Shown here piece by piece: positions 1-59,635 of a stretch of 59,635 bases of DNA (the first letter of the stretch is position 1; each line of letters begins with the position of its first letter). The position numbers were made by a program, and so were the translations under genes. Below the pieces are notes generated by a model, which was given only the letters and a program-made list of their open reading frames with translations, had not been told where the DNA came from and searched no databases. The stretch comes from an uncultured virus (IMG/VR IMGVR_UViG_3300031851_003771) (Duplodnaviria > Heunggongvirae > Uroviricota > Caudoviricetes): IMG/VR virus record IMGVR_UViG_3300031851_003771; one strand, given 5' to 3'.

Positions 1-1148
1 TCAGAACCTTGTAACTTCGCCGCCATTCTATCAAGGTATACAGCTATCTCATCATCTTTTGCTAGTTTACCTACTAAATTTAATCTTGCGGCAATCTTTG
101 TTCTATCGTTAATGAAACGTATTGGCATATCTGTGATGTCAATCGGTTTAGGTGGCATCATCTCAATTGGTTGAGATAGTTTATTTTGTACTGCACCTCT
201 TAACTTGTCTAAAGTATTCTCTTCATCGTGTATTTCATTTATCATTGGAATCAACTCCTGAATTCTGTTATCCACATTAGTTACTGTGAACTTTTCTTTC
301 ATACTGTTAATTGCATCTGGAGTTATCTCTGCATTCACTTTTGCTACAAAGTTTTCAGTATAATTTTTATAACCTTCCACTGATGTAATTCTTTTAATCA
401 TTTCTCTTAATCTATCTTGCCTTACTAACATACTGCTCATCACTGATGCCGCTTGTTCTTGTACAGCTGGAGATCTTCTCATAATGGTTAAGACTTCTCT
501 GATTTTGCTTAACTGTTCACTCATATTAATAACAGACTGTCCAACTTCATCGTATGGTGTTCCGCCTGACTGTACGTGACGTGTCATTGCTCTTGCACCA
601 TTCAAGTGAATGAAAGGATATTTAAATCTTTCACCGTCTACATTCTCAATGTATAATGCTGAGATGTTTCTTGATCTTGAACCAGGAACTTCTTCGTTAA
701 CTGGCTTACGGTGTTTGATTAATAATTTTGCGTTTTCTAACTTTTGCGAACTAGTTTTTACTGTTCCAACTAAACCGCTAAGGCTTTCTGTTTGTATATT
801 GTCTGTCATAGTATTTGTATTTAACCTAAATGCATAATTTTTGGGCTTTATTTCTCTACCAAATTCTCTTAAATCAAAGTCTAATAGACTAGTTTTTGAT
901 AAATTTCTTAATAAATCCACTATTTTTTGTATTTCATTAATATCTGATGGTCCTTTGTGCATCTTAATTTCACCATTCTTATCGTCTAAATTGACCATAA
1001 TGTTAGGATTTTGCACATAAAAAAACCTTGCCTGTTCAGGATTAGCAACTTCGCCACCCTCTTGATTATCAAACATTTTCAAAGATAACCCAGAGCCTTT
1101 TAATACTCTAAATATTTTTTCTGCTACTGATTGATAATTCACTGCCAT
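1..1148 (-). CDS. Phage hypothetical protein, 3' end truncated by the window edge (probable late protein)
   Basis: Not in the ORF track because it has no stop in the window. ATG at 1148 gives MAVNYQSVAEKIFRVLKGSG...ENVDGERFKYPFIHLNGARAMTRHVQSGG.... TATAAATA (1154-1161) lies 5 nt upstream of the ATG. Confidence 0.8.
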   Translation of the reverse strand, partial: MAVNYQSVAEKIFRVLKGSGLSLKMFDNQEGGEVANPEQARFFYVQNPNIMVNLDDKNGEIKMHKGPSDINEIQKIVDLLRNLSKTSLLDFDLREFGREIKPKNYAFRLNTNTMTDNIQTESLSGLVGTVKTSSQKLENAKLLIKHRKPVNEEVPGSRSRNISALYIENVDGERFKYPFIHLNGARAMTRHVQSGGTPYDEVGQSVINMSEQLSKIREVLTIMRRSPAVQEQAASVMSSMLVRQDRLREMIKRITSVEGYKNYTENFVAKVNAEITPDAINSMKEKFTVTNVDNRIQELIPMINEIHDEENTLDKLRGAVQNKLSQPIEMMPPKPIDITDMPIRFINDRTKIAARLNLVGKLAKDDEIAVYLDRMAAKLQGS

Positions 1149-1166
1149 AGTATTATTTATACCTTT

Positions 1167-2777
1167 CTATATAATCATAGGCATTGGTGCATTACCTGGT
1201 GTATCATCATCAAGTTCATCACCTACTCCTAAACTTTTTTCAAATATTGGATCATATTTTGTTAGGTACTGTATTATTCTGCAACACAATAATGTTGCTG
1301 ATACTAGGTCATCATTTTCACCTACTTTTGCTGAATATGTGTTTCCACGTGCCACAAACAATTTTAATTCTCTAATCAAATTCCTACTGTTAAGAACCAT
1401 CTTACCACTTTCAACATAGTGTTTTAATTTAGTACAAGCTGTGATTTTAGCTTTGTGTGTGGTATTATATCCTTTACGTTTATGTGCATCTCTTCTTTGT
1501 TGACCAGCACGCCTAGGCTCGTGTAAAAAGAAACCAGGAAATCTAGATTCATCCATTTCTTCAATTGATATAATTGCACCTTCACCTAATGCATTATTCT
1601 CAACTGTCCAATATATTTCAGGTTGTGGTGTTCCGAGATCTATAAGTTGTTGGTTGAGGTCTTTTAAAATTCCTAATAATGTTCTTACTTGTCCTTGGAT
1701 TGGAGTTTTATTATGTTGCCATTCTGCTACTTGTTTTAATTCAGGCACACTATAAACTTGTATTGCCGCAAAGTCTCCGCCTGTACCTAAACTTGGATCA
1801 AGTGCCGCAACATATGTCTGACCTTTTTTAGGTTTTTCATACCAACGTACTTGTCCTGTCTTGTATAAAGGATCTTTTCCTGCAATTGATACTAATTTTA
1901 ATCCGTCAATTAGTGTTTCGTCAAATGCAATAAACTCGCAGTCGTGTTCACGTCTAAATCTTTCTTCACCTATTCTTGCACGTTCATCTTTAGCCCATTG
2001 TTCATCTCTGTCTGGGTGTTCACTCCAATGTACACCAATAGCTCTAAAACCATTAATACCGGTACCATCTCTAGTAGGTTGACCATACTCATCAACTTTT
2101 TTATTAGCACCTCTCCATAGTCCTGCGAACACATCGTCATCATTGTTTGGTGTTGATGTAATAATACATTTACCACCAGTTGATAGCGTCGGAGATAATG
2201 ATGTCCAAAACTCTTGTGCTTTATTCTGTGGTTCAACAAATGCAAACTCATCCATATAGACAAGTGATATAGACATACCTCTACCTGTTGTTTCTGTAGT
2301 TGTCTGTGCTATAATTCTTGATCCATTATCAAAATCCATAGATCCTTTATTATAACTTGTTACTCCACATCTGATATAGTCTGGACATTCTTCATATGCA
2401 AATCTAACACGTTGCATAATATCTTGAGCACCTTGGTATTTGTGTGCCGCAATTAATATTAAAACATCTGGGTTGAACATTGCATACCATAAAAGAAATC
2501 CTGCCGCACAGGTAGTCTTACCTGTCTGTCTGGCACACATTGCTATAGCAAACCTATTTCCATTATATGTTTCTAATAATTTTTTTTGAAACTCATAAGG
2601 TTCAAATTTTAATCTACCTCTAGTAGGGTGTTGTATCCACATAAAGTTTTCCATAAAATATAGATACCCTATGTCTTTATCTGCAGATTTCTTTAAATCT
2701 AATAACTTCTTATCATCATATTTAGATTTTGAATATGCTTTTTTTGTGAGATTGCCTTCTAAACTTTTTCTAACCAT
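1167..2777 (-). CDS. terL: Terminase large subunit (T4 gp17-like)
   Basis: Walker A ARQTGKTT, Walker B VYMDEFAF, coupling motif ITSTPN, C-terminal RNase H-like nuclease (ALDPSLG, VENN, NDDLV). Confidence 0.96.
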   Translation of the reverse strand: MVRKSLEGNLTKKAYSKSKYDDKKLLDLKKSADKDIGYLYFMENFMWIQHPTRGRLKFEPYEFQKKLLETYNGNRFAIAMCARQTGKTTCAAGFLLWYAMFNPDVLILIAAHKYQGAQDIMQRVRFAYEECPDYIRCGVTSYNKGSMDFDNGSRIIAQTTTETTGRGMSISLVYMDEFAFVEPQNKAQEFWTSLSPTLSTGGKCIITSTPNNDDDVFAGLWRGANKKVDEYGQPTRDGTGINGFRAIGVHWSEHPDRDEQWAKDERARIGEERFRREHDCEFIAFDETLIDGLKLVSIAGKDPLYKTGQVRWYEKPKKGQTYVAALDPSLGTGGDFAAIQVYSVPELKQVAEWQHNKTPIQGQVRTLLGILKDLNQQLIDLGTPQPEIYWTVENNALGEGAIISIEEMDESRFPGFFLHEPRRAGQQRRDAHKRKGYNTTHKAKITACTKLKHYVESGKMVLNSRNLIRELKLFVARGNTYSAKVGENDDLVSATLLCCRIIQYLTKYDPIFEKSLGVGDELDDDTPGNAPMPMII

Positions 2778-2797
2778 ACTAGTATTTATGTACGTAT

Positions 2798-3241
2798 TTA
2801 ATGATTATTGATAAACGACAGTATTTGTACCTTATTTTCATTAGTTGTACATACATTAATAAAGTTTGTTAAGAAATCAAAATGGTTCCTTAGGTCTAAA
2901 AATAACTTATCGTTTAAACGATCACGTGCTAGGTCGTAACTAGTCTTACCAATATTGGAAAAATAATCTTGCGTTAATCCTTTTCTATTTCCATACTCAG
3001 GAAACACACCGACTGTAAACAAACAGGTATCACCTAACTGCTTGGCTCTAAATCCATATGGTCTATCTAATTGTAGATAACTTTCTGCAAAACTATTTTG
3101 AGGTAAGAAACTTGTTTTGTCAATATGAGAAGCAAGTAGCATTGTGACATATGCCTCAATTTCAAAGGGTAAATCATATCCGTATTTGTCTTGTGTTTCT
3201 TTTACAACCGTATAAAAAACAGAGCGATAACTCTCTTGCAT
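2798..3241 (-). CDS. Hypothetical protein
   Basis: 147-aa ORF with TAAATA 5 nt upstream of the ATG; no motif recognised. Confidence 0.75.
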   Translation of the reverse strand: MQESYRSVFYTVVKETQDKYGYDLPFEIEAYVTMLLASHIDKTSFLPQNSFAESYLQLDRPYGFRAKQLGDTCLFTVGVFPEYGNRKGLTQDYFSNIGKTSYDLARDRLNDKLFLDLRNHFDFLTNFINVCTTNENKVQILSFINNH

Positions 3242-3326
3242 AAAAATATTTACACTTAAAATAATTTCCGTTAACAGACGTGTTATAATTTATTTTATGC
3301 TGTAAATACTATTAGGGGGAACATTA

Positions 3327-3638
3327 ATGGACTGGCTTAACAAATTTAATATATGGGTCGAAGAATCTTTTACTTTTTCTGGTAGCAAAAAAGTAGTAAA
3401 AGATAAGTGGAAATCTGTAAAGAAAAGATCTCCTAAAGTTCCAGACTATACTTGTCCAATTATTGATGACGTATTAGATACGTTAAGTTCAGACCCAAAA
3501 ATGTCAGCCAAACTGTTTCGTAAAATAAAATCTAAAATGGAAAGACTGCGAAGACAAAATGACAAGTTAAGAGAGTCAGGTATATACTGGTACGGTATTT
3601 GCAAAAAAAATTTTAATAAAGTTACTAGAGACGACTAG
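3327..3638 (+). CDS. Hypothetical basic protein
   Basis: 103-aa ORF preceded by TAAATA and an AGGGGA SD-like sequence. Confidence 0.7.
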   Translation: MDWLNKFNIWVEESFTFSGSKKVVKDKWKSVKKRSPKVPDYTCPIIDDVLDTLSSDPKMSAKLFRKIKSKMERLRRQNDKLRESGIYWYGICKKNFNKVTRDD

Positions 3639-3685
3639 TGTATTAGACAATTTATATATTGTATGTGTATTAGACAATTTATATA
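3638..3685. repeat. 21-bp perfect direct repeat GTGTATTAGACAATTTATATA x2
   Basis: Copies at 3638-3658 and 3665-3685, between two convergent genes. Confidence 0.9.
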
Positions 3686-4992
3686 AATGAATAATTTACA
3701 AATGTATTAGTAAAATTTTTATTACGTCTTCGGTCAATCTCTTGGAAAAACTTCGAACAATCTTTCAACCTATTGTTCGTTTCACGTTTGCCCAGCTGTG
3801 TTTCTACAAAGTAGTTTCTTAGCCTTGTAACATAGTTCAATTCGTTTGGTTGTGTATCTGGTTGTTCACTTACATACTTGACCACATCATCAAATTTAGC
3901 TATCCAGTAATCTGTCTTTGGTAAAGTAAGAACGTTTAAAAAACTAGGGCTATGCAATATGCTGACCCCATACGTAACACCGCTATAAGCACGTTTTAAG
4001 CTGTATACATCCGTCAACAACTGCTTCTGGGTGTCTATGCTTAACATATTTGCGGTCACCATTATATGCAAGGATATGCCGGTTCTAAGCACCATTTTAC
4101 AATGCTCTAACCACTTGCTGTACACCATTCCTTCTCTTATGTATTCTGCCTGTTCTCCGGCACAGTCACAGCTAGTGTGTATCATTGCTTCCTTGATGCA
4201 ACCCTCCTTCTTTAACTTCTTCAGCCTATGGCACGTGTCTATTATTGTTTCAGCTGATATGGAAAGATTGCTGTTTATCTCTAGACGCAGATGTGGTTGT
4301 GGATCTTTTTCCAGGTCGTCTAACAGCTTGAAAGTGTTCTTGTTCAGCAATGGTTCTCCACCTGTTATCCTCAACACCTGTAACGTTTTCTTCAGTTCAG
4401 GCCACCATTTCCACCAGGCTTCCACGTAGGGATTTTCTTCTCTGTTGAGATAGGGTGTCCTTTCCGTTTCGGCAATCCACTCTAGGTTGTTATAACTGTC
4501 CTTGGTAGGGTATGCTCCTTCGTGCTTGATTTCACTCCACCATTCACTGCTGAACACAGGACTGCAATACACACATTTCATATTGCACACGTTACCGAAG
4601 CTGACTTCGACCTGTGCTGGGTTTGTGTTTATATGCCAAGGTTGCGACTTCACTTGATCAAAATAAGGCATAGCCCAGGTGCTGTTGCTGGATTTCTTTA
4701 TTCTGTCGCTGTGGTGTTTGCCTTTGCTGTCTTCTACCTTCCAACAGTAGCTACATTCATCAGGACGTTTGCCTTCCAGCATCAGCTTACGTTGTTGCTT
4801 CTTGTATTCTGTGTTGTGCAAAGCACTGGGATTGTCTTTGATTTCTTCTAATGGAATCTTATGTGTCTGTGGATGGTGACAACTGTGTGTATGTCCATTT
4901 TGTAGATGTATTGTGACCTGTTGCCATTTGGCCAAACAAAAAGACGGAGATACTGAGTCTAATTGCTTTTTTGTTTTTTCAAACTTTTCCAT
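3679..4992 (-). CDS. Radical SAM protein with N-terminal Cys-rich (SPASM/Twitch-like) region
   Basis: CxxxCxxC motif CNMKCVYC, GGEP motif (ITGGEPLL), extra N-terminal Cys motifs (FCLAKW, SCHH, CSYCW). Confidence 0.9.
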   Translation of the reverse strand: MEKFEKTKKQLDSVSPSFCLAKWQQVTIHLQNGHTHSCHHPQTHKIPLEEIKDNPSALHNTEYKKQQRKLMLEGKRPDECSYCWKVEDSKGKHHSDRIKKSSNSTWAMPYFDQVKSQPWHINTNPAQVEVSFGNVCNMKCVYCSPVFSSEWWSEIKHEGAYPTKDSYNNLEWIAETERTPYLNREENPYVEAWWKWWPELKKTLQVLRITGGEPLLNKNTFKLLDDLEKDPQPHLRLEINSNLSISAETIIDTCHRLKKLKKEGCIKEAMIHTSCDCAGEQAEYIREGMVYSKWLEHCKMVLRTGISLHIMVTANMLSIDTQKQLLTDVYSLKRAYSGVTYGVSILHSPSFLNVLTLPKTDYWIAKFDDVVKYVSEQPDTQPNELNYVTRLRNYFVETQLGKRETNNRLKDCSKFFQEIDRRRNKNFTNTFVNYSFI

Positions 4993-5002
4993 TCATTTTA
5001 AA

Positions 5003-5548
5003 TTAAACGTCGACGCCGGCCGCTCGTGAAATATCTAATGCTGTTTTCTTGAGTGCCTGTCCAAATCCACCTGCTCTTCTTTTAGTGGCCAGTTTGGCTA
5101 ATATCTCTAATATAACTTTTTTAGTTATTAAAAGCACAGTAACGTCATCGGCACTGTTGACTTTGTCTTCTAAATCAGAGAATGCATCGCCGGCCGGTAT
5201 TGCAGATAAAGACTGTTTGACATTCTCAATATTAGCTGTAGATACAAGGTCTTGTATTACTTGAGGCGTATACTTAACTATTCCTTTGACACCAACGTTC
5301 TTAACTTTTGCTACTAGATCATCAACATCACTTGTTGCAACAATCTTTCCATACTCGGCTCTGCTTCTTCCAATCCTGAAAGTAGTACCAACTGCTTGTT
5401 GAAATATTGGATTTTGTATTAAGTTTGATCTTGCACCAGATGAGGCTAATTCGGATTGTCCACTTTTAATTATAGCGCCGTGCTCACGTGCTATTGCTTG
5501 TAGAATTTTCGGATCTACTGCTTCTTCTAGTCCTGATTTTTCAGTCTT
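5003..5548 (-). CDS. Start-less 181-codon reading frame; probable -1 frameshift extension of the 5527..6024 gene
   Basis: Frame is open from 5593 to TAA at 5003-5005 with no ATG. It begins at the A9 run (5547-5555) and reads KTEKSGLEEAVDPKILQAIAREHG...ALDISRAAGVDV*. Confidence 0.7.
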   Translation of the reverse strand, partial: KTEKSGLEEAVDPKILQAIAREHGAIIKSGQSELASSGARSNLIQNPIFQQAVGTTFRIGRSRAEYGKIVATSDVDDLVAKVKNVGVKGIVKYTPQVIQDLVSTANIENVKQSLSAIPAGDAFSDLEDKVNSADDVTVLLITKKVILEILAKLATKRRAGGFGQALKKTALDISRAAGVDV

Positions 5549-6024
5549 TTTTTTTCTAAGTCGCTGTCTGCTATAAACTGATCGTATTCTTCTTTAAGTT
5601 TTACGAAACGTGCTTCTGCTTCTTCATTAACTTCTTCAGTTTGTTTGCTTTCATCTGCTAAACCGTTGTCACCGTGTCTAGCTGGAACATATTTAAACTT
5701 CTTAGATTTTTTAACTGATGTTGAAAAATCGTCTTGTTTAAAATGGCCTGGACCTGTAGGAAAATATTGTTCATTGTCTTCCATCATTGATACCTCTGCG
5801 TGTAAGTCGTCTTGTTTAAGAGCATTTTCAACTTCGTGTTGTGTTGCTGTAGTAACAACTTCAACTGCTCCTCTATTAAATTCGTTTTGATCAACTGATG
5901 CGTCTTTGATGCCACCTTGTTTTAAAGCAAACTCAATCGATGGTGCGATTGATCTATCGTCATCAAGATCGAAATCTCCTAAATCATCAACTATTATGTT
6001 ATATGTTTGTGCTTTAGGTTCCAT
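5527..6024 (-). CDS. Acidic hypothetical protein (possible head-associated protein), short form of a frameshifted gene
   Basis: 165-aa ORF, D/E-rich, directly downstream of 6027..6671; ends GAA AAA AAA AGA ... TAG. Confidence 0.8.
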   Translation of the reverse strand: MEPKAQTYNIIVDDLGDFDLDDDRSIAPSIEFALKQGGIKDASVDQNEFNRGAVEVVTTATQHEVENALKQDDLHAEVSMMEDNEQYFPTGPGHFKQDDFSTSVKKSKKFKYVPARHGDNGLADESKQTEEVNEEAEARFVKLKEEYDQFIADSDLEKKRLKNQD

Positions 6025-6026
6025 AA

Positions 6027-6671
6027 TTATTTCTTCATTGGCTTCCTGTTATCTTTTGATAACGGTGACTTTGTTGCAGAATCTTCAACTGCTTTAGTGT
6101 CTGCTTTTGCAGTGTCTGTTTTTGCTTTGACGCTCAAAGGTCCTTCAACTTCTACTTCAGCTCTTTCAGGATCTTTTTCTCTGTTGTCTTGTAAAGTCTT
6201 TAAAAAATTCTCTTTGTGTTTCTCACCAAAGTTTTCGCCTTTGTCATCACCTGCTTCTTCTGGCGTGTATTCTTGGCCTACTCTTGGTTCGTAATCTTCT
6301 TGGTCAGCAGTGTTTCTTTTGATCTCTGCTTCCTGTTCTAATTCCAATGGATCATTTTCACCTTTGACTACAATGTAATCATATGGTATGCCTGTTTTGT
6401 CTGATAAGTTTCTTCTTAACGTCTCAAAACTTACTGGCATTCTAACTACTGCATCAATAATGTAAACTTCTCTATTTCTAATTTTAGTTCCAAAATCTAA
6501 TGGATGCTCTTGCATAATAGTCTTCTGTGGATTGCTAAAACTTACCACATCATATCTCTGCATTTCAGCTTCAATATTGTCTGCTATTGCATCAGATACT
6601 TCTGTTGCTAGTTTAATTCTTACTGGAATTTCTTTTACAGCTTCCGCTAGATAGTGTTTAAATGTCTTCAT
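6027..6671 (-). CDS. Probable internal head protein (capsid-targeting-like N-terminus)
   Basis: N-terminus MKTFKHYLAE resembles the T4 internal-protein capsid targeting sequence (MKTYQEFIAE); TAAATA-N5-ATG late signal. Confidence 0.6.
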   Translation of the reverse strand: MKTFKHYLAEAVKEIPVRIKLATEVSDAIADNIEAEMQRYDVVSFSNPQKTIMQEHPLDFGTKIRNREVYIIDAVVRMPVSFETLRRNLSDKTGIPYDYIVVKGENDPLELEQEAEIKRNTADQEDYEPRVGQEYTPEEAGDDKGENFGEKHKENFLKTLQDNREKDPERAEVEVEGPLSVKAKTDTAKADTKAVEDSATKSPLSKDNRKPMKK

Positions 6672-6675
6672 ACAA

Positions 6676-7272
6676 TTATTTATCCTTTTCTTTAGGTTCT
6701 TCTTCGTTTTTACTTACCTTATCAATGAGCTGATCTAGTAATTTATTACGATCTCCTATAACAAAGCCTTCACCATCTATAACATCTTCGCTTGTTGACC
6801 CTGCAGATTCTTGTTGATCTACACGTTGTTTTTTAAGCTGTAGCTCAATCATACGCAATTTTTTGTCAGCTTTGGCGTTTTTTGCATCTATGGCGTTTCT
6901 CATCATTGTCTGTGCTACTTCAAAAAATTTGCCTGCGTGTCTGGCTTCAGAATTCATACCTAAATCCATTAATTCTCTAAAACTGTTCATTGCATCAGTG
7001 GCATATCCGTCCATATCTTTGTCGTGTGTTTCTAAATCTTTTACTTGAGGCAATGCCTTATCAATCTTCTGTGCAACTGATAATGCTTTTTCTATGTTTA
7101 CTTCACTGTTATTATCACCCTGTATTACTTCTTCTCTGTCGTAGTGTCCTGCTTTGTCAGAATCGTGTACGATAGTTTCTTTTTGATCTTCAGCTTCTGT
7201 TGTTGGCTGTTCATCATTTAAAGCATCTTCCATACTAGGTAGATCAAATGTTTCTTCAAGTTTCTTATTCAT
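6676..7272 (-). CDS. Putative terminase small subunit (gp16-like)
   Basis: Helical 198-aa protein; segment ARHAGKFFEVAQTMMRNAIDAK resembles the T4-like TerS core; lies near terL and gp4. Confidence 0.5.
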   Translation of the reverse strand: MNKKLEETFDLPSMEDALNDEQPTTEAEDQKETIVHDSDKAGHYDREEVIQGDNNSEVNIEKALSVAQKIDKALPQVKDLETHDKDMDGYATDAMNSFRELMDLGMNSEARHAGKFFEVAQTMMRNAIDAKNAKADKKLRMIELQLKKQRVDQQESAGSTSEDVIDGEGFVIGDRNKLLDQLIDKVSKNEEEPKEKDK

Positions 7273-7313
7273 ATCCTAATTATAACACCTTTTTTATTAA
7301 GAGCAAGAGATTT

Positions 7314-7739
7314 TTACTTTATCTTATAAATTGAATCTTCATTTATTACTCTAAATTTCATTCCTTTGCGTTTCGCCCATTCACCGGCCGCTAGCCACTT
7401 TGCTCTATTTAACAGTATAGTAGCTGTTTGATGTGCCGTTTTTGCTTTTTCTAATATGGTTTGATTCTTAGGTTTTATTTCAACCAGTTCAGCGATCCTT
7501 GTTCCTTTTTTGTTTTTATAAACCATAATAAAATCTGGCACGTAATGAGTATACTTTCCAGTCAATGGATTCCTATATGGTATCCTTACTGGTTCACTGG
7601 CCCAACTCAATATAGCTGGGTGGTTATCGCACATTCTCATAAAGGTCAGTTCCCACCCAGATCGATATCGAGGTGATCTAGTACCAGCGTACTTCTGTGG
7701 ATTTTTTGGTTCGTATGTACCTTGATGATATTTACTCAT
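7314..7739 (-). CDS. Head completion nuclease (T4 gp4-like, TnsA-type PD-(D/E)xK)
   Basis: Motifs YRSGWE, WASEP, IPY, YVPDF, VEIKP. Confidence 0.88.
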   Translation of the reverse strand: MSKYHQGTYEPKNPQKYAGTRSPRYRSGWELTFMRMCDNHPAILSWASEPVRIPYRNPLTGKYTHYVPDFIMVYKNKKGTRIAELVEIKPKNQTILEKAKTAHQTATILLNRAKWLAAGEWAKRKGMKFRVINEDSIYKIK

Positions 7740-7750
7740 ACAAGTATTTA

Positions 7751-8197
7751 CTATTGAATTATATGTCTACCAATAAATGCATTAGGAGTTTGTTCTACTT
7801 TTCTTCCAATTTGACTTGTACTGGGTCTATAATTGTTTAATAGTGTTATTCCTAGATCGCTAAATGTTATTTCTGTATCATTATTTAAAAATAGATCCTC
7901 AAAGTTTGTTTCAAACTTCTTCATTGCATCTAAACAAAGTAACGTATATGCATCAACTAATTTTTCACTGTTAACGTGTTTTTCAAATATGCCTTTGATA
8001 ATTTCATATCTTGGACCATTTATCGATTCTCTGATTGTGCTATCAATATTTTCTAATATTGCTGTTGTTAGATTGACTTGTTGACTATTTAGAGGACCAC
8101 CTGTAAATGAATTCGATATTGATCCAAATCTACTGATGACTTGTCTAATACCGCCTACACTTTCAAGTAATTTTGTGCTGTTTCTTTTATCACTCAT
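7751..8197 (-). CDS. Hypothetical protein
   Basis: 148-aa ORF translationally coupled to the upstream gene (TAATG overlap at 8197). Confidence 0.75.
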   Translation of the reverse strand: MSDKRNSTKLLESVGGIRQVISRFGSISNSFTGGPLNSQQVNLTTAILENIDSTIRESINGPRYEIIKGIFEKHVNSEKLVDAYTLLCLDAMKKFETNFEDLFLNNDTEITFSDLGITLLNNYRPSTSQIGRKVEQTPNAFIGRHIIQ

Positions 8198-9252
8198 TAT
8201 GATCGTTTCCCAAAGCTAGTTCCACTAATCGTTGACTTTGTAGCTGTTGCCAAGTCTGCTCCTCCGGCCGGAACTACAAAACTTTTTCCATCTATGTTAC
8301 GTAACTTTTCACCTGTCTTGAGTTTACCTTTGAAAGCCTTTAATTTTGATGCATCCGCTCCACCACCTTTACTTGGATTTATATTAGGTGGTCCGAATGG
8401 TGATAACTCTGATGTTGTATCATTGACTCCACCTTTTTCTTCTTTTTTAGTAATCTTAGGACTTTCACTAGGTGGTGCTGTCATTGTTACACTGTCATCA
8501 AAGTCAGCTGTACTCGACATCATACCTGGAATTAATTCTCCACCGTCTCCTTCTGCTATAGGTACATTGGTTTCTTCGAAAAGTAAGTTCTCAAATTGAA
8601 ATGCTAGATTTATGTTAACTGGCTGTGAAGCAGAATAATCAAATTGATCCATATCCATTCTAGCAAGTCTAGGATGAATTATTCTAGTCTTACTGTATGT
8701 TCCACCTGATATTTGGTAGAAGTCAATACTTTTTAATAATCTGTGTGAAGTAATACCGTGTGACCTCATTCCATAATGATGAGTATCTTTGAACCTATCA
8801 CTGTCAATAAAAACTGATTGTAAATAATTGTGCTTTTCATCGTTCTCTTTGTCCGATGGTGACTCTTTATAAAGTCTTGCATTCTTGTATTCAAATTCAT
8901 ATAAAGTTCTTGCGAACTTCATTCCTAATCCGTCAACAGTGTCATACATTCTCACTGTTACTGGATCGTAATCAATTTTTCGATTGATTACTCTTTTTCT
9001 GTTATACTGATTTATAACGTCTTGTTGTATTGTGAATTTTGGTGCGTCAAATGTGTTGCAAAGAAAATGCAATCTGTCTCTAAATTCTTTAAGATAACTT
9101 ATTCTTTCTTCTAAGAACTCATCTGCCGCGAATTGGTACAGGTTGTATACTAGAACAAACTGATGTTGTTGCCTAGGGGTTGACTGCACGTCTGAGCCGC
9201 TCGTATAAAGTTGAGCGGCTCTATTTGCTGGTTTTAAAACTATACCTGACAT
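8197..9252 (-). CDS. Tail tube-like / baseplate-tube junction protein (gp54/gp48-like)
   Basis: Tube-family pattern (PKFTI..NQYNRKR..YDPVTVRMYD..MDQFDYS..VNINLAFQFE) parallels the adjacent tube gene. Confidence 0.65.
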   Translation of the reverse strand: MSGIVLKPANRAAQLYTSGSDVQSTPRQQHQFVLVYNLYQFAADEFLEERISYLKEFRDRLHFLCNTFDAPKFTIQQDVINQYNRKRVINRKIDYDPVTVRMYDTVDGLGMKFARTLYEFEYKNARLYKESPSDKENDEKHNYLQSVFIDSDRFKDTHHYGMRSHGITSHRLLKSIDFYQISGGTYSKTRIIHPRLARMDMDQFDYSASQPVNINLAFQFENLLFEETNVPIAEGDGGELIPGMMSSTADFDDSVTMTAPPSESPKITKKEEKGGVNDTTSELSPFGPPNINPSKGGGADASKLKAFKGKLKTGEKLRNIDGKSFVVPAGGADLATATKSTISGTSFGKRS

Positions 9253-9273
9253 CTATTAAGTTATAGACTAATA

Positions 9274-9867
9274 TTATACGGTTGTACCACCAAGACCGAC
9301 TGATATTAGAGGGAATATAGTATCGCTAGGTGCTTGATGTATCGCATTATCGTATTTGATTGTTAAGATAATTTGTACTGGTTCTGACACTGCATAATCA
9401 CCGTCTGAGTAATCAACGTTCTGTAAGAAACAACCTTCAACGTCCCACTGTTCTAATTCTGCATTATTTGAACCGTCTAAGACTTCAATCTTAGTACCGA
9501 ACTTATAATTTGAACCAGCTACAGCTGATGTTTGTTCAAAGTGATTCATTTGTTTCTGAACTTGTTGACCTACAAGTTTAGAAATGTTGTTGTTGATATC
9601 ATCACGTAAAGTAATAGTAACTGCTTCCCAAGTGTGTTTACCTTGCATATATGCAATTGAGTTGTACGAATGAATTGGTACTTCCTCGTGTGACACTTTA
9701 GGTCTTGTTACTGACATTACTTGTTGTGTTAGTTGCAATGGAGATGCGCCTAGGTTACCAAAGTTAGTAAATCTCACTCTAAATCTATATTTTAATTTAG
9801 GTTGTAAGATACCACCTCTACCTGTTGCTCCGTCGATTGGTACACCAAATTTTGAAAGTGTTGCCAT
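9274..9867 (-). CDS. Tail tube protein (gp19-like)
   Basis: 197 aa, directly after the sheath gene; motifs RFRVRF, GKHTWEAVTITLRDD, WDVEGCF, IILTIKYD; SD AGGAG. Confidence 0.9.
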   Translation of the reverse strand: MATLSKFGVPIDGATGRGGILQPKLKYRFRVRFTNFGNLGASPLQLTQQVMSVTRPKVSHEEVPIHSYNSIAYMQGKHTWEAVTITLRDDINNNISKLVGQQVQKQMNHFEQTSAVAGSNYKFGTKIEVLDGSNNAELEQWDVEGCFLQNVDYSDGDYAVSEPVQIILTIKYDNAIHQAPSDTIFPLISVGLGGTTV

Positions 9868-9940
9868 TGTCTACTTCTCCTTATAATTTATTTACTCTTT
9901 ACTGGTTTTTTCTATGTTACAAAAAAATTTGTAAAGGCAA

Positions 9941-9968
9941 TTTAAAGGGATAGTTTCCTATCCCCTTA
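9941..9968 (-). terminator. Hairpin terminator/attenuator between sheath and tube genes
   Basis: GGGATAG-GAAA-CTATCCC followed by TTT on the minus strand. Confidence 0.65.
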
Positions 9969-9971
9969 ATA

Positions 9972-12900
9972 TTAACTCGTTAAACTCTCACCTGTGTTTT
10001 TGATACGAAGTGGAATATATATGAATTCAATTGCTTTTACTGGTTGTATTGCAATATCAATCCATAATTCATTCTTATCAATTCTAGCACCTGTGTTATT
10101 TGTTTCATCACAGACTACAAGGAAGTCATATAATGCTCTTTTAGACATTAAATCTTCCATAAATCTGTTGAATGTATCTACGACTTGATCCCTTGTTATT
10201 CTATCATTTGGTTCAAACAAGAAAGGTTTCGCTAACAAGTCTAATTGATATCTCATATGCACAATTAATCTTGCTACGTTGATTCTATCCAAAGCTGATG
10301 CTGTTGGTTGTAGAGTCTTTTGTCCAAACACAATCAAACCCCTGTTTGGGATAAACGCAATAGGGTTAACCTTGTTTGCGTACATTGTGTCTCTTTGACC
10401 TTCTGATAATGTAACTGCTTGGAATTCACCTTCGCCTGTTATGTAACCTACTGAGGTTGCGTTATTAACTAAACCTCTTGTATAACCTGCTGGTGCAAAC
10501 CAAGGAAATGCAACTTGATCATTAAATGCTAATGTTCTTAAAGCAATGTGTGTTGCCGGAACAGTAACATTGTTACCTGATAAGTCTGATGTAAAGCCTG
10601 ATGGGTAATAAACAGCCGCATATGGCGAAGCTGATAATAAACCATCTTCTCCGTTTGTTGGTGCGTTTGCTGTATTAGTAGCCCAGTTCTGTATAGCTGT
10701 ACCAGAAGCATTTAATCTAAATGGTGTATCACCAAGTACAAAGGCAGTTTGTTTTCTGTCTGTACTTAAAGTAATCATTTCATCTAACAGTTCAGGATAA
10801 CCAGGAGCGGCTATCAAGTTAAAGAATCTTGATTCTGCTCTGATGTCTTCGTTTCCTTGTAAAGCGGCTTGCATCTTTGTAACAATAACTTGACGCTGTG
10901 CCATTCTACCCATATATGGTGAACCGTCTGTTTTTAGACCTGATTCTGTTACCCAAGTGCTACCATTGTTTGTACCATCAAAAGTGTAATTCGTTACATA
11001 TTTTTTAACATTGTAACCACTTAATCTCATATTGAACAATAATATACCTGCTGGGTATACAGATGGATCCGGTGCATCTGAATCAAAGTTTGAGTATGTT
11101 GCTCCCCAATCTTGTGTATCTTCATCTGCTCCACCTGGATTACCTACTGCATCAGCAAATAGTACACCTGCGTCAGTGCCTTGATCAGTGTTGTCTAATA
11201 GTACCCATTTGCTTGTTGCACTATTGTATTTGTAAATTTTCGGATACGAATCTAACGCATCTGAGTCAATCCAAATATCACCATTTTGCAATGCTGACAC
11301 TTCATCTGATTGTACAGTTGGTTCTGCTGAAACCATTTGTAAGTCTCTTAAACCACCTGCGGCAACAGAGCCTGCTGTGAATCTATCTTTTGAGTTAGCA
11401 TAAGCAAACCACTTCATTACACCACCATCATTTTCAGCAATGTAAATGTCAGCTGATTGTGATGAGTTGTACCAAAGTGTTCCGTTTATTGGGTCGGCTT
11501 TTGGAGTTGTTGCTTTTGCTTCGTACGTAGCATCATTCCAAAGTGACTTATAAAAGAATGCAGTTGAACCTGATGATGTATTATCAGTGAATCCAAGATC
11601 TGCTGTGCTTACGCCTTTAACATTCGATGAATCTGCTCCATCGTGAATGTAAACTGCATATCCACCTGCTCTTGTTAATTTTAAATATTGTCTTGCGTTA
11701 CTCACATAATCTTTTGATGCAACAATATTTGCACCTGATACAGTGGTATTGCCATTAATTGCTGTAACAATCTCGTCTAGTGTTACTGGGTTACCAGCGC
11801 CTGCGGCACCAGTTACTGTAATACTTTGACCGTTAACTTCAAAATTAATAGCTGTGTTCGAGCCACCTGTTGCTACACCACTATTAAGTGATGCTGAGCT
11901 ACCTGTTGCTACTGTTTCTACTCCACTACCTCTAATTCTCAAGTTATACATAACTTCCGGAGTGGATGTTGCTCCACCAAAAGTCAATATATCTTGTTTG
12001 CTGTATGCATCACTTGATAACGTCGATGACGTTGCTGTGAAGTTAGCTTTAAGTTCATTAGATATAGTTTCATCAGAGAAGTCATCAAATCTTACATAAA
12101 CATCGTTTGTTGCAAGTGATGATCCTTCTACAGCAGTTGCGGCGTCATCTCTCGAATAAACGTTCGCAGTCAATGAAGACCAACTACCTGTTGCTGAACT
12201 ATAATTTTTAACAACTACGTTTGCACCTTGTCCACCTGGTGATGATTTTAACCAGACGTCGTTGTAGCTACCTGAAGCGGCTACTGTTGGTGCTGTACCG
12301 TTACTTGATCTAATGTAAACGTTTGCTGACGTGGCAGTCACCCAAGTAGGTGATCCAACCACTGACCAAGTACCTGACACTTTTTGATAAAGTGCGGCCG
12401 GTGATGCTGATGCTATTATTACGTAGTCTAAATCTTTACCATAAGTTATAACTGGTTTACCTTGAGAGTCAACGTTTCCGCCTGCCGCTCCTGGTGTTTC
12501 AGTTAAAACTGCTGGTGTTAATTTTTCCCAAGCAGATGAAGTTGTATTTGCTTGAAATAAACCCCAATCTGTAGAAGCAGTGTCTAACCAGTAAGTTCCA
12601 TTAGCTGGTGCTAATTGAGGTACTGTTGATTGAGCTTCTAATTCGTCTAAGTCTACATCTGCTCTGATGACGTAGGCTCTATTTGCAATTCCTAAATATG
12701 AATATGTTGATAGCAAACCGTATTCATTTCTTTCATCACCGTGGATTTGTGTTCCTTGTAATGATTTAAATGATGGTTCGCCAAAGGTAGTAACTAGTTC
12801 TCTTTGCGATGTTACTAGGAACGGTTTCGCGGCGTTGGCTGAAGTTGTACCTATTGCTGTGTTACCTGTGCTTGGATCTGTTTTATCCTGAGCTGAAGCA

Positions 12901-12995
12901 ATTACAACTAATGGTACTGTACCTTGACCTGCCGGAGCGTACATAGATTCATCAACAACTGATACTGATACACCTGGTGATACTAGTGTTGGCAT
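9972..12995 (-). CDS. Contractile tail sheath protein (gp18-like) with large insertion
   Basis: N-terminal LVSPGVSVSVVDES; C-terminal FPWFAPAGYTRG, NKVNPI, GQKTL, DRINVARL, FEPND, IQPVKAIEFIYIP. Confidence 0.96.
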   Translation of the reverse strand: MPTLVSPGVSVSVVDESMYAPAGQGTVPLVVIASAQDKTDPSTGNTAIGTTSANAAKPFLVTSQRELVTTFGEPSFKSLQGTQIHGDERNEYGLLSTYSYLGIANRAYVIRADVDLDELEAQSTVPQLAPANGTYWLDTASTDWGLFQANTTSSAWEKLTPAVLTETPGAAGGNVDSQGKPVITYGKDLDYVIIASASPAALYQKVSGTWSVVGSPTWVTATSANVYIRSSNGTAPTVAASGSYNDVWLKSSPGGQGANVVVKNYSSATGSWSSLTANVYSRDDAATAVEGSSLATNDVYVRFDDFSDETISNELKANFTATSSTLSSDAYSKQDILTFGGATSTPEVMYNLRIRGSGVETVATGSSASLNSGVATGGSNTAINFEVNGQSITVTGAAGAGNPVTLDEIVTAINGNTTVSGANIVASKDYVSNARQYLKLTRAGGYAVYIHDGADSSNVKGVSTADLGFTDNTSSGSTAFFYKSLWNDATYEAKATTPKADPINGTLWYNSSQSADIYIAENDGGVMKWFAYANSKDRFTAGSVAAGGLRDLQMVSAEPTVQSDEVSALQNGDIWIDSDALDSYPKIYKYNSATSKWVLLDNTDQGTDAGVLFADAVGNPGGADEDTQDWGATYSNFDSDAPDPSVYPAGILLFNMRLSGYNVKKYVTNYTFDGTNNGSTWVTESGLKTDGSPYMGRMAQRQVIVTKMQAALQGNEDIRAESRFFNLIAAPGYPELLDEMITLSTDRKQTAFVLGDTPFRLNASGTAIQNWATNTANAPTNGEDGLLSASPYAAVYYPSGFTSDLSGNNVTVPATHIALRTLAFNDQVAFPWFAPAGYTRGLVNNATSVGYITGEGEFQAVTLSEGQRDTMYANKVNPIAFIPNRGLIVFGQKTLQPTASALDRINVARLIVHMRYQLDLLAKPFLFEPNDRITRDQVVDTFNRFMEDLMSKRALYDFLVVCDETNNTGARIDKNELWIDIAIQPVKAIEFIYIPLRIKNTGESLTS

Positions 12996-13118
12996 AATTT
13001 TAATCTCCCTGCATTAACATTAATTTAATGTATAATCCTTATTATATATAATCATATTTAGTAGAATTTGTTAAAAAGGCACCAATAACAATCACCTTTA
13101 AAGGGATTAAATACAAGT

Positions 13119-13493
13119 ATGAATGATATTAACGAACAAAAGCACATAAGACCACTGTGTACGCACTGCAAGACAAGACCACAAGCCTTTAACTATAGAC
13201 GTAAAGGTAAAATCTACTATCGTAGCAAGTGTGACCAATGTATGAAAGAAGGTCTAGGCTTAAAAACGGGCAAGAAACATTCTTGGGAAAAGAGTGGCTA
13301 TAGAAAAAAACACATATGTGAAAAATGTGGTTTTAAATCAAAACACCCTGCACAGATGGACGTTTATCATATCGATGGAAATTTAAAAAACAATAACTTG
13401 CAAAATCTAAAGACAATATGTGCCAACTGTAGTCGTGTTAAGAGCACAGAAGAACTAGGATGGAAACAAGGTGACTTAAAACCTGACTTATAA
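13119..13493 (+). CDS. Zn-binding HNH-like protein (possibly degenerate nuclease)
   Basis: Four CxxC pairs; [23 protein letters not shown] is HNH-like but lacks the usual terminal His. Confidence 0.75.
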
Positions 13494-13913
13494 TTTAACG
13501 TCAATGCCCATTGATCTGGCCTGACCCGCAACAATTTTAACAGCACCTTCTAAATCTAATGCATTTAAATCTTCCATTTTTTCTTTTGCAATGCTTTCAA
13601 TTTGAGCTCTAGTTATTGTTGCTATTCTACTCCTACCTGGAGTCTTTCCACCTTTTTTTAATTTTAGTGCTTGTCTAATTAAAAATGATGTGGGTGGCTT
13701 TTTACATACGAAATCAAAAGACTTGTCTTTATAAACTGTAATCACTACAGGTATAATCTTACCCATATCGTTTTTAGTTTTTTCGTTGAACCTTTTACAA
13801 AAGTCCATTATGTTAACACCTTTTTGACCCAATGCTGGACCAACTGGTGGAGCGGGATTTGCCTTGCCGGCTTCTATTTGTAACTTTATTAAACCTACAA
13901 CTTCTTTTGCCAT
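13488..13913 (-). CDS. rplK: 50S ribosomal protein uL11 (phage-encoded)
   Basis: Full-length 141 aa with hallmark L11 motifs [68 protein letters not shown] upstream. Confidence 0.97.
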
Positions 13914-13925
13914 AAACTCCTTTGG

Positions 13926-14552
13926 TTAGGGCTTTATTTTTTTTACTATATCTTGTACTGTTTTTTCTAACTCTTCGATGGTACCGTTATTTTCAACAGT
14001 GTAATCTACTCTCATATTTACCCAATCCCATTCGCTAGAATGTACTCCCATATCGTGTAAAGTATTCTGTGAAAACACATCACCATCTGCGGCCAATTCT
14101 GCTGTACCATACCAGTGTGGTTCTGGACCTCGTTTGACTCTAATTGCCACACCACCCATAGTCTTGATTAAACCTAGTTCATTTTTAAATCTACAATCAG
14201 AAACTACAGTGGGCTTACGTCCACTGGCCATATACCTATTCTCTAAACTGTGAAGCCATATGCTAGGGTTAAAGTTTTCTCTAAAGAGCTCTGTGCCAAC
14301 TACCTGTAAGGCATAACGTGGAGTAAATCTTTTATTCTGTAATTTTTGACTCCAATAGCCATCGACTGTTTCTCTAAAAACACGACTCTGTTCAGTGTCG
14401 CCTTCGAGCATCTCACGTGGCCAGCCAAATATATCACTAACTGCATCTTTTAATGGTGACGCAAAAGAGTCTTGTGCAAAGCCTTGTTTTACAAATTGTT
14501 CTGCTACTGTGTTTTTACCGGATCCTATGAATCCTACAAGTCCAATGATCAT
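13926..14552 (-). CDS. Deoxynucleoside monophosphate kinase (T4 gp1-like)
   Basis: P-loop GFIGSGKNT, SFASPLKD, TPRYALQVVGTE, SDCRFKNE, HSSEW. Confidence 0.93.
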   Translation of the reverse strand: MIIGLVGFIGSGKNTVAEQFVKQGFAQDSFASPLKDAVSDIFGWPREMLEGDTEQSRVFRETVDGYWSQKLQNKRFTPRYALQVVGTELFRENFNPSIWLHSLENRYMASGRKPTVVSDCRFKNELGLIKTMGGVAIRVKRGPEPHWYGTAELAADGDVFSQNTLHDMGVHSSEWDWVNMRVDYTVENNGTIEELEKTVQDIVKKIKP

Positions 14553-14558
14553 ATTATT

Positions 14559-14587
14559 ATATTACTTGAATAAAGAGGTTTAGTCAA
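14559..14587 (-). promoter_or_regulatory. sigma70-type promoter for dNMP kinase-rplK
   Basis: TTGACT-17 nt-TAATAT, 6 nt upstream of the kinase ATG. Confidence 0.7.
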
Positions 14588-14599
14588 CCAATTTCTAAA

Positions 14600-15346
14600 T
14601 TATCCAATGACAAAAGTCAATGGATCTTCGCCTGTACCGTATGTGTCTATTTCTCTTTCAAGTCTTTCTATTGTGGCTTGGGCTTCGGCTTTTAGAGCAT
14701 CACCATTTAATGATACTGATCCTTGAGCACCTGGTAAACTTGAATATTTTGATCTTGCTTCACCCAACATCATTTTACACTGTGCGAGTGCATAATCTCT
14801 TATCCAGGGTCTGCTGTATCTTTGTGTTATCAATGTATCAGCTGTTCTTTCCATATAGACTTGTAACAGAACAGTTTCTTCAGCTCTAGGTCTTCTCATT
14901 AAAATTAACTTATTTGATTCGGTGTGATATTTAAAATTTAGATATCCACCAAATAATCTACGTACAACTTCTTGGTACTGTGCAAATGCGTCCCAAGTCA
15001 TTAGTCCACCAATTCTACCACCTTGTAAAAAATAAAGGTTAGTGTATGCTAGTTCAAATGGATCTAGATCAATACTGTTATTTGAACCTGCTACACTTCT
15101 TCTAAATATTTCTCTTACTTCGATCACTTCTTTTGGTAAAGTGTATTCGTTAGTATCTGCTAATATCTTAAGATATATGTAGGATTCCTCAGTTGAATTA
15201 GAACTTCTTTGTCTGAATCTATCTACTGCAAGATCAATACCTTGTTCGTAGTGTTTAGGATCTAGTTCAACGTCAACCATACCATCACCAAGGATAGTAC
15301 GCATTTCAGTGATTAATTCCTGTCTTTTTGTTTGCTGTGTTGCCAT
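14600..15346 (-). CDS. Neck protein (gp13-like head-tail adaptor)
   Basis: LGDGMVDVELD, WIRDYALAQCKMMLGEARSKY..LPG..SLNGDALK pattern; divergent from gp14/gp15. Confidence 0.85.
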   Translation of the reverse strand: MATQQTKRQELITEMRTILGDGMVDVELDPKHYEQGIDLAVDRFRQRSSNSTEESYIYLKILADTNEYTLPKEVIEVREIFRRSVAGSNNSIDLDPFELAYTNLYFLQGGRIGGLMTWDAFAQYQEVVRRLFGGYLNFKYHTESNKLILMRRPRAEETVLLQVYMERTADTLITQRYSRPWIRDYALAQCKMMLGEARSKYSSLPGAQGSVSLNGDALKAEAQATIERLEREIDTYGTGEDPLTFVIG

Positions 15347-15412
15347 CTTACTAGTATTTAGTAAAGGCGCACTCTTTTCAATAAATACTTTAAAGCACTG
15401 TAAAGGAATAAT

Positions 15413-16663
15413 ATGCCAAGACTCAGTTTATGGAAACCAAATAAGGGTAATGATTATAATTTCGCTGATCGTACGATTAAAGAACACTTCTACGTGGGTG
15501 GTACGGGCGTCTTTTTACACAAATATATAGGTCCGCATACACAAACTAATAGTGATAGTAGTGATCAACCTACTAACAGTATAACTAGTGAATTAAATGT
15601 ACAAGACGTATTATTTGGCGAAAACAGAGATAGAAAATATGATTCAGATGTATTTGATTTACGTGGTGTATACAGTGTACAAGATCAGGATTTTGATCTA
15701 ACACAGTTTGGATTGTTCCAAACTAATGACACAATATTCATAACTTTTCATATAGGCGATATGATGGAAAGACTTGGTAGAAAAATTATACCAGGAGATG
15801 TTTTTGAATTACCACATCAAAATGATGATACAAGAATTGAATCTGCTAGTATCACATTATCAGCTAAACCTTCCAAGAAATTTCGAAAAGGTGAAACTAT
15901 AACAGGTGGTACTTCTGGTGTGACTGCAACAGTAGTAAGTTATAATCACGAAGCTAAAACAATTAGAATAACTCCTATCGCAGGAGACTTTGCACAAAAT
16001 GAAACTGTAACAGGTGACAAAAGTAGTGCGAGTGCAACCGTGACAAGTTTTACTCCAAAAGAAAATTTAACAATTAATAAATTTTATGTTGTCGAAGATG
16101 CCTCTAGAGGTCAAGAAGGATATGATCCAGGTTGGTGGCCACACATATGGAGATGCAAAGCAGTGGCTATGCAAGACACACAAGAATTTAGAGATATATT
16201 GGGTAGCGGTGAAGAAGCAGATGATCTTAAAAATATTATTTCAACTTATCAATCTGAGATTGATATAAATGATGCTGTAATAAACGAAGCAACTAAAAAC
16301 GTTCCTACAAAAGGAATGGATGTTGGACATCTATATACCAATGAAGTTGACTCACACAAAATTTTACCAAAAAACCAAGATGGTAAACCAGGAAAAGGAT
16401 TAACAATCACACATACTGGAACTTCATTTCCACCAAGTATACAAGAAGGACAATACGTTCTGCGTGTTGATTATGCTCCTAGTAGATTGTTTAGAAAAGA
16501 AGGAAACAGATATATCAAAGTTTCAGAAAACTTTAGAGGAACTTATGTAAGTTCAAACACAGGTCTAGACGGATTTATCAATAATGAGTCAAGCTCAAAC
16601 GTAACAGCTGACAATAAAGAAAGACAATATTTAAGTAAGGTTATAAAACCTAAGGCGGATTAA
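15413..16663 (+). CDS. Neck protein (gp14-like) with internal beta-rich insertion
   Basis: QDVLFGENRDRKY, DLTQFGLF, GDVFELPH, WWPHIWRCK motifs; synteny with gp13/gp15. Confidence 0.75.
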   Translation: MPRLSLWKPNKGNDYNFADRTIKEHFYVGGTGVFLHKYIGPHTQTNSDSSDQPTNSITSELNVQDVLFGENRDRKYDSDVFDLRGVYSVQDQDFDLTQFGLFQTNDTIFITFHIGDMMERLGRKIIPGDVFELPHQNDDTRIESASITLSAKPSKKFRKGETITGGTSGVTATVVSYNHEAKTIRITPIAGDFAQNETVTGDKSSASATVTSFTPKENLTINKFYVVEDASRGQEGYDPGWWPHIWRCKAVAMQDTQEFRDILGSGEEADDLKNIISTYQSEIDINDAVINEATKNVPTKGMDVGHLYTNEVDSHKILPKNQDGKPGKGLTITHTGTSFPPSIQEGQYVLRVDYAPSRLFRKEGNRYIKVSENFRGTYVSSNTGLDGFINNESSSNVTADNKERQYLSKVIKPKAD

Positions 16664-16664
16664 T

Positions 16665-18029
16665 ATGCAATACTGGTATGATCAACAAATAAGAAGATAT
16701 ATTTTACAGTTCATAAGACTGTTTGATTCTTTTCAAATTAAAACGGGTACAAAGAGTACATCAGACTCAGAGAGCTACATTAGGGTGCCTGTAAGGTACG
16801 CAGATATGTCAAGAATGGTTGCACATATACTCAGACACAGCTCAGAAAATGTGATGAATTCTGCACCGTTTATTAGTGCTTATATTACAAATTTACAAAT
16901 AGCAAGAGACAGATTACAAGAACCAAGGTTGGTTGATAAAGTTCAGGTTGCGGAAAGAAAATATGATAATTCTGCAAAAGAATACATCTCTGAAATAGGA
17001 AATACATACACTGTTGAACGTCATATGCCAGTTCCTTATAATTTAAATATGGCTGTTGATATATGGTGTTCTAACACAGATCAAAAAATGCAACTAATGG
17101 AACAAATATTAGTGTTATTCAATCCTGCAATAGAACTACAGGCAAACGACAATCCTTTAGACTGGACCAATATCACAAACGTAGAATTAATTGATATTGT
17201 ATGGAGTTCTAGAGCTATGCCACAGGGTGTTGACACACAGCTGGACATTGCGACATTAACTTTTTCTATGCCAATATGGTTAAATCCTCCGGCTAAAGTT
17301 AAAAAGCAATCAATAATTAAACAAATTATTGCAAGAGTCAATAGCACAGATTCAATCGACGACTTAGACTATGATCCAAGATTTATGGATTTCTTTGAAA
17401 ACTTTTCAGGGCAAATAGGCACCATAGTTGTTACTCCTGAGAATGCACAAATTAGTGTAATCGGAAACAATGTGAGTTTGCTAGGTGCATATGGTAAAAA
17501 CGATTCAGAAAAATGGAAAGAGTACCTAGAAGGTTTTGGTGAACTACAACCTGGTATCAGTAAATTGATACTAAGACAGTCTGCAGACATAGAAGACTCA
17601 TCAAATGATGTGTTTGGTACTTTAGCTTTCCATCCATCTGATTCCAATCAACTTGTCTTTACACTCGATAGTGCTTCTTTGCCATCTAATACTTTAACAG
17701 CAGTAACTAAAATTATTGATCCAGAAATAGTTTATCCTGGAAACACTTTACCGGCCGCAACTAGTGGCCAAAGATACTTGTTAGTGAATCCAATACCAGT
17801 TGGAAATGCTTCTTTCGGTAGTACATTTACTGCTGAAGCTAATGACATTATCGAATACGACGGCACTAATTGGAGTATATCTTTTGACAGTAGCAGTGTT
17901 GTATCAACGCAATATGTAACTAATGCTAATACAGGAACACAATATCGTTGGACAGGAACACAGTGGATTGACAGTTACCAAGGACAATATAAAAATGGTT
18001 TTTGGAAATTAGAACTTGCATCTTCTTAA
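16665..18029 (+). CDS. Tail terminator / sheath stabiliser (gp15-like) with C-terminal extension
   Basis: YWYDQQIRRYILQF, VPVRY, MPVPYNL, QLMEQILVLFNP; Trp-rich C-terminal domain (GQRYLL, NDIIEYDGTNW). Confidence 0.85.
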   Translation: MQYWYDQQIRRYILQFIRLFDSFQIKTGTKSTSDSESYIRVPVRYADMSRMVAHILRHSSENVMNSAPFISAYITNLQIARDRLQEPRLVDKVQVAERKYDNSAKEYISEIGNTYTVERHMPVPYNLNMAVDIWCSNTDQKMQLMEQILVLFNPAIELQANDNPLDWTNITNVELIDIVWSSRAMPQGVDTQLDIATLTFSMPIWLNPPAKVKKQSIIKQIIARVNSTDSIDDLDYDPRFMDFFENFSGQIGTIVVTPENAQISVIGNNVSLLGAYGKNDSEKWKEYLEGFGELQPGISKLILRQSADIEDSSNDVFGTLAFHPSDSNQLVFTLDSASLPSNTLTAVTKIIDPEIVYPGNTLPAATSGQRYLLVNPIPVGNASFGSTFTAEANDIIEYDGTNWSISFDSSSVVSTQYVTNANTGTQYRWTGTQWIDSYQGQYKNGFWKLELASS

Positions 18030-18050
18030 TAAATTTAATACAATAGTAGA

Positions 18051-18485
18051 ATGTATAAAGCAGTCGGAACAACATTTCTGTCCAAAGAGACAGGTAGAAT
18101 ATTATTAAATCTTCGTAGTGGTAAGGTAAAATATCCACATACCTGGAGTTTCTGGGGAGGTAAGATTGAAAAAAATGAAGAAGTGTTAGATGCTTTAAGA
18201 CGTGAATTGAAAGAAGAAATGGGGTTTGTTCCACCTATGCAAAAATTAAATCCTTTAGACACATATACTTCAAAAGATAAAACTTTCATATATTATACAT
18301 TTGTTATACTAACTGATAATGAATTTATTCCTACACTTAATCACGAAAGCTCTGGATATGCTTGGGTTGACATAGCGAAATATCCAAAACCATTACACGA
18401 TGGTGCAAACGTAACATTAACTAATAGAAAAAACATATCAAAACTGAAACAACTGCTACAATCACAGACTACTACTAGTAAATAG
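18051..18485 (+). CDS. NUDIX hydrolase
   Basis: Nudix box GGKIEKNEEVLDALRRELKEEMG. Confidence 0.93.
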   Translation: MYKAVGTTFLSKETGRILLNLRSGKVKYPHTWSFWGGKIEKNEEVLDALRRELKEEMGFVPPMQKLNPLDTYTSKDKTFIYYTFVILTDNEFIPTLNHESSGYAWVDIAKYPKPLHDGANVTLTNRKNISKLKQLLQSQTTTSK

Positions 18486-18490
18486 TTAGT

Positions 18491-19156
18491 ATGAGCAAAG
18501 TATATCACATTAACCAAATGCGAATGATTCGTGATTTAAAAGAGTTCGATCGTAGTGGAAAAATATCCAACTACATAGTAACTTTTTTACTGAAAAATAG
18601 TATTACCAAGAAGAAATTTTATATATTCTGTGAAGGTATGAGTCGGACGGAAATGAAAGAGTACTACGGTATACTTGTTAATGCTTATCAGAAATACTTA
18701 AAGAACAACACAGAACTTGACTTACAATTAAGATATGACATTGAAGATTCATATTACATAACATCAAGTAACCTTCTTACTAAAAACGATATTTACAGCT
18801 TTCCAAATATTATGTCAAAATATAGAGAAGACATAAATCCTGTGAGAGCATTGTATTTTGAAATTGCAGAAATCAATATCAGTTTTAACTTAAAAGACGT
18901 TGATAATGATTATGTAAAAAATCAATTTAAAAATGATATCTGGTTTAAAAAATTAATGACTGACATCGAACACGATATGACTAGTCTTCGAGGTATAGAA
19001 GAAAAGTTTAATTTACTAAAAAAGAACTATCAATTTTTTACTTTTCCAATTAGTTACTATCACACACAAGAAATGATAAAAGATATGCAGAAGTGGTTAA
19101 ATACTTTTACAAAGTTTTATAACAGAGTAAATGGTATTAAATCAAAATATGACTGA
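18491..19156 (+). CDS. Hypothetical protein
   Basis: 221-aa ORF; TAAATA 6 nt upstream of the ATG. Confidence 0.75.
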   Translation: MSKVYHINQMRMIRDLKEFDRSGKISNYIVTFLLKNSITKKKFYIFCEGMSRTEMKEYYGILVNAYQKYLKNNTELDLQLRYDIEDSYYITSSNLLTKNDIYSFPNIMSKYREDINPVRALYFEIAEINISFNLKDVDNDYVKNQFKNDIWFKKLMTDIEHDMTSLRGIEEKFNLLKKNYQFFTFPISYYHTQEMIKDMQKWLNTFTKFYNRVNGIKSKYD

Positions 19157-19403
19157 TGTGTTTCTAATATTATTTTTAATTTCAACTAACATAACTGAAG
19201 CAAAGATATATGGTGTGCCTCAGATGTACAATAAACAAGAAACAAAATATGAACGTTGCTTGTTAAAGAAAATACAAAAAGCTGAAGATAATAACGGTTG
19301 GTTATGCATATATCAAAGACAAAATCGAAAAGAAAAAGATGTTATCGTTAGTCAAGGAAATCATTCCTGTCCTAAAATGATTCAGTGTAAAATAATTAGA
19401 TAA
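19149..19403 (+). CDS. Small hypothetical protein with hydrophobic N-terminus and 4 Cys
   Basis: Start reassigned to ATG 19149, overlapping the upstream gene end; MTDVFLILFLISTN is signal-like; four Cys. Confidence 0.55.
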   Translation: MTDVFLILFLISTNITEAKIYGVPQMYNKQETKYERCLLKKIQKAEDNNGWLCIYQRQNRKEKDVIVSQGNHSCPKMIQCKIIR

Positions 19404-19409
19404 TTTGTA

Positions 19410-21902
19410 TTAAACTACGCAGTTGATAAGTCTTACTAGATTCTCTGTATCATCATCTTCGATGCATTTTCCAATAACATAAACACAATTCGTAACGCCT
19501 GGGTGTGCTTGTCCTACACCTGGAGTATCACTTGAAACAATCAAGTCACCTTTCCTAACAGGACCAATGACATTAACAGGTATTTTTCCTCTTAATGCTA
19601 CTGCAACTGTGTTGCCTTTTTGATCTTTATTCATCAAATATGCAGGCTGTCCTGATACAACTCCTGCAATTCTATGATCTAATGCTTGGGTTGATTGTGT
19701 TACTTCTTCTGTTCCACCAAATACTAGCACAGTACCTACTTCATACTCGCTGTCAGTGACATAAAGCTCTGCCAAGTCAGCATACTGAGCCGTTGTTGCT
19801 GTAACGTGTGCTGTTGCCGCCTCTATGTCTGCTAGTGTTATGTCTGCAACTACTGTTGTTGAACTTGTTATACTCGATGAAGTTAAAAACTTAAATCTAT
19901 CTGAAGACTCTTGCCATATCATACCAGCGTGATCTTCGGAACTTCCTCTTTCAATTAACACACCTGCGTCAGTTGTGTTTGTTGAATTATCTCCGGCATT
20001 TCTATTCAAATATATTAAAGGATCATCAACTTCTAACTGTGTTACATCAATTGTAGTAGTTGTTCCATTGATGTTTAAATTTCCAGAGATTGTTAAATTA
20101 CCACTGAACTGTGCATTACCTGTTGTGTTAATGTTACCTGTTCCAGTAATATCGTTGCTGTTTAAATCTAATGATCCACCTAGCTGTGGAGTTGTGTCTT
20201 CTACAACATTTAATAAACCAGTGTCAGTGTCTGTTCCAACTACCCAACTCGATCCATCATACTTTAATATGGAGTTCGTAGTTGCTCCTGACGTGTTAAC
20301 ATCATTGAGCTCACCTAGTGTATCTTTTGTTTGAATTTGTGAAGCAACATATGAGTCAACGTAAGATTTAATACTGCTTGATGTTGCTATTGTTGTAGCA
20401 GATGCTGAACCAAATGAACTATCATTTAATACTGCTGATCCTGTGACCTGTGTGTTAAGTACAGCATTTGTATACTGTTTATTTGTTAAAGTATGTGTGC
20501 TAGACGTTGTAATAATATCACTATTGACAACTGGTCTTGTTGCTATAATATAGTTTTCACTTACACCACCTGCATTATATGTTGGGTTTGGTGTCAGCGT
20601 ACCATTTGTGCTTGATGCATCATAATGTATTGAATAAGTGTGTGCGTTTGTATCAATTGATTCATCGTATACGTTAAAACTAGCTTGTTTCTTAACGATA
20701 GCATTTGTAGCCTCATATTCTGTGTGTTCCGCTAGTACTTTCTCTCCTGCAATACCTTTGTTTCTATATAATCTAACAAAGAACCCTGTGCTACCCGATG
20801 ATGATTGTACTGTGTATCTAACAAAAGATTTAATTTCAATTTTTTGCGAAGCCGCTGTGGGTGTGATTGATGTTGATAAACCTGATGCCGCTTCACTTGT
20901 AAGTGTAGAACCTGTCAAAGCTGTTGTCGATGTATCGTTGTCTACTTGTATGTCACTAACTGTTACAGCAAGTGTTCCTGGTTTCCAATAACTGTTTGAA
21001 TTATCCCAAGTAAGTATCTGTCCATCAACTGGTGTTGCATTGTTAACATTAGATAAACTTGCTAGGCTGGCTGATGATATTCTTGCATCTGCTCTTGCAT
21101 CTGTAAAGTATAAATTCGTTGAACCTTCTGATAATGTATCTGTGTCGTGATTGGCTATGCTTGATACTTGACCATTAAATGTTGCTGTAGTGGTGTCCAC
21201 TATGACTGCATTATTGGCCGCTTTAATATTACCAGTCAGTGTTGCTGTCAATGTTGCGTCTGTACCGTCAGTACCATTGTTAAAAACTAACTGTCCACCT
21301 GTTGCTCTAATGTCTCCAGTAACATCTCCTGTTACGTGACCTGTTAAGTCTCCTGTGAAAGTTTTAGCTTGTGAGTTAACCATCACTGATGAATCTTGTG
21401 CGTGTACGTTACCTGTGACGTTACCTGTAAATTCGTTACCAGAAAAAGTTCCTAGATCGACTGTTCCTGTTGCTGTTAAATCTGTAAACTTACCTGTCGA
21501 ATGTGAATTAACTCCTATAGGAGTGCCGTCTATCGCTCCTCCACCTATATCAACATTGTTGGAAATTAAATTAGTTACTGTTAAATTGTTTATCGAACTG
21601 ATCGAAAAATTCTGAAATGAAGCATTGTTGAAATCTATTGCTGATGATCCTTCAGCTACAAATGTCCAAGTTCCATCACTGCCTGATTTGGTATACAGTA
21701 AACTCGCTACTGCACTACCACCTGCTTCAACTTCTAGACCTGCGCCTGATCCAGGTATCGATGATTCAGCATTGTTAACAGTGATGATTGGATCACCCGT
21801 TGTTAATTCAGTTGTAGTAATAGTTGTTCCGGGATCTGCAAACGTCACATTGTTTGCAAATAAAAAATCTCCTGAACTCCTTCTTGTAGTTTTTCCTGCC
21901 AT
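19410..21902 (-). CDS. Tail fibre / virion appendage protein with C-terminal chaperone-like domain
   Basis: G/T/S/N-rich beta repeats (TGNVTGNV, TGDLTGHVTGDVTGD), TTPQLGGSLDLN, C-terminal YADLAELY...GVVS..PAYLMN...GKIPV..GDL typical of fibre C-termini. Confidence 0.75.
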   Translation of the reverse strand: MAGKTTRRSSGDFLFANNVTFADPGTTITTTELTTGDPIITVNNAESSIPGSGAGLEVEAGGSAVASLLYTKSGSDGTWTFVAEGSSAIDFNNASFQNFSISSINNLTVTNLISNNVDIGGGAIDGTPIGVNSHSTGKFTDLTATGTVDLGTFSGNEFTGNVTGNVHAQDSSVMVNSQAKTFTGDLTGHVTGDVTGDIRATGGQLVFNNGTDGTDATLTATLTGNIKAANNAVIVDTTTATFNGQVSSIANHDTDTLSEGSTNLYFTDARADARISSASLASLSNVNNATPVDGQILTWDNSNSYWKPGTLAVTVSDIQVDNDTSTTALTGSTLTSEAASGLSTSITPTAASQKIEIKSFVRYTVQSSSGSTGFFVRLYRNKGIAGEKVLAEHTEYEATNAIVKKQASFNVYDESIDTNAHTYSIHYDASSTNGTLTPNPTYNAGGVSENYIIATRPVVNSDIITTSSTHTLTNKQYTNAVLNTQVTGSAVLNDSSFGSASATTIATSSSIKSYVDSYVASQIQTKDTLGELNDVNTSGATTNSILKYDGSSWVVGTDTDTGLLNVVEDTTPQLGGSLDLNSNDITGTGNINTTGNAQFSGNLTISGNLNINGTTTTIDVTQLEVDDPLIYLNRNAGDNSTNTTDAGVLIERGSSEDHAGMIWQESSDRFKFLTSSSITSSTTVVADITLADIEAATAHVTATTAQYADLAELYVTDSEYEVGTVLVFGGTEEVTQSTQALDHRIAGVVSGQPAYLMNKDQKGNTVAVALRGKIPVNVIGPVRKGDLIVSSDTPGVGQAHPGVTNCVYVIGKCIEDDDTENLVRLINCVV

Positions 21903-21963
21903 TGTTCTCTGCTCCTAGTAATAATATTTAGCAAAAAGACTAATAGTTTAACACGGTTAAAGT

Positions 21964-22206
21964 CTATTTTGAGTAGTCTGGTAAAGGACCACCATATTTC
22001 TTACCTTTGACTTTATTAGTTCCTACTTTTTGTCTTTTGCCATCATATTTGTGATCACGATCAGAATCTCTATCACGCATTCCTTGTGATCTACAAGAAG
22101 CTAACCAAGAAGCTGGTAAACTACTATCTGGTCTGTTGGATTTGCATACATCTTTTGGTGCTGGACCAATATTTTCTTGTGCATTTACTATTTCGTTGAT
22201 CTTCAT
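21964..22206 (-). CDS. Small late protein (possible head-associated)
   Basis: Start reassigned to MKINEIV at 22206 (TAAATA-N5-ATG); the upstream extension overlaps a terminator. Confidence 0.65.
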   Translation of the reverse strand: MKINEIVNAQENIGPAPKDVCKSNRPDSSLPASWLASCRSQGMRDRDSDRDHKYDGKRQKVGTNKVKGKKYGGPLPDYSK

Positions 22207-22230
22207 ACTATTATTTATTATTTCTGCACA

Positions 22231-22262
22231 AAAGAAAAAGCCCGGCATAAAAACCGGGCTTT
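22231..22262 (-). terminator. Rho-independent terminator after the major capsid gene
   Basis: AAGCCCGG-8 nt-CCGGGCTT followed by TTTCTTTT on the minus strand. Confidence 0.85.
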
Positions 22263-22288
22263 AACTGTAATTTCAAAAAATCTAAGAC

Positions 22289-23467
22289 TTAGATGAAGCT
22301 TAAATTTGCTGAGTGTGTGTTCATATCGATAGCTGAAACATAGTCACCTGCATTACCTAATGAAGATGCTGTGTTGTTTAACTCTACGTAACCGTATCTT
22401 GTCATAAATGACACTGTAGGTTCGAAAGTAGCTGGGTCGATAACAACGCCTGAGCTCATTAATGGAATGTATGGGCAATAAAACGCCGCCGCATCCACTT
22501 CACCTGGACCTTTATAACCAACTAATACTGAAGTAGTATCACCAGCATATGAGTTTACATAGATTCTCATTGAACCGTTTAAAGTACCAGCATATTTTGT
22601 ATTTGTTGGTGCTTCGAATGTACCCTCAGTTGTTCTTGCGAACGCTGAAGTTGTCGCTGACTGAAGAATAGTCAAAGCTGTTGGAGAAAGTACTGCATAG
22701 TTACCAGCACCTCTTCTTGTTCTTTGAGCAATTCTGTTAGCTTCTCTGTTGATTAAAACAGCCAATGCCGCGTGTTGGTCACCAACGAAAGTTGCTTGAC
22801 CTGATACACCTTTTTGGTCGTATGCCGCTCCGGCTGTACCTGCTAATGAAATTAGAGAGTTGATCACTTCTTGATCGATCTCTGCAGTAATTTCTTGTGC
22901 TAGTGCCGCCATAATTTCAGCTTCTACGTCTAAACCGTGCATTGCGTTTGCATCTTGAGCCGACTCAAAAGTCCATCTTGCTGATAGTTTTCTTGTCTTA
23001 GCTTCAACTGTTTGTTTTAAAATTTGGATAGACATCTTGTTACCGCCACGTCCTTCTAAACTTGAAGTACCTGCCGCTGTATCAGTTGTTGTACCTTCTT
23101 CACCTGAGTAACCTCTGGCAATTTTAGCTGGTGATAAAGCTTCTTCACCTGCTGTTACACCTTGATCTGATTCTGCATATCTAACTCTTAATGTGTGGAT
23201 TTGTCCCACTGGGCCTGTCATAGGTTGTACACCAACGATTTCGTTAGCGATTACTGTAGGCATAACCCGTCTTATTACTGGTAAGATCACTTTGTTAAGT
23301 GCGGCAACGTTACCGGCACCTGTAGCACCTGCTGAGGCTGTCTCTGCCAAATACTTCTGAGTGTTTTCTAAAATAACGCCCATAGTATCTTTTTTTTGGC
23401 CTTGAAGACCTTCTAACAATGCTGATTTAGTGTCTGTCCAATTTTCAGTTAATGTTTTTTCTGACAT
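22289..23467 (-). CDS. Major capsid protein (gp23-like)
   Basis: RRVMPTVIANEIVGVQPMTGP, AKTRKLSARWT, EITAEIDQE, FYCPYIPL, FMTRYG. Confidence 0.97.
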   Translation of the reverse strand: MSEKTLTENWTDTKSALLEGLQGQKKDTMGVILENTQKYLAETASAGATGAGNVAALNKVILPVIRRVMPTVIANEIVGVQPMTGPVGQIHTLRVRYAESDQGVTAGEEALSPAKIARGYSGEEGTTTDTAAGTSSLEGRGGNKMSIQILKQTVEAKTRKLSARWTFESAQDANAMHGLDVEAEIMAALAQEITAEIDQEVINSLISLAGTAGAAYDQKGVSGQATFVGDQHAALAVLINREANRIAQRTRRGAGNYAVLSPTALTILQSATTSAFARTTEGTFEAPTNTKYAGTLNGSMRIYVNSYAGDTTSVLVGYKGPGEVDAAAFYCPYIPLMSSGVVIDPATFEPTVSFMTRYGYVELNNTASSLGNAGDYVSAIDMNTHSANLSFI

Positions 23468-23473
23468 AATAGT

Positions 23474-24565
23474 TTAACTCCTTAATCCTGCTAGTCTTTT
23501 AATGTGAACGATATCACTGTTCAAGTTGTTATCGTCAATATTGTTAATAGTTCTATCACCAGTGTGTTCTGTAATCATTGCACTGTCATCACCTTTTGGT
23601 GCTACAGTTTCATTTAATACAGCTGGTAGATATTTTTCAAACTGCTTTTTTAAGTTTGCAGTTTGTACTGATTCTAACAACTCAACCATCACTTGACGTT
23701 TGTCTTTAGATAATGGAGAAACAAGTTCTGCTAAAGCATTCGCTCTAGTCATTTTGTCTTCTGTTACCTTAAGTTTTGTTTGTGTTGCTTTGATATCTGC
23801 ATCTTTTTGATTTAACGCATCTTCTAACTTAGAAGCTACATCTTTTTGTTCTACAAGTTGTGCTTGTAGTTTATTAATTTCACCACCTTCTGAAAGGTAT
23901 GAACTCAAATATTCACCTGCAAATGCTTCAAACACTTTTCTACCAAAGTTGTTTTCTTTAGCAACTTTAATGTCTTCTTTAAGTGTTTTGATTTCATTTT
24001 TAAGTGTCGAGTCTACTGTGCTTTCCACAAGACTTGAAGCTCTTTTGATAAAAGCAGTTTTAGTTTCATCGATCATCTTACGACCTTCTGCTACTAATTG
24101 TACTTTTTTCTCAACAAGATCTTTTTTGTCTTCTGCAAATTCAGTTAACTCTTTGGAGAGTTGTCTGACTACAAAGTTTTCCAACTTCGTAAATTGACCT
24201 TTGAGTGCATTTCTATCTTCTCTTAATTCTTTCACTTCTTTTACCAAAGCGTCCGAAACAAAAGTTGACAACATATTTGAATGTTCACTTACTGCTGTTT
24301 TATAAGCAACTCTTTCTTTAACAACTGCTTTTTTATCTTCTGCAAATTCTGAAATTTCTTTCTTCAATGCATCTGAAAGCATATTGTCCATTGCTTCAAC
24401 AATCTGTGATTTGTCATTTTCATAACGTTGTGCGAACTCTTCTCTAAGTTCGGCTGAAATGTTCTCACGAGCCTCAGACAGCTTGTTCTCCCAAGCTTCT
24501 TGGACTTGAATTTTTAGATCTTCACTTAATGTTTCTGATCCAAAGATTTCTGTAATGTCTGCCAT
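23474..24565 (-). CDS. Prohead core scaffold protein (gp22-like)
   Basis: Long E/K-rich coiled-coil protein between the protease and major capsid genes; SD AGGAG. Confidence 0.85.
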   Translation of the reverse strand: MADITEIFGSETLSEDLKIQVQEAWENKLSEARENISAELREEFAQRYENDKSQIVEAMDNMLSDALKKEISEFAEDKKAVVKERVAYKTAVSEHSNMLSTFVSDALVKEVKELREDRNALKGQFTKLENFVVRQLSKELTEFAEDKKDLVEKKVQLVAEGRKMIDETKTAFIKRASSLVESTVDSTLKNEIKTLKEDIKVAKENNFGRKVFEAFAGEYLSSYLSEGGEINKLQAQLVEQKDVASKLEDALNQKDADIKATQTKLKVTEDKMTRANALAELVSPLSKDKRQVMVELLESVQTANLKKQFEKYLPAVLNETVAPKGDDSAMITEHTGDRTINNIDDNNLNSDIVHIKRLAGLRS

Positions 24566-24575
24566 CTGAATCTCC

Positions 24576-25217
24576 TTATTTCTTGTTTAGTTCACCAATT
24601 AATTTAGTGATTTCATTGGCTAAATGTTTTTCGGCTTTTTTATCAAACATACTTGCTTGACTCAAACCAAATAACTTCTGACCACCTCGCATATTCCATA
24701 AGCCTTCGTATATGGCTTTTGGGTATGCATCGGGAGCCGACGGTTGTGCAACAATATCAACTGTGATGATTTCAAAGTCTTTTACATCACCGCTGTCATC
24801 TACGTTGCCCGATCCTCTCGAACTCACTCCTAGTTTACATCCGCTTTCGAGTAAGGTTGTAATAATCTTACCCATCGGCGTTGGCATAATCTTAAGTTTT
24901 CCAATTCCATTAGGACCATCCATCCAAATGTCTTCGATCATATGTGAAACACGATCTAAGTTAACAGTTAGATTTTCTGGATGATCAGCTTCACCTAACA
25001 CACTGAAACCACCATCAAGTCTTTCTTTGATGTTTGCTACAGCACGATTGATTTCCTGAACTGGGTATTTTCTTTTGTTTTGATTTTCAATACCACCTTG
25101 TATGAAAATGCCTTTCATTTTGAGGCTTTTGTTTGTTCCTTCACCTTCGTGTAAAACTTCCATTCTTGCTTGATCGAAAGTTAAACATTCTTGTAAATAA
25201 TGTAGTGAATGATTCAT
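24576..25217 (-). CDS. Prohead protease (gp21-like)
   Basis: GIFIQ, N.NKRKY, LGEADHP, RVSH, GVSSRGSG, DIVAQPSAPDA; start moved to MNHSL at 25217 (SD GGAGG). Confidence 0.95.
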   Translation of the reverse strand: MNHSLHYLQECLTFDQARMEVLHEGEGTNKSLKMKGIFIQGGIENQNKRKYPVQEINRAVANIKERLDGGFSVLGEADHPENLTVNLDRVSHMIEDIWMDGPNGIGKLKIMPTPMGKIITTLLESGCKLGVSSRGSGNVDDSGDVKDFEIITVDIVAQPSAPDAYPKAIYEGLWNMRGGQKLFGLSQASMFDKKAEKHLANEITKLIGELNKK

Positions 25218-25245
25218 ATTGTGCCTCCCTTCAATTAAGTTAAAA

Positions 25246-26094
25246 TTATTTACTTCCAACTACTGATTGAGCAGTTTTATCTGCACCATCTGTGTTGTCC
25301 GCTTTAACTTCACTCATATTTGGTTCTGTAGTTGCACCCATATCAGCCGCTTTAGGAGCCGAAGCACCTTTTTCGTCGCCGCCTGCTACTATGTTAGATG
25401 CAGTTCCACCCATATCGTTTTTAGACGCTACTGGTGATTTACCATTGTCTGAACCATCTGCTGAAGCAACTTTAACTGGTTTTAGTTCTGCTTCTTCAAG
25501 TTCTTGAGTTGATTCTGCTGGTGCTTCGATTGACTCATCAGCTTCGTCTTCCATTCCTGGCATTGCTGGTGCTTCATCTTCGTCGCCTGCTTCTTCTTCT
25601 CCGCCACCGTTAACGATGTCGTCAAACTTTGCTTTTAGTTCTTCTAAGGCTTGTGCTAAATCGTCTACTTTATCTTCAACTTCCTCGTGATCGTGATCGT
25701 CGTCTTTACCGTCTTCGTCACCATCATCTTCGTTAGTTTCTTCGTATTCGATTTCTTCTGAATCTTCTTCTGTTTTTGCTTTTAATTCAGCTTTTAAATC
25801 AGCGTCAACATCGCCGGTTTCACCGCCAACTGTTTCTTCTACTTTATCTTCTGCTGAATCGTCTGCTTTTGCTTCTTCAACAGCTTCTTCTTCTGTTGCT
25901 TCTGCTTTTGTTTCTTCAACTGCTTCTTCAGTTTCAGTTTCTGTTACTGCTTCTTCAGTTGTGTTAACTAATTCTTCGTGAATTGATCTAGCTTTTTCTA
26001 CAATAACGTCGTGCAATAAAGCTTCTGCTTTATCAGACTCGCCATTTACTAGATATTCAAGAACTTGTTCCATTTTTGAACTCATCTCTGACAT
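25246..26094 (-). CDS. Highly acidic prohead core protein (gp67-like role)
   Basis: Extreme D/E richness with many (L/V/I)xE sites; lies between portal and protease; SD AAGGAG. Confidence 0.65.
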   Translation of the reverse strand: MSEMSSKMEQVLEYLVNGESDKAEALLHDVIVEKARSIHEELVNTTEEAVTETETEEAVEETKAEATEEEAVEEAKADDSAEDKVEETVGGETGDVDADLKAELKAKTEEDSEEIEYEETNEDDGDEDGKDDDHDHEEVEDKVDDLAQALEELKAKFDDIVNGGGEEEAGDEDEAPAMPGMEDEADESIEAPAESTQELEEAELKPVKVASADGSDNGKSPVASKNDMGGTASNIVAGGDEKGASAPKAADMGATTEPNMSEVKADNTDGADKTAQSVVGSK

Positions 26095-26259
26095 ATCAAA
26101 TCTCCTTTATAATATTAGCATCGATACTATTAGTATATTAATAAATGTTATTGTTATTTAACAAAAAGATAAAATTCGGAGAATAATAGGGCAAAAAACC
26201 GCATTTTTTTAAAAAAAGGCAGTTTAAACGTCTTTTAAAAGATCTTTTATCAAGATCTA

Positions 26260-26478
26260 CTATACAGCACCAACTGGTTGTCCGTACATCTTTGCAACAA
26301 ATTGTTTGTTCTCTTCTTGGTCTTGTTGTCTTATCTCTCTTACTTTTCTTAATTTGTTTAGATGTTTTAACGTTAAACGTGTTTTTCTATTAGTACTAAT
26401 GTCAGCACGATGATAATCATCTTGGTCTGGAAGATAATTTTCTTTAACTACAACTTCTTTTAGTTCTGTGTAACGCAT
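26260..26478 (-). CDS. Small head-cluster protein
   Basis: Start reassigned to MRYTELKE at 26478 (TAAATA-N5-ATG); RKTRLTLKHLNKLRKVRE. Confidence 0.7.
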   Translation of the reverse strand: MRYTELKEVVVKENYLPDQDDYHRADISTNRKTRLTLKHLNKLRKVREIRQQDQEENKQFVAKMYGQPVGAV

Positions 26479-26522
26479 ACTTTTATTTATTATATTAGAA
26501 TCAAATTTGAGTAAATAAAAGT

Positions 26523-26729
26523 ATGTCAAGCAAAACAATATCAGTTGAAGAACTTTTTAGCTCTGAACTAGATGCCGTTAACGAATATATCACTTATTTA
26601 GAGAACCAAGAGTTTCGTTCTCCTACTCAAAAAAAAGAATTAAAAGATTTAAAAATTGTTGCACAGTACCTTATAGATCGTTTAGACAACAAAATGAATC
26701 TTGTTGAAGAGTCATTCACACTACATTAA
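26523..26729 (+). CDS. Hypothetical protein
   Basis: 68 aa; TAAATA-N5-ATG. Confidence 0.7.
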   Translation: MSSKTISVEELFSSELDAVNEYITYLENQEFRSPTQKKELKDLKIVAQYLIDRLDNKMNLVEESFTLH

Positions 26730-26731
26730 TA

Positions 26732-26995
26732 ATGTATAAAATAATTTTAGCTTTGGTGTTATTTTTTTCTATGACAGGTTCATTGTTTGCTAACGATCCT
26801 GATTTTGCAAAATTTTTACTCAATGAAGAACAGATACGTATCAATCTTGCGATTGAGGAATTAAAACATCAGATGACATATGTTAGTGAAGAACATTATA
26901 GCTTACTTGAAAAAGAATTGAAACAGTTGATACTGGACTTGGAACAAAATTTAATAGATCAATTTAAAATACAAAAACTTCTTAACTCTCAGTAG
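26732..26995 (+). CDS. Hypothetical protein with signal-peptide-like N-terminus
   Basis: MYKIILALVLFFSMTGSLFA followed by a coiled-coil-like region. Confidence 0.6.
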   Translation: MYKIILALVLFFSMTGSLFANDPDFAKFLLNEEQIRINLAIEELKHQMTYVSEEHYSLLEKELKQLILDLEQNLIDQFKIQKLLNSQ

Positions 26996-28724
26996 TATCA
27001 GTACCTGGTTGTGCTTCTGCACCACTGATAGGAGATTCAATACCAGCTGAAGTATCTGGATCTAGACTATCGCCACCGCCCGCTGGTGCTGGCATAGGTG
27101 AAGCACCAACTGATCCTAGACCGTCTGCTTCTGCATCGCTCATCGAACCCGGAATGCTTTCTGAGTTTTCTTCTGACCATAATCTTTGATTTTCATAAAT
27201 TTCTTCTTCAGTTAGTTTCAGATAACGTTTCATTGCAAAACGTTTACTTACGAACGGAAGCTGTTGTATCTGATTAAAGATGTTTACAAGTTGTGTATCT
27301 AATTCAATCTGTCTGTACTTGCCAAAGTTTTGTGGTTCATTGAACTGTAACTGGAACATACCCGAATCAATTTCAATACCTCTGTGTTTTAAAAACATTT
27401 TAAATTCAAAATCAATATTTGGTTGCATAAAGTTTTGTATTCTTTTACAGAACTTTGTAAATCTAAATTCTTGTATGTATGCTGTACCTACTCTACCATC
27501 AGTGAATGCTGTGTTTTGATCACCTGGTGTGCTTGGTAAGTATGCACTCGGTACTCTTAGACCTTTTAATAACTTGTCATTGAAATATCTCAAGTCATCA
27601 ATTTCACCTAAGTTACTACCACCCGGTAACGTTTCAACTTTAGATCCTCTGCCCTCTGCCGTCTGAGCAAAGAAGTAGTCTTCTATCATTGATAGTGGAT
27701 TGTAAGTTGCGTCCATTACGTTAGCACCACCTGTTGCACTAGGTATACGTCTTTGGTGTATCTCGTTTTTAATTCTTTCAATGAATCCCATTGCTTTTGA
27801 AGTTGGCATATTACCTACATCAATATAGAACACTCTACGTTCAGGTGCTCTTTGTACTCTGTAAATGATCATTGCGTCTTCAAGTAATTCTTTTTGCTTG
27901 TAAGTTTTAAAGATAGGCTCTAACAGACTTACTCCGAAAGGCCAAAATCTATCCATACCTTCTGTTAAACTTAAATGTATAACGTGTGATGCATCAATTG
28001 GATACGTCTGTGCATCTTTTGAAAATCTTGTATTACCAAATCCGCCACCAGGTCCTTGCCCATATGGCATAGCGGCTCTGTTGCTTCCACCACCGCCCAT
28101 AGGATGACCAATAGTAGTACTACCGCCTGCTCCGGTTGTAGCTGACATACTTTGTCCAAACGCATCAGATGTTATATCTAAATTTTTAACATTGAGATCT
28201 AAGTTCTTGATGAAGTATGCTTCTGGTTTTTTACCTTTACCTTCGTTGACAACTATTCTTTCAACGTTGCCTGGATCAATCCAGTACCACTTGTATGTTT
28301 TTGGATCTCTTACAAATATCTGGTCACCATACTTTAAAGTATTACGAACCATTTTGAAACAACGCTTCTGCCATTGATTAATTTTGTTCCACTGTGTGAG
28401 TGCGTCAGTTAATATAGCTGACTCTGTATCAGTTGGTGTCTCGTTGTATTGTATATTGAATGTTGAACCTGTTTTTTCATCAGATTGACTAGAGAATTCT
28501 GCTATGGTGTCTAGTGCCGCATTAATTTCTGTGTCAAGATCCATCATATCGTATTGATAGTATCTTTCACGTCTGTTAGGTTGTCCAGCATAAACTTCAG
28601 GTAGCCACGTGTTGTATCTGCTGTTAGAAGCAGATCCGGACGCCGATCCTGGTGTAGTCGAACCTACAGGACTGTTAGTGCCTTGTTCAGTTCCGTATTC
28701 TTTAAAGTATTTTCTCCAAGTCAT
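26982..28724 (-). CDS. Portal protein (gp20-like)
   Basis: LLEDAMIIYRVQRAPERRVFYIDVGNMP, EDYFF, GRGSKVETLPGG.NLGEIDD, LRVP; ATG start at 28724. Confidence 0.97.
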   Translation of the reverse strand: MTWRKYFKEYGTEQGTNSPVGSTTPGSASGSASNSRYNTWLPEVYAGQPNRRERYYQYDMMDLDTEINAALDTIAEFSSQSDEKTGSTFNIQYNETPTDTESAILTDALTQWNKINQWQKRCFKMVRNTLKYGDQIFVRDPKTYKWYWIDPGNVERIVVNEGKGKKPEAYFIKNLDLNVKNLDITSDAFGQSMSATTGAGGSTTIGHPMGGGGSNRAAMPYGQGPGGGFGNTRFSKDAQTYPIDASHVIHLSLTEGMDRFWPFGVSLLEPIFKTYKQKELLEDAMIIYRVQRAPERRVFYIDVGNMPTSKAMGFIERIKNEIHQRRIPSATGGANVMDATYNPLSMIEDYFFAQTAEGRGSKVETLPGGSNLGEIDDLRYFNDKLLKGLRVPSAYLPSTPGDQNTAFTDGRVGTAYIQEFRFTKFCKRIQNFMQPNIDFEFKMFLKHRGIEIDSGMFQLQFNEPQNFGKYRQIELDTQLVNIFNQIQQLPFVSKRFAMKRYLKLTEEEIYENQRLWSEENSESIPGSMSDAEADGLGSVGASPMPAPAGGGDSLDPDTSAGIESPISGAEAQPGTDTTES

Positions 28725-28746
28725 ATTTTTATCCAAGTTATAATAG

Positions 28747-28779
28747 TATTTATAATATAGTGTTTTTAATGCTTTGTCA
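28747..28779 (-). promoter_or_regulatory. Overlapping sigma70-like and late promoters upstream of portal
   Basis: TTGACA-17 nt-TATTAT overlapping TATAAATA (28747-28754). Confidence 0.6.
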
Positions 28780-28812
28780 ACTTTTTTTTGATTAATTGGT
28801 AAATTATATGGT

Positions 28813-31026
28813 TTACGTGTGACTCATATAGTTATTTGCTGAAATTTTTGATAATTCGTTAGTTGCTTTTTTCTGTTCACCGGAATTTTGTGACAAAATT
28901 CTAACTTGTTCTTCAAGTACTTCTATTTGTTTTTTAAGCAACTCATTGGTTTCTTGGGCTGGTGTTTTCTCTACCATAGACTTAGGATCACCATACATTG
29001 GCATAATCCTGATTTTGCTCCTGCTAGGAGTAGAACTAGTAGCAAACATACTTGTACTGCTAGGTTTAATTCCTGCTTCATCATAGGTTGATCCACTACT
29101 GCTAGATGCTTTTTTGTTAAACAACGGTTGAGCAAAATATTCACCCATTTCATTCTGGATGTAATTTTGTGTTCTTCCAACACCGTCTGGGCTTTTATTA
29201 AAAAAGTGAGTGGCCCAGCTGTCTGACGCCTTGGCATCAGGATTATTTCTACGTAACATCGCATATGCTTTTTTAAGTGCCTCAGGATTATTTTCATTTC
29301 CTTTTAGCATATCTGCTATGCTGTCATACATATCTAATTTTTTTGCATTGTCACCACCCGGCATTGCGATTGCTATACCTCTTGCTATACCAGATCCTAC
29401 TGCACCCGATAGCATACTTGAAAGTCCATCAAATATTCCTGCTATCTTAGTTCCGGCTCCGCTAAAGAAACCAACCAGTGTGTTCATTGCATTCTGCAAC
29501 ATACCAAACCCTGTGGTTTTGATCCAGTCTGCCAAACTACCTATCATATCTGATAAACTCTTGACTGTGGTGCTGAAACCATTTATCACTTCAGGAGATA
29601 GCACAGATATTAAAAGTTTATCGAATGCCGCTTTGATCTTTTCAATACCCATTCTTAATTCATTTTGTGCTTGGCCTAATTTTTCAGGATTGATATTTTT
29701 TCTAATCTCTGCCATTTGCTTAAAGGTTGTGTCATCAATTGACTCATTTAAGTTTGCAAGTTTTATCACAAACTTCGCCATTGGGTCTCCACTGATCTCT
29801 AATGCTCTTAAGAATTGTCTAGAGCTCTCATCTGTTGTGGCTATAGCTTCTCTAAATGAATCTAATGCACCTGTAACATCACCACCACTGGTTGATGCAC
29901 TCTGTAAATCTTGTAAAGCAGTCAACATCGACGGACTTACCCTTGCAAGGTCTTGACCAAATTGAGTGAACTGCATACCACCTCTACCAATACCTTCACT
30001 TAATGCTGTTGTAAGTTGTCCACCTGCTTCTTCTCCAAATGCGGCCAACCCAGCGAAAGCTGTTTGACTTGATTGTAATGCTTGTCCTCTTAGATTGGTT
30101 GGTAGCATCTGTAAAGCATTTGTAAACGATTCTATTTGACTTGCTTGTATTGTCATATTTCTAATGACATCATTTGATACATTTAATAATCTTGTGAACG
30201 CCTGTGTTGTTTGTAAAACATTGGTTGTCGTTTGTGCTATTGCCATTGACGTTGCTGAACTGTCAAAACCTAACTGTCTTAATATATCTGCCGACTCGGC
30301 AGTGGCCGCCGCAAGTTCTTGGTTACTCAATCCTAAATAGCTCTGGCTTTTGGTTAAATTTTGTACGCCAACTATAGCACTGCTCATTGTACCGGTTCCA
30401 AATTCACCGGCCGTTGTAGCAAACTCTTGCATCAGTTCAGAGAAGTTATCTAAACTCAGTGAAGCATCTGCCGCCTGTGCCGCAAATGAAGTAACGCCTC
30501 CGGACAGACCTTGCTCACCTTGTATATCAAAACCTCTTCTAAATAATGTGTTGTCTAACTGTCCTAGTTTTAAGAAAAATTTAGTTGCCGCAATAATTCC
30601 GCTTGCCAATCCTGCCAATCCTGCAGTCACTGGATTTAGGAATTTTGAGAATTTAGATAAACCGCCAAACAAACCAGGAAACACACCTCCACTGCCGCCG
30701 GTGGCCGCAAGTGCTTTGTTTACTATGCCTTGCTGTTTACCATTCTTTGAAAGTTGTTCTTCAACTTTCTTTAGCTTTTCTAGATGATTCTTATTGTGTT
30801 TCTTTTCCGATTGTGCTTCTGCTGTACCTTGCTTTACTTGTACTGTTTCTTTATCTAATATTGCTTTTAATGATTTTCTGATAGATTCATTAGTTCCTGC
30901 AGTTTTTTTAGCGTCAACACCTAATGCTCTTGCTACCTTTATTAGGTCCTGCATAGAACGGTCATACGCAAATTCTGGTATTTCTATCTGTTTTCCGTCT
31001 ACATTTATTACTACTGTGTCTGCCAT
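28813..31026 (-). CDS. Tape measure protein (putative)
   Basis: About 737 aa, helical and A/G/S/L-rich with hydrophobic stretches; divergent from a chaperone-like gene; start moved to MADTVVINVDG at 31026. Confidence 0.75.
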   Translation of the reverse strand: MADTVVINVDGKQIEIPEFAYDRSMQDLIKVARALGVDAKKTAGTNESIRKSLKAILDKETVQVKQGTAEAQSEKKHNKNHLEKLKKVEEQLSKNGKQQGIVNKALAATGGSGGVFPGLFGGLSKFSKFLNPVTAGLAGLASGIIAATKFFLKLGQLDNTLFRRGFDIQGEQGLSGGVTSFAAQAADASLSLDNFSELMQEFATTAGEFGTGTMSSAIVGVQNLTKSQSYLGLSNQELAAATAESADILRQLGFDSSATSMAIAQTTTNVLQTTQAFTRLLNVSNDVIRNMTIQASQIESFTNALQMLPTNLRGQALQSSQTAFAGLAAFGEEAGGQLTTALSEGIGRGGMQFTQFGQDLARVSPSMLTALQDLQSASTSGGDVTGALDSFREAIATTDESSRQFLRALEISGDPMAKFVIKLANLNESIDDTTFKQMAEIRKNINPEKLGQAQNELRMGIEKIKAAFDKLLISVLSPEVINGFSTTVKSLSDMIGSLADWIKTTGFGMLQNAMNTLVGFFSGAGTKIAGIFDGLSSMLSGAVGSGIARGIAIAMPGGDNAKKLDMYDSIADMLKGNENNPEALKKAYAMLRRNNPDAKASDSWATHFFNKSPDGVGRTQNYIQNEMGEYFAQPLFNKKASSSSGSTYDEAGIKPSSTSMFATSSTPSRSKIRIMPMYGDPKSMVEKTPAQETNELLKKQIEVLEEQVRILSQNSGEQKKATNELSKISANNYMSHT

Positions 31027-31130
31027 TGATAAATAATTAAGTACGTACTTAAAGACTCCTATAAATATTGTTCTAATAATATTTATATGGTTAATAATAT
31101 ACGCAGTTAAAAAATTAACAAGGAACAAAA

Positions 31131-31967
31131 ATGAGCGAAGAAATTAAACAAAACCCGTTAAAGCAGTTTTACAGAGCTCCAAAGTTATACGTGAATTTAC
31201 CGTCAAGAGGTAAGTTTAACGATGTCGTTGATGAATCAATGACTGGTGAAATTTCTGTGTATGCTATGACTAGTAAAGACGAACTATTGATGAAAAACCC
31301 TGATGCATTGCTTAATGGCGACGCAGTTGTTGAGGCAATAAGAAGCTGTGCACCAAGCGTCAAGGATCCAAAAAATCTTCCAGTCTGCGATGTGGACTTA
31401 TTACTGATTGCTATACGTATGGCCACGTTTGGTGAATTTATGGAAGCAAAATTAAAATCTCCTCACACCGGAAAACTTGGTACTTACGACATCAACCTCA
31501 ATAACATTGTTGAAGGTGTTGGTGAAATACCTGCAGAAAATAATGTAACACTAGCTAACGGTTGTACAGTTTACGTCAAACCGTTCACATATGAATTGCA
31601 AACGCAAATAAATTTAGTTGCATACGATCAAGCAACTGCACTTAAAAACGTAGGTGAAGTAAGCAGTTCAAGTGCTCAACAGTTCAAACAGATGTTTACT
31701 AAACTTTCAGAAATTAACACCGACGTCATTGGAAAGAGCATTTATAAAGTAATGACACCAGATGGTGCAAGTGTTGTTGATGCTACGCAAATCAAAGAAT
31801 TTTTAGCAAACCTAGAAACCAAAGACGCAAAAATAATCGATGGCAAGATCGATGATCTAAACAAATCAGGTACTAACTTCAAACAACAAATTATTTGTAA
31901 AGAAACAGAAAAACCGTTCGAAGCTGATATCAAATTGGATCCATCGGATTTTTTCGTCAATTCCTAA
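31131..31967 (+). CDS. Baseplate hub / tail assembly chaperone (gp26-like)
   Basis: NPLKQFYRAPKLYVNLPS.G, MTSKDELLMKNPDALLNG, DVDLLLIAIRMAT; ends ...DFFVNS. Confidence 0.8.
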   Translation: MSEEIKQNPLKQFYRAPKLYVNLPSRGKFNDVVDESMTGEISVYAMTSKDELLMKNPDALLNGDAVVEAIRSCAPSVKDPKNLPVCDVDLLLIAIRMATFGEFMEAKLKSPHTGKLGTYDINLNNIVEGVGEIPAENNVTLANGCTVYVKPFTYELQTQINLVAYDQATALKNVGEVSSSSAQQFKQMFTKLSEINTDVIGKSIYKVMTPDGASVVDATQIKEFLANLETKDAKIIDGKIDDLNKSGTNFKQQIICKETEKPFEADIKLDPSDFFVNS

Positions 31968-32185
31968 TCACATCCGATCCTTCTGAGATACAAGCCTATT
32001 TCCAAGAAATGGCCGAAGAAGCCAACGGTATCAGAAAAAGCATAACAGAGATATGTTGGTATATGAGAGGATCTGTGAGTTATGAACAGGCCTGGGCATT
32101 GACATACGAAGACAAAAAAATAATACACGAATTCCTCAAAGACAATATGGAACGTTTCAAGGGTTCTATGAGCCCTGTGGTATAA
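31955..32185 (+). CDS. gp51-like segment, probably translated by -1 frameshift from the gp26-like gene (alternative ATG at 32009, 58 aa)
   Basis: The -1 frame after T TTT TTC (31949-31955) reads RQFLITSDPSEIQAYFQEMAEEANGIRKSITEICWYMRGSVSYEQAWALTYEDKK...SPVV* to TAA 32183-32185. Missing from the ORF track. Confidence 0.75.
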   Translation, partial: RQFLITSDPSEIQAYFQEMAEEANGIRKSITEICWYMRGSVSYEQAWALTYEDKKIIHEFLKDNMERFKGSMSPVV

Positions 32186-32509
32186 TTATAAGAATCTCGA
32201 GAGTGCGAACATCAAAGATCCTGTTATGGCAGAACCTATCGCCATCGCTGTCCAGAAACCATACGTCGGCATAATATAAACGAACATCGGAAAGAACAAC
32301 AAGCTCACTAGCACGAAGTAGACTGTATGCACACTGATCGTTTTGAAAGTCTGCACGTCGACACCTGCATAATACATAAAGACAAAAGACACGAAACTGG
32401 CCAAAGGTATACCTAACACAAACGCACCGATGGTCGGATATCTCTCAGACACCGTACTCACTGTGGCGATTATTATACCACCTATTATCGCTTTGATTAT
32501 GAATTCCAT
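32186..32509 (-). CDS. Small multi-pass membrane protein (DUF3147/GlpM-like)
   Basis: Four hydrophobic segments; KAIIGGIIIATVS...GAFVLGIPLAS; TAAGTA-N5-ATG. Confidence 0.7.
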   Translation of the reverse strand: MEFIIKAIIGGIIIATVSTVSERYPTIGAFVLGIPLASFVSFVFMYYAGVDVQTFKTISVHTVYFVLVSLLFFPMFVYIMPTYGFWTAMAIGSAITGSLMFALSRFL

Positions 32510-32699
32510 ACTAGTACTTATTTTGATCAGTCAGAGTTGTGTCCAATATATTATGATATCACTTTGTCTACGTAGGAATAGAACTAAAGTTCCATTGTAC
32601 AACGCTCTGCGTTAGTTTCTTTAAGAGTTATTATTGTTCTTTGTATTAGAAATTTTATAAACTAGATCATTATACCTTGTATGTGTTTTATTATTTGTA

Positions 32700-33065
32700 T
32701 ACCTATTACCTGGATTTGGCCATACTTCACCCGTTGCCGGGTGAAGGGACCTTTGATATATTACCAGAGATCGTCATACTAACTTGCGGAACCTAAAGAG
32801 GCGGTTGGCCGGTACCCCTATCATTCCTACTTCATCCAACGGAACCCACACATACCCAAAGTTAGCTGTTTATGTGTAAGCTAATGGTTGCATTCTTTTT
32901 CTAGCAGAGCCATTGTCATTTGTGCCTGAGTTAACACTTGCCTTGCGACGCTGAGTTCACCACCTTTTACTTCGGCGCATTGTCAGGATCTTCCGATCAA
33001 ATTGAGTCGCTATGTATTGCCTGAGTTTATTCTGTCGATGTTTGCCTGTATTTGCCCTATGCTGT
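32700..33065 (-). ncRNA. Candidate structured non-coding RNA of unknown family
   Basis: No credible ORF; about 50% GC by spot count; GNRA-capped hairpins on the minus strand; a possible pseudoknot; upstream promoter-like sequence. Confidence 0.55.
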
Positions 33066-33067
33066 GT

Positions 33068-33096
33068 AAATTATACTAAAACAACGTTATGGTCAA
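33068..33096 (-). promoter_or_regulatory. sigma70-like promoter pointing into the non-coding element
   Basis: TTGACC (33091-33096) with TATAAT at 15 nt or TAATTT at 17 nt spacing. Confidence 0.55.
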
Positions 33097-33151
33097 CCTT
33101 TTTTTTATTTTTTGTTTGCTCTTGTTAAAAAAGTGTTATACAATAAGCATT

Positions 33152-33634
33152 ATGAACGGTAAAGAAAGCAAGGTAAGTACCAGTATGCATTGGACGTATC
33201 ACGGTGAAAAAGTAGAAGAAATGCCAGAAGGTGTAGAAGCATTTGTGTATTTGATAACAAATCTCAATAACAATATGAAATACATAGGAAAGAAATTGGC
33301 AAAATTCAAGACAACAAAACCACCTCTAAAAGGCAAGAAGAATAAAAGGCGTGGAACAAAAGAATCAGACTGGAAGGACTATTGGGGGAGCTCAGATAGA
33401 CTTCAAGAAGACGTTGCACAACTAGGTGAAGACAAGTTCTCAAGACAAATATTACATTATTGTCCAAGCAGAGGTATCGCAAGTTATCTAGAAGCCAGAG
33501 AACAGTTTGAACGCAGAGTGTTAGAAAGAGATGATTACTATAATGGTATCATTAATGTAAGAATTGGCGGTTCAAAAATTTTAAAAGAACATTTAAAGAA
33601 TATTAAGGTTGAAAAACAAAGTGACAACACTTAA
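33152..33634 (+). CDS. GIY-YIG family endonuclease-like protein (Seg-like)
   Basis: AFVYLITNLNNNMKYIGKK, YWGSS, YLEAREQF, YYNG. TTGCTC-17-TACAAT lies 7 nt before ATG 33152; alternative ATG 33185 has TAAGTA-N5. Confidence 0.85.
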   Translation: MNGKESKVSTSMHWTYHGEKVEEMPEGVEAFVYLITNLNNNMKYIGKKLAKFKTTKPPLKGKKNKRRGTKESDWKDYWGSSDRLQEDVAQLGEDKFSRQILHYCPSRGIASYLEAREQFERRVLERDDYYNGIINVRIGGSKILKEHLKNIKVEKQSDNT

Positions 33635-34781
33635 AGACTTCAGTTTAATAATAGTCAAGAATGAACCTTTGCTGAATAGTATTAAGGATTATTTCTACGA
33701 AAATCTTTTGTATGATCTTAATGAAAATAATGTACACATAATAGATATGAATAACTTGTATGATTGTTTGCAAAAAAAAGTGCAAACAAAATACGCAGTT
33801 GTAATACAAGAAGGAATATTCTTTTTCCAGCACCTCGACGATAATTTTTTAAAAACTGTAATATCCAACATAGAAGATTACACATTAATAGGTCACATCC
33901 TAGATCGTAAAGAAAGATATTACCAAGTTCATCAACAACAGTTCATATTGAATGTCAATGACTGGAAGAAAGCAAACTGCCCAGATTTTAATCGCACTCA
34001 ATCAGATCAACTTACAGTGATAAAAAGATCCACAGATAATTTTCACGACGACTATACTCCATTGTGGATAGAACAAACTAAAGATGTTACAAAAAGCGAT
34101 AAATTAAAATTTGGTGGATATGTAATAAGTGAATTGCTAAAACACAATTTCAAAGTGCGTCCATTTAGCGAAGACGAAAGACACGTTAAAAAATTTGTTT
34201 ATTATGACATCGATGAACAAGTAAAACATATGCTAGGATATGAACAGATAAATCCTCATTCTTACTATTATCCATTATCTACAGCAACCCGTATAACGCA
34301 GTTTACAAAAAAACACACAAACTACATTTCAGTTGCTAATGGAGTTGAAAGTTTAAAAAAACTAATCAACGTCTATGAAAATGTAAAGACTATTACATTT
34401 TATGATATATCTATAACTGCACTGATATTCACAGAACTGTTAATAAAGAATTTTAGCAAAGATTATAAAAAGTTTGTGCAAGATTTTGATAGAATAGGTG
34501 GACAACAATGGTCCACACTAAACGGTCAATATGAAAAGTTAGATGAATATGATGTCAGCACATTAACTCCAATACTAAAACATATCAGAGAAAACGTTGA
34601 CGTCAGGTATTGCATAGGTGATATAACTAGACCTTCCATAGTTGACAAGGTCAACGAACACACATTAATAAATCTGTCTAACGTATTCGACTACAATCAT
34701 AATTTAATTAGAAAATCAGAATATGCTGATTGGTGCAATAGAATTACTAATAGTTCTTTTGATTTTGAAGTTTTGCGTTAA
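33609..34781 (+). CDS. Hypothetical protein
   Basis: 390-aa ORF overlapping the upstream gene end; start uncertain (TTG/GTG); no motif confidently recognised. Confidence 0.75.
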   Translation: MKNKVTTLKDFSLIIVKNEPLLNSIKDYFYENLLYDLNENNVHIIDMNNLYDCLQKKVQTKYAVVIQEGIFFFQHLDDNFLKTVISNIEDYTLIGHILDRKERYYQVHQQQFILNVNDWKKANCPDFNRTQSDQLTVIKRSTDNFHDDYTPLWIEQTKDVTKSDKLKFGGYVISELLKHNFKVRPFSEDERHVKKFVYYDIDEQVKHMLGYEQINPHSYYYPLSTATRITQFTKKHTNYISVANGVESLKKLINVYENVKTITFYDISITALIFTELLIKNFSKDYKKFVQDFDRIGGQQWSTLNGQYEKLDEYDVSTLTPILKHIRENVDVRYCIGDITRPSIVDKVNEHTLINLSNVFDYNHNLIRKSEYADWCNRITNSSFDFEVLR

Positions 34782-34782
34782 C

Positions 34783-35145
34783 TTATTTTAATTTTAATAG
34801 ATATATTGTTTGGTTGATACTAGTAATCATATCGTCTATTTGGTCTTTGATATCATCATATGAAATAGTTTTACTAAATTCTTCGTATGCATCTCTCAAT
34901 GATACGGCACTTTCTATAACACTTTCGACGTCGGTATAATCAACCAGTTCCACTGAACCTTGATCTACTTTAATATTTCCAAGTCTACCAGACCAAGTTT
35001 CAACTAGTCCGTCTAGTATACCTGTTATGCTGTCATAGAACTTTCCTAATGCTTCGTGTTGTGCATAGCTGTTAGTTTGCCAATGGTAATATCTTAATTG
35101 ATTACCGTATTCAAGGGTATATCGTACTAATTGTTCAAATTTCAT
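34783..35145 (-). CDS. Ferritin/Dps-like four-helix protein (DUF5856-like)
   Basis: HWQTNSYAQHEALGKFYD...DGLVE metal-ligand pattern; C-terminal YLLKLK. Confidence 0.75.
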   Translation of the reverse strand: MKFEQLVRYTLEYGNQLRYYHWQTNSYAQHEALGKFYDSITGILDGLVETWSGRLGNIKVDQGSVELVDYTDVESVIESAVSLRDAYEEFSKTISYDDIKDQIDDMITSINQTIYLLKLK

Positions 35146-35825
35146 TTTGTTGCTCCTAAATTACAATGGTATTTATTCCATCCTTGCTCTAACATAGGCA
35201 AAAACTTTCTTTTGTCTTTTCTGCCGTGTGCAATGACGTGTAATCTAGACTCATTACTACGATTCCACACTGAATGTGGTTGTCCTACATCTATTAAAAA
35301 TGCACTTCCATTTGTAAAAGGAATAGTGCCATAATTCTTATATCTAAACTCACATTCATTAGGATTATATATTGATATGTTTATTGGATTTAAGCATCTT
35401 TGTTGGTTATCCTGGTGAGGTAGTATATAACCACCTGGTTCCACCCACATAAATCGTAATCTTTTAAAATATTGGTAAGGAAATTGTTCTTTAAAAAATT
35501 TGGTAGTTACAGGACATTGCTCGGATATGCTAGTCCATTTATATTCAGGTTCGGTTTCGAATTGTTTATCATAATACATCCAGTCATTGGTGTATTCACT
35601 ATCAATTCCGTGTAAACAACAACTTAACCATTTTCCTTTGCCTTCATCGTCTCTATGCACGACACATTGATCTTTCACTGCTAGTGCTTCTTTGTGTATT
35701 TGTTGCCAAGGAATATCCAAATCTAACCTAACATAAGGAACAGTAGTATCTTCCTGTAGCCAGTCCCATATGTCTTTGTTGTTGTAGTTTGGTGTAAAAT
35801 GTTCTTGTAAAAAATCTTGATCCAT
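35142..35825 (-). CDS. 2OG-Fe(II) oxygenase, Asp/Asn beta-hydroxylase-like
   Basis: RLRFMWVEPGGYILPHQD (HxD) ... HSVWN ... RLH. Confidence 0.85.
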   Translation of the reverse strand: MDQDFLQEHFTPNYNNKDIWDWLQEDTTVPYVRLDLDIPWQQIHKEALAVKDQCVVHRDDEGKGKWLSCCLHGIDSEYTNDWMYYDKQFETEPEYKWTSISEQCPVTTKFFKEQFPYQYFKRLRFMWVEPGGYILPHQDNQQRCLNPINISIYNPNECEFRYKNYGTIPFTNGSAFLIDVGQPHSVWNRSNESRLHVIAHGRKDKRKFLPMLEQGWNKYHCNLGATK

Positions 35826-35833
35826 ACTTGTAT

Positions 35834-37615
35834 TTAATGGATACTAACGACCTCGAAATCTTTACCAAAGGAAGTAAAGCCGTTTTCCTTGACAACATTC
35901 ATAATGCTGTTTACTCTACCGGTTAGTTCGTCTTTGTGTGAAATCAAGAATACGTTTTTGTGTCTTTCTCTAGTCATCTTTTTAAGAATGGCCATACTTG
36001 CTTCAACACCTTGTGTATCCATACCACTATCGATCAACTCATCTATGAACAATAAATTAATTGGACTGTTTGTTGATTCAAATATATCTCTGAATGCCCA
36101 ACTTAAACCAAGTATAAGTCTGTTACGTTCACCTCTGCTTAAATTATCAAAGTCTAGTTCTCTTCCTAGCTCTGTAATTTCAACACTTAGATCTGATCTA
36201 AATATAACTTCGTGTGGTAGACCCAAATCTTCTAGGTAATGATTTAGTCTTCCATTTAAGTATGCAAGGTTTTGATCTATAATTTTCTTTCTAATGAACG
36301 AATCTTTGCTCGTCAATAATCTGTACAAGAATTCTTGGTGTTCTTTGAGTTTAGTCAAGCTATTGATCATCCCGTAATCGATCTGCTCAATATTGGAATC
36401 TCTCAATGTTTCAATTTGTTCTATGTGCGGATTCTCTTCGCCTTTGATCCTATCGTGATCATTGACAAGATTATCTAAATTTTGTTTGTGTTTATATGCA
36501 TCATCGTGATCACTGTATGAAGTTACAGGTTGCACTCCAGGATCCCCTACATCTACTATACGTTTTTCAGTGTGTGCAATAGACTCTTGTAGCTGTTTTA
36601 AGCTGTCTGTGTGGGTATCAATGCTTTGTTTGGTACTAGACATTATCTTTTCGTGTGATGTGTTGTCGTGTATCTTTTGTTCACACATTGGACAAGTTTT
36701 TTCTTCAAGTGCTGTTAGGTTTTCATTTAACTTTTCTACTTGACTGGTTAAATTGTTGCTTTCTCTGACATCATAATCAAGTTGTTTCTTTAAACCTAAA
36801 ATCTCTTGTTGTTTTTCTTTCCAATCATTGAGTTGTTTGTGCTGTTCTAGTTCGTGTTCTACATCAATTTGTTTTAGTTCTGTAATTGCAGTTGAAAGTT
36901 CTCTCAACTTCTTATCGTGCTGATCTTCCCACGCAGTACTTTTAATTTTAAAATTACGAATTGTACCTTCTATTTTTTCATTACTTGACTTAACAGCATC
37001 TATACGTAGCTCTTCGCCTTTGATATCTTCTTTAGTTAATCTAATTTGTTCTTTTAACCTATCAGACTTATTAGATAGTTGTGTAATGCCTAGTAGCTCT
37101 TCTATAACTTCTCTTTGTTCTGTTGGCTTCATCGCCAAGAAAGGCATATTGTAAGTGTTAAGAGCAATTACATTTTTAAACAATGCGTGACTCATTCCAA
37201 ACACACGATTAATTTCATCTTGTGTTAATCTGTTTTCACCTTGTGCTTCGTCTGTATCTTTTTCGTTTACAACTTCATCATCAACTATAAACTTAAAATG
37301 ATTTGGCTTTCTGCCTCTTTCAATTCTGTAACTGTGGCCATTTACTTCAAACTCTAAACTAACGTTCATACCTTTTTGGTTGGTTTTATTAATCAAGTTA
37401 TCACGCTTGATGTTAGTAATAGCATCACCGAATAAACAAAAACTTAATGCGTTAATGATAGTAGTCTTACCAGTACCATTTCTAGAACCTTCACCGCCGA
37501 GGTCTAGATTATTACCCAGCACTAAAGTAAGCCCAGGTTGATCTAGTTTAACTACCTGTGTGGCGGCTCCTACACTCATAAAGTTCTTGATTGTTAGTGT
37601 CTTTAATTTTATCAT
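35834..37615 (-). CDS. Recombination ATPase subunit (gp46 / SbcC-Rad50-like)
   Basis: KNFMSVG, Walker A NGTGKTT, Zn-hook CPMC, signature LSRGE, Walker B LFIDE, ISH. Confidence 0.96.
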   Translation of the reverse strand: MIKLKTLTIKNFMSVGAATQVVKLDQPGLTLVLGNNLDLGGEGSRNGTGKTTIINALSFCLFGDAITNIKRDNLINKTNQKGMNVSLEFEVNGHSYRIERGRKPNHFKFIVDDEVVNEKDTDEAQGENRLTQDEINRVFGMSHALFKNVIALNTYNMPFLAMKPTEQREVIEELLGITQLSNKSDRLKEQIRLTKEDIKGEELRIDAVKSSNEKIEGTIRNFKIKSTAWEDQHDKKLRELSTAITELKQIDVEHELEQHKQLNDWKEKQQEILGLKKQLDYDVRESNNLTSQVEKLNENLTALEEKTCPMCEQKIHDNTSHEKIMSSTKQSIDTHTDSLKQLQESIAHTEKRIVDVGDPGVQPVTSYSDHDDAYKHKQNLDNLVNDHDRIKGEENPHIEQIETLRDSNIEQIDYGMINSLTKLKEHQEFLYRLLTSKDSFIRKKIIDQNLAYLNGRLNHYLEDLGLPHEVIFRSDLSVEITELGRELDFDNLSRGERNRLILGLSWAFRDIFESTNSPINLLFIDELIDSGMDTQGVEASMAILKKMTRERHKNVFLISHKDELTGRVNSIMNVVKENGFTSFGKDFEVVSIH

Positions 37616-38616
37616 AGTCTGTTATAAATCTCTATCAGTACTGAATTATCAAATGTGTCTGATTCAATATTTTTAAGTTGATCTAATACAATTTCATCAA
37701 CTGTTTGAAACTTAATCTCACCTTGAAATTCTATTTCATCATCTATTTCTTTGTGTGGTAATAAACTAATCTCTCTTAAACTGTAAGTGTTTTGAAAGTT
37801 TTCTTTTATAAAATTTGCTTCTTCGTAAGTAATATCAATGTCAATTTTAACTCTTACATTTGTTTCTGGCTCTAGGAATTCATCTGGTGCCTCGAGTAAC
37901 TTACTTAATGGAATAGTTCTATACTTTGGACCAGCTGACCATATCTGATACTTGGGTGGTTTATCCCATTCGAGCATCATACATCCACGATCATTGTCCC
38001 AAGCATCTGCATAATTGTGTGCAAAAGGATTACCTATATATGTAACATTGCCTTTTGTTTGACGTTTATGGAAATGTCCAGTGAACACGTGACCAACCTT
38101 ATCAAAATGTCCTGCGTTTAATTCACCGTGGTCTGGCATTTCTACCATAGCATTCATTTTAAAGTTAGGAAGCTCAAAGTGACCAAACATATATTTGGCT
38201 TTTATATTTTTAACTTTTTTCCACTCATTACCAATTAACCAAGGAACTAGTGCTACATCATCTTTAACTACAATTTCATCGATGACTTTTACTTTGGGTA
38301 TTTCTTGAGCGAACACCACCGAAGATATTTCACGTTTATCTCTATAAAACAAATCGTGATTACCTACCAAAAAATAAGTCTGATCAAATGCTTCACTCAA
38401 ACGTTTGAGATTAGAGATCGAGTAGTTGAGTGTGCTTATATTGATAGATGATCTATGGTGATGCCAGTCGCCCAGAAAGATGCAAGTCTCTGCACCAAAT
38501 TTTTTTGCTTCGTCGATAAACCACTTGACAAAGTCTTCACAATCATTGTTGTGTTGCCTTGAATTGTTTTTCAATCCAAAGTGAATATCTGTAAAACAGG
38601 CCGCTTTTTTAAACAT
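37612..38616 (-). CDS. Recombination nuclease subunit (gp47 / SbcD-Mre11-like)
   Basis: Metallophosphoesterase motifs DIHFG, GDWHH, GNHD, GHF, GHFH. Confidence 0.96.
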   Translation of the reverse strand: MFKKAACFTDIHFGLKNNSRQHNNDCEDFVKWFIDEAKKFGAETCIFLGDWHHHRSSINISTLNYSISNLKRLSEAFDQTYFLVGNHDLFYRDKREISSVVFAQEIPKVKVIDEIVVKDDVALVPWLIGNEWKKVKNIKAKYMFGHFELPNFKMNAMVEMPDHGELNAGHFDKVGHVFTGHFHKRQTKGNVTYIGNPFAHNYADAWDNDRGCMMLEWDKPPKYQIWSAGPKYRTIPLSKLLEAPDEFLEPETNVRVKIDIDITYEEANFIKENFQNTYSLREISLLPHKEIDDEIEFQGEIKFQTVDEIVLDQLKNIESDTFDNSVLIEIYNRL

Positions 38617-38641
38617 ATATAAATCTCAAACTTTGATTATT

Positions 38642-38670
38642 ATTATACTACTTTTTTGGATAATTGTCAA
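38642..38670 (-). promoter_or_regulatory. Consensus sigma70 promoter for gp47-gp46
   Basis: TTGACA-17 nt-TATAAT, overlapping the 3' end of gp55. Confidence 0.8.
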
Positions 38671-39481
38671 TAGTTGGACCGAAATCTAATTTAGTTTTTA
38701 TTTCGTTTTCTAATTGTCTAGTATATGACGGGGTTTGTCCAGCTTCTTGTAATAAATCATCTCTTAAACTTTGATGTTTTTTCTCCACATTTAGAATCCT
38801 TGTAAAAGAGTTGGTTATGGCGGCAGTGTAATATGCAAAAGGATTTTCACTTTTGCTTTCATCAAATTGCAAACCAATTTGGCTCAATTGAAGTAATGCT
38901 TGTGATTGCATTTCATCATTGTAAGTGTAACCTCGCCAGTTACCTCTGCTTCCGTACCTTTGACATAACTTCATATACATCAAAGCCAATTTATTTGTAA
39001 GCCTACCGTGACTTAAACTAAAATGTCCGTTCTCCATTCCACCTATCCAGTGACTGATGCCGACAAGTTGCCATTCTCTGTCCTCATTCATTTTGTAATG
39101 TTTAAAAGGAATAAAGTTTAGTTTGACTTTAGTGTCTGCTACTGTTTTAGGATTGGCTTTTCTGTCAGGATCATCCGGTGCGTGATCGTAAGTGTAACAA
39201 CGTATGACAACATCAAGGTCAGATATGTCTCTTGTTTTCACATCCTTACCATTTAATTTTGCTTTAGTGACACCTAGCTCTTCGCATTTTAATTTTGTTA
39301 ATCTTTCAGCACGATTTTTTCTTGCTTCAAGTATCATTTTTTTAGTGATTTTCTCAATTGGTTTTAGAGTAATCAAGTCATAATTGCTATATTCAGGATC
39401 TGTATATGAACAGAAACTGTTCTTGCTTTTTGCAATTTCTTTTAGAATATCTTTGTTATTTAGGTAATTTATACGTTTCAT
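38648..39481 (-). CDS. Late-transcription sigma factor (gp55-like)
   Basis: NYLNNKDIL, NWRGYTYNDEM, FDESKSENPFAYYT...NSF.RILNVEKK; adjacent to gp47/gp46 as in T4. Confidence 0.9.
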   Translation of the reverse strand: MKRINYLNNKDILKEIAKSKNSFCSYTDPEYSNYDLITLKPIEKITKKMILEARKNRAERLTKLKCEELGVTKAKLNGKDVKTRDISDLDVVIRCYTYDHAPDDPDRKANPKTVADTKVKLNFIPFKHYKMNEDREWQLVGISHWIGGMENGHFSLSHGRLTNKLALMYMKLCQRYGSRGNWRGYTYNDEMQSQALLQLSQIGLQFDESKSENPFAYYTAAITNSFTRILNVEKKHQSLRDDLLQEAGQTPSYTRQLENEIKTKLDFGPTIDNYPKK

Positions 39482-39487
39482 ACTTGT

Positions 39488-39516
39488 ATACTATTATAAA
39501 CTTTCTCAAAGGTCAA
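39488..39516 (-). promoter_or_regulatory. sigma70-type promoter for gp55
   Basis: TTGACC-17 nt-TAGTAT, 6 nt upstream of the ATG. Confidence 0.7.
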
Positions 39517-39570
39517 CCAATTTTGACAGATTAATTATGTACTACTATAATTTATCTAATAAATATTATT

Positions 39571-40350
39571 ATGCCACGTTTAACTAATGATTATAGAGCG
39601 ATATTACAAGCCAAGCCCGGTAAAGATAAAAAGAATCTTGAAGCAGTTTATGGTGACAGATACAACAGAGATAGCTTGTTAAGACCCATATGGGAAACCA
39701 ATGGTATGTTAATGCCATATACTCCAATGATACAAGTATCACACGCAATGGTAGACTACACGCAGTACAGCTTACCACAAACAAATTTCGACTACTTTGC
39801 GTATGCGAGAAGAGCCTCACCGACGCTCAGTATAACAGCAATGTACACTGCACAAGATATCGAAGAAGCAAAATATATGTTATCAGTGATACACTTTTTG
39901 AGAACTGTGACAATGAGTTATTATGGCACATCAAATATGAAAAAAAGAGGAATTCCGCCCCCAACGTTATTGTTTAGTGCATATGGACCTTATATGTATG
40001 AACGTGTTCCAGTGTTGATACGTAACGTATCGTTTGGACTAGAACAAGACGTAGATTATGTACCAGCGGCGGCTGATGCAGATGCTTTTTATAAAGGATT
40101 AGCTAACAAATCTCCAGAACCTGCAATGTCAGGTCTCGATGGGCCAGACGTTAGTCCTGCAGGACTAGAAGCTACCGGTTTTGAGAAACGCATAAGTCAA
40201 TCATATGTTCCGGCAGTGTTGAACATTTTCTTAGATGTGGTTTATGCTCCTGTACCAAGCACATACAGAGACAACTTCGATCTTGATAAGTTCAGAGACG
40301 GCAGTTATCTCGATGGCGGCAATGATGACGGCACGAAAGGATTTATTTAA
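39571..40350 (+). CDS. Baseplate / tube-initiator-like protein
   Basis: PYTP, HFLRTVT, GIPPPTLLFSAYG, VPVLI, DVDYV; first gene of the baseplate operon. Confidence 0.65.
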   Translation: MPRLTNDYRAILQAKPGKDKKNLEAVYGDRYNRDSLLRPIWETNGMLMPYTPMIQVSHAMVDYTQYSLPQTNFDYFAYARRASPTLSITAMYTAQDIEEAKYMLSVIHFLRTVTMSYYGTSNMKKRGIPPPTLLFSAYGPYMYERVPVLIRNVSFGLEQDVDYVPAAADADAFYKGLANKSPEPAMSGLDGPDVSPAGLEATGFEKRISQSYVPAVLNIFLDVVYAPVPSTYRDNFDLDKFRDGSYLDGGNDDGTKGFI

Positions 40351-40634
40351 TGGCTGAATCACCTTACTTCAAGACATCTATCATTAATGATTATCTAGAC
40401 ATAATCAATATGCCAAACATACCTCAAAGTAATAATGATGAGTATTACACCATTGAAGGGAAATATCATCGAAGACCAGACTTATTAGCAAATGAACTGT
40501 ATGGCAGTTCAAGATTGTGGTGGGTGTTCATCAAAAGAAATATGAATTTAATTGAAGATCCAATTAGTGATTTCAAAGCAGGGTTAACAATAAGAATACC
40601 AAACCAATCTTCACTAACAGGAATTAGAAACTAG
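40350..40634 (+). CDS. Baseplate wedge protein (gp53 / LysM-like)
   Basis: RPDLLANELYGSSRLWWV...N...DP...G..IRIP. Confidence 0.85.
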   Translation: MAESPYFKTSIINDYLDIINMPNIPQSNNDEYYTIEGKYHRRPDLLANELYGSSRLWWVFIKRNMNLIEDPISDFKAGLTIRIPNQSSLTGIRN

Positions 40635-40638
40635 AAAA

Positions 40639-43269
40639 ATGACAATAGGACCAGATAACACCCTTCCTCTTCGAGACCTAGTAGGTAACAAGTTTTGGGA
40701 GAAGAATGTTGTACACGACTATTCGAGTGTGACTTACGATATCACATTGGCAATGACAACGACACCCAATGCTACACGTTGGTTAGGTTATGAAGCAAGT
40801 GGAGAAAAAGATGCCGAAGAGATCAACAGCTTGGACAACAAAGAAGTATTCCGTGATGAAACAATAATACTGGCCCAGACAGCGTCAACTATCACGCAGA
40901 TAACTAGGCTGGACATCGAAGGTTATGCTTCGCCCAATCAAAGATCAAACTTGACATATTCAACAAAGATGAAAGCTGACATAGTACAGCCCCAAGGCCA
41001 GTCTCTTATACGTAACATATACAAAGCGGCAGGTATGCTTGGCATTGAGAACCATTACAGCCATCCTTACTTCTTACAGATATATCTTAAAGGTAGAACA
41101 AAAGACGGTTCTGAGATAGTACAAGAAATCCCAGGCACAAGAAGATTGTATGCTGTTTTTATCAACAACATAACTTATAGAGTTGAGTTAGGTGGAACAA
41201 CATACGGCGTTGAAATGATAAGAACGGGAAATATGGCTTTGGCTGATGATCATCAATTATTAGGCGATATGGAATTCAATGGTTTGGTTAACTTTGGTGA
41301 CTTTATGTCTCAATTTGAGAAAAAATTGAAAGAACAAGAGAGAAACCATCTAGGACAAAGTAAATTAATACTAGACCAATATAAGATAAAAGTCCAAGGA
41401 ACGCCAAAAGAAGACACTGAAGTTGCATATGCGACTAGTGAAACAGATAGACTTTTATTTGAAACTGGAAAAATTATAAATGATAACGATGTTGATAACT
41501 TTGTGGCAGAGTCAACACCTAGTGCAATAGCAGATCAGCAATATGGTATGGGCACTATCAGAGCTGAGATTGATAAAAACACTTCAATAACTGAAGCACT
41601 GGAGAAGTTTGTGTCAAGAAATTCCTGGATTAAAAATCAAGCCAAAAAAGTAAGGGGAGATTTAAGTGAAGCATTTAAAAACAAGAAATTTAAGGCTGAG
41701 AATCTAGACAAGATGCTGGTAACAATCAGTACTCATACAGAACTACTACAATATGATCCCTTAAGAAGAGATTACGCAAAGAAGTTTACTTTCATTGTTA
41801 ATTTAATGAATTATACAACTGTGTTGGCCGCTGTCAGAGATGAGTTCAACAAAGACAAAGATTACACGAAAAAAAGAATAAACCATATGATATCCAAAAG
41901 GCGTCTGTTAAAAAGATATGACTACTTCAACACTGGTATCAATTTAGATGTTATAACTTTTGATCTTCAGTACAACTTTCAATATGTTTATGGGTTAGAT
42001 ACTGTGGTTGGATTGTACAACAAGTACGGCAAAGAGTTCTATTCGAAGTTTCAAGAAAAAAACAGCAGTCAAGCAAAATTAGACAAGGCCGGAGCTGTTT
42101 CTTCACAGAGCAACTGGAATGCTATGACCAAAGATGGTGATATCAACCAACAGGAAGAACTTGCCATAGCAAATCACAGGTACCAAGTGCTAAGGAAGGC
42201 CAGAGAAGTATACATCCAAGGTGGTGTAGAACCAGATGCGAACACTTTGAAAGCATACAATCAACTGGTTGATGATTACAACAACAACCTCAACGATTGG
42301 GAGAGAATGAATAGCGCCGGCGATGGCGGAGAAACAATGTATGACTTCGATAAAATACAAAATTTAAAAGAGAATGAGATTGGTATCAAGCCAACCAACA
42401 ACAATGACTACAGCAAAACAGGGTCAAAAAATAGAATTGGTGAGCAAACCTTTGCTGAAAAAATAGATGATAAAACATTTATGGAAAAAGACCAAGGCGT
42501 CATAGTGCCAGTACAGTTCTATGAAAGATATTTCAAGCCAGAATCAGAAGGCGTGATCGGAGTGGGTGCAAACTCAGACTTCCATACAATACTGAAAAAT
42601 GCAAAAGTGGGATCCAACGAAATGGTAAATGCGACCATAGATATCATAGGTGATCCTTACTGGCTAGATTACACACCTAGCAACTCAAAATTTAATGATC
42701 CTAAAGTAGCCAATTACAGAACAGAGAAAGTGATATTATTTTCAAGTCTAGGGCCAGGGGAAGTGGATCCCGAAACAGGTTTTATACCTGCTGGAAACAC
42801 TAGAGCTGATGAGTTCTTGACTGCACTGTACAGGGTTTGGAAAGTGGATCACACATTTGACAACGGACAATTCACACAACGACTTTCAGTCATAAGAGAT
42901 ACCATAACTGACTTGTCATTGATGCAAGAAGCTGTCACTATTACAAAATCTTCTAATGAAAAAGATATGGAAAAAGTCAAAGAAGAACCTATTGTAAATG
43001 AAGCCAAGAAATTAGACGGTGTATCAACTGCTGATGTTATTGGTAACGATAACAAGAAAAATGCAGTAGACCCTGGATTATTATCTGCTGTAGAAAATAA
43101 AAAGGCCTTGACAAAAAATCTAAATAAAGGTAAACTAATGATAGATGGCAAAGAAGTTAGTAAAGAAAAATTTAATGAGCACTATACTCAAGAGAAGTCA
43201 GGCCAGAAATTTGACGGTTATGGATCTAGACTCAGTGAAGATAAAACAAGAGTCATCGGAGGATTCTAA
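40639..43269 (+). CDS. Baseplate hub protein (gp27-like, extended)
   Basis: Lies between gp53 and gp5; C-terminal IDIIGDPYWL and LYRVWKVDHTFDNGQFTQRL are typical of hub proteins. Confidence 0.7.
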   Translation: MTIGPDNTLPLRDLVGNKFWEKNVVHDYSSVTYDITLAMTTTPNATRWLGYEASGEKDAEEINSLDNKEVFRDETIILAQTASTITQITRLDIEGYASPNQRSNLTYSTKMKADIVQPQGQSLIRNIYKAAGMLGIENHYSHPYFLQIYLKGRTKDGSEIVQEIPGTRRLYAVFINNITYRVELGGTTYGVEMIRTGNMALADDHQLLGDMEFNGLVNFGDFMSQFEKKLKEQERNHLGQSKLILDQYKIKVQGTPKEDTEVAYATSETDRLLFETGKIINDNDVDNFVAESTPSAIADQQYGMGTIRAEIDKNTSITEALEKFVSRNSWIKNQAKKVRGDLSEAFKNKKFKAENLDKMLVTISTHTELLQYDPLRRDYAKKFTFIVNLMNYTTVLAAVRDEFNKDKDYTKKRINHMISKRRLLKRYDYFNTGINLDVITFDLQYNFQYVYGLDTVVGLYNKYGKEFYSKFQEKNSSQAKLDKAGAVSSQSNWNAMTKDGDINQQEELAIANHRYQVLRKAREVYIQGGVEPDANTLKAYNQLVDDYNNNLNDWERMNSAGDGGETMYDFDKIQNLKENEIGIKPTNNNDYSKTGSKNRIGEQTFAEKIDDKTFMEKDQGVIVPVQFYERYFKPESEGVIGVGANSDFHTILKNAKVGSNEMVNATIDIIGDPYWLDYTPSNSKFNDPKVANYRTEKVILFSSLGPGEVDPETGFIPAGNTRADEFLTALYRVWKVDHTFDNGQFTQRLSVIRDTITDLSLMQEAVTITKSSNEKDMEKVKEEPIVNEAKKLDGVSTADVIGNDNKKNAVDPGLLSAVENKKALTKNLNKGKLMIDGKEVSKEKFNEHYTQEKSGQKFDGYGSRLSEDKTRVIGGF

Positions 43270-44693
43270 TGGCAGGTAAAAATCAATCATCCAAGAGTAA
43301 CTTCACTGCTTACACAGAAGGCTCGTCTAAAGGTGCGAAATACAGTACCATACAATTTGCAGAAGTAATGAACACAGTAGACCCAGGTAGAATGGGAAGG
43401 ATGCAAGTTTGGTTGCAAGGTTCACAAAACAGCAAACTGGATTCTAAAAATTGGAAAACAGTACTATGGGCTCAACCTTTCGCAGGTAGTTCACCGGCAG
43501 ATAACTTAATCAAAGGTGGAGAAGGAAAACCAGAAGACAAGATTGAAAATACTTTTGCCGGAACACAAAAAAGTTATGGAATGCATTTTGGTATGCCTGA
43601 CAAAGGCAACATTGTTATTGTAGCATTTGTTGATGGTAACGCGAACCTAGGAGTGTGTTTAGGTTGTATGTATCAACCAGGAATAAATCATATGATACCT
43701 GGAATACCTCGATCTAGTACATTCGGTGACAAAGCACCGCTTGTGCCTGTAGCAGAAACAAACAGGGTTTCAGAAGAAACACAGTATCACGACTTATATA
43801 AAAATGTCGCAGACAAACAAGACGGAGTTAAAAGACCAAAGCACGACACATTTTATACATCTTTGACTACACAGGGACTAGAAAATGATGGCATACGTGG
43901 ACTAACAGATAGTGGTGCAAGGCGTGAATCACCAAGTCAAGTTTACGGTATATTGACACCAGGTGGTCATCAGTTTGTAATGGATGACGTCAATCAAAAG
44001 TACACTAGATTAAGAACCAGTGGTGGTGCCCAAATATTACTAGATGATACAAACAGTACAGTTTATGTCGTCAATAGTAAAGGAACGGGTTGGGTTGAAA
44101 TTACTGAAAAAGGAAAAATAGAAGTTTGGAGTGAAGACAGTATCAGTGTTAGAAGTGAGAAAGATATTAACCTGAGAGCAGACAGAGATCTAAATTTAGA
44201 ATCAGGAAGACATACAAATATTAGAGCACACCAAACAGATGCAAACTCACAACCAAAATCTACAACAGATCTAGGTAGTGTCAAAGGAAATGTGCATATC
44301 GAGTCTGCTGGTAGCTTCAAGCTAAAAGCTGATGTTGGCATAGACGCCAGCACAGAAGGAAGTACAAACATATATTCAACTATCAATAACAATCTAACAG
44401 CATTAGGAACCAGCAATATTAACAGTGCGGCAGGACACTATGAAACAGCCCCGGTCATTCATATGAATGGTCCTCCGGCGGCATTGACAACACCAGTGTC
44501 GAGCATATCTTTACAAGTTGATGCAGATGGTAACTTACTTTGGCCTAACGTACTTGCTGAGAGAACAGGTGCCGCGGCAAACAGTCCTAGAAAAACAGAA
44601 TCAAATAGAGGTTCCATTGTCAGTAGATATCCTACAAGAGAACCATATCCATACCACGAGTCGCAGAGCAATTTAAATACTAATAGCGAATAG
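43269..44693 (+). CDS. Baseplate central spike (gp5/VgrG-like OB-fold plus beta-helix)
   Basis: DPGRMGRMQVW, SYGM...PDKG...VAFVDG, TPGGHQFVMDD, beta-repeat C-terminal half. Confidence 0.85.
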   Translation: MAGKNQSSKSNFTAYTEGSSKGAKYSTIQFAEVMNTVDPGRMGRMQVWLQGSQNSKLDSKNWKTVLWAQPFAGSSPADNLIKGGEGKPEDKIENTFAGTQKSYGMHFGMPDKGNIVIVAFVDGNANLGVCLGCMYQPGINHMIPGIPRSSTFGDKAPLVPVAETNRVSEETQYHDLYKNVADKQDGVKRPKHDTFYTSLTTQGLENDGIRGLTDSGARRESPSQVYGILTPGGHQFVMDDVNQKYTRLRTSGGAQILLDDTNSTVYVVNSKGTGWVEITEKGKIEVWSEDSISVRSEKDINLRADRDLNLESGRHTNIRAHQTDANSQPKSTTDLGSVKGNVHIESAGSFKLKADVGIDASTEGSTNIYSTINNNLTALGTSNINSAAGHYETAPVIHMNGPPAALTTPVSSISLQVDADGNLLWPNVLAERTGAAANSPRKTESNRGSIVSRYPTREPYPYHESQSNLNTNSE

Positions 44694-44738
44694 TATACAC
44701 ACCATATAAATCCAACAGATATTCTACTAAATATCTTT

Positions 44739-44783
44739 ACGTTCATCCTTATAAGGACGGAAGTAGCATTAGCGAAGGAACGC
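44739..44783 (+). ncRNA. Glutamine-I (glnA motif) riboswitch aptamer 1
   Basis: P1 CGUUC(44740-44)/GAACG(44778-82); P2 UCCU-UAUA-AGGA; conserved GGAAGUA...GAAG E-loop around a short P3 (GC-AUUA-GC). Confidence 0.85.
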
Positions 44784-44791
44784 ATTGTAAA

Positions 44792-44844
44792 ACGTTCATC
44801 TTGTATGACATATAAGACGGAAGTAGGCGAAGCCGAAGGAACGC
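44792..44844 (+). ncRNA. Glutamine-I (glnA motif) riboswitch aptamer 2
   Basis: P1 CGUUC(44793-97)/GAACG(44839-43); P2 UCUUGUAU-GAC-AUAUAAGA; GGAAGUA-GGC-GAA-GCC-GAAG. Confidence 0.88.
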
Positions 44845-44870
44845 ACCTAACTTTAACAAGGAGGGTGACA

Positions 44871-45068
44871 ATGAATAGATTCGATCACTTACATAAAAAA
44901 TACCGTGAGGAAAAAATGAAAGCTCGTAAAGAAGCAATCTTGAACAAGTCTAGACGTAATGTTGAGACTAACGGAAACGGTACATCAGGATATACGATAC
45001 AAGAAGGCAAGAACAAAAATAAGGTTGCCGGACATATATCTGTAGATCATCAGAATAAAAAAATATAA
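44871..45068 (+). CDS. 65-aa basic protein downstream of the tandem glutamine riboswitch
   Basis: SD AAGGAGG (44858-44864) then ATG 44871; MNRFDHLHKKYREEKMKARKEAILNKSRRN.... The ORF-track start at 44805 lies inside aptamer 2. Confidence 0.8.
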   Translation: MNRFDHLHKKYREEKMKARKEAILNKSRRNVETNGNGTSGYTIQEGKNKNKVAGHISVDHQNKKI

Positions 45069-45075
45069 TAGTCAT

Positions 45076-45111
45076 AAAAAAAGGGCGGTAAATTTAATTA
45101 TCGCCCTTTTT
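45076..45111. terminator. Bidirectional intrinsic terminator
   Basis: A7-GGGCG...CGCCC-T5 between convergent genes. Confidence 0.85.
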
Positions 45112-45149
45112 ATCAAAGATCTTTGAGGTCTTTATTATGTCTTACAAAA

Positions 45150-45383
45150 TTACTTTTTCGTGTAAATTGAGTATAACACCCATACCGCAACTAAACCAAC
45201 TAAACCTTGAGCTGAAAAGCCTGCGATAATGTTTTGTACATTCCCAATTACAGAAATGTTTGGCCAGAACGGAACGTTTTGACCGCTAAACAATACCTCT
45301 AGTACAATTCCTAGAGCTATTAGTGAAACTCCGACATCTGCTAGTGCTGATGACCAAGTTTTTATTTTGTTAATAATATCCAT
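45150..45383 (-). CDS. Small membrane protein (two hydrophobic helices)
   Basis: Start moved to MDIINK at 45383 (SD AAGGAGG); VSLIALGIVLEVLF and GLVGLVAVWVLYSIY segments. Confidence 0.75.
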   Translation of the reverse strand: MDIINKIKTWSSALADVGVSLIALGIVLEVLFSGQNVPFWPNISVIGNVQNIIAGFSAQGLVGLVAVWVLYSIYTKK

Positions 45384-45503
45384 ATTTGGACCTCCTTTAT
45401 TAATAAGTGTATATTGTTGCACAACATACACAGATTGTCAAATATTTAAATGCCAATATTGTGTATAAACGTGATAGTTAACTTAAAGTGGGTTTAAAGT
45501 CAT

Positions 45504-45531
45504 AAAAAAAGGGCGATCCGAAGACCGCCCT
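45504..45531 (-). terminator. Intrinsic terminator with UUCG loop
   Basis: AGGGCGGTC-TTCG-GATCGCCCT followed by a T-run on the minus strand. Confidence 0.9.
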
Positions 45532-45556
45532 AAAGTTCTTAATAATAATTTTATTA

Positions 45557-45871
45557 TTATGCGTTGTAGTTGATTACAGTTTTATTAGTTGTATTCAACA
45601 ACTCAATTACAGAGCTTTTGATTGATTTAGCAACTTCTAAGTTACCAGATCCAATTACTCTTACATTAAGATTATATCCTTTTGATAAAAGATCAGTTGT
45701 TGGTGTAGATCTTTTCATCTTTAGGTTCTTAAATTTGATAACACCACCATTGATATTACCATCTTTATCTAGAGCTGATTTTGCCTCATCCATAAAAACA
45801 CCTACTTTGTTTTTTACGTTGCCTTTAGCAAATTCTCTAGTATATACTACGTATTGTTTAGTTCTAGCCAT
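45557..45871 (-). CDS. Hypothetical basic protein (own promoter and terminator)
   Basis: SD AGGAG before MARTKQY at 45871; in-frame upstream ATG at 45943 is possible. Confidence 0.75.
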   Translation of the reverse strand: MARTKQYVVYTREFAKGNVKNKVGVFMDEAKSALDKDGNINGGVIKFKNLKMKRSTPTTDLLSKGYNLNVRVIGSGNLEVAKSIKSSVIELLNTTNKTVINYNA

Positions 45872-45952
45872 TTTTGTTTCTCCTCTTATTAACGTTAACG
45901 ACATTAGTTTTCTTGTTAGTTGTTTTATTTGTTTTTCTAACATAATATATAC

Positions 45953-45981
45953 ATAGTACACTAGTACGTGTATATTGTCAA
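45953..45981 (-). promoter_or_regulatory. sigma70-type promoter
   Basis: TTGACA-17 nt-TACTAT. Confidence 0.75.
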
Positions 45982-45999
45982 CCGTTATTTTAATGAATT

Positions 46000-46242
46000 T
46001 TAATCTTTTTTAGGTTTTTCTAGATTTATTCCAGCATTCTTAAAGAATAAGTCAGGAAAACGGGTAATGTCTTGTTTAATTTCCCATAATTTCAATGAAA
46101 CGTCTTGTTCATCATACCATAACTCCTGGGATAATCTCTTATCATAAGCATCACAGAGTACATCAAGCAGTTTAATAGCTTGATCTCTGTCCATATGCCA
46201 CCAATCTTTGCCTTGGGCAAAATTCTTTAATTCATTACTCAT
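46000..46242 (-). CDS. Hypothetical protein
   Basis: 80-aa ORF 4 nt downstream of the clpP-like gene. Confidence 0.7.
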   Translation of the reverse strand: MSNELKNFAQGKDWWHMDRDQAIKLLDVLCDAYDKRLSQELWYDEQDVSLKLWEIKQDITRFPDLFFKNAGINLEKPKKD

Positions 46243-46246
46243 ACTA

Positions 46247-46807
46247 TTATAGTATATGATCTGCTATCTTTAAGTCAACCAATTGTTTGGCTGTAAAATA
46301 CTGATCCGATGGAGTATTGAGCTTTTTTCTAACGTCTTGTAAGGATAATCCACTTGCTTCACGCAATATATTCAAACATCTTAATTCACAGTTATTGTTT
46401 TCTTTCATAGCACTTCTCATATCGTGCATCTTGCTTTCCATTGAGTCAGAGTGTTGGTGATTCATTATTCCAGTATTCTTACCAATATATCTTTCGCCTT
46501 GCTTACCAATAGCAAAGATTAAAAAAGCCGCACTCATAACAGCACCGATACCTATAGTACTAATATGATGATAACTGTTTCTCATTACATCAATTAAAGC
46601 AAATGCTTCGTATAAATCGCCGCCAGTTGAGTTGATATACAACTTTAAAGTACGTTTTGGCTTTTTATTTAAATTGGCTGTGACTATCCATTTAATCGCT
46701 CTAGAAACATTTTCTTCTGCTATTTCTCCCGACAGATAGTGTATATCATTGTCTATAAGATTTACCTCTACTCTGTCTTCGGCTGTGAACTGTTCAAATT
46801 TTTTCAT
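46247..46807 (-). CDS. clpP: ClpP-family serine protease
   Basis: LYINSTGG, GAVMSAAFLI (catalytic Ser), IMNHQ (His), DQYFTA..LVDLKIADHI; start moved to MKKFEQF at 46807. Confidence 0.9.
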   Translation of the reverse strand: MKKFEQFTAEDRVEVNLIDNDIHYLSGEIAEENVSRAIKWIVTANLNKKPKRTLKLYINSTGGDLYEAFALIDVMRNSYHHISTIGIGAVMSAAFLIFAIGKQGERYIGKNTGIMNHQHSDSMESKMHDMRSAMKENNNCELRCLNILREASGLSLQDVRKKLNTPSDQYFTAKQLVDLKIADHIL

Positions 46808-46934
46808 AAGTTTATGTTTTTTGTATAGCTTGTATAGTATATTTATATGGTTTGAATTGCAAGTCTTTTCTTGAAAAAAGATAATTATAGTAGTACTTAA
46901 ATTAGTCAATAAATATTAATAACAAGGAAGCATT

Positions 46935-47363
46935 ATGGCATACTCAACAAGTAAAAACACATCAGGATCAGTACAAACTCAGAGCTCTGGACTAGGGTTC
47001 TTCCGTGGAACGTACAAAGGCTTTAGCACAGTAGCAGGTGTTAAGAGTAATCAACTGTATGATATCGACCTAATAAAACAAGATTTAACAAATCACTTTT
47101 ACACAAGAAAAGGTGAACGTGTAATGAATCCAAACTTTGGTTCGATTGTTTGGGATATGCTTTACGAACCATTAGATGCGGCCAACAAAGATGAGATTGT
47201 CGAAGACTGTAAAGTCATAATTTCTAAAGACCCTAGAGTTGAGCTACAAGATTTAAATGTTATGGAATACGAGAGTGGTTTAAGAATTAATATTGGAATT
47301 AATATTTTGCCTTACAACAAGACGGCAACTATGTTATTAAATTTTGAAAGAGAAACTATATAA
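46935..47363 (+). CDS. Baseplate wedge subunit (gp25-like)
   Basis: DLIKQDL.NHFYTRKGERVMNPNFGS..W..LYEP, DPRV. Confidence 0.92.
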   Translation: MAYSTSKNTSGSVQTQSSGLGFFRGTYKGFSTVAGVKSNQLYDIDLIKQDLTNHFYTRKGERVMNPNFGSIVWDMLYEPLDAANKDEIVEDCKVIISKDPRVELQDLNVMEYESGLRINIGINILPYNKTATMLLNFERETI

Positions 47364-50300
47364 TGAGCCAGATACAAAGACAAGATAATTTATTCTCAGC
47401 AGAAGATTGGAAAACAATTTACAGAAGTTTCGGTCAAGCAAACTTCACAGCATATGATTATGATACTATTAGAAGTAGTATGATATCTTATATACAAACA
47501 AACTACCCAGAAGATTTTAATGATTACATCCAATCTAGTGAATTCGTAGCAATCATAGATTTGTTAGCTTACCTAGGTCAGAGTTTAGCTTTCAGAACTG
47601 ACTTGAACTCAAGAGAAAACTTTTTTGACACAGCTGAAAGAAGAGAATCAATTTTAAGATTAGCAAAGTTGATCAATTACAAACCAAAAAGAAATGTACC
47701 TGCAAGAGGACTTCTAAAAATTACTAAGATTAGAACAACCGAACCTTTAACTGATGCAGAAGGAACAAATCTTTCTGGAACAAATATAAATTGGAATGAT
47801 CCTAACAACCCAGAGTGGTATGATCAGTGGTTAACAATTATGAACAGTTCATTTCAAAGCACAAACCAATTTGGTAATCCTGCCAAGAGTGGAACAGTTT
47901 CATCAGTGCCGGCAGATATCTACAACATCAATTCATCTAATGATCAACCAGTAGTTAAAAACTTTGATGAGACAATAGATGGAATAACAACGTCAATTGA
48001 TGTTGTTAAAGCTGACATCAATATTGGTGGATACTTCGAAGAAAGATCTCCAGATCAAACAGATGCTTATAACATAATTTACAGAAATGACAACCTAGGT
48101 TTTGGAAGTGTCAACACTGGAATGTTTATGTACTTCAAAGAAGGTGAACTGAAATATGAAGATTATTCTTTCACACAACCTATACCAAATAGAACAATCG
48201 ATGTAGAACAAGATAACATAAACGACATAGACGTGTTTGTACAAAAAGTTGGAACAACTGGCATACCTCTAGAGAAATGGTCTTCGGTACCGAGTTTGTT
48301 TGGACAAAACACAATTTATAACAGTTTAGCATTAAACAATAGAACAGTATATAATGTACTGTCAAAAAATAATGACCAGATTCAACTTGTGTTCAGTGAT
48401 GGTAATTTTGGTGACGCACCAACAGGACAGTTTAGGGTTTACTTTAGACAAAGTGCAGGTAACGGACAAGTTATTAGAGCTAATAGAATTACAAACAAAG
48501 AAATTAATTTAAGATATAATAATAGCCAAGGACAAGAATACACATTAACGTTGGGATTATCTTTAAACTATACTGTATCAAATTCTCAAGCAACAGAATC
48601 AGATGCTGAAATTAAAACTAATGCTCCACAAAGTTTCTATACACAAGATAGAATGGTCAATGGTGAAGATTATAATATTTTTCCTTTAACACAAACGAGT
48701 ACAATACAAAAAATTAAATCTCTTAACAAGACACATATAGGACACAGTAGATATATGGATATCAATGATCCAACTGGTACAGTAAAAAGTGTCAATGTTC
48801 TAGGAGAAGATGGAATATTTTATAAAGATCCAGATTTCGCACTAGACACTGAAGAAATTACTGGCACAGTTGTGGATTCATCAAGCTATACGTATATCAT
48901 TGACAACATATTAACACCGTTACTTAAGAAAATAGAATTAAGAAATTACTATTACGATCCTTATAAAACAGCAGTTGAAACAATCAAAGGTGCTACCACT
49001 TTTGAAATGGAAAATGCCTCAGTCAATCAAGTTAGTTGGCAGACTTATCCTGAAGTTGGCGAAGGCGCAGGTGGATACTTGTATCTAACAACACCTGGAT
49101 TCTCGAATGCAGTAACGGTGTTTAACAATCCAGCCAGTGGTAATGAAAAATTAGGTTTCATCAGACCAGGATCAAAGATAGAATTCGTAGACAGTTACAC
49201 CAATCCTAGATTTATAAAATGGGCGACTGTAAAAAGTATTCGTAATGATGGTACAATGGTAGACACTGCCAATCAAACAGATACAACAGGATCGATACAG
49301 TTAGATATTGAAGTACCGAAATCTTATAAGATAAGAAAAGTTTTGCCTAGTTTTAGAAACACTTTATTAGCAACAGAAAAAACAGCAATACAGACACTTA
49401 TGGAAAATGGTGAAGACTTCGGTATCGGATACAACTATAGAAGATCTTCGACAGGTAAAGAAGAGTGGTATACAATTTCCGAATCTGACATCAACACAAC
49501 AAATGATTTTTCCATACAGTACCAAGCAGGGTTCGGTGGAGGTTCAGGTCCAGATTCATCTTGGTTGATCAAAGCAAATTATATTTCTGCATCATCAACT
49601 GGAACAGTACCAAAGTATCAATTCACAGTCAGGGGTATGAACTATGTTTTTGAAAGTGACAAAGAAGTAAGATTTTTTTATGTCGATGATTACAAAAATA
49701 TTAATACACAAACAGGCAAAGCTGTACAGGACACTATTACGCTACTCGATATTAACAAAGACAAGTTGGTGCTAACAGATGCTGGAAGCAGAGAAAAATT
49801 AAACTCACCTATTGATTTATCAGTTTCAGGAAGTTACACAGAACAAGATGGTTATGTTGATCCTAAAAAAATTAAAGTTACAAATCACGACAGTGACGGA
49901 GATGGTTCACCAGACAATCCATTGGCACACGACGAAGTGCTAGATAACACAAGATATGTATTTTTCGCAAGTTACCAAGACTATGACGGATACACATATT
50001 ACAAGGTCAATGATGATGTAAAACAAACAACAACGGCCGCACTTGCATCTCAGGTGGCAGGTACTTGGTACATCACTAATGATGGCAGTTCTTCATACAA
50101 TAACTATTTCTGGAAAAGCATAGGTGATGGAATAGTAGGTAACTTAACACAATTACCTAACGTTTCAAATGGAAATACATATACAAAGAATATGGGGGTC
50201 GATGGTAATACTACATATAAAGCACATATAGGTAGAAAATATACAGCGACAGACAAATTGTATTTTAAATACAAGCACTCTGCACCAAGAAATCAAAGAA

Positions 50301-50896
50301 TTGATCCAAGTGTGTCAAACATAATTGAGTTAATTATTTTACAAACTGTGTATTATACGAACATCAGAAATTGGTTCACTAGCGGTGGTACAACAGCCAC
50401 GTTACCGTTGTCACCGACAGCAGAAGAAATTAGAAACAGTTTACCAGAATTAGAAAAATATAAGACCATAGGGGATCAAATAGTTTATAACAGTGCTAAA
50501 TTTAAATTGTTGTTTGGTACAACAGCTGAACAACAGCATCAGGCAGTGTTCAGAGTAGTAAAAATAGCAGGTTCAACATATACAGACAACCAAATTAAGA
50601 CTGAAATAGTTGATGCAATTAACACATATTTCAATATCACAAATTGGGATTTTGGAGATACATTTTATTATAGTGAACTTGCCGCATATATTCATAACCA
50701 ATTATCATCACAGATATCAAGTGTAGTAATTGTACCAAAAGACGCAGAAGCAAAATTTGGTGACTTATTTCAAATTAAAGCTGGAAGCAATGAATTGTTT
50801 TTTAGTACTGCATCAGTAAATGATGTTGAGATTGTTTCGGGCTTAACAGGAGCAAACTTAAGATCAATTAGTAATAGTAGCACCGGAGGATACTAA
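47363..50896 (+). CDS. Baseplate wedge protein (gp6-like, extended)
   Basis: YDYDTIR..M, DFND...SS, ENFFDTAERRESILRLAKLINYKPKR, FSDGNFG, ES..EIKTNAP..FYTQDRMVNGEDY. Confidence 0.9.
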   Translation: MSQIQRQDNLFSAEDWKTIYRSFGQANFTAYDYDTIRSSMISYIQTNYPEDFNDYIQSSEFVAIIDLLAYLGQSLAFRTDLNSRENFFDTAERRESILRLAKLINYKPKRNVPARGLLKITKIRTTEPLTDAEGTNLSGTNINWNDPNNPEWYDQWLTIMNSSFQSTNQFGNPAKSGTVSSVPADIYNINSSNDQPVVKNFDETIDGITTSIDVVKADINIGGYFEERSPDQTDAYNIIYRNDNLGFGSVNTGMFMYFKEGELKYEDYSFTQPIPNRTIDVEQDNINDIDVFVQKVGTTGIPLEKWSSVPSLFGQNTIYNSLALNNRTVYNVLSKNNDQIQLVFSDGNFGDAPTGQFRVYFRQSAGNGQVIRANRITNKEINLRYNNSQGQEYTLTLGLSLNYTVSNSQATESDAEIKTNAPQSFYTQDRMVNGEDYNIFPLTQTSTIQKIKSLNKTHIGHSRYMDINDPTGTVKSVNVLGEDGIFYKDPDFALDTEEITGTVVDSSSYTYIIDNILTPLLKKIELRNYYYDPYKTAVETIKGATTFEMENASVNQVSWQTYPEVGEGAGGYLYLTTPGFSNAVTVFNNPASGNEKLGFIRPGSKIEFVDSYTNPRFIKWATVKSIRNDGTMVDTANQTDTTGSIQLDIEVPKSYKIRKVLPSFRNTLLATEKTAIQTLMENGEDFGIGYNYRRSSTGKEEWYTISESDINTTNDFSIQYQAGFGGGSGPDSSWLIKANYISASSTGTVPKYQFTVRGMNYVFESDKEVRFFYVDDYKNINTQTGKAVQDTITLLDINKDKLVLTDAGSREKLNSPIDLSVSGSYTEQDGYVDPKKIKVTNHDSDGDGSPDNPLAHDEVLDNTRYVFFASYQDYDGYTYYKVNDDVKQTTTAALASQVAGTWYITNDGSSSYNNYFWKSIGDGIVGNLTQLPNVSNGNTYTKNMGVDGNTTYKAHIGRKYTATDKLYFKYKHSAPRNQRIDPSVSNIIELIILQTVYYTNIRNWFTSGGTTATLPLSPTAEEIRNSLPELEKYKTIGDQIVYNSAKFKLLFGTTAEQQHQAVFRVVKIAGSTYTDNQIKTEIVDAINTYFNITNWDFGDTFYYSELAAYIHNQLSSQISSVVIVPKDAEAKFGDLFQIKAGSNELFFSTASVNDVEIVSGLTGANLRSISNSSTGGY

Positions 50897-50900
50897 TTAA

Positions 50901-53900
50901 ATGGCCGAGTATAGTAATATTAGTGTTTCAAACACAGCAATAACTACAGAAAATACTGTTAGTACTACTGACACTTTCAAAGCTATTGATTTTTTACCAG
51001 AACTGTTTCAAACACCTAAACTTAAGAACTTTTTCGATGGCACTGTTGAGCAGGTGTTTAGTAAACCTAGTTCAGAAAAAACTACAGAATTTATTGGTAG
51101 AAAGTTTGGATCATATTACAGACCGTTGAAAGACAACTACAAAGTTGAAATCAACAAGAATAGAAATGACTATCAGCTAGAAACATCGATAGTTGTTAAA
51201 AATAGCGACAGCTTATTAACCGAAGATGCTGTATTCTACAATGAACTTTTAGATTTTGTTAGCACTGAAAATGGTAAAACAAATAATCAGTCTAGATTGT
51301 TTTCGCAAAACTATTATTCATATGGTCCACCGATTGATCACGATAAGTTTTTAAATTATGAAAATTATTATTGGTACTCACCTTTAGATGCAAACTATAG
51401 TGCAATAACTGTAGAAGGTACTGAACAACAAATAATAGCCACTAGTGGTGGACAGAATACTTTTACAACAACATATCCAGTAGATTCAACTATAGATAAA
51501 GTATATTTCAAAGGTACAATCACAACTGATTACACTGTTGTAGGTAAGACACTAACATTAACTTCGTTAACGGCACAGGTCGGAGATGTGTTAAAAGTTA
51601 CGCATTATGTTGATCCAGATAAAATTATTGGTAAAAAGAATTTCACTACACCCAATAACATAAAATTAAGTTCTGGTATGTTGATCACAATAGATCCTAC
51701 TTACTTTACTACTACAGGAACATATACAGCAGATACTAGGTACTACATCGAAGGAGTCGGAACAACATTTGGTATTGAACTAATTGCAATCGATGAAGAA
51801 GCAGAATTATTTTTAAGTGAAGCTAATTTACAATGGGACAGAGCAGATACAATTGGTTCAACAGATACGTCAACAGGATGGGATGCAGAGAGATGGGACA
51901 CTATACCTGATACTGCTTCACCTGATTACATCACAATCAAAAGAGGTAGTAAAGACAAAAACCCTTGGTCAAGAACAAACGGTTGGGTTCATAAAGATAA
52001 CGTTCCAATATACAGAAAAGTTGAAGCATATACTGATACGTTTAAACCTTGGGATGGTATCGAGGCGTGGGACGTTGATAACAAAGTATGGGATGCTGTA
52101 ACGGTAACTTCATATGTCGACGAGGCATTTATTCTTGATAATTCAAGGAAAGGTACTAGACCAATTGTTGAATTTGAAAAGGATATACAACTTTACAATT
52201 ATGGAAAAACACACATAGATACAGTAGATCTATTGTCCACAGAAGATAACAAAGCACAGGTAGAAGCAGGTATATCATATACAATAGATGACATAGCGGT
52301 AACAGACGGAATGAAAATACTGTTTGTTAATCCAGCTTTTAATACTGCACTAACACCTTGGGATGGCATCAATGATCCTTGGGATCACGATACAGACAGT
52401 GACGCATCAACAGGTGGAGGTGGACTTACAGGAGGTGATGTTGGTTGGGACGTTGCAGGTAGTGACTTTGATGTTGCTAGTTCATTGTGGCAGGCCACAG
52501 TCGATGGTGTATCAAACATATCATTAACTAAAGTGAATGTCACAATAGTAAATGACAGTAAAATTACAGTAAGACTTGGTAGTGTAAACGGCGGTAAGGA
52601 ATATCACTGGTCAGGTTATAACTGGGTACAGTCGCAATCAAAAGCAAGTATAAATTTTGCACCACTTTACAGTTTATATGATCATAACGGATTGTCTTTA
52701 TCAGATGCTATCAACTATCCATCGAGTACATTCGCAGGAACGCCATTGTTTGGCTATGTGACTGGCACAGGATCCAACGATAGTGTGTTGGGATTTCCAT
52801 TGAGCTATGATAGATATACAGGACTAGGTGAAATTAAATTCAAAAACTGTCACAACGATTATAACAATGATTATGGATTTACCTTTTACAAGAAGTATAA
52901 CAATCCAACAATACTAAAACAGAATTTTGATAAAAAAGTTATTGTTCAGCCAGGTGTCAAATCAGGTAATGACTTTTATATCGACGGAATCAGAAAAGAA
53001 AACTTAATACTATTACGTAACCATAGATATATCTTTAACTTATCTGATCCAAGTACATCAACAACGGGTTACACCGGCGGGTATCATCCACTAGGATTAA
53101 GCACAACTAAAGACGGAACACACGGCGGCGGCGCTCTATACACAACGAATGTAAAATATTTCTTAGATGATATTGAAGTGACAAGCACAGTATTCAATGC
53201 AACAGCTACCTTCAATGAAGCAACTGATAGAAGAATTGAATTCGAACCAGATTCCAGCACACCGGATACTTTATATTACTATTGTCCTAATCACTCTGGA
53301 ATGGGAGCTTCAGCATTTGTAGAAAATAATAATGTGACATCTTTAGATGATGCTTCAACAATCGATTACTTAAATCAATGGGCAGTTGTAAAAGACAAGT
53401 CATCACAACAATTAAGACAAGAGTTCCAAGTAACAGAAAGTTCAACTGCAAACACATTCGTATTAGAATCGATAATTGCAGACGATTCGACTGTTAGGGT
53501 TTATGTTGACAGTCTCGAAAAACAAGCAGGCACATATTACACGATAGTTGGTAATAAGAAAATTGTCACAACATCAAATGTAGCTGTCGGCAGTCACGTG
53601 ATTGTTAGCTGGAATACATTTGAAGAAAAGAATTTAAAAGAAGCTTATTATGTTGCACCGAAAAATTTAACACACAATCCAGAAAACAACGATATTGCAA
53701 CACACTCTTACAGTGACTTACTTGATCATTTTGGAGAAAACATTGCCAATCAAGATAATATATCAGGATTAGCCCTAGGATCAAATACATACAGAGATAC
53801 TCACAAAAGTTTATCGGCAGGTGATACTATATTACAACACACTGCACCAGCACTAAAATTTGCTACTCACGTCAACAGTGACAACAGAAATCTTATCAAA

Positions 53901-56900
53901 GCTGTCAGAACAGCACAAGATGACTATACCAGATTCAAAAATAAATTTATTAGCAAGACAGCTGAAGTAGTAACAACTAACGACACTTCAACCTGGAAAG
54001 ATTCAACTTTAGTTGACTATGTATTAAGAGAAATCAATAAGAATAAAAAAGTTTCTGAAAAATGGTCATATAGTTTAATGCTATCATATGGGGATACAAA
54101 GCAAACCACAAGCACAACTGTTACTAGCACTAATAAAACTTGGTCTAATTCTACAAGTAGTTACGAAGTACAAAGTTATAGTGCAATAATGGATACCAGT
54201 GGTAAACCTGGACTAGAAATAGCATACGCATACAATCCTAGAGATGACAAAGATACTAAATCTTTATACGTTTATAATAATGATGTGTTGTTAACAATGA
54301 ACAACGATTATGTTATTGATAACGTATCTGCAACAAGGATCGTTTTTATTGGTCCTAACAAACCAGTGGTGAATGATGTTGTTAAAGTAGAATATTATTC
54401 TAACAAACAACCAGCCTGGATACCAGCTACACCATCAAAACTTGGTATGGATAAAGTTTATCTTCCTCAGCAAATAACTGACAGTCAATCATATTCATCT
54501 GGATCAAAAACATTTACGCAAGGTCACGATGGATCTTTAATTCCATTATACAATGATGATAGAGATAGAGCATTACTTGAATTAGAAAAAAGAATTTACA
54601 ACGACATAGAAAATAGATTTATGGATCCAGACTATGTACCACCTATCTCATATAACACTTTAGTAAGTAACTACTTTAACAGCAAGTTATATTCTTACAA
54701 AGAGTACAACGACATAGTTAAACCACATATCTACAGATGGTCAGTTTTTAATCAAGCTGATTTAACAACAAACGCAAATTACAGCAGTGCAGACTGGAAA
54801 ACTTGGAACTGGTCTGACTGTGTTGATTTATCAGGAACAATGGCTCCTGGCCATTGGAGAGGAATATTCAAGAAATTTTACGGCACCGATAGACCTCATA
54901 CACATCCTTGGGAGATGTTAGGATTCAGTATTAAACCTACTTGGTGGGATAACAACTACAACTGGTCTACAGCAGGTAAACGTGCATTATTAATTAATGA
55001 CATCGAAAAAGGTATCATTAGAGATGGTGACAGAGCCAACTTGTTAAATCTAAAATATACGGGTAAAAATAATTACAGACATAACAATTTTAGCAGTTAT
55101 GTTCCAGTTGATACAAGTGGTAACTTAATTGATCCATTCACAATTGGTTTAACAATTCTACAACCAGATAGTGTACAAGCACAGAAGCCTTGGAAAGCTG
55201 GAGATTTAGCACCAACTGAACGAGCATTTTTTATGAACAGTTCTTCTGGTTTTGCTAATACATCAGTTACGTCATTGATGAAACCTGCAGAGTATTATTC
55301 ATTAATGTTTGATACATTGAATCTTAAAAACATACCAATTAATAATAGTATGGTATATGATGGCAGTACAAAACTAAGACATACAAATAATGTGTATGTT
55401 CATAGAGAAGTAGAAAATGATAGAATTGTAAGCAGTCAAGGATATAACCAATATATCAGTGAGAGACTAATTGAACAAAATAAAAATGTTAAAGACAAGT
55501 ATGGTGGAATATTAAGAAATGTTAAACCACAAATAGCACATAAACAAGGTGCATTTATTGATTTTAGTTCTTATAAAGTTCAAGCTGAATCATATTCCCC
55601 TGCAACTAAAACAACAAGTATTTTTATTCCTCAGAATAATATTACACATAGAACTCACGTAAGTCCAGCAATCAAGAATTACTCATATTCAGCTGTTCTT
55701 GTTGAAAAAACATTATCTGGATTTACAGTAAAAGGTTATGATATCAATAATAACTATTTCACAACAGCAGTGAGCCAAAAAACTGGGCCTGGCATTGAAG
55801 TGAGGGTTGGCGGTAATAATATTAATGTTCCAGCATATACTCCTAACCAGACATTGGCTATAGGTGAGTATGTCAAGTATGAAGGAATATATTACAAAGT
55901 TAGAGTAGCTCACACAACAACAAGCAGTTTTGAAGCTAGTAATTTTCAATCAGTTAATCAAGTACCAGTAGAAAATGGTGCGGCAGTCACTTATTATACA
56001 ACAGTTAAAAACAATGAAACTGCACAAATTGATTATGGAACAGAATTCAAAAGTATAGATGACGTATTTGATTTCCTTGTCAACTACGGAAGACACTTGG
56101 AATCAGAGGGTTGGATCTTTGACAGTTACAATAGTGATACTAACACAAATAGTGACTGGTTATACGCTGGTAAAGAATTTTTATTCTGGAGTCTAGGTGG
56201 TTGGGGAACAGGAAGTATTATAGCATTATCCCCGAGTGCAAACAAGATAACATTTAAACCGGTACAAGGAGTTGTAGCAAATGTTGAAGATATCGTTGGT
56301 AGTACATATTCTGTTTTAGATAGTAACGGTCTACCAATAGAGAATGCAACAACAACAGTGGTGAGAGATGGTAACAAATTAACATTGACTGATGATAACA
56401 ATAGACCAATATACTTTACTACATTGTACACTAGAGAAATTGAACATATATCTATATTCGATAACATAACACTATTTGACGATGTGATATATAATCCAAC
56501 GTTGTCTATCAGACAACCAAGATTAAAACAGACTGTATTAAAGACAACTGATTGGACAGGAAAATTAGAAGCAAAAGGTTACTTGATTACAGACACCGAC
56601 GGACTGGTTTCTAACTTTGAAACCAGTACACGAGATGTTAATAGATATCTTGATGTTGATACTCCGATAGCAAATGATAATTTAAAGAAAGCTGGATTGA
56701 GAACAATCGGTTTTAGTAACAGAAGCTATCTAGAAAATTTACAAATCATCGATGAGAATCAAGCTAAATTCTATCAAGGATATGTTAAGCAAAAAGGCAC
56801 ACAAAATGCCATCGACAGGTTGGCAAGAACTGAAGTAATCAGTGAAAGAGACAGTTTAAACGTATATGAATATTATGCTTTCAAGGTTGGCGAATTTGGA

Positions 56901-59635
56901 GGTTCTGCTGTAAATGAATCAATTGAGTTTAAAATTGACCATACAAAATTAAAAACTAATCCACAGTTAATAAGTTTCGAATCTAACATCAACGGAGAGA
57001 TAACAACTGACATATTAACTGATGAAATTATCACATTGGACATAGATGATAATGCTAGTTGGATCAAAAAGCCAAGCGGAGACAGATCTAGTGCAAACTT
57101 GTGGACAACAAGAACAGAAAAATTTGAATTGCCCACAGCTGGTTACGTACACGCAAATGATACAACATATCAAGTATTTTCAAAAGATGATTTAAATGCT
57201 CACTACGAAACAAATTCTAATGTTGCACTGAAATCAACATACTGGGTCAGTAATGACATTAACCAAGACTGGAATGTATATAGATTATCAAATAGAATTC
57301 ATACAATAGATTCAGTTGTTTCTGTAAATCCATTAAAGGTTACAGTTGATGACAGTAGCAGTAAGTTACTGACATCAAATGCAACTACAGTAGAAACTGT
57401 TATACCAATGCACCAGAATGCAAATGCAAATGTGATAACGATGACACACGGAAGTAAATTGTTACAACTTGATTTAAGTGATCAGTCTGTGACCAAAACA
57501 ATTAACTTTAGTGACTTTGGTGGAACAGGTGCTGAAGTTATTGCTGACAGTGTTTCTGATAAGATTAATAAGATGGTAGTAACAACAGGTGGATCAGGAT
57601 ACAGTGACGGAGACACAGTAAATGTAAGTGGTGGAGGTGGATCAGGTTGTGTGGGTACAGTTAATGCCACAACAAATATTACTGCACTGACAATAGCCAC
57701 CGGTGGATCAGGATACAGCACTTCATCTGGAATAACTACAACACACGCAAATTCATCTACAGTTACTATAGGAACAGTTAACACAGTTCACAATACAGTT
57801 GACGCATTAACGATAGCAAATGGTGGCACAGGTTACTCAACTGGCAACTATGTTGTAACAGGAAACTTTGATAGTAACCCAAGCAATGCTAACGTGACTT
57901 GGTTCGTAATAACAACAATCAGTTCAGTTGACGCTGGCACAGGTGAGATAACTGGATTAAATTCATTTAGTAATATTAATGTAGGAGCAACATCTGCCGC
58001 TATATCAAGTGGCATAAAAATTGCTAACACTAGCTTAAATGGTGAAGCATCAAATACTGCTCCAGCAACAATTAACATAACTGGAAGTACATTAGGAATT
58101 ATTAATAGTGTTACATTAACAGACGGTAATGTTGGAAATCAAACAGTTGCAGAAGCACAGGCGAATATATCTATATCGTTGGGTAGTGGAGCATCAATAA
58201 CAGCAACGGGAATAGAAGGACAAATTGAGTCAGTTACTTTAGTAAGTGCTGGTGGTGGTTTCTATGCAGAACCAACAGACATAAGCATACTAGGTACAGC
58301 AACAGAAAGATTTAATAGTATAACTAGTACAAATTATCATACTAGCGGTTCAGGAACAGGAGCAATTTTTGACGTAGAGAGATCAGCGATAACATATAAA
58401 ATTTATGCAGACACTTTCACAAATACAGGATCAGGTTTTAAACCTAACGACACAATCACAGTAGTAGGATCATATTTTGGAGCAGAATCTCCAACTAATG
58501 ACTTAACTATAACTGTCAACGAAGTTTCTGATAAAATTGCGACAGTTTCAACCGATGGAGTCACAACAGGGTTCCAAGTAGGTGACATCATAACGTTCAT
58601 AGGGGAAGAACTTAACGACAGTGCAAAAGCAACGGTATCAAGTGTATCTGGTGGTAACATAACTGGATTAACATTGACTGTAGCAGGTGAAGGATATTCT
58701 AAAACACCTATAACATTCTCAGTAACTAATTCAAGCGGTGTACCAAAAGTACTAGGAACTGATTATACAGTCACAGCAAATTCATTCGTATTACCAATGG
58801 GATACTTTGTAATAACCGGATCAGGTCCTTCTGGAGCCTTTGGGTCCATAGGAGGTTTCTCAGTTTCAGGTACAGGATCAACTAAATCAAAAGGATCAGG
58901 TGCTGTGTTAAGAATGAGAGGTAACAGACCAACTAAAAAAATACAAACAGAATTAAGTAATCCGGCTAAAAATTTCACAGTAGGTGAAACCATATCAAGT
59001 AACAATGGTTTTACAGGAACTGTTACTGGAGTATACAAATACAGTGCAAACGCAAACGTGATAATATTTGTTGATTCACACAACCAGACGCTGACAACCA
59101 CAGAGCTCTATACAGGTGCAACTAGTGGAGCAGTGTCTACTTTATCAAATATAACAAATAACGTCATTAATGATTTATATGATGATAATAGCATAAAATT
59201 TGGTGATGAGACTTTTGGTTCGATATTGACATTCAAAGTCAACCAAGGTGGTGCAAACTATAAAGCACCAAGTTTAACTGTTACAGCCAACACAGGTGTT
59301 GCACAAGGTAGCCTACTAACAACTTCAGGTGTTGTATCATCTGCATACGTGACAGTGCCAGGATTTGGATACAGAAAAGAATTTAGTACAAATGCAGATG
59401 TACAAATTAGTATTAAAGATACTATAGTAAAATCAGATGATGCGACATTGACATTCACAGATCCTATGATCAAACCAGATTCAATTAGCAATATTGTTGT
59501 CACAGTTAATAGTGCGTTTGATACAAGCACTGGTCCATTTATGGATATCGATGAAGGTGCAAATGCAAGTCCAATTATTAGTAATTCTAATATTTTTGCA
59601 AATGCAACTATTACTAGCGGATTTACAGATGTCAC
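50901..59635 (+). CDS. Very large virion structural protein (gp7-position baseplate/fibre protein), truncated at the window end
   Basis: ATG 50901 directly after gp6. Absent from the ORF track, consistent with no in-frame stop; frame spot-checked at several points and at 59583-59635 (>2,900 aa). Contains FLPELFQT, DKFLNYENYYW, NPWSRTNGWVHKD, HPWEMLGF and GGSGY repeats. Confidence 0.88.
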   Translation, partial: MAEYSNISVSNTAITTENTVSTTDTFKAIDFLPELFQTPKLKNFFDGTVEQVFSKPSSEKTTEFIGRKFGSYYRPLKDNYKVEINKNRNDYQLETSIVVKNSDSLLTEDAVFYNELLDFVSTENGKTNNQSRLFSQNYYSYGPPIDHDKFLNYENYYWYSPLDANYSAITVEGTEQQIIATSGGQNTFTTTYPVDSTIDKVYFKGTITTDYTVVGKTLTLTSLTAQVGDVLKVTHYVDPDKIIGKKNFTTPNNIKLSSGMLITIDPTYFTTTGTYTADTRYYIEGVGTTFGIELIAIDEEAELFLSEANLQWDRADTIGSTDTSTGWDAERWDTIPDTASPDYITIKRGSKDKNPWSRTNGWVHKDNVPIYRKVEAYTDTFKPWDGIEAWDVDNKVWDAVTVTSYVDEAFILDNSRKGTRPIVEFEKDIQLYNYGKTHIDTVDLLSTEDNKAQVEAGISYTIDDIAVTDGMKILFVNPAFNTALTPWDGINDPWDHDTDSDASTGGGGLTGGDVGWDVAGSDFDVASSLWQATVDGVSNISLTKVNVTIVNDSKITVRLGSVNGGKEYHWSGYNWVQSQSKASINFAPLYSLYDHNGLSLSDAINYPSSTFAGTPLFGYVTGTGSNDSVLGFPLSYDRYTGLGEIKFKNCHNDYNNDYGFTFYKKYNNPTILKQNFDKKVIVQPGVKSGNDFYIDGIRKENLILLRNHRYIFNLSDPSTSTTGYTGGYHPLGLSTTKDGTHGGGALYTTNVKYFLDDIEVTSTVFNATATFNEATDRRIEFEPDSSTPDTLYYYCPNHSGMGASAFVENNNVTSLDDASTIDYLNQWAVVKDKSSQQLRQEFQVTESSTANTFVLESIIADDSTVRVYVDSLEKQAGTYYTIVGNKKIVTTSNVAVGSHVIVSWNTFEEKNLKEAYYVAPKNLTHNPENNDIATHSYSDLLDHFGENIANQDNISGLALGSNTYRDTHKSLSAGDTILQHTAPALKFATHVNSDNRNLIKAVRTAQDDYTRFKNKFISKTAEVVTTNDTSTWKDSTLVDYVLREINKNKKVSEKWSYSLMLSYGDTKQTTSTTVTSTNKTWSNSTSSYEVQSYSAIMDTSGKPGLEIAYAYNPRDDKDTKSLYVYNNDVLLTMNNDYVIDNVSATRIVFIGPNKPVVNDVVKVEYYSNKQPAWIPATPSKLGMDKVYLPQQITDSQSYSSGSKTFTQGHDGSLIPLYNDDRDRALLELEKRIYNDIENRFMDPDYVPPISYNTLVSNYFNSKLYSYKEYNDIVKPHIYRWSVFNQADLTTNANYSSADWKTWNWSDCVDLSGTMAPGHWRGIFKKFYGTDRPHTHPWEMLGFSIKPTWWDNNYNWSTAGKRALLINDIEKGIIRDGDRANLLNLKYTGKNNYRHNNFSSYVPVDTSGNLIDPFTIGLTILQPDSVQAQKPWKAGDLAPTERAFFMNSSSGFANTSVTSLMKPAEYYSLMFDTLNLKNIPINNSMVYDGSTKLRHTNNVYVHREVENDRIVSSQGYNQYISERLIEQNKNVKDKYGGILRNVKPQIAHKQGAFIDFSSYKVQAESYSPATKTTSIFIPQNNITHRTHVSPAIKNYSYSAVLVEKTLSGFTVKGYDINNNYFTTAVSQKTGPGIEVRVGGNNINVPAYTPNQTLAIGEYVKYEGIYYKVRVAHTTTSSFEASNFQSVNQVPVENGAAVTYYTTVKNNETAQIDYGTEFKSIDDVFDFLVNYGRHLESEGWIFDSYNSDTNTNSDWLYAGKEFLFWSLGGWGTGSIIALSPSANKITFKPVQGVVANVEDIVGSTYSVLDSNGLPIENATTTVVRDGNKLTLTDDNNRPIYFTTLYTREIEHISIFDNITLFDDVIYNPTLSIRQPRLKQTVLKTTDWTGKLEAKGYLITDTDGLVSNFETSTRDVNRYLDVDTPIANDNLKKAGLRTIGFSNRSYLENLQIIDENQAKFYQGYVKQKGTQNAIDRLARTEVISERDSLNVYEYYAFKVGEFGGSAVNESIEFKIDHTKLKTNPQLISFESNINGEITTDILTDEIITLDIDDNASWIKKPSGDRSSANLWTTRTEKFELPTAGYVHANDTTYQVFSKDDLNAHYETNSNVALKSTYWVSNDINQDWNVYRLSNRIHTIDSVVSVNPLKVTVDDSSSKLLTSNATTVETVIPMHQNANANVITMTHGSKLLQLDLSDQSVTKTINFSDFGGTGAEVIADSVSDKINKMVVTTGGSGYSDGDTVNVSGGGGSGCVGTVNATTNITALTIATGGSGYSTSSGITTTHANSSTVTIGTVNTVHNTVDALTIANGGTGYSTGNYVVTGNFDSNPSNANVTWFVITTISSVDAGTGEITGLNSFSNINVGATSAAISSGIKIANTSLNGEASNTAPATINITGSTLGIINSVTLTDGNVGNQTVAEAQANISISLGSGASITATGIEGQIESVTLVSAGGGFYAEPTDISILGTATERFNSITSTNYHTSGSGTGAIFDVERSAITYKIYADTFTNTGSGFKPNDTITVVGSYFGAESPTNDLTITVNEVSDKIATVSTDGVTTGFQVGDIITFIGEELNDSAKATVSSVSGGNITGLTLTVAGEGYSKTPITFSVTNSSGVPKVLGTDYTVTANSFVLPMGYFVITGSGPSGAFGSIGGFSVSGTGSTKSKGSGAVLRMRGNRPTKKIQTELSNPAKNFTVGETISSNNGFTGTVTGVYKYSANANVIIFVDSHNQTLTTTELYTGATSGAVSTLSNITNNVINDLYDDNSIKFGDETFGSILTFKVNQGGANYKAPSLTVTANTGVAQGSLLTTSGVVSSAYVTVPGFGYRKEFSTNADVQISIKDTIVKSDDATLTFTDPMIKPDSISNIVVTVNSAFDTSTGPFMDIDEGANASPIISNSNIFANATITSGFTDV

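Follow-up and report, generated by a model that had tools for sequence, protein, structure and literature searches.

A predicted full-length, bacterial-type ribosomal protein uL11 among the structural genes of a marine jumbo myovirus

The uL11 gene and its phage neighbourhood

The window (the whole stretch of 59,635 nucleotides of uncultured viral DNA that was analysed) carries a uL11 (rplK-like) coding sequence at 13488..13913 on the minus strand, which starts with ATG and specifies 141 amino acids. Both L11 domains are complete and follow one another as N-terminal factor-facing and C-terminal rRNA-binding domain: Ribosomal_L11_N (PF03946) matches residues 9-66 over profile positions 1-58 of 58 (5.5e-30), and Ribosomal_L11 (PF00298) matches residues 71-139 over positions 1-69 of 69 (9e-26). 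Against TIGR01632 (L11_bact), the NCBIfam bacterial equivalog, the protein scores 203.7 bits versus a cut-off of 141.85; a search of PHROGs gave no family for it. When the phage consensus was compared with 94 bacterial sequences, 55 of the 56 sites conserved in at least 90% of these proved identical, including K3, K40 and the PxPPxGP loop. The sole exception is position 89, where Ser is replaced by Ala or Gly; T75, F77, I97, E111 and Q131 are phage-specific residues that are rare in bacteria. The protein aligns over its full length with the solved Thermotoga L11 (E = 1e-51), and its structure model (pLDDT 88.0, pTM 0.72) superposes on solved uL11 with TM 0.85-0.93. The top 50 PDB matches listed are all L11 chains or ribosome/L11-complex entries, with TMq 0.85-0.89 at ranks 1-3 and a highest value among the matches listed of 0.93, at rank 6; examples are 2nxn_B (TMq 0.89) and 8fmw_AK (TMq 0.93). 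Judged from its sequence, the phage gene encodes a full-length, bacterial-type uL11.

The neighbouring genes belong to a phage. Upstream of uL11, and separated from it by 12 nt (13914-13925), lies a dNMP kinase gene (dNMK; 13926..14552, minus strand; phrog_139, 1.2e-44; PF21448, 1.2e-11), which is itself preceded on the same strand by a head-tail adaptor gene (14600..15346; phrog_211, 2.8e-34); a gp15-like sheath stabiliser gene occupies 16665..18029. On the other side an HNH-like zinc-finger gene (13119..13493, plus strand; phrog_2255, 1.3e-10) converges on uL11, the 3′ ends of the two overlapping by 6 nt (TTATAA). The locus is bounded by a phage hallmark, the tail sheath gene (9972..12995, minus strand; phrog_10581, 2.3e-264), whose product is 43% identical to the PA5oct-group sheath. 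The HNH-like gene scores 21.8 bits for HNH_3, under the cut-off of 24.8, and is found at the same place in 60 of 60 assessable relatives, which marks it as part of the conserved core of the phage family rather than as a mobile element. The hallmark genes of the window comprise terminase, portal, capsid, protease, sheath, tube, baseplate and a gp55-like late sigma factor, and its phage is a jumbo myovirus of marine origin and distantly T4-like. A 10-kb stretch searched by megablast has no match among public phages, and the nearest record (G001), a fragment of 11.9 kb, lacks uL11. The cellular arrangement secE-nusG-rplK-rplA(-rplJ-rplL) is replaced here by dNMK, HNH-like, sheath and adaptor genes, and neither nusG nor rplA occurs among the ORFs scanned.

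A Shine-Dalgarno-like AAAGGAG (13917..13923, minus strand) stands 3 nt upstream of the uL11 ATG. Its core, AAAGGA, is invariant in nine of nine aligned relatives of types A and B, and homology between these types stops ~14 nt upstream of the ATG, a pattern indicating that the Shine-Dalgarno sequence belongs to a short leader that moved along with the coding sequence. The first-pass annotation had described an intact 141-aa uL11 with an N-terminal Pro-rich loop and a strong Shine-Dalgarno sequence, 12 nt downstream of dNMK, flanked by phage genes and without its usual neighbours nusG and rplA; all of this stands.

The same annotation placed a sigma70-type promoter ahead of the two genes. The element concerned, TTGACT-17-TAATAT (14559..14587, minus strand), lies upstream of dNMK, which has no Shine-Dalgarno sequence, with 6 nt between its -10 hexamer and the dNMK ATG. 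The promoter scan alone is no evidence for it, because the 10 promoter-like matches in the 2.8-kb region, this one among them, do not exceed the 10.5 ± 3.0 found in shuffles; what argues for the promoter is that TTGAC and a -10-like hexamer are conserved before dNMK in diverged relatives of types A, C and D, and recur directly upstream of dNMK in a type B locus (L116). Type B loci also have an element of their own, TTGACA-17-TATTAT, ~20 nt before the uL11 Shine-Dalgarno sequence, clear in four of the six aligned. Motif conservation thus points to a conserved sigma70-like promoter ahead of uL11 in both orientations.

Scans found no terminator-like site between or after dNMK and uL11, nor one downstream of the adaptor gene; an adaptor transcript may read through into dNMK-uL11. 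RNA-library contigs over the locus cover 13461-13611 (X15) and 13866-14062 (X18), the two libraries being without cover at, for example, 13055-13387; such contigs may stem from DNA carry-over and hold no information on strand or expression level. One of them bridges dNMK into uL11, which as a contig cannot prove a single transcript. On the basis of the 12-nt gap, the lack of a terminator-like site and the bridging contig, co-transcription of uL11 with dNMK, as originally suggested, is likely.

A candidate T4-late-type promoter core, TAAATAC, is found 7 nt upstream of the adaptor start (15354..15360, minus strand), and the motif occurs again 4 nt upstream of the HNH-like gene (13108..13114, plus strand). 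For 11 of its 14 occurrences an ORF on the same strand starts 4-26 nt downstream (2.1% expected), the motif having been picked post hoc; the total is not enriched (14 versus 18.1 expected) and only the position is biased. The T4 late consensus TATAAATA has five matches versus 7.0 expected, none of them near the uL11 locus. The leader of uL11 measures 12 nt, and at Rfam thresholds no ribosomal-protein leader was detected; in Proteobacteria, according to the available text of one source, a uL1 site is located in the 5′UTR before rplK (PMC10931766).

Distribution, selection and origin

Relatives of the protein, 66-100% identical, are encoded at 20 IMG/VR loci, 18 of which share the sheath/dNMK neighbourhood; protein clusters at ≥75% identity number at least 66 (66 of the 120 listed), and 13 contigs, the longest of 199,826 bp, encode the identical protein. 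Among 60 assessable related loci uL11 occupies this site in 13 and is missing from 47, at least three gains or losses are required on the core-gene tree, and a second related lineage carries the gene at another locus. The site is an insertion hotspot, otherwise occupied by small ORFs of unknown function, and uL11 is an accessory gene there. The many relatives without it, together with the repeated gains or losses, mean that its benefit is conditional or small.

Both orientations of uL11 are found. In most relatives the gene runs the other way, converging on dNMK, and is preceded by a promoter-like element of its own; the co-orientation with dNMK seen in the window is the derived state. The link between the two genes proposed at first pass therefore holds for the window's sub-lineage but not as a general rule. 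As a possible cause of the inversion, inverted repeats were sought in the flanks, where only short, imperfect AT-rich pairs occur.

The gene is under purifying selection, like the neighbouring core genes. Across 36 pairs of nine loci its median pairwise dN/dS is 0.110 (range 0.035-0.235), against 0.127 for the adaptor, 0.136 for dNMK and 0.079 for the HNH-like gene; relaxed selection had been named beforehand as a finding that would count against a working gene. Between carriers dS is ~1, and GC3 of uL11 (0.225) is inside the phage range (0.185-0.328).

The phylogeny against bacterial rplK that had been proposed as a check places phage uL11 inside an alphaproteobacterial radiation, beside SAR11-like genomes, but AU tests fix no single donor. 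Identity to the nearest cellular sequences reaches only 66-70%, and a sample of 301 Cyanobacteriota genomes is no closer than other phyla (best 66%). For the phage IF3 of G707, the best matches among 401 alphaproteobacterial genomes are only 41-44% identical and lie in other small genomes; since the three SAR11-like genomes are not on top, IF3 does not corroborate the donor. None of the sister clade P0083 was found in IMG/VR. A glutamine riboswitch, looked for in the SAR11-like genomes, was detected in none of five genomes searched, the control matching only in Synechococcus elongatus, and a TLC translocase in none of four genomes, where no control matched either.

Supply of host ribosomes and competing explanations

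uL11 is part of the GTPase-associated centre, the docking site of elongation, initiation and release factors and the place at which starved ribosomes activate RelA. The explanation we favour, with confidence about evenly divided, is that the gene is a functional bacterial-type uL11, long carried as an accessory gene by very large marine myoviruses, whose product, made beyond the reach of uL1 feedback, is incorporated into host 50S subunits. Host RNA polymerase would make uL11 from early infection on, by way of the sigma70-like elements, and in the arrangement of the window read-through of the late adaptor transcript would add to it. The protein would bind the conserved H43/H44 of host 23S rRNA and fill the uL11 position at the L7/L12 stalk base, either by exchange or on 50S subunits that are new or lack uL11. 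The proteins named as readily exchanging in the main text of Mizuno et al. are bS21, bL12, bL9, bL31 and bL33, not uL11 (PMC6375957), and we found no open paper showing exchange of uL11 in vivo. Because the gene has neither a uL1-binding leader nor an rplA partner, its synthesis would, as the leader length suggests, escape both uL1 feedback and the collapse of host ribosomal-protein expression; the GTPase-associated centre, with its contacts to EF-G, EF-Tu, IF2, RF and RelA-tRNA, would thereby stay fully equipped in a long infection. The host would be slow-growing and ribosome-poor; SAR11-type bacteria and cyanobacteria are the two candidates. uL11 would work alongside the translation genes of related phages: bS21 is present in three of five relatives' contigs, IF3 adjoins bS21, and EF-G occurs in one relative (L018).

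A more far-reaching interpretation makes uL11 a module in a translation toolkit (uL11, bS21, IF3 and, in one member, EF-G) that a family of 330-440 kb marine phages has long possessed. The toolkit would re-equip host ribosomes for phage messages, many of which seem to be leaderless, starting at or next to the start codon; the uL11 lineage would have evolved inside phages for so long that its distinctness matches that of a bacterial order, and would move between loci and orientations to change the time of its expression. We regard this as doubtful.

Two further explanations give the protein a role other than supply. It is possible, if unlikely, that uL11 acts off the ribosome, as a binder of phage RNA or as a decoy or sponge. 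In the latter role it would capture a host factor, such as PrmA, a thiopeptide-like inhibitor or a defence system, whose target for sensing, modification or attack is uL11 or the GTPase-associated centre. Its patchy spread in a hotspot of small ORFs is typical of counter-defence cargo, and the phage-specific residues noted above would suit such a role; against this, 55 of 56 conserved rRNA-binding or factor-facing sites are kept, more than a decoy for a single partner needs, and no PrmA homologue was found in the contigs of five relatives. Control of the stringent response, the idea of the first-pass annotation, we consider about as unlikely: phage uL11 would replace the host protein, RelA would not be activated on starved ribosomes, (p)ppGpp would stay low and host metabolism would run for the phage. 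MazG, which has been proposed to lower (p)ppGpp, is encoded in two of five relatives' contigs, and each of four candidate donor-like genomes has one RelA_SpoT-domain protein, whereas no RelA/SpoT homologue was found in any of five relatives' contigs. The L11 N-terminus is required for RelA activation, but in the cryo-EM data of the same source, as far as its available text goes, it touches the A/R tRNA and not RelA (PMC4974054), so that a species-specific mismatch with host RelA becomes less likely. Moreover, the phage N-terminal domain is canonical, with the PxPPxGP loop and all its sites of ≥90% conservation retained; the protein is therefore predicted to be RelA-competent, not defective, and its sequence gives no sign of dampening. 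A tie between uL11 and the glutamine riboswitch is conjecture.

That the gene is a neutral passenger, host DNA taken up by chance, not yet lost and without function for the phage, is very improbable and strongly disfavoured. It would account for the absence of uL11 from most assessable relatives, and random sampling of host DNA is a source of viral ribosomal-protein genes according to Mizuno et al. (PMC6375957); yet a dN/dS of 0.11 at dS ~1, retention of the gene with its Shine-Dalgarno sequence through an inversion, GC3 brought into the phage range, the distance to the nearest cellular sequences and the second lineage with uL11 at another locus all speak against it. We give next to no credence to an artefact, be it a chimera of assembly or bacterial DNA filed among viruses by mistake. 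Such cases are known: the bacterial secE-nusG-rplK-rplA operon is present in two public 'phage' records with rplK, MaAM05 and 'Acinetobacter phage MD-2021a', and PhiMa05 has been contested in print (PMC13623518, available text). Here, however, hallmark genes lie on both sides of uL11 with no nusG or rplA. Misassembly had been singled out in advance as what would undo the claim that this is no host contig fragment, and the junctions support that claim: the same ones occur in L001 and L002, with 100% identical proteins; both are bridged in contigs of the independent runs X4 and X7, from other studies, one of which (X7; 2,125 nt) spans 13067-15191 with one mismatch; and five DNA runs from five studies, none flagged as a possible source, hold at least 94% of the sequence words.

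Relation to known systems

The occurrence of uL11 in viral contigs was known before: Supplementary Table 2 of Mizuno et al. 2019 lists three detections (two environmental, one host-associated; pN/pS 0, none temperate) against 1310 of bS21 (PMC6375957), which agrees with the initial remark that uL11 is much the rarer of the two in viruses. Like the viral ribosomal proteins of that study, for example bL12 and the bS21 of pelagiphage HTVC008M, the gene described here is a single ribosomal-protein gene of cellular origin fixed in a lytic-type tailed phage, under purifying selection and from aquatic samples; hallmark genes on both sides, independent viral assemblies and purifying selection, by which a virus-encoded ribosomal protein is recognised, are all found for it. 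Their main-text discussion leaves uL11 aside; the present account covers a whole clade, with its locus, change of orientation, promoters, phylogeny and companion genes. Incorporation into ribosomes was shown by Mizuno et al. for bS21 and bL12 only. An open-ocean virus population with L11 also figures in ALOHA 2.0 (Luo et al. 2020), where it was retained in a curated virus database and receives a single sentence, without analysis, in the available text (PMC7174320).

Among cellular counterparts, the L11 proteins of Thermotoga maritima and Thermus thermophilus (PDB 1mms, 2nxn) have the same length, both domains and 58-62% identity to phage uL11, and the chains 2nxn_B and 1eg0_K reach TM 0.88-0.89 to its model. 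In contrast to cellular rplK, the phage gene stands alone between structural genes, is neither preceded by secE-nusG nor followed by rplA, and lacks a long leader. 'Microcystis phage PhiMa05/MaAM05' has a uL11 annotated as phage-encoded in a jumbo genome (Meza-Padilla et al. 2026; PMC13157829), 52.6% identical to that of the window. Unlike the latter it sits inside a tRNA-Trp-secE-nusG-rplK-rplA block, and in the tree it forms a long branch far from the window's clade; the viral nature of the record is disputed in the Comment cited above, and the window's clade is a much cleaner example of a phage uL11.

An abundant, conserved, bona fide phage uL11 offers a natural handle on whether viruses tune the GTPase-associated centre or only supply it once host ribosomal-protein synthesis stops. 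Several translation genes are combined in some marine huge phages, and the pattern of hotspot and inversion reveals the ways in which phages acquire, rewire and lose a gene of this sort. The bS21 of huge phages, expressed late according to the available text of Chen et al. 2022 (PMC9723584), is likewise a ribosomal protein whose gene is embedded between structural genes in very large phages; bS21 differs in being another protein, of the other subunit, and uL11 lies here behind sigma70-like, not late-type, elements.

An intact uL11 gene in a phage genome

The uL11 gene lies at 13488..13913 on the minus strand and specifies, from an ATG start, a protein of 141 aa. Both Pfam L11 domains are matched end to end (5.5e-30 and 9e-26), the score against the NCBIfam bacterial L11 equivalog is 203.7 bits (cut-off 141.85), and alignment with the solved Thermotoga L11 extends over the full length (E = 1.4e-51). 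The best PDB matches of an AlphaFold2 model (30-sequence alignment, mean pLDDT 88.0) are uL11 chains, with TMq of 0.85–0.89 for ranks 1–3 and values up to 0.93. The dNMP kinase gene (dNMK; 13926..14552, minus strand; phrog_139 at 1.2e-44) ends 12 nt upstream, and an SD-like AAAGGAG stands 3 nt before the uL11 ATG. The first-pass annotation had described just such a gene – intact, with its Pro-rich loop, an SD and dNMK 12 nt upstream – and was correct in each respect.

Of 56 positions with at least 90% conservation across 94 bacterial sequences, 55 are the same in the consensus of 18 phage uL11 sequences (from the gene arrangements A and B defined below); the sole exception is Ser89, which is replaced by Ala or Gly in a loop. 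The Pro-rich loop is kept, as are K3 and K40, which we take to be the targets of PrmA; no PrmA homologue was found in the contigs of five relatives. T75, F77, I97, E111 and Q131 are fixed in the phage proteins and rare in bacteria. Relaxed selection, raised earlier as grounds for doubt, was not seen: over nine loci (36 pairs, Nei-Gojobori) median dN/dS is 0.110 (range 0.035–0.235; median dS 1.05), against 0.127 for the head-tail adaptor gene and 0.136 for dNMK; the value for the HNH-like zinc-finger gene, 0.079, comes from 25 usable pairs, a further 11 being saturated.

The element carrying uL11 is a phage. The window encodes a large terminase, portal, major capsid protein, prohead protease, tail sheath, tube and baseplate proteins, together with a gp55-like late sigma factor. 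Its closest cultured relatives are jumbo myoviruses, with capsid identities of 67–69% to Sinorhizobium phage Phosso (469 kb), Vibrio phage 2.275.O (349 kb) and the PA5oct group, and a sheath identity of 43% to the last of these. CheckV estimates for relatives' contigs (242,646 bp of one is rated 55% complete) imply genomes of roughly 330–440 kb, and one relative's genome, of 328,149 bp with terminal repeats, is complete. GC content of the window is 35.7%, and no tRNA genes were found in it.

The same arrangement recurs elsewhere. Two IMG/VR loci, L001 and L002, encode uL11, dNMK and HNH proteins 100% identical to those of the window and in the same order; 13 contigs, of up to 199,826 bp, encode the exact uL11 protein; at least 60% of sampled words of 12900–15400 are present in 14 DNA runs, and at least 94% in five of these, from five studies and not flagged as possible sources. 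Both junctions are crossed by a single 2,125-nt contig of sequencing run X7 (13067–15191, one mismatch), and contigs of run X4 bridge each separately. The phage hallmarks and the recurrence of the junctions in L001/L002, X7 and X4 bear out the view that the gene is phage-borne, and neither a host fragment nor a misassembly.

Auxiliary genes in the window encode a radical SAM protein (3679–4992, minus), a NUDIX hydrolase (18051–18485, plus), an Asp/Asn beta-hydroxylase-like protein (35142–35825, minus) and a ClpP-like protease (46247–46909, minus). Two tandem glutamine riboswitch aptamers (RF01739; 44738–44786 and 44791–44847, plus; 56.0 and 60.7 bits, gathering score 35) have a TAAATAC nearby (44674–44680) and a small ORF lacking a family match downstream (44805–45068). 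The stretch 50900–59635 (about 9 kb) holds only short ORFs of at most 125 aa, no tRNA, and no family match among the ORFs scanned.

An insertion hotspot beside dNMK

Searching with the adaptor protein yielded 80 related loci. In 60 the junction could be read because dNMK and the HNH-like gene are both visible; contig ends truncate the remaining 20. Ancestrally, the adaptor gene is followed by dNMK, which converges with the HNH-like gene, and then comes sheath. In type A, the arrangement of the window (four loci), uL11 follows dNMK on the same strand and converges with HNH. In type B (nine loci) it is inverted, downstream of HNH on the HNH strand and convergent with dNMK, from which 0.35–1.3 kb of small ORFs separate it. 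Types C and D have no uL11: dNMK and HNH abut within about 8 nt in the near clade of type C (16 loci) and are about 48 nt apart in its distant clade (24 loci), while type D (seven loci) has about 1.4 kb of small ORFs without family match. uL11 is an accessory gene in this hotspot.

In a tree built on 43 distinct rows of adaptor plus dNMK, type A joins C (support 91); of the B groups, one falls with D (94) and another with C (86). On this tree the presence and absence of uL11 requires at least three changes. In the uL11 tree type A is nested among type B sequences (7-row clade, support 100/94), which makes the orientation in the window the derived one. A and B are homologous only over the CDS and some 14 nt of leader, SD included, and no inverted repeats that could account for the flip were found flanking uL11.

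The small ORFs of the hotspot are variable. Two in locus L008 (6501–6773 and 6803–7093, plus) are paralogues of about 90 aa without a match in a Pfam scan; others lie at L121 2388–3418 (type D) and L014 6417–6638 (type B), and a 70–73-aa ORF appears, judged by eye only, to be common to these last two loci. The HNH-like gene itself (13119–13493, plus) belongs to the core of the whole phage family and keeps a fixed place in 60 of 60 assessable loci. It scores 21.8 bits against Pfam HNH_3, below the cut-off of 24.8, and is unlikely to be a mobile homing endonuclease. At 33089–33634 (plus) the window encodes a SegE-like homing endonuclease of the GIY-YIG type (PF19835, 7.8e-34).

Origin of uL11 and its companions

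Among GTDB species genomes the best uL11 matches are 58–66% identical and spread over phyla; in 301 sampled Cyanobacteriota identity is at most 66%. In a quick tree of 154 rows, 24 metagenomic proteins absent from IMG/VR stand as sister to the A/B clade (19 rows, support 97), a pairing that is weakly supported (80). Three of 401 sampled alphaproteobacterial genomes (G121, G279 and G395) match this sister clade at 81–84%, the other matches listed being at most 68%. We call the three SAR11-like on account of class, size (contigs of 1,211,322 and 1,160,953 bp for G121 and G279, about 1.3 Mb in all for G395), sampled GC (24–31%) and a rhodopsin gene in each; each also has one RelA/SpoT-domain protein. 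Their uL11 proteins are 70%, 66% and 66% identical to that of the window, and K47, M50, K52, K62 and G93 are common to the phage proteins and the SAR11-like clade. GC3 of the phage gene is 0.225, inside the phage range of 0.185–0.328; SAR11-like rplK genes have 0.12–0.18.

A second uL11 locus, at 66–68% identity and in another gene neighbourhood, is represented by L018, in the complete 328-kb genome (G708), and L019, a 92-kb contig. In a careful tree of 87 rows, seven other sampled Alphaproteobacteria, the SAR11-like clade (98/96), A/B (98/97) and L018/L019 (100/99) form one group (92/85) whose internal order is not fixed; support for A/B and L018/L019 on one side of a branch is only 44/0. Holding A/B with the SAR11-like clade raised the likelihood slightly above that reached by the free search (p-AU 0.617), and holding the cellular Alphaproteobacteria together without the phages was not rejected (p-AU 0.502). 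The grouping thus gives moderate support to phage uL11 being of alphaproteobacterial type, and a SAR11-like donor is our best guess. Two findings speak against a simple host assignment. IF3 from G707, a 242-kb type B relative, reaches at best 41–44% identity among the 401 alphaproteobacterial genomes, none of these matches being in the SAR11-like three, and RF01739 was found in none of five genomes searched (the SAR11-like three and two others; of 14 controls Synechococcus elongatus alone was positive).

L018 and L019 each form a translation-gene island. Cold-shock proteins, ClpX and a QueD-like gene lie near uL11 in both; of the two loci, only L018 has EF-G (689 aa) and only L019 has IF3 and bS21 (118 aa, with an N-terminal extension). 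The L018 genome has a bS21 gene 1.5 kb beyond that stretch and, at L151, an adaptor homologue (67% identical) whose junction is of type C. In a related phage, then, uL11 is kept at a different place. In G707, IF3 (184 aa) and bS21 (118 aa) are adjacent with an 8-nt overlap (L208, 840–1743). bS21 is present in three and MazG in two of five relatives' contigs. Companion bS21, IF3, EF-G and MazG point to a broader investment in translation.

Transcription, role and known phage uL11

The sigma70-type promoter previously read upstream of dNMK gains support from conservation but not from scanning: TTGAC-17-TAATAT (within 14553–14599, minus; alignment of the upstream region) is conserved among relatives of types A, C and D and stands directly before dNMK even in L116, where another gene is inserted upstream, whereas sigma70-like sites number 10 against 10.5 +/- 3.0 by chance. 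The -10 hexamer ends 6 nt before the dNMK ATG and neither the window nor any aligned relative has an SD there, so the message may be leaderless. In type B a separate TTGACA-17-TATTAT precedes the uL11 SD by about 20 nt; it is clear in four of six aligned type B loci.

TAAATAC, which resembles the T4 late promoter core, is not enriched in the window (14 against 18.1 expected), yet 11 of the 14 copies of this post hoc motif lie 4–26 nt upstream of a same-strand ORF start (2.1% expected; binomial 1.5e-16). Genes so preceded include terminase, head closure, portal, adaptor and HNH-like; dNMK and uL11 are not among them. The motif stands 4–9 nt before starts 2777, 7739, 13119, 15346, 28736, 35825 and others, with no SD between, the genes including terminase, head closure, HNH-like, adaptor, portal and hydroxylase; this suggests T4-late-like promoters giving leaderless or near-leaderless messages. 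No terminator-like site was found after adaptor, dNMK or uL11. A late-type start before adaptor and a host-type promoter before dNMK-uL11 would yield two transcripts, both running into the convergent HNH-like gene (6-nt overlap). RNA-library contigs cover 13461–13611 (X15) and, across the dNMK/uL11 gap, 13866–14062 (X18); they prove neither strand nor single transcript.

uL11 is intact, under selection, canonical, alone and behind host-type promoter elements, and most likely would occupy the place of uL11 on host 50S subunits. According to the review PMC10931766, cellular rplK-rplA of Proteobacteria is repressed by free uL1 at a leader site before rplK. With a leader of 12 nt, no rplA and, across the window, no r-protein leader at Rfam thresholds, the phage gene should be expressed free of uL1 feedback and of host shut-off. 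The first-pass annotation had proposed that the protein, once on host ribosomes, could dampen the stringent response through RelA, which does need the L11 N-terminus (PMC4974054). We consider this improbable: the RelA-relevant N-terminal domain is unchanged, and in the cryo-EM structures described in that paper the L11 N-terminus contacts tRNA and not RelA, which together argue for a protein that would be RelA-competent; nor was a RelA/SpoT homologue found in five relatives' contigs. Occupation of the host uL11 site remains our preferred reading.

Virus-encoded ribosomal proteins were established by Mizuno et al. 2019 (PMC6375957). In Supplementary Table 2 of that paper uL11 has three entries among 1,403 contigs with RP genes, and the main text does not discuss it; the rarity relative to bS21 (1310 detections) claimed for it earlier is borne out. 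A passage in Luo et al. 2020 (PMC7174320) mentions one open-ocean viral population with L11. Meza-Padilla et al. 2026 (PMC13157829) report uL11 in PhiMa05, a record whose viral nature a Comment contests (PMC13623518). A full-text search found no further treatment of uL11 in phages. Two records, examined among 19 matched in a public phage collection, differ from the window in that rplK lies in bacterial order: tRNA-Trp-secE-nusG-rplK-rplA in MaAM05, and tufA-secE-nusG-rplK-rplA-rplJ-rplL-rpoB in 'Acinetobacter phage MD-2021a'. The occurrence of uL11 in phages was thus known, and the gene described here is a well-supported further case; what the present analysis adds is its hotspot and inversion, the promoter elements, its phylogenetic placement and its companion genes.

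Follow-up and report, generated by a model that had tools for sequence, protein, structure and literature searches.

A double-pseudoknot RNA encoded behind the baseplate-hub operon of Rak2-like jumbo phages and its possible role as a replication primer

The window, i.e. the whole stretch of DNA analysed here (59,635 nucleotides from an uncultured virus, IMG/VR IMGVR_UViG_3300031851_003771), is part of the genome of a large marine myophage of the Rak2-like jumbo phage type, its capsid protein having 62-69% identity with its Rak2-like jumbo phage counterparts (Phosso, PA5oct, GAP32 and others) among the 40 matches listed. A gap of 642 nt (32510-33151) lies between, on one side, a gene for a small membrane protein together with the last part of the baseplate-hub operon and, on the other, a stand-alone gene for a SegE-type GIY-YIG nuclease (33152-33634, plus strand; 160 aa; Pfam PF19835). 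The hub gene and the small gene following it (31131-32185, plus strand; Pfam PF12322) are a constant landmark, towards which the RNA described below points; the nuclease gene is an interchangeable neighbour. Beyond the latter, on the strand of the RNA (35834-39481, minus strand), lie genes for a gp46-like ATPase and a gp47-like phosphoesterase and a gene in the late-sigma-factor position, as assigned by synteny with relatives. That the gap is free of genes, as an earlier note on this DNA had it, is borne out: no coding frame crosses the element and an ORF scan gave no ORF of at least 40 aa between 32616 and 33088.

Elsewhere in the window there is a full-length gene for ribosomal protein L11 (13488-13913, minus strand; both Pfam domains above cut-off), flanked by a kinase-like and a small HNH-like gene. 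Tandem glutamine riboswitch aptamers (44738-44847, plus strand) precede a short basic ORF, and a small membrane-protein ORF at 45150-45431 (minus strand) has no Pfam match.

The composition of the gap is uneven. The region 32700-33065 had been put at about 50% GC; the value is lower, at 45.6%, but the region is GC-rich relative to the window (35.7%), in which 0.17% of 366-nt windows reach 46.4% GC. The tract at 32620-32705 is indeed very AT-rich (19.8% GC). A sigma70-like promoter (33070-33096, minus strand), back to back with the promoter region of the nuclease gene, points into the element. Both hexamers of the proposed TTGACC/TATAAT pair are present (-35 at 33096-33091, -10 at 33075-33070), and the -35 hexamer is kept in relatives; the spacer is, however, of 15 nt, and the promoter is therefore absent from the list made by a consensus scan. 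The full RNA is predicted to be of approximately 360 nt (about 33064-32705, minus strand), its 5' end being placed from the promoter and its 3' end from the second of two repeated words. It would begin with an A-rich leader (33011-33064, minus strand) with short repeated 5-mers, similar leaders being found in relatives. At the relative loci L029, L127, L128 and L130, as in the window, the folded RNA is preceded by an A-rich leader in which a short repeat occurs between two and four times. Two repeats had been singled out earlier: AACUCAG is present at all three positions (32926, 32951 and 33021), these being three of its four minus-strand occurrences in the window, but varies among relatives, and GGCAA is present five times (5/54) rather than four.

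A transcript was sought in public RNA data, coverage of the element resting on four of 20 RNA runs. Marine RNA contigs from three studies, with 0-1 differences from the window, span the element (32765-33037, 32768-33040 and 32764-32977), though they do not give the strand. Of the flanking 600-nt bins, those to one side have depth 0 in each of the four runs, and those to the other side have 0-0.65. The contigs end at the first of the repeated words (32764, 32765 and 32768), a shared end that is a weak hint, because depth is low, the contigs are strandless, and they were picked using the stretch itself.

From 5' to 3', the RNA comprises the leader, a domain closed by helix PA, hairpins PB, PC and PD, the 5' strand of pseudoknot PK2, helix PX, and helix PF, whose loop holds the PK2 partner, followed by the 3' strand of pseudoknot PK1, word 1, hairpin PG and word 2 (all on the minus strand; helix coordinates were read by hand). 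Helix PA (33010-33006 with 32949-32945) was identified earlier as a long-range pair and covaries in close relatives; the interior of the domain that it closes (32945-33010) is variable. A hairpin noted within it (32987-32998) is present in the sequence but varies among relatives. PB (32922-32937) has 4 bp and an 8-nt loop, and is invariant in 10 close relatives, hence uninformative there. PC (32883-32914), supported by covariation in both alignments and by a strand-swap test, has an A-rich apical loop and an asymmetric 3+1 internal loop, which we take to resemble a C-loop. PD (32843-32882; covariation and swap test) presents in its loop (32865-32859) the 5' strand of the long-range pseudoknot PK1, the 3' strand of which is at 32779-32785 (covariation and swap test). 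The earlier note had this loop in a local H-type pseudoknot; it does pair, though elsewhere. The local second helix (32862-32867 with 32879-32884) is rejected, since it is not conserved (76.7% of cells paired, with 435 of 500 shuffles as high). PK2 (32840-32836 with 32808-32804; region 32804-32840) is 98.2% paired with double changes at four of five pairs. The region 32788-32827 holds PX (32827-32823 with 32792-32788) and PF (32819-32815 with 32801-32797), both placed from the alignments. PG (32725-32746), a hairpin of 9 bp with a GNRA loop that was proposed from the sequence and is present there, has GNRA or UNCG loops in many relatives.

The case for this fold rests on covariation, because the overall folding energy is no better than that of shuffles (z 0.16 and 1.14, single-sequence folding). 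In 22 diverse sequences, 92.6% of 26 pairs are formed and 21 pairs have double changes; none of 500 shuffles equals this, a count that is not a probability, because the structure was derived from the same, related sequences. Slid controls of the same alignment drop to 35-54%. Among the 10 close relatives 99.1% of 46 pairs are formed, including all seven pairs of PK1 (100% paired), five of which have double changes. Swapping strands between sequences disrupted PK1, PK2, PC, PD and PG (0/20000 for each), PX being non-significant in this test with a wide window; in within-group swaps of PK1 the own partner was better in 30 cases, worse in five and equal in seven. Covariation among homologues, one of the checks that the earlier note proposed, thus revealed two long-range pseudoknots with strong compensatory change; another, a scan against Rfam, left a large structured RNA without a match in the window. 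The G-U pairs and the GNRA/UNCG loops point to RNA rather than DNA as the folded molecule. The gap therefore encodes a real folded RNA of approximately 360 nt on the minus strand, common to a large group of jumbo phages. Of the three outcomes that the earlier note named as refuting it, i.e. a missing transcript, missing covariation or a conserved reading frame, none was obtained.

When GIY-YIG loci were collected (the best 80 of 416), 41 were found to have an element termed type A directly downstream (motif test) and 33 an element of type B, like that of the window (nhmmer E <1e-5); of the remainder, one has the divergent layout of the window, four are truncated where the contig stops and one is without an element. 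Types A and B, as compared by eye, have in common the 5' domain, the last hairpin and the twin words, but differ in placement of the pseudoknots, and type A matches the type B profile weakly. The type A elements follow the GIY-YIG stop codon closely (L002-L020 and others), and in some of them the RNA starts at that codon. The presence of the element beside the gene in 75 of these 80 closest loci might suggest a guide or partner RNA of the nuclease, of the HEARO or TnpB kind. Such a role is, however, very improbable: a search with the motif of the window core yielded 29 loci, only two with a GIY-YIG gene within 1.5 kb, and the obligate linkage to one nuclease family that characterizes HEARO, TnpB and TIGR systems was not found. 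A PD-(D/E)XK nuclease is nearby in 10 of 16 core-motif loci (ORFs judged by eye, Pfam PDDEXK_15 for one), and at locus L099 it replaces the GIY-YIG gene between unchanged flanks; elsewhere endonuclease VII fills the same slot. Conversely, Melnitz, cyanophages and others carry the GIY-YIG gene without an adjacent gap. The slot beside the element is thus filled by three nucleases unrelated to one another, and the element does not depend on the GIY-YIG gene for its presence. All 11 loci with enough flank, of 13 found through the hub protein, have the element (five of them in the training set); of 119 metagenome pattern matches, only nine were the element.

Genes for GIY-YIG (PHROG 447), PD-(D/E)XK, RusA-like and endonuclease VII enzymes replace one another beside gp46 in the window and at L125, L116 and L118-L120. 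This pattern suggests that the GIY-YIG family are junction resolvases and that the PHROG 447 label 'NAD synthetase' is wrong. The nuclease of the window is, by gene order, a probable junction resolvase; the argument is from gene order because comparisons of structure and sequence gave no support, the predicted structure (pLDDT 85.8) having as its best PDB match the I-TevI catalytic domain (E 0.1), with no SLX1 among the matches listed and no sequence match.

The cultured jumbo phages PA5oct, 121Q and GAP32 have, in the corresponding slot, a promoter-bearing gap without coding sequence, next to a gene for a RusA-like resolvase or endonuclease VII; RaK2 and Atu_ph07 have no gap at the hub locus. 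Sequence models relate these elements poorly to that of the window: nhmmer misses them, model R1 scores them at 11-18 bits, no better than chance matches, Rfam gave no match at six cultured-phage loci, and a BLASTN search of phage and plasmid sequences with the element of the window gave no real match. A descriptor of PK2 plus PF, written after some of the cultured elements were known, matched four times in 121Q and once each in RaK2, PA5oct and the window, with no match in three shuffles of each. Profile and BLAST searches gave four copies in 121Q, three in RaK2 and three in PA5oct, 53-184 kb apart and all on the plus strand, i.e. the majority coding strand; most of 60 listed records, out of 72 for enterobacterial jumbo phages, have four to five places each. 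In the eight copies examined, PK1, PK2 and PX are kept by compensatory change. The same core architecture thus appears in 121Q, GAP32, RaK2 and PA5oct, in three to five dispersed, co-oriented copies, an assignment that is statistically weak and structurally consistent; the marine-to-cultured link, resting on the descriptor, shared topology and synteny, is likewise statistically weak.

XacN1 gave no R1 match; at 7860-8370 (L121) it has a GC-rich gap of 500 nt downstream of the hub operon, without an Rfam or R1 match, which may be a further divergent form of the element. The PA5oct record has, at 75704-76516 (L116), annotations of four tiny ORFs that overlap with the element, and several 121Q-like records have similar calls; these may be false. 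Two RaK2 copies (about 191.6-192.0 kb and 279.9-280.3 kb) have nearly identical 3' halves and different 5' ends, which suggests recombination or conversion between copies.

One PA5oct copy has been detected as RNA. It coincides with ncRNA004 (246116-246734, plus strand), which, according to the accessible text of Lood 2020 (PMC7318152), was found by RNA-seq at 0.08, 0.03 and 0.02% of phage reads, i.e. is rare and early-biased, and was annotated from read coverage only, without structure, family or function. This RNA, of 619 nt, is one of three related PA5oct elements and has a PC-like hairpin, the PK2/PF signature and the twin words, but a 5' region unlike that of the window. It is annotated as ending, on the 3' side, at 246734, which is where word 2 has its final base, and its sequence has no terminator-like U run there. 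The RNA ends differ, the marine contigs stopping at word 1 and the PA5oct RNA at word 2.

The twin words (word 1, 32760-32766; word 2, 32705-32711; minus strand) flank PG. On average 6.7 of seven positions are alike within an element, compared with 3.35 between phages (n=31; anchors chosen by eye), and the 31 elements have 17 different hexamers at these words. The words were placed by comparison, together with the RNA contigs for word 1 and the end of the PA5oct homologue for word 2, the latter being the probable 3' end of the RNA or the start of a hybrid. No covarying partner was found for the words inside the element; the upstream region was borderline (271/5000). The coincidence of RNA ends with the words, and the invariant linker bases in the nested double pseudoknot, could reflect a ribozyme that cuts itself at both words, with the double pseudoknot as its active site. 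This is quite improbable, given the absence of a covarying internal guide for the words, of any Rfam ribozyme match (window, cultured-phage and relatives' loci), and of a helix order like the topologies of group I introns, RNase P or HDV (compared by eye).

All eight words are identical in 121Q, and all six in RaK2, while the helices drift, which suggests a shared protein and not in-cis pairing alone. Each word lies, by eye, in or near a small hairpin loop. It may thus be that the RNA acts in trans, as a scaffold or decoy, the core presenting the words as equal small hairpins to a phage or host protein and the multiple copies raising dosage. That the RNA assembles from marine metatranscriptomes when its flanks mostly do not, and that the downstream gene varies, would be in keeping with such a role. 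The low share of PA5oct reads is not, nor is the observation that the words differ among the PA5oct copies (one pair being loose); a role in trans also leaves the features of the DNA beyond word 2, and the strict co-orientation of dispersed copies, unexplained, and we regard it as doubtful.

The DNA beyond word 2 has characteristics of its own. In the window it is an A-rich, low-GC tract (32620-32704, minus strand), a candidate unwinding element by composition; at the loci compared the next 60 nt past word 2 have 44.6% A and 27% GC on the RNA-sense strand. A hairpin scan located, just beyond, a perfect 5-bp hairpin with a purine-N-A triloop and a C-G closing pair (32601-32613). Such triloops are stable in DNA and are not known to be so in RNA. 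Perfect hairpins of this type (C-G closed, either strand) occur beyond word 2 at 18 of 28 loci, against 0.24 expected, compared with one of 31 inside the RNA body. Only six of 10 cultured-phage copies have one in the stretches scanned. Three regions of 121Q have a pair of such hairpins within 500 nt, and two of these regions later proved to be copies of the element.

The anatomy as a whole, i.e. a promoter, a folded RNA, an A-rich tract, DNA-type hairpins, and dispersed co-oriented copies, is best explained by an RNA-primed origin. The proposal that the element is a cis-acting, ColE1-like origin of replication, its activity being deduced from this anatomy, is one to which we assign a probability of roughly 0.55. 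The earlier note had offered a structured RNA and an RNA-primed origin as alternatives; the two fit together, the origin half being the one argued from anatomy. In the proposed mechanism, host RNA polymerase would start at the promoter and the transcript would fold into the double-pseudoknot core that covariation has established. It would then, on reaching the twin words, stay hybridized to the template, unreleased, something at which the RNA ends at the words hint; this would come about most simply if word 1, kept single-stranded by the core, pairs with the template complement of word 2 behind the polymerase; alternatively, a phage protein might bind both words. Template pairing would be served by words of any sequence, provided both copies match. 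The 3' end of the RNA at a word could then prime the leading strand in the direction of most genes, while immediately past it the A-rich tract and the hairpins of DNA type would open and load helicase or primase. Large genomes of the lineage would carry one to five such origins. GC skew tracks the coding strand only and so gives no independent origin signal. Also against the proposal is the finding that, of ten aquatic contigs (56-233 kb), nine have a single R1 match each, the type A contig having none. Further points that weigh against it are the statistical weakness of the marine-to-cultured link, the constancy of the words within 121Q and within RaK2, the negative R1 search of XacN1, the missing gap at the hub locus of Atu_ph07 and RaK2, the share of cultured copies with a triloop hairpin, the different RNA ends in the marine and PA5oct data, and the ability of T4 origins to do without a folded RNA.

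The same features could in principle serve an R-loop element acting in cis with another job, i.e. a hotspot for recombination or fork restart, or a clamp-loading site for late transcription, with the nuclease and gp46/47 as its partners. In the window, 121Q, GAP32 and PA5oct, one copy does sit between a nuclease gene, gp46/47 and the gene for the late sigma factor, and the inverted repeats, perfect and AT-rich, could be extruded and so offer a nuclease its substrate. However, most copies in cultured phages are far from the nuclease, gp46/47 and sigma genes, RaK2 has no copy at that place, and T4 endonuclease VII is, in the available part of PMC3016281, placed mainly in packaging. Such a role is thus unlikely.

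The comparison with ColE1, for which we draw on the accessible parts of PMC5043065 and PMC4412123, supports an origin in several respects. Both have a promoter for the host polymerase and a folded, non-coding RNA of several hundred nucleotides, upstream of the start site, the strand and start being predicted in the present case. In both, a persistent hybrid is made, or is proposed to be made, via an RNA stretch matching the template downstream, and the single-stranded DNA then serves to load the helicase, as also proposed here. By contrast with ColE1 RNA II, in which the persistent hybrid needs a G stretch of the RNA pairing with a C stretch of the template (PMC4412123), the phage RNA has another fold, with two pseudoknots, and variable 7-nt twin words instead of G runs; it is present in several copies in a phage genome, and gave no match to plasmid sequences or to RNA II/RNA I in Rfam. 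The T4 origins oriF and oriG, as described in the available text of PMC3016281, are likewise dispersed, several per genome, each with a promoter followed by an AT-rich unwinding element, a layout also present in the window. Those origins are, however, of approximately 100 bp, have no common local motif, and need neither a specific unwinding-element sequence nor a folded RNA, whereas in the present element promoter and tract are separated by an RNA that is conserved and ornate.

With respect to described RNAs, Polynucleobacter-1 (RF01718; Weinberg 2010, accessible text of PMC2864571) corresponds to the 5' part of one subtype, in which it replaces the 5' domain of the window RNA. Its model, of 141 positions, does not extend into the shared core or to the twin words; it matches six relatives (1/14 and 5/17), in the same slot and followed by the same 3' core, but not the window (no match above the gathering threshold) or any of five cultured genomes. 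The plasmid motifs ARRPOF, GEBRO and PAGEV, according to the available text of Weinberg 2017 (PMC5737381), are also ornate RNAs (223-349 nt) from replication-tied regions; their context is plasmids, and there was no Rfam match to them here. As far as listings and the openings of abstracts disclose, there is no account of this RNA beyond Polynucleobacter-1 and ncRNA004, though subscription papers and supplement S3 of Weinberg 2010 may hold more.

More broadly, and tentatively, since we rate it at somewhat below even odds, replication in Rak2-like jumbo phages, and in the aquatic relatives that are so abundant, may be initiated by the double-pseudoknot RNA class, the RNA locking onto its own template by means of a twin word that is free to vary. 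Polynucleobacter-1 and ncRNA004 would then be unrecognised parts or members of the class, and 121Q would have four such origins. Few bacterial RNAs of unknown function are both large and ornate, and the majority of these are untestable for want of a host system; the probable members in 121Q, RaK2 and PA5oct, phages that grow on laboratory strains, make this class testable. Should the origin proposal fail, the class of RNA would still stand, as would its structure and its layout in multiple copies. If the RNA is a primer, it would locate the origins of an entire jumbo-phage lineage, Polynucleobacter-1 would gain a function, and the ColE1 strategy would prove to have been invented independently a second time, here with a recognition word that is programmable.
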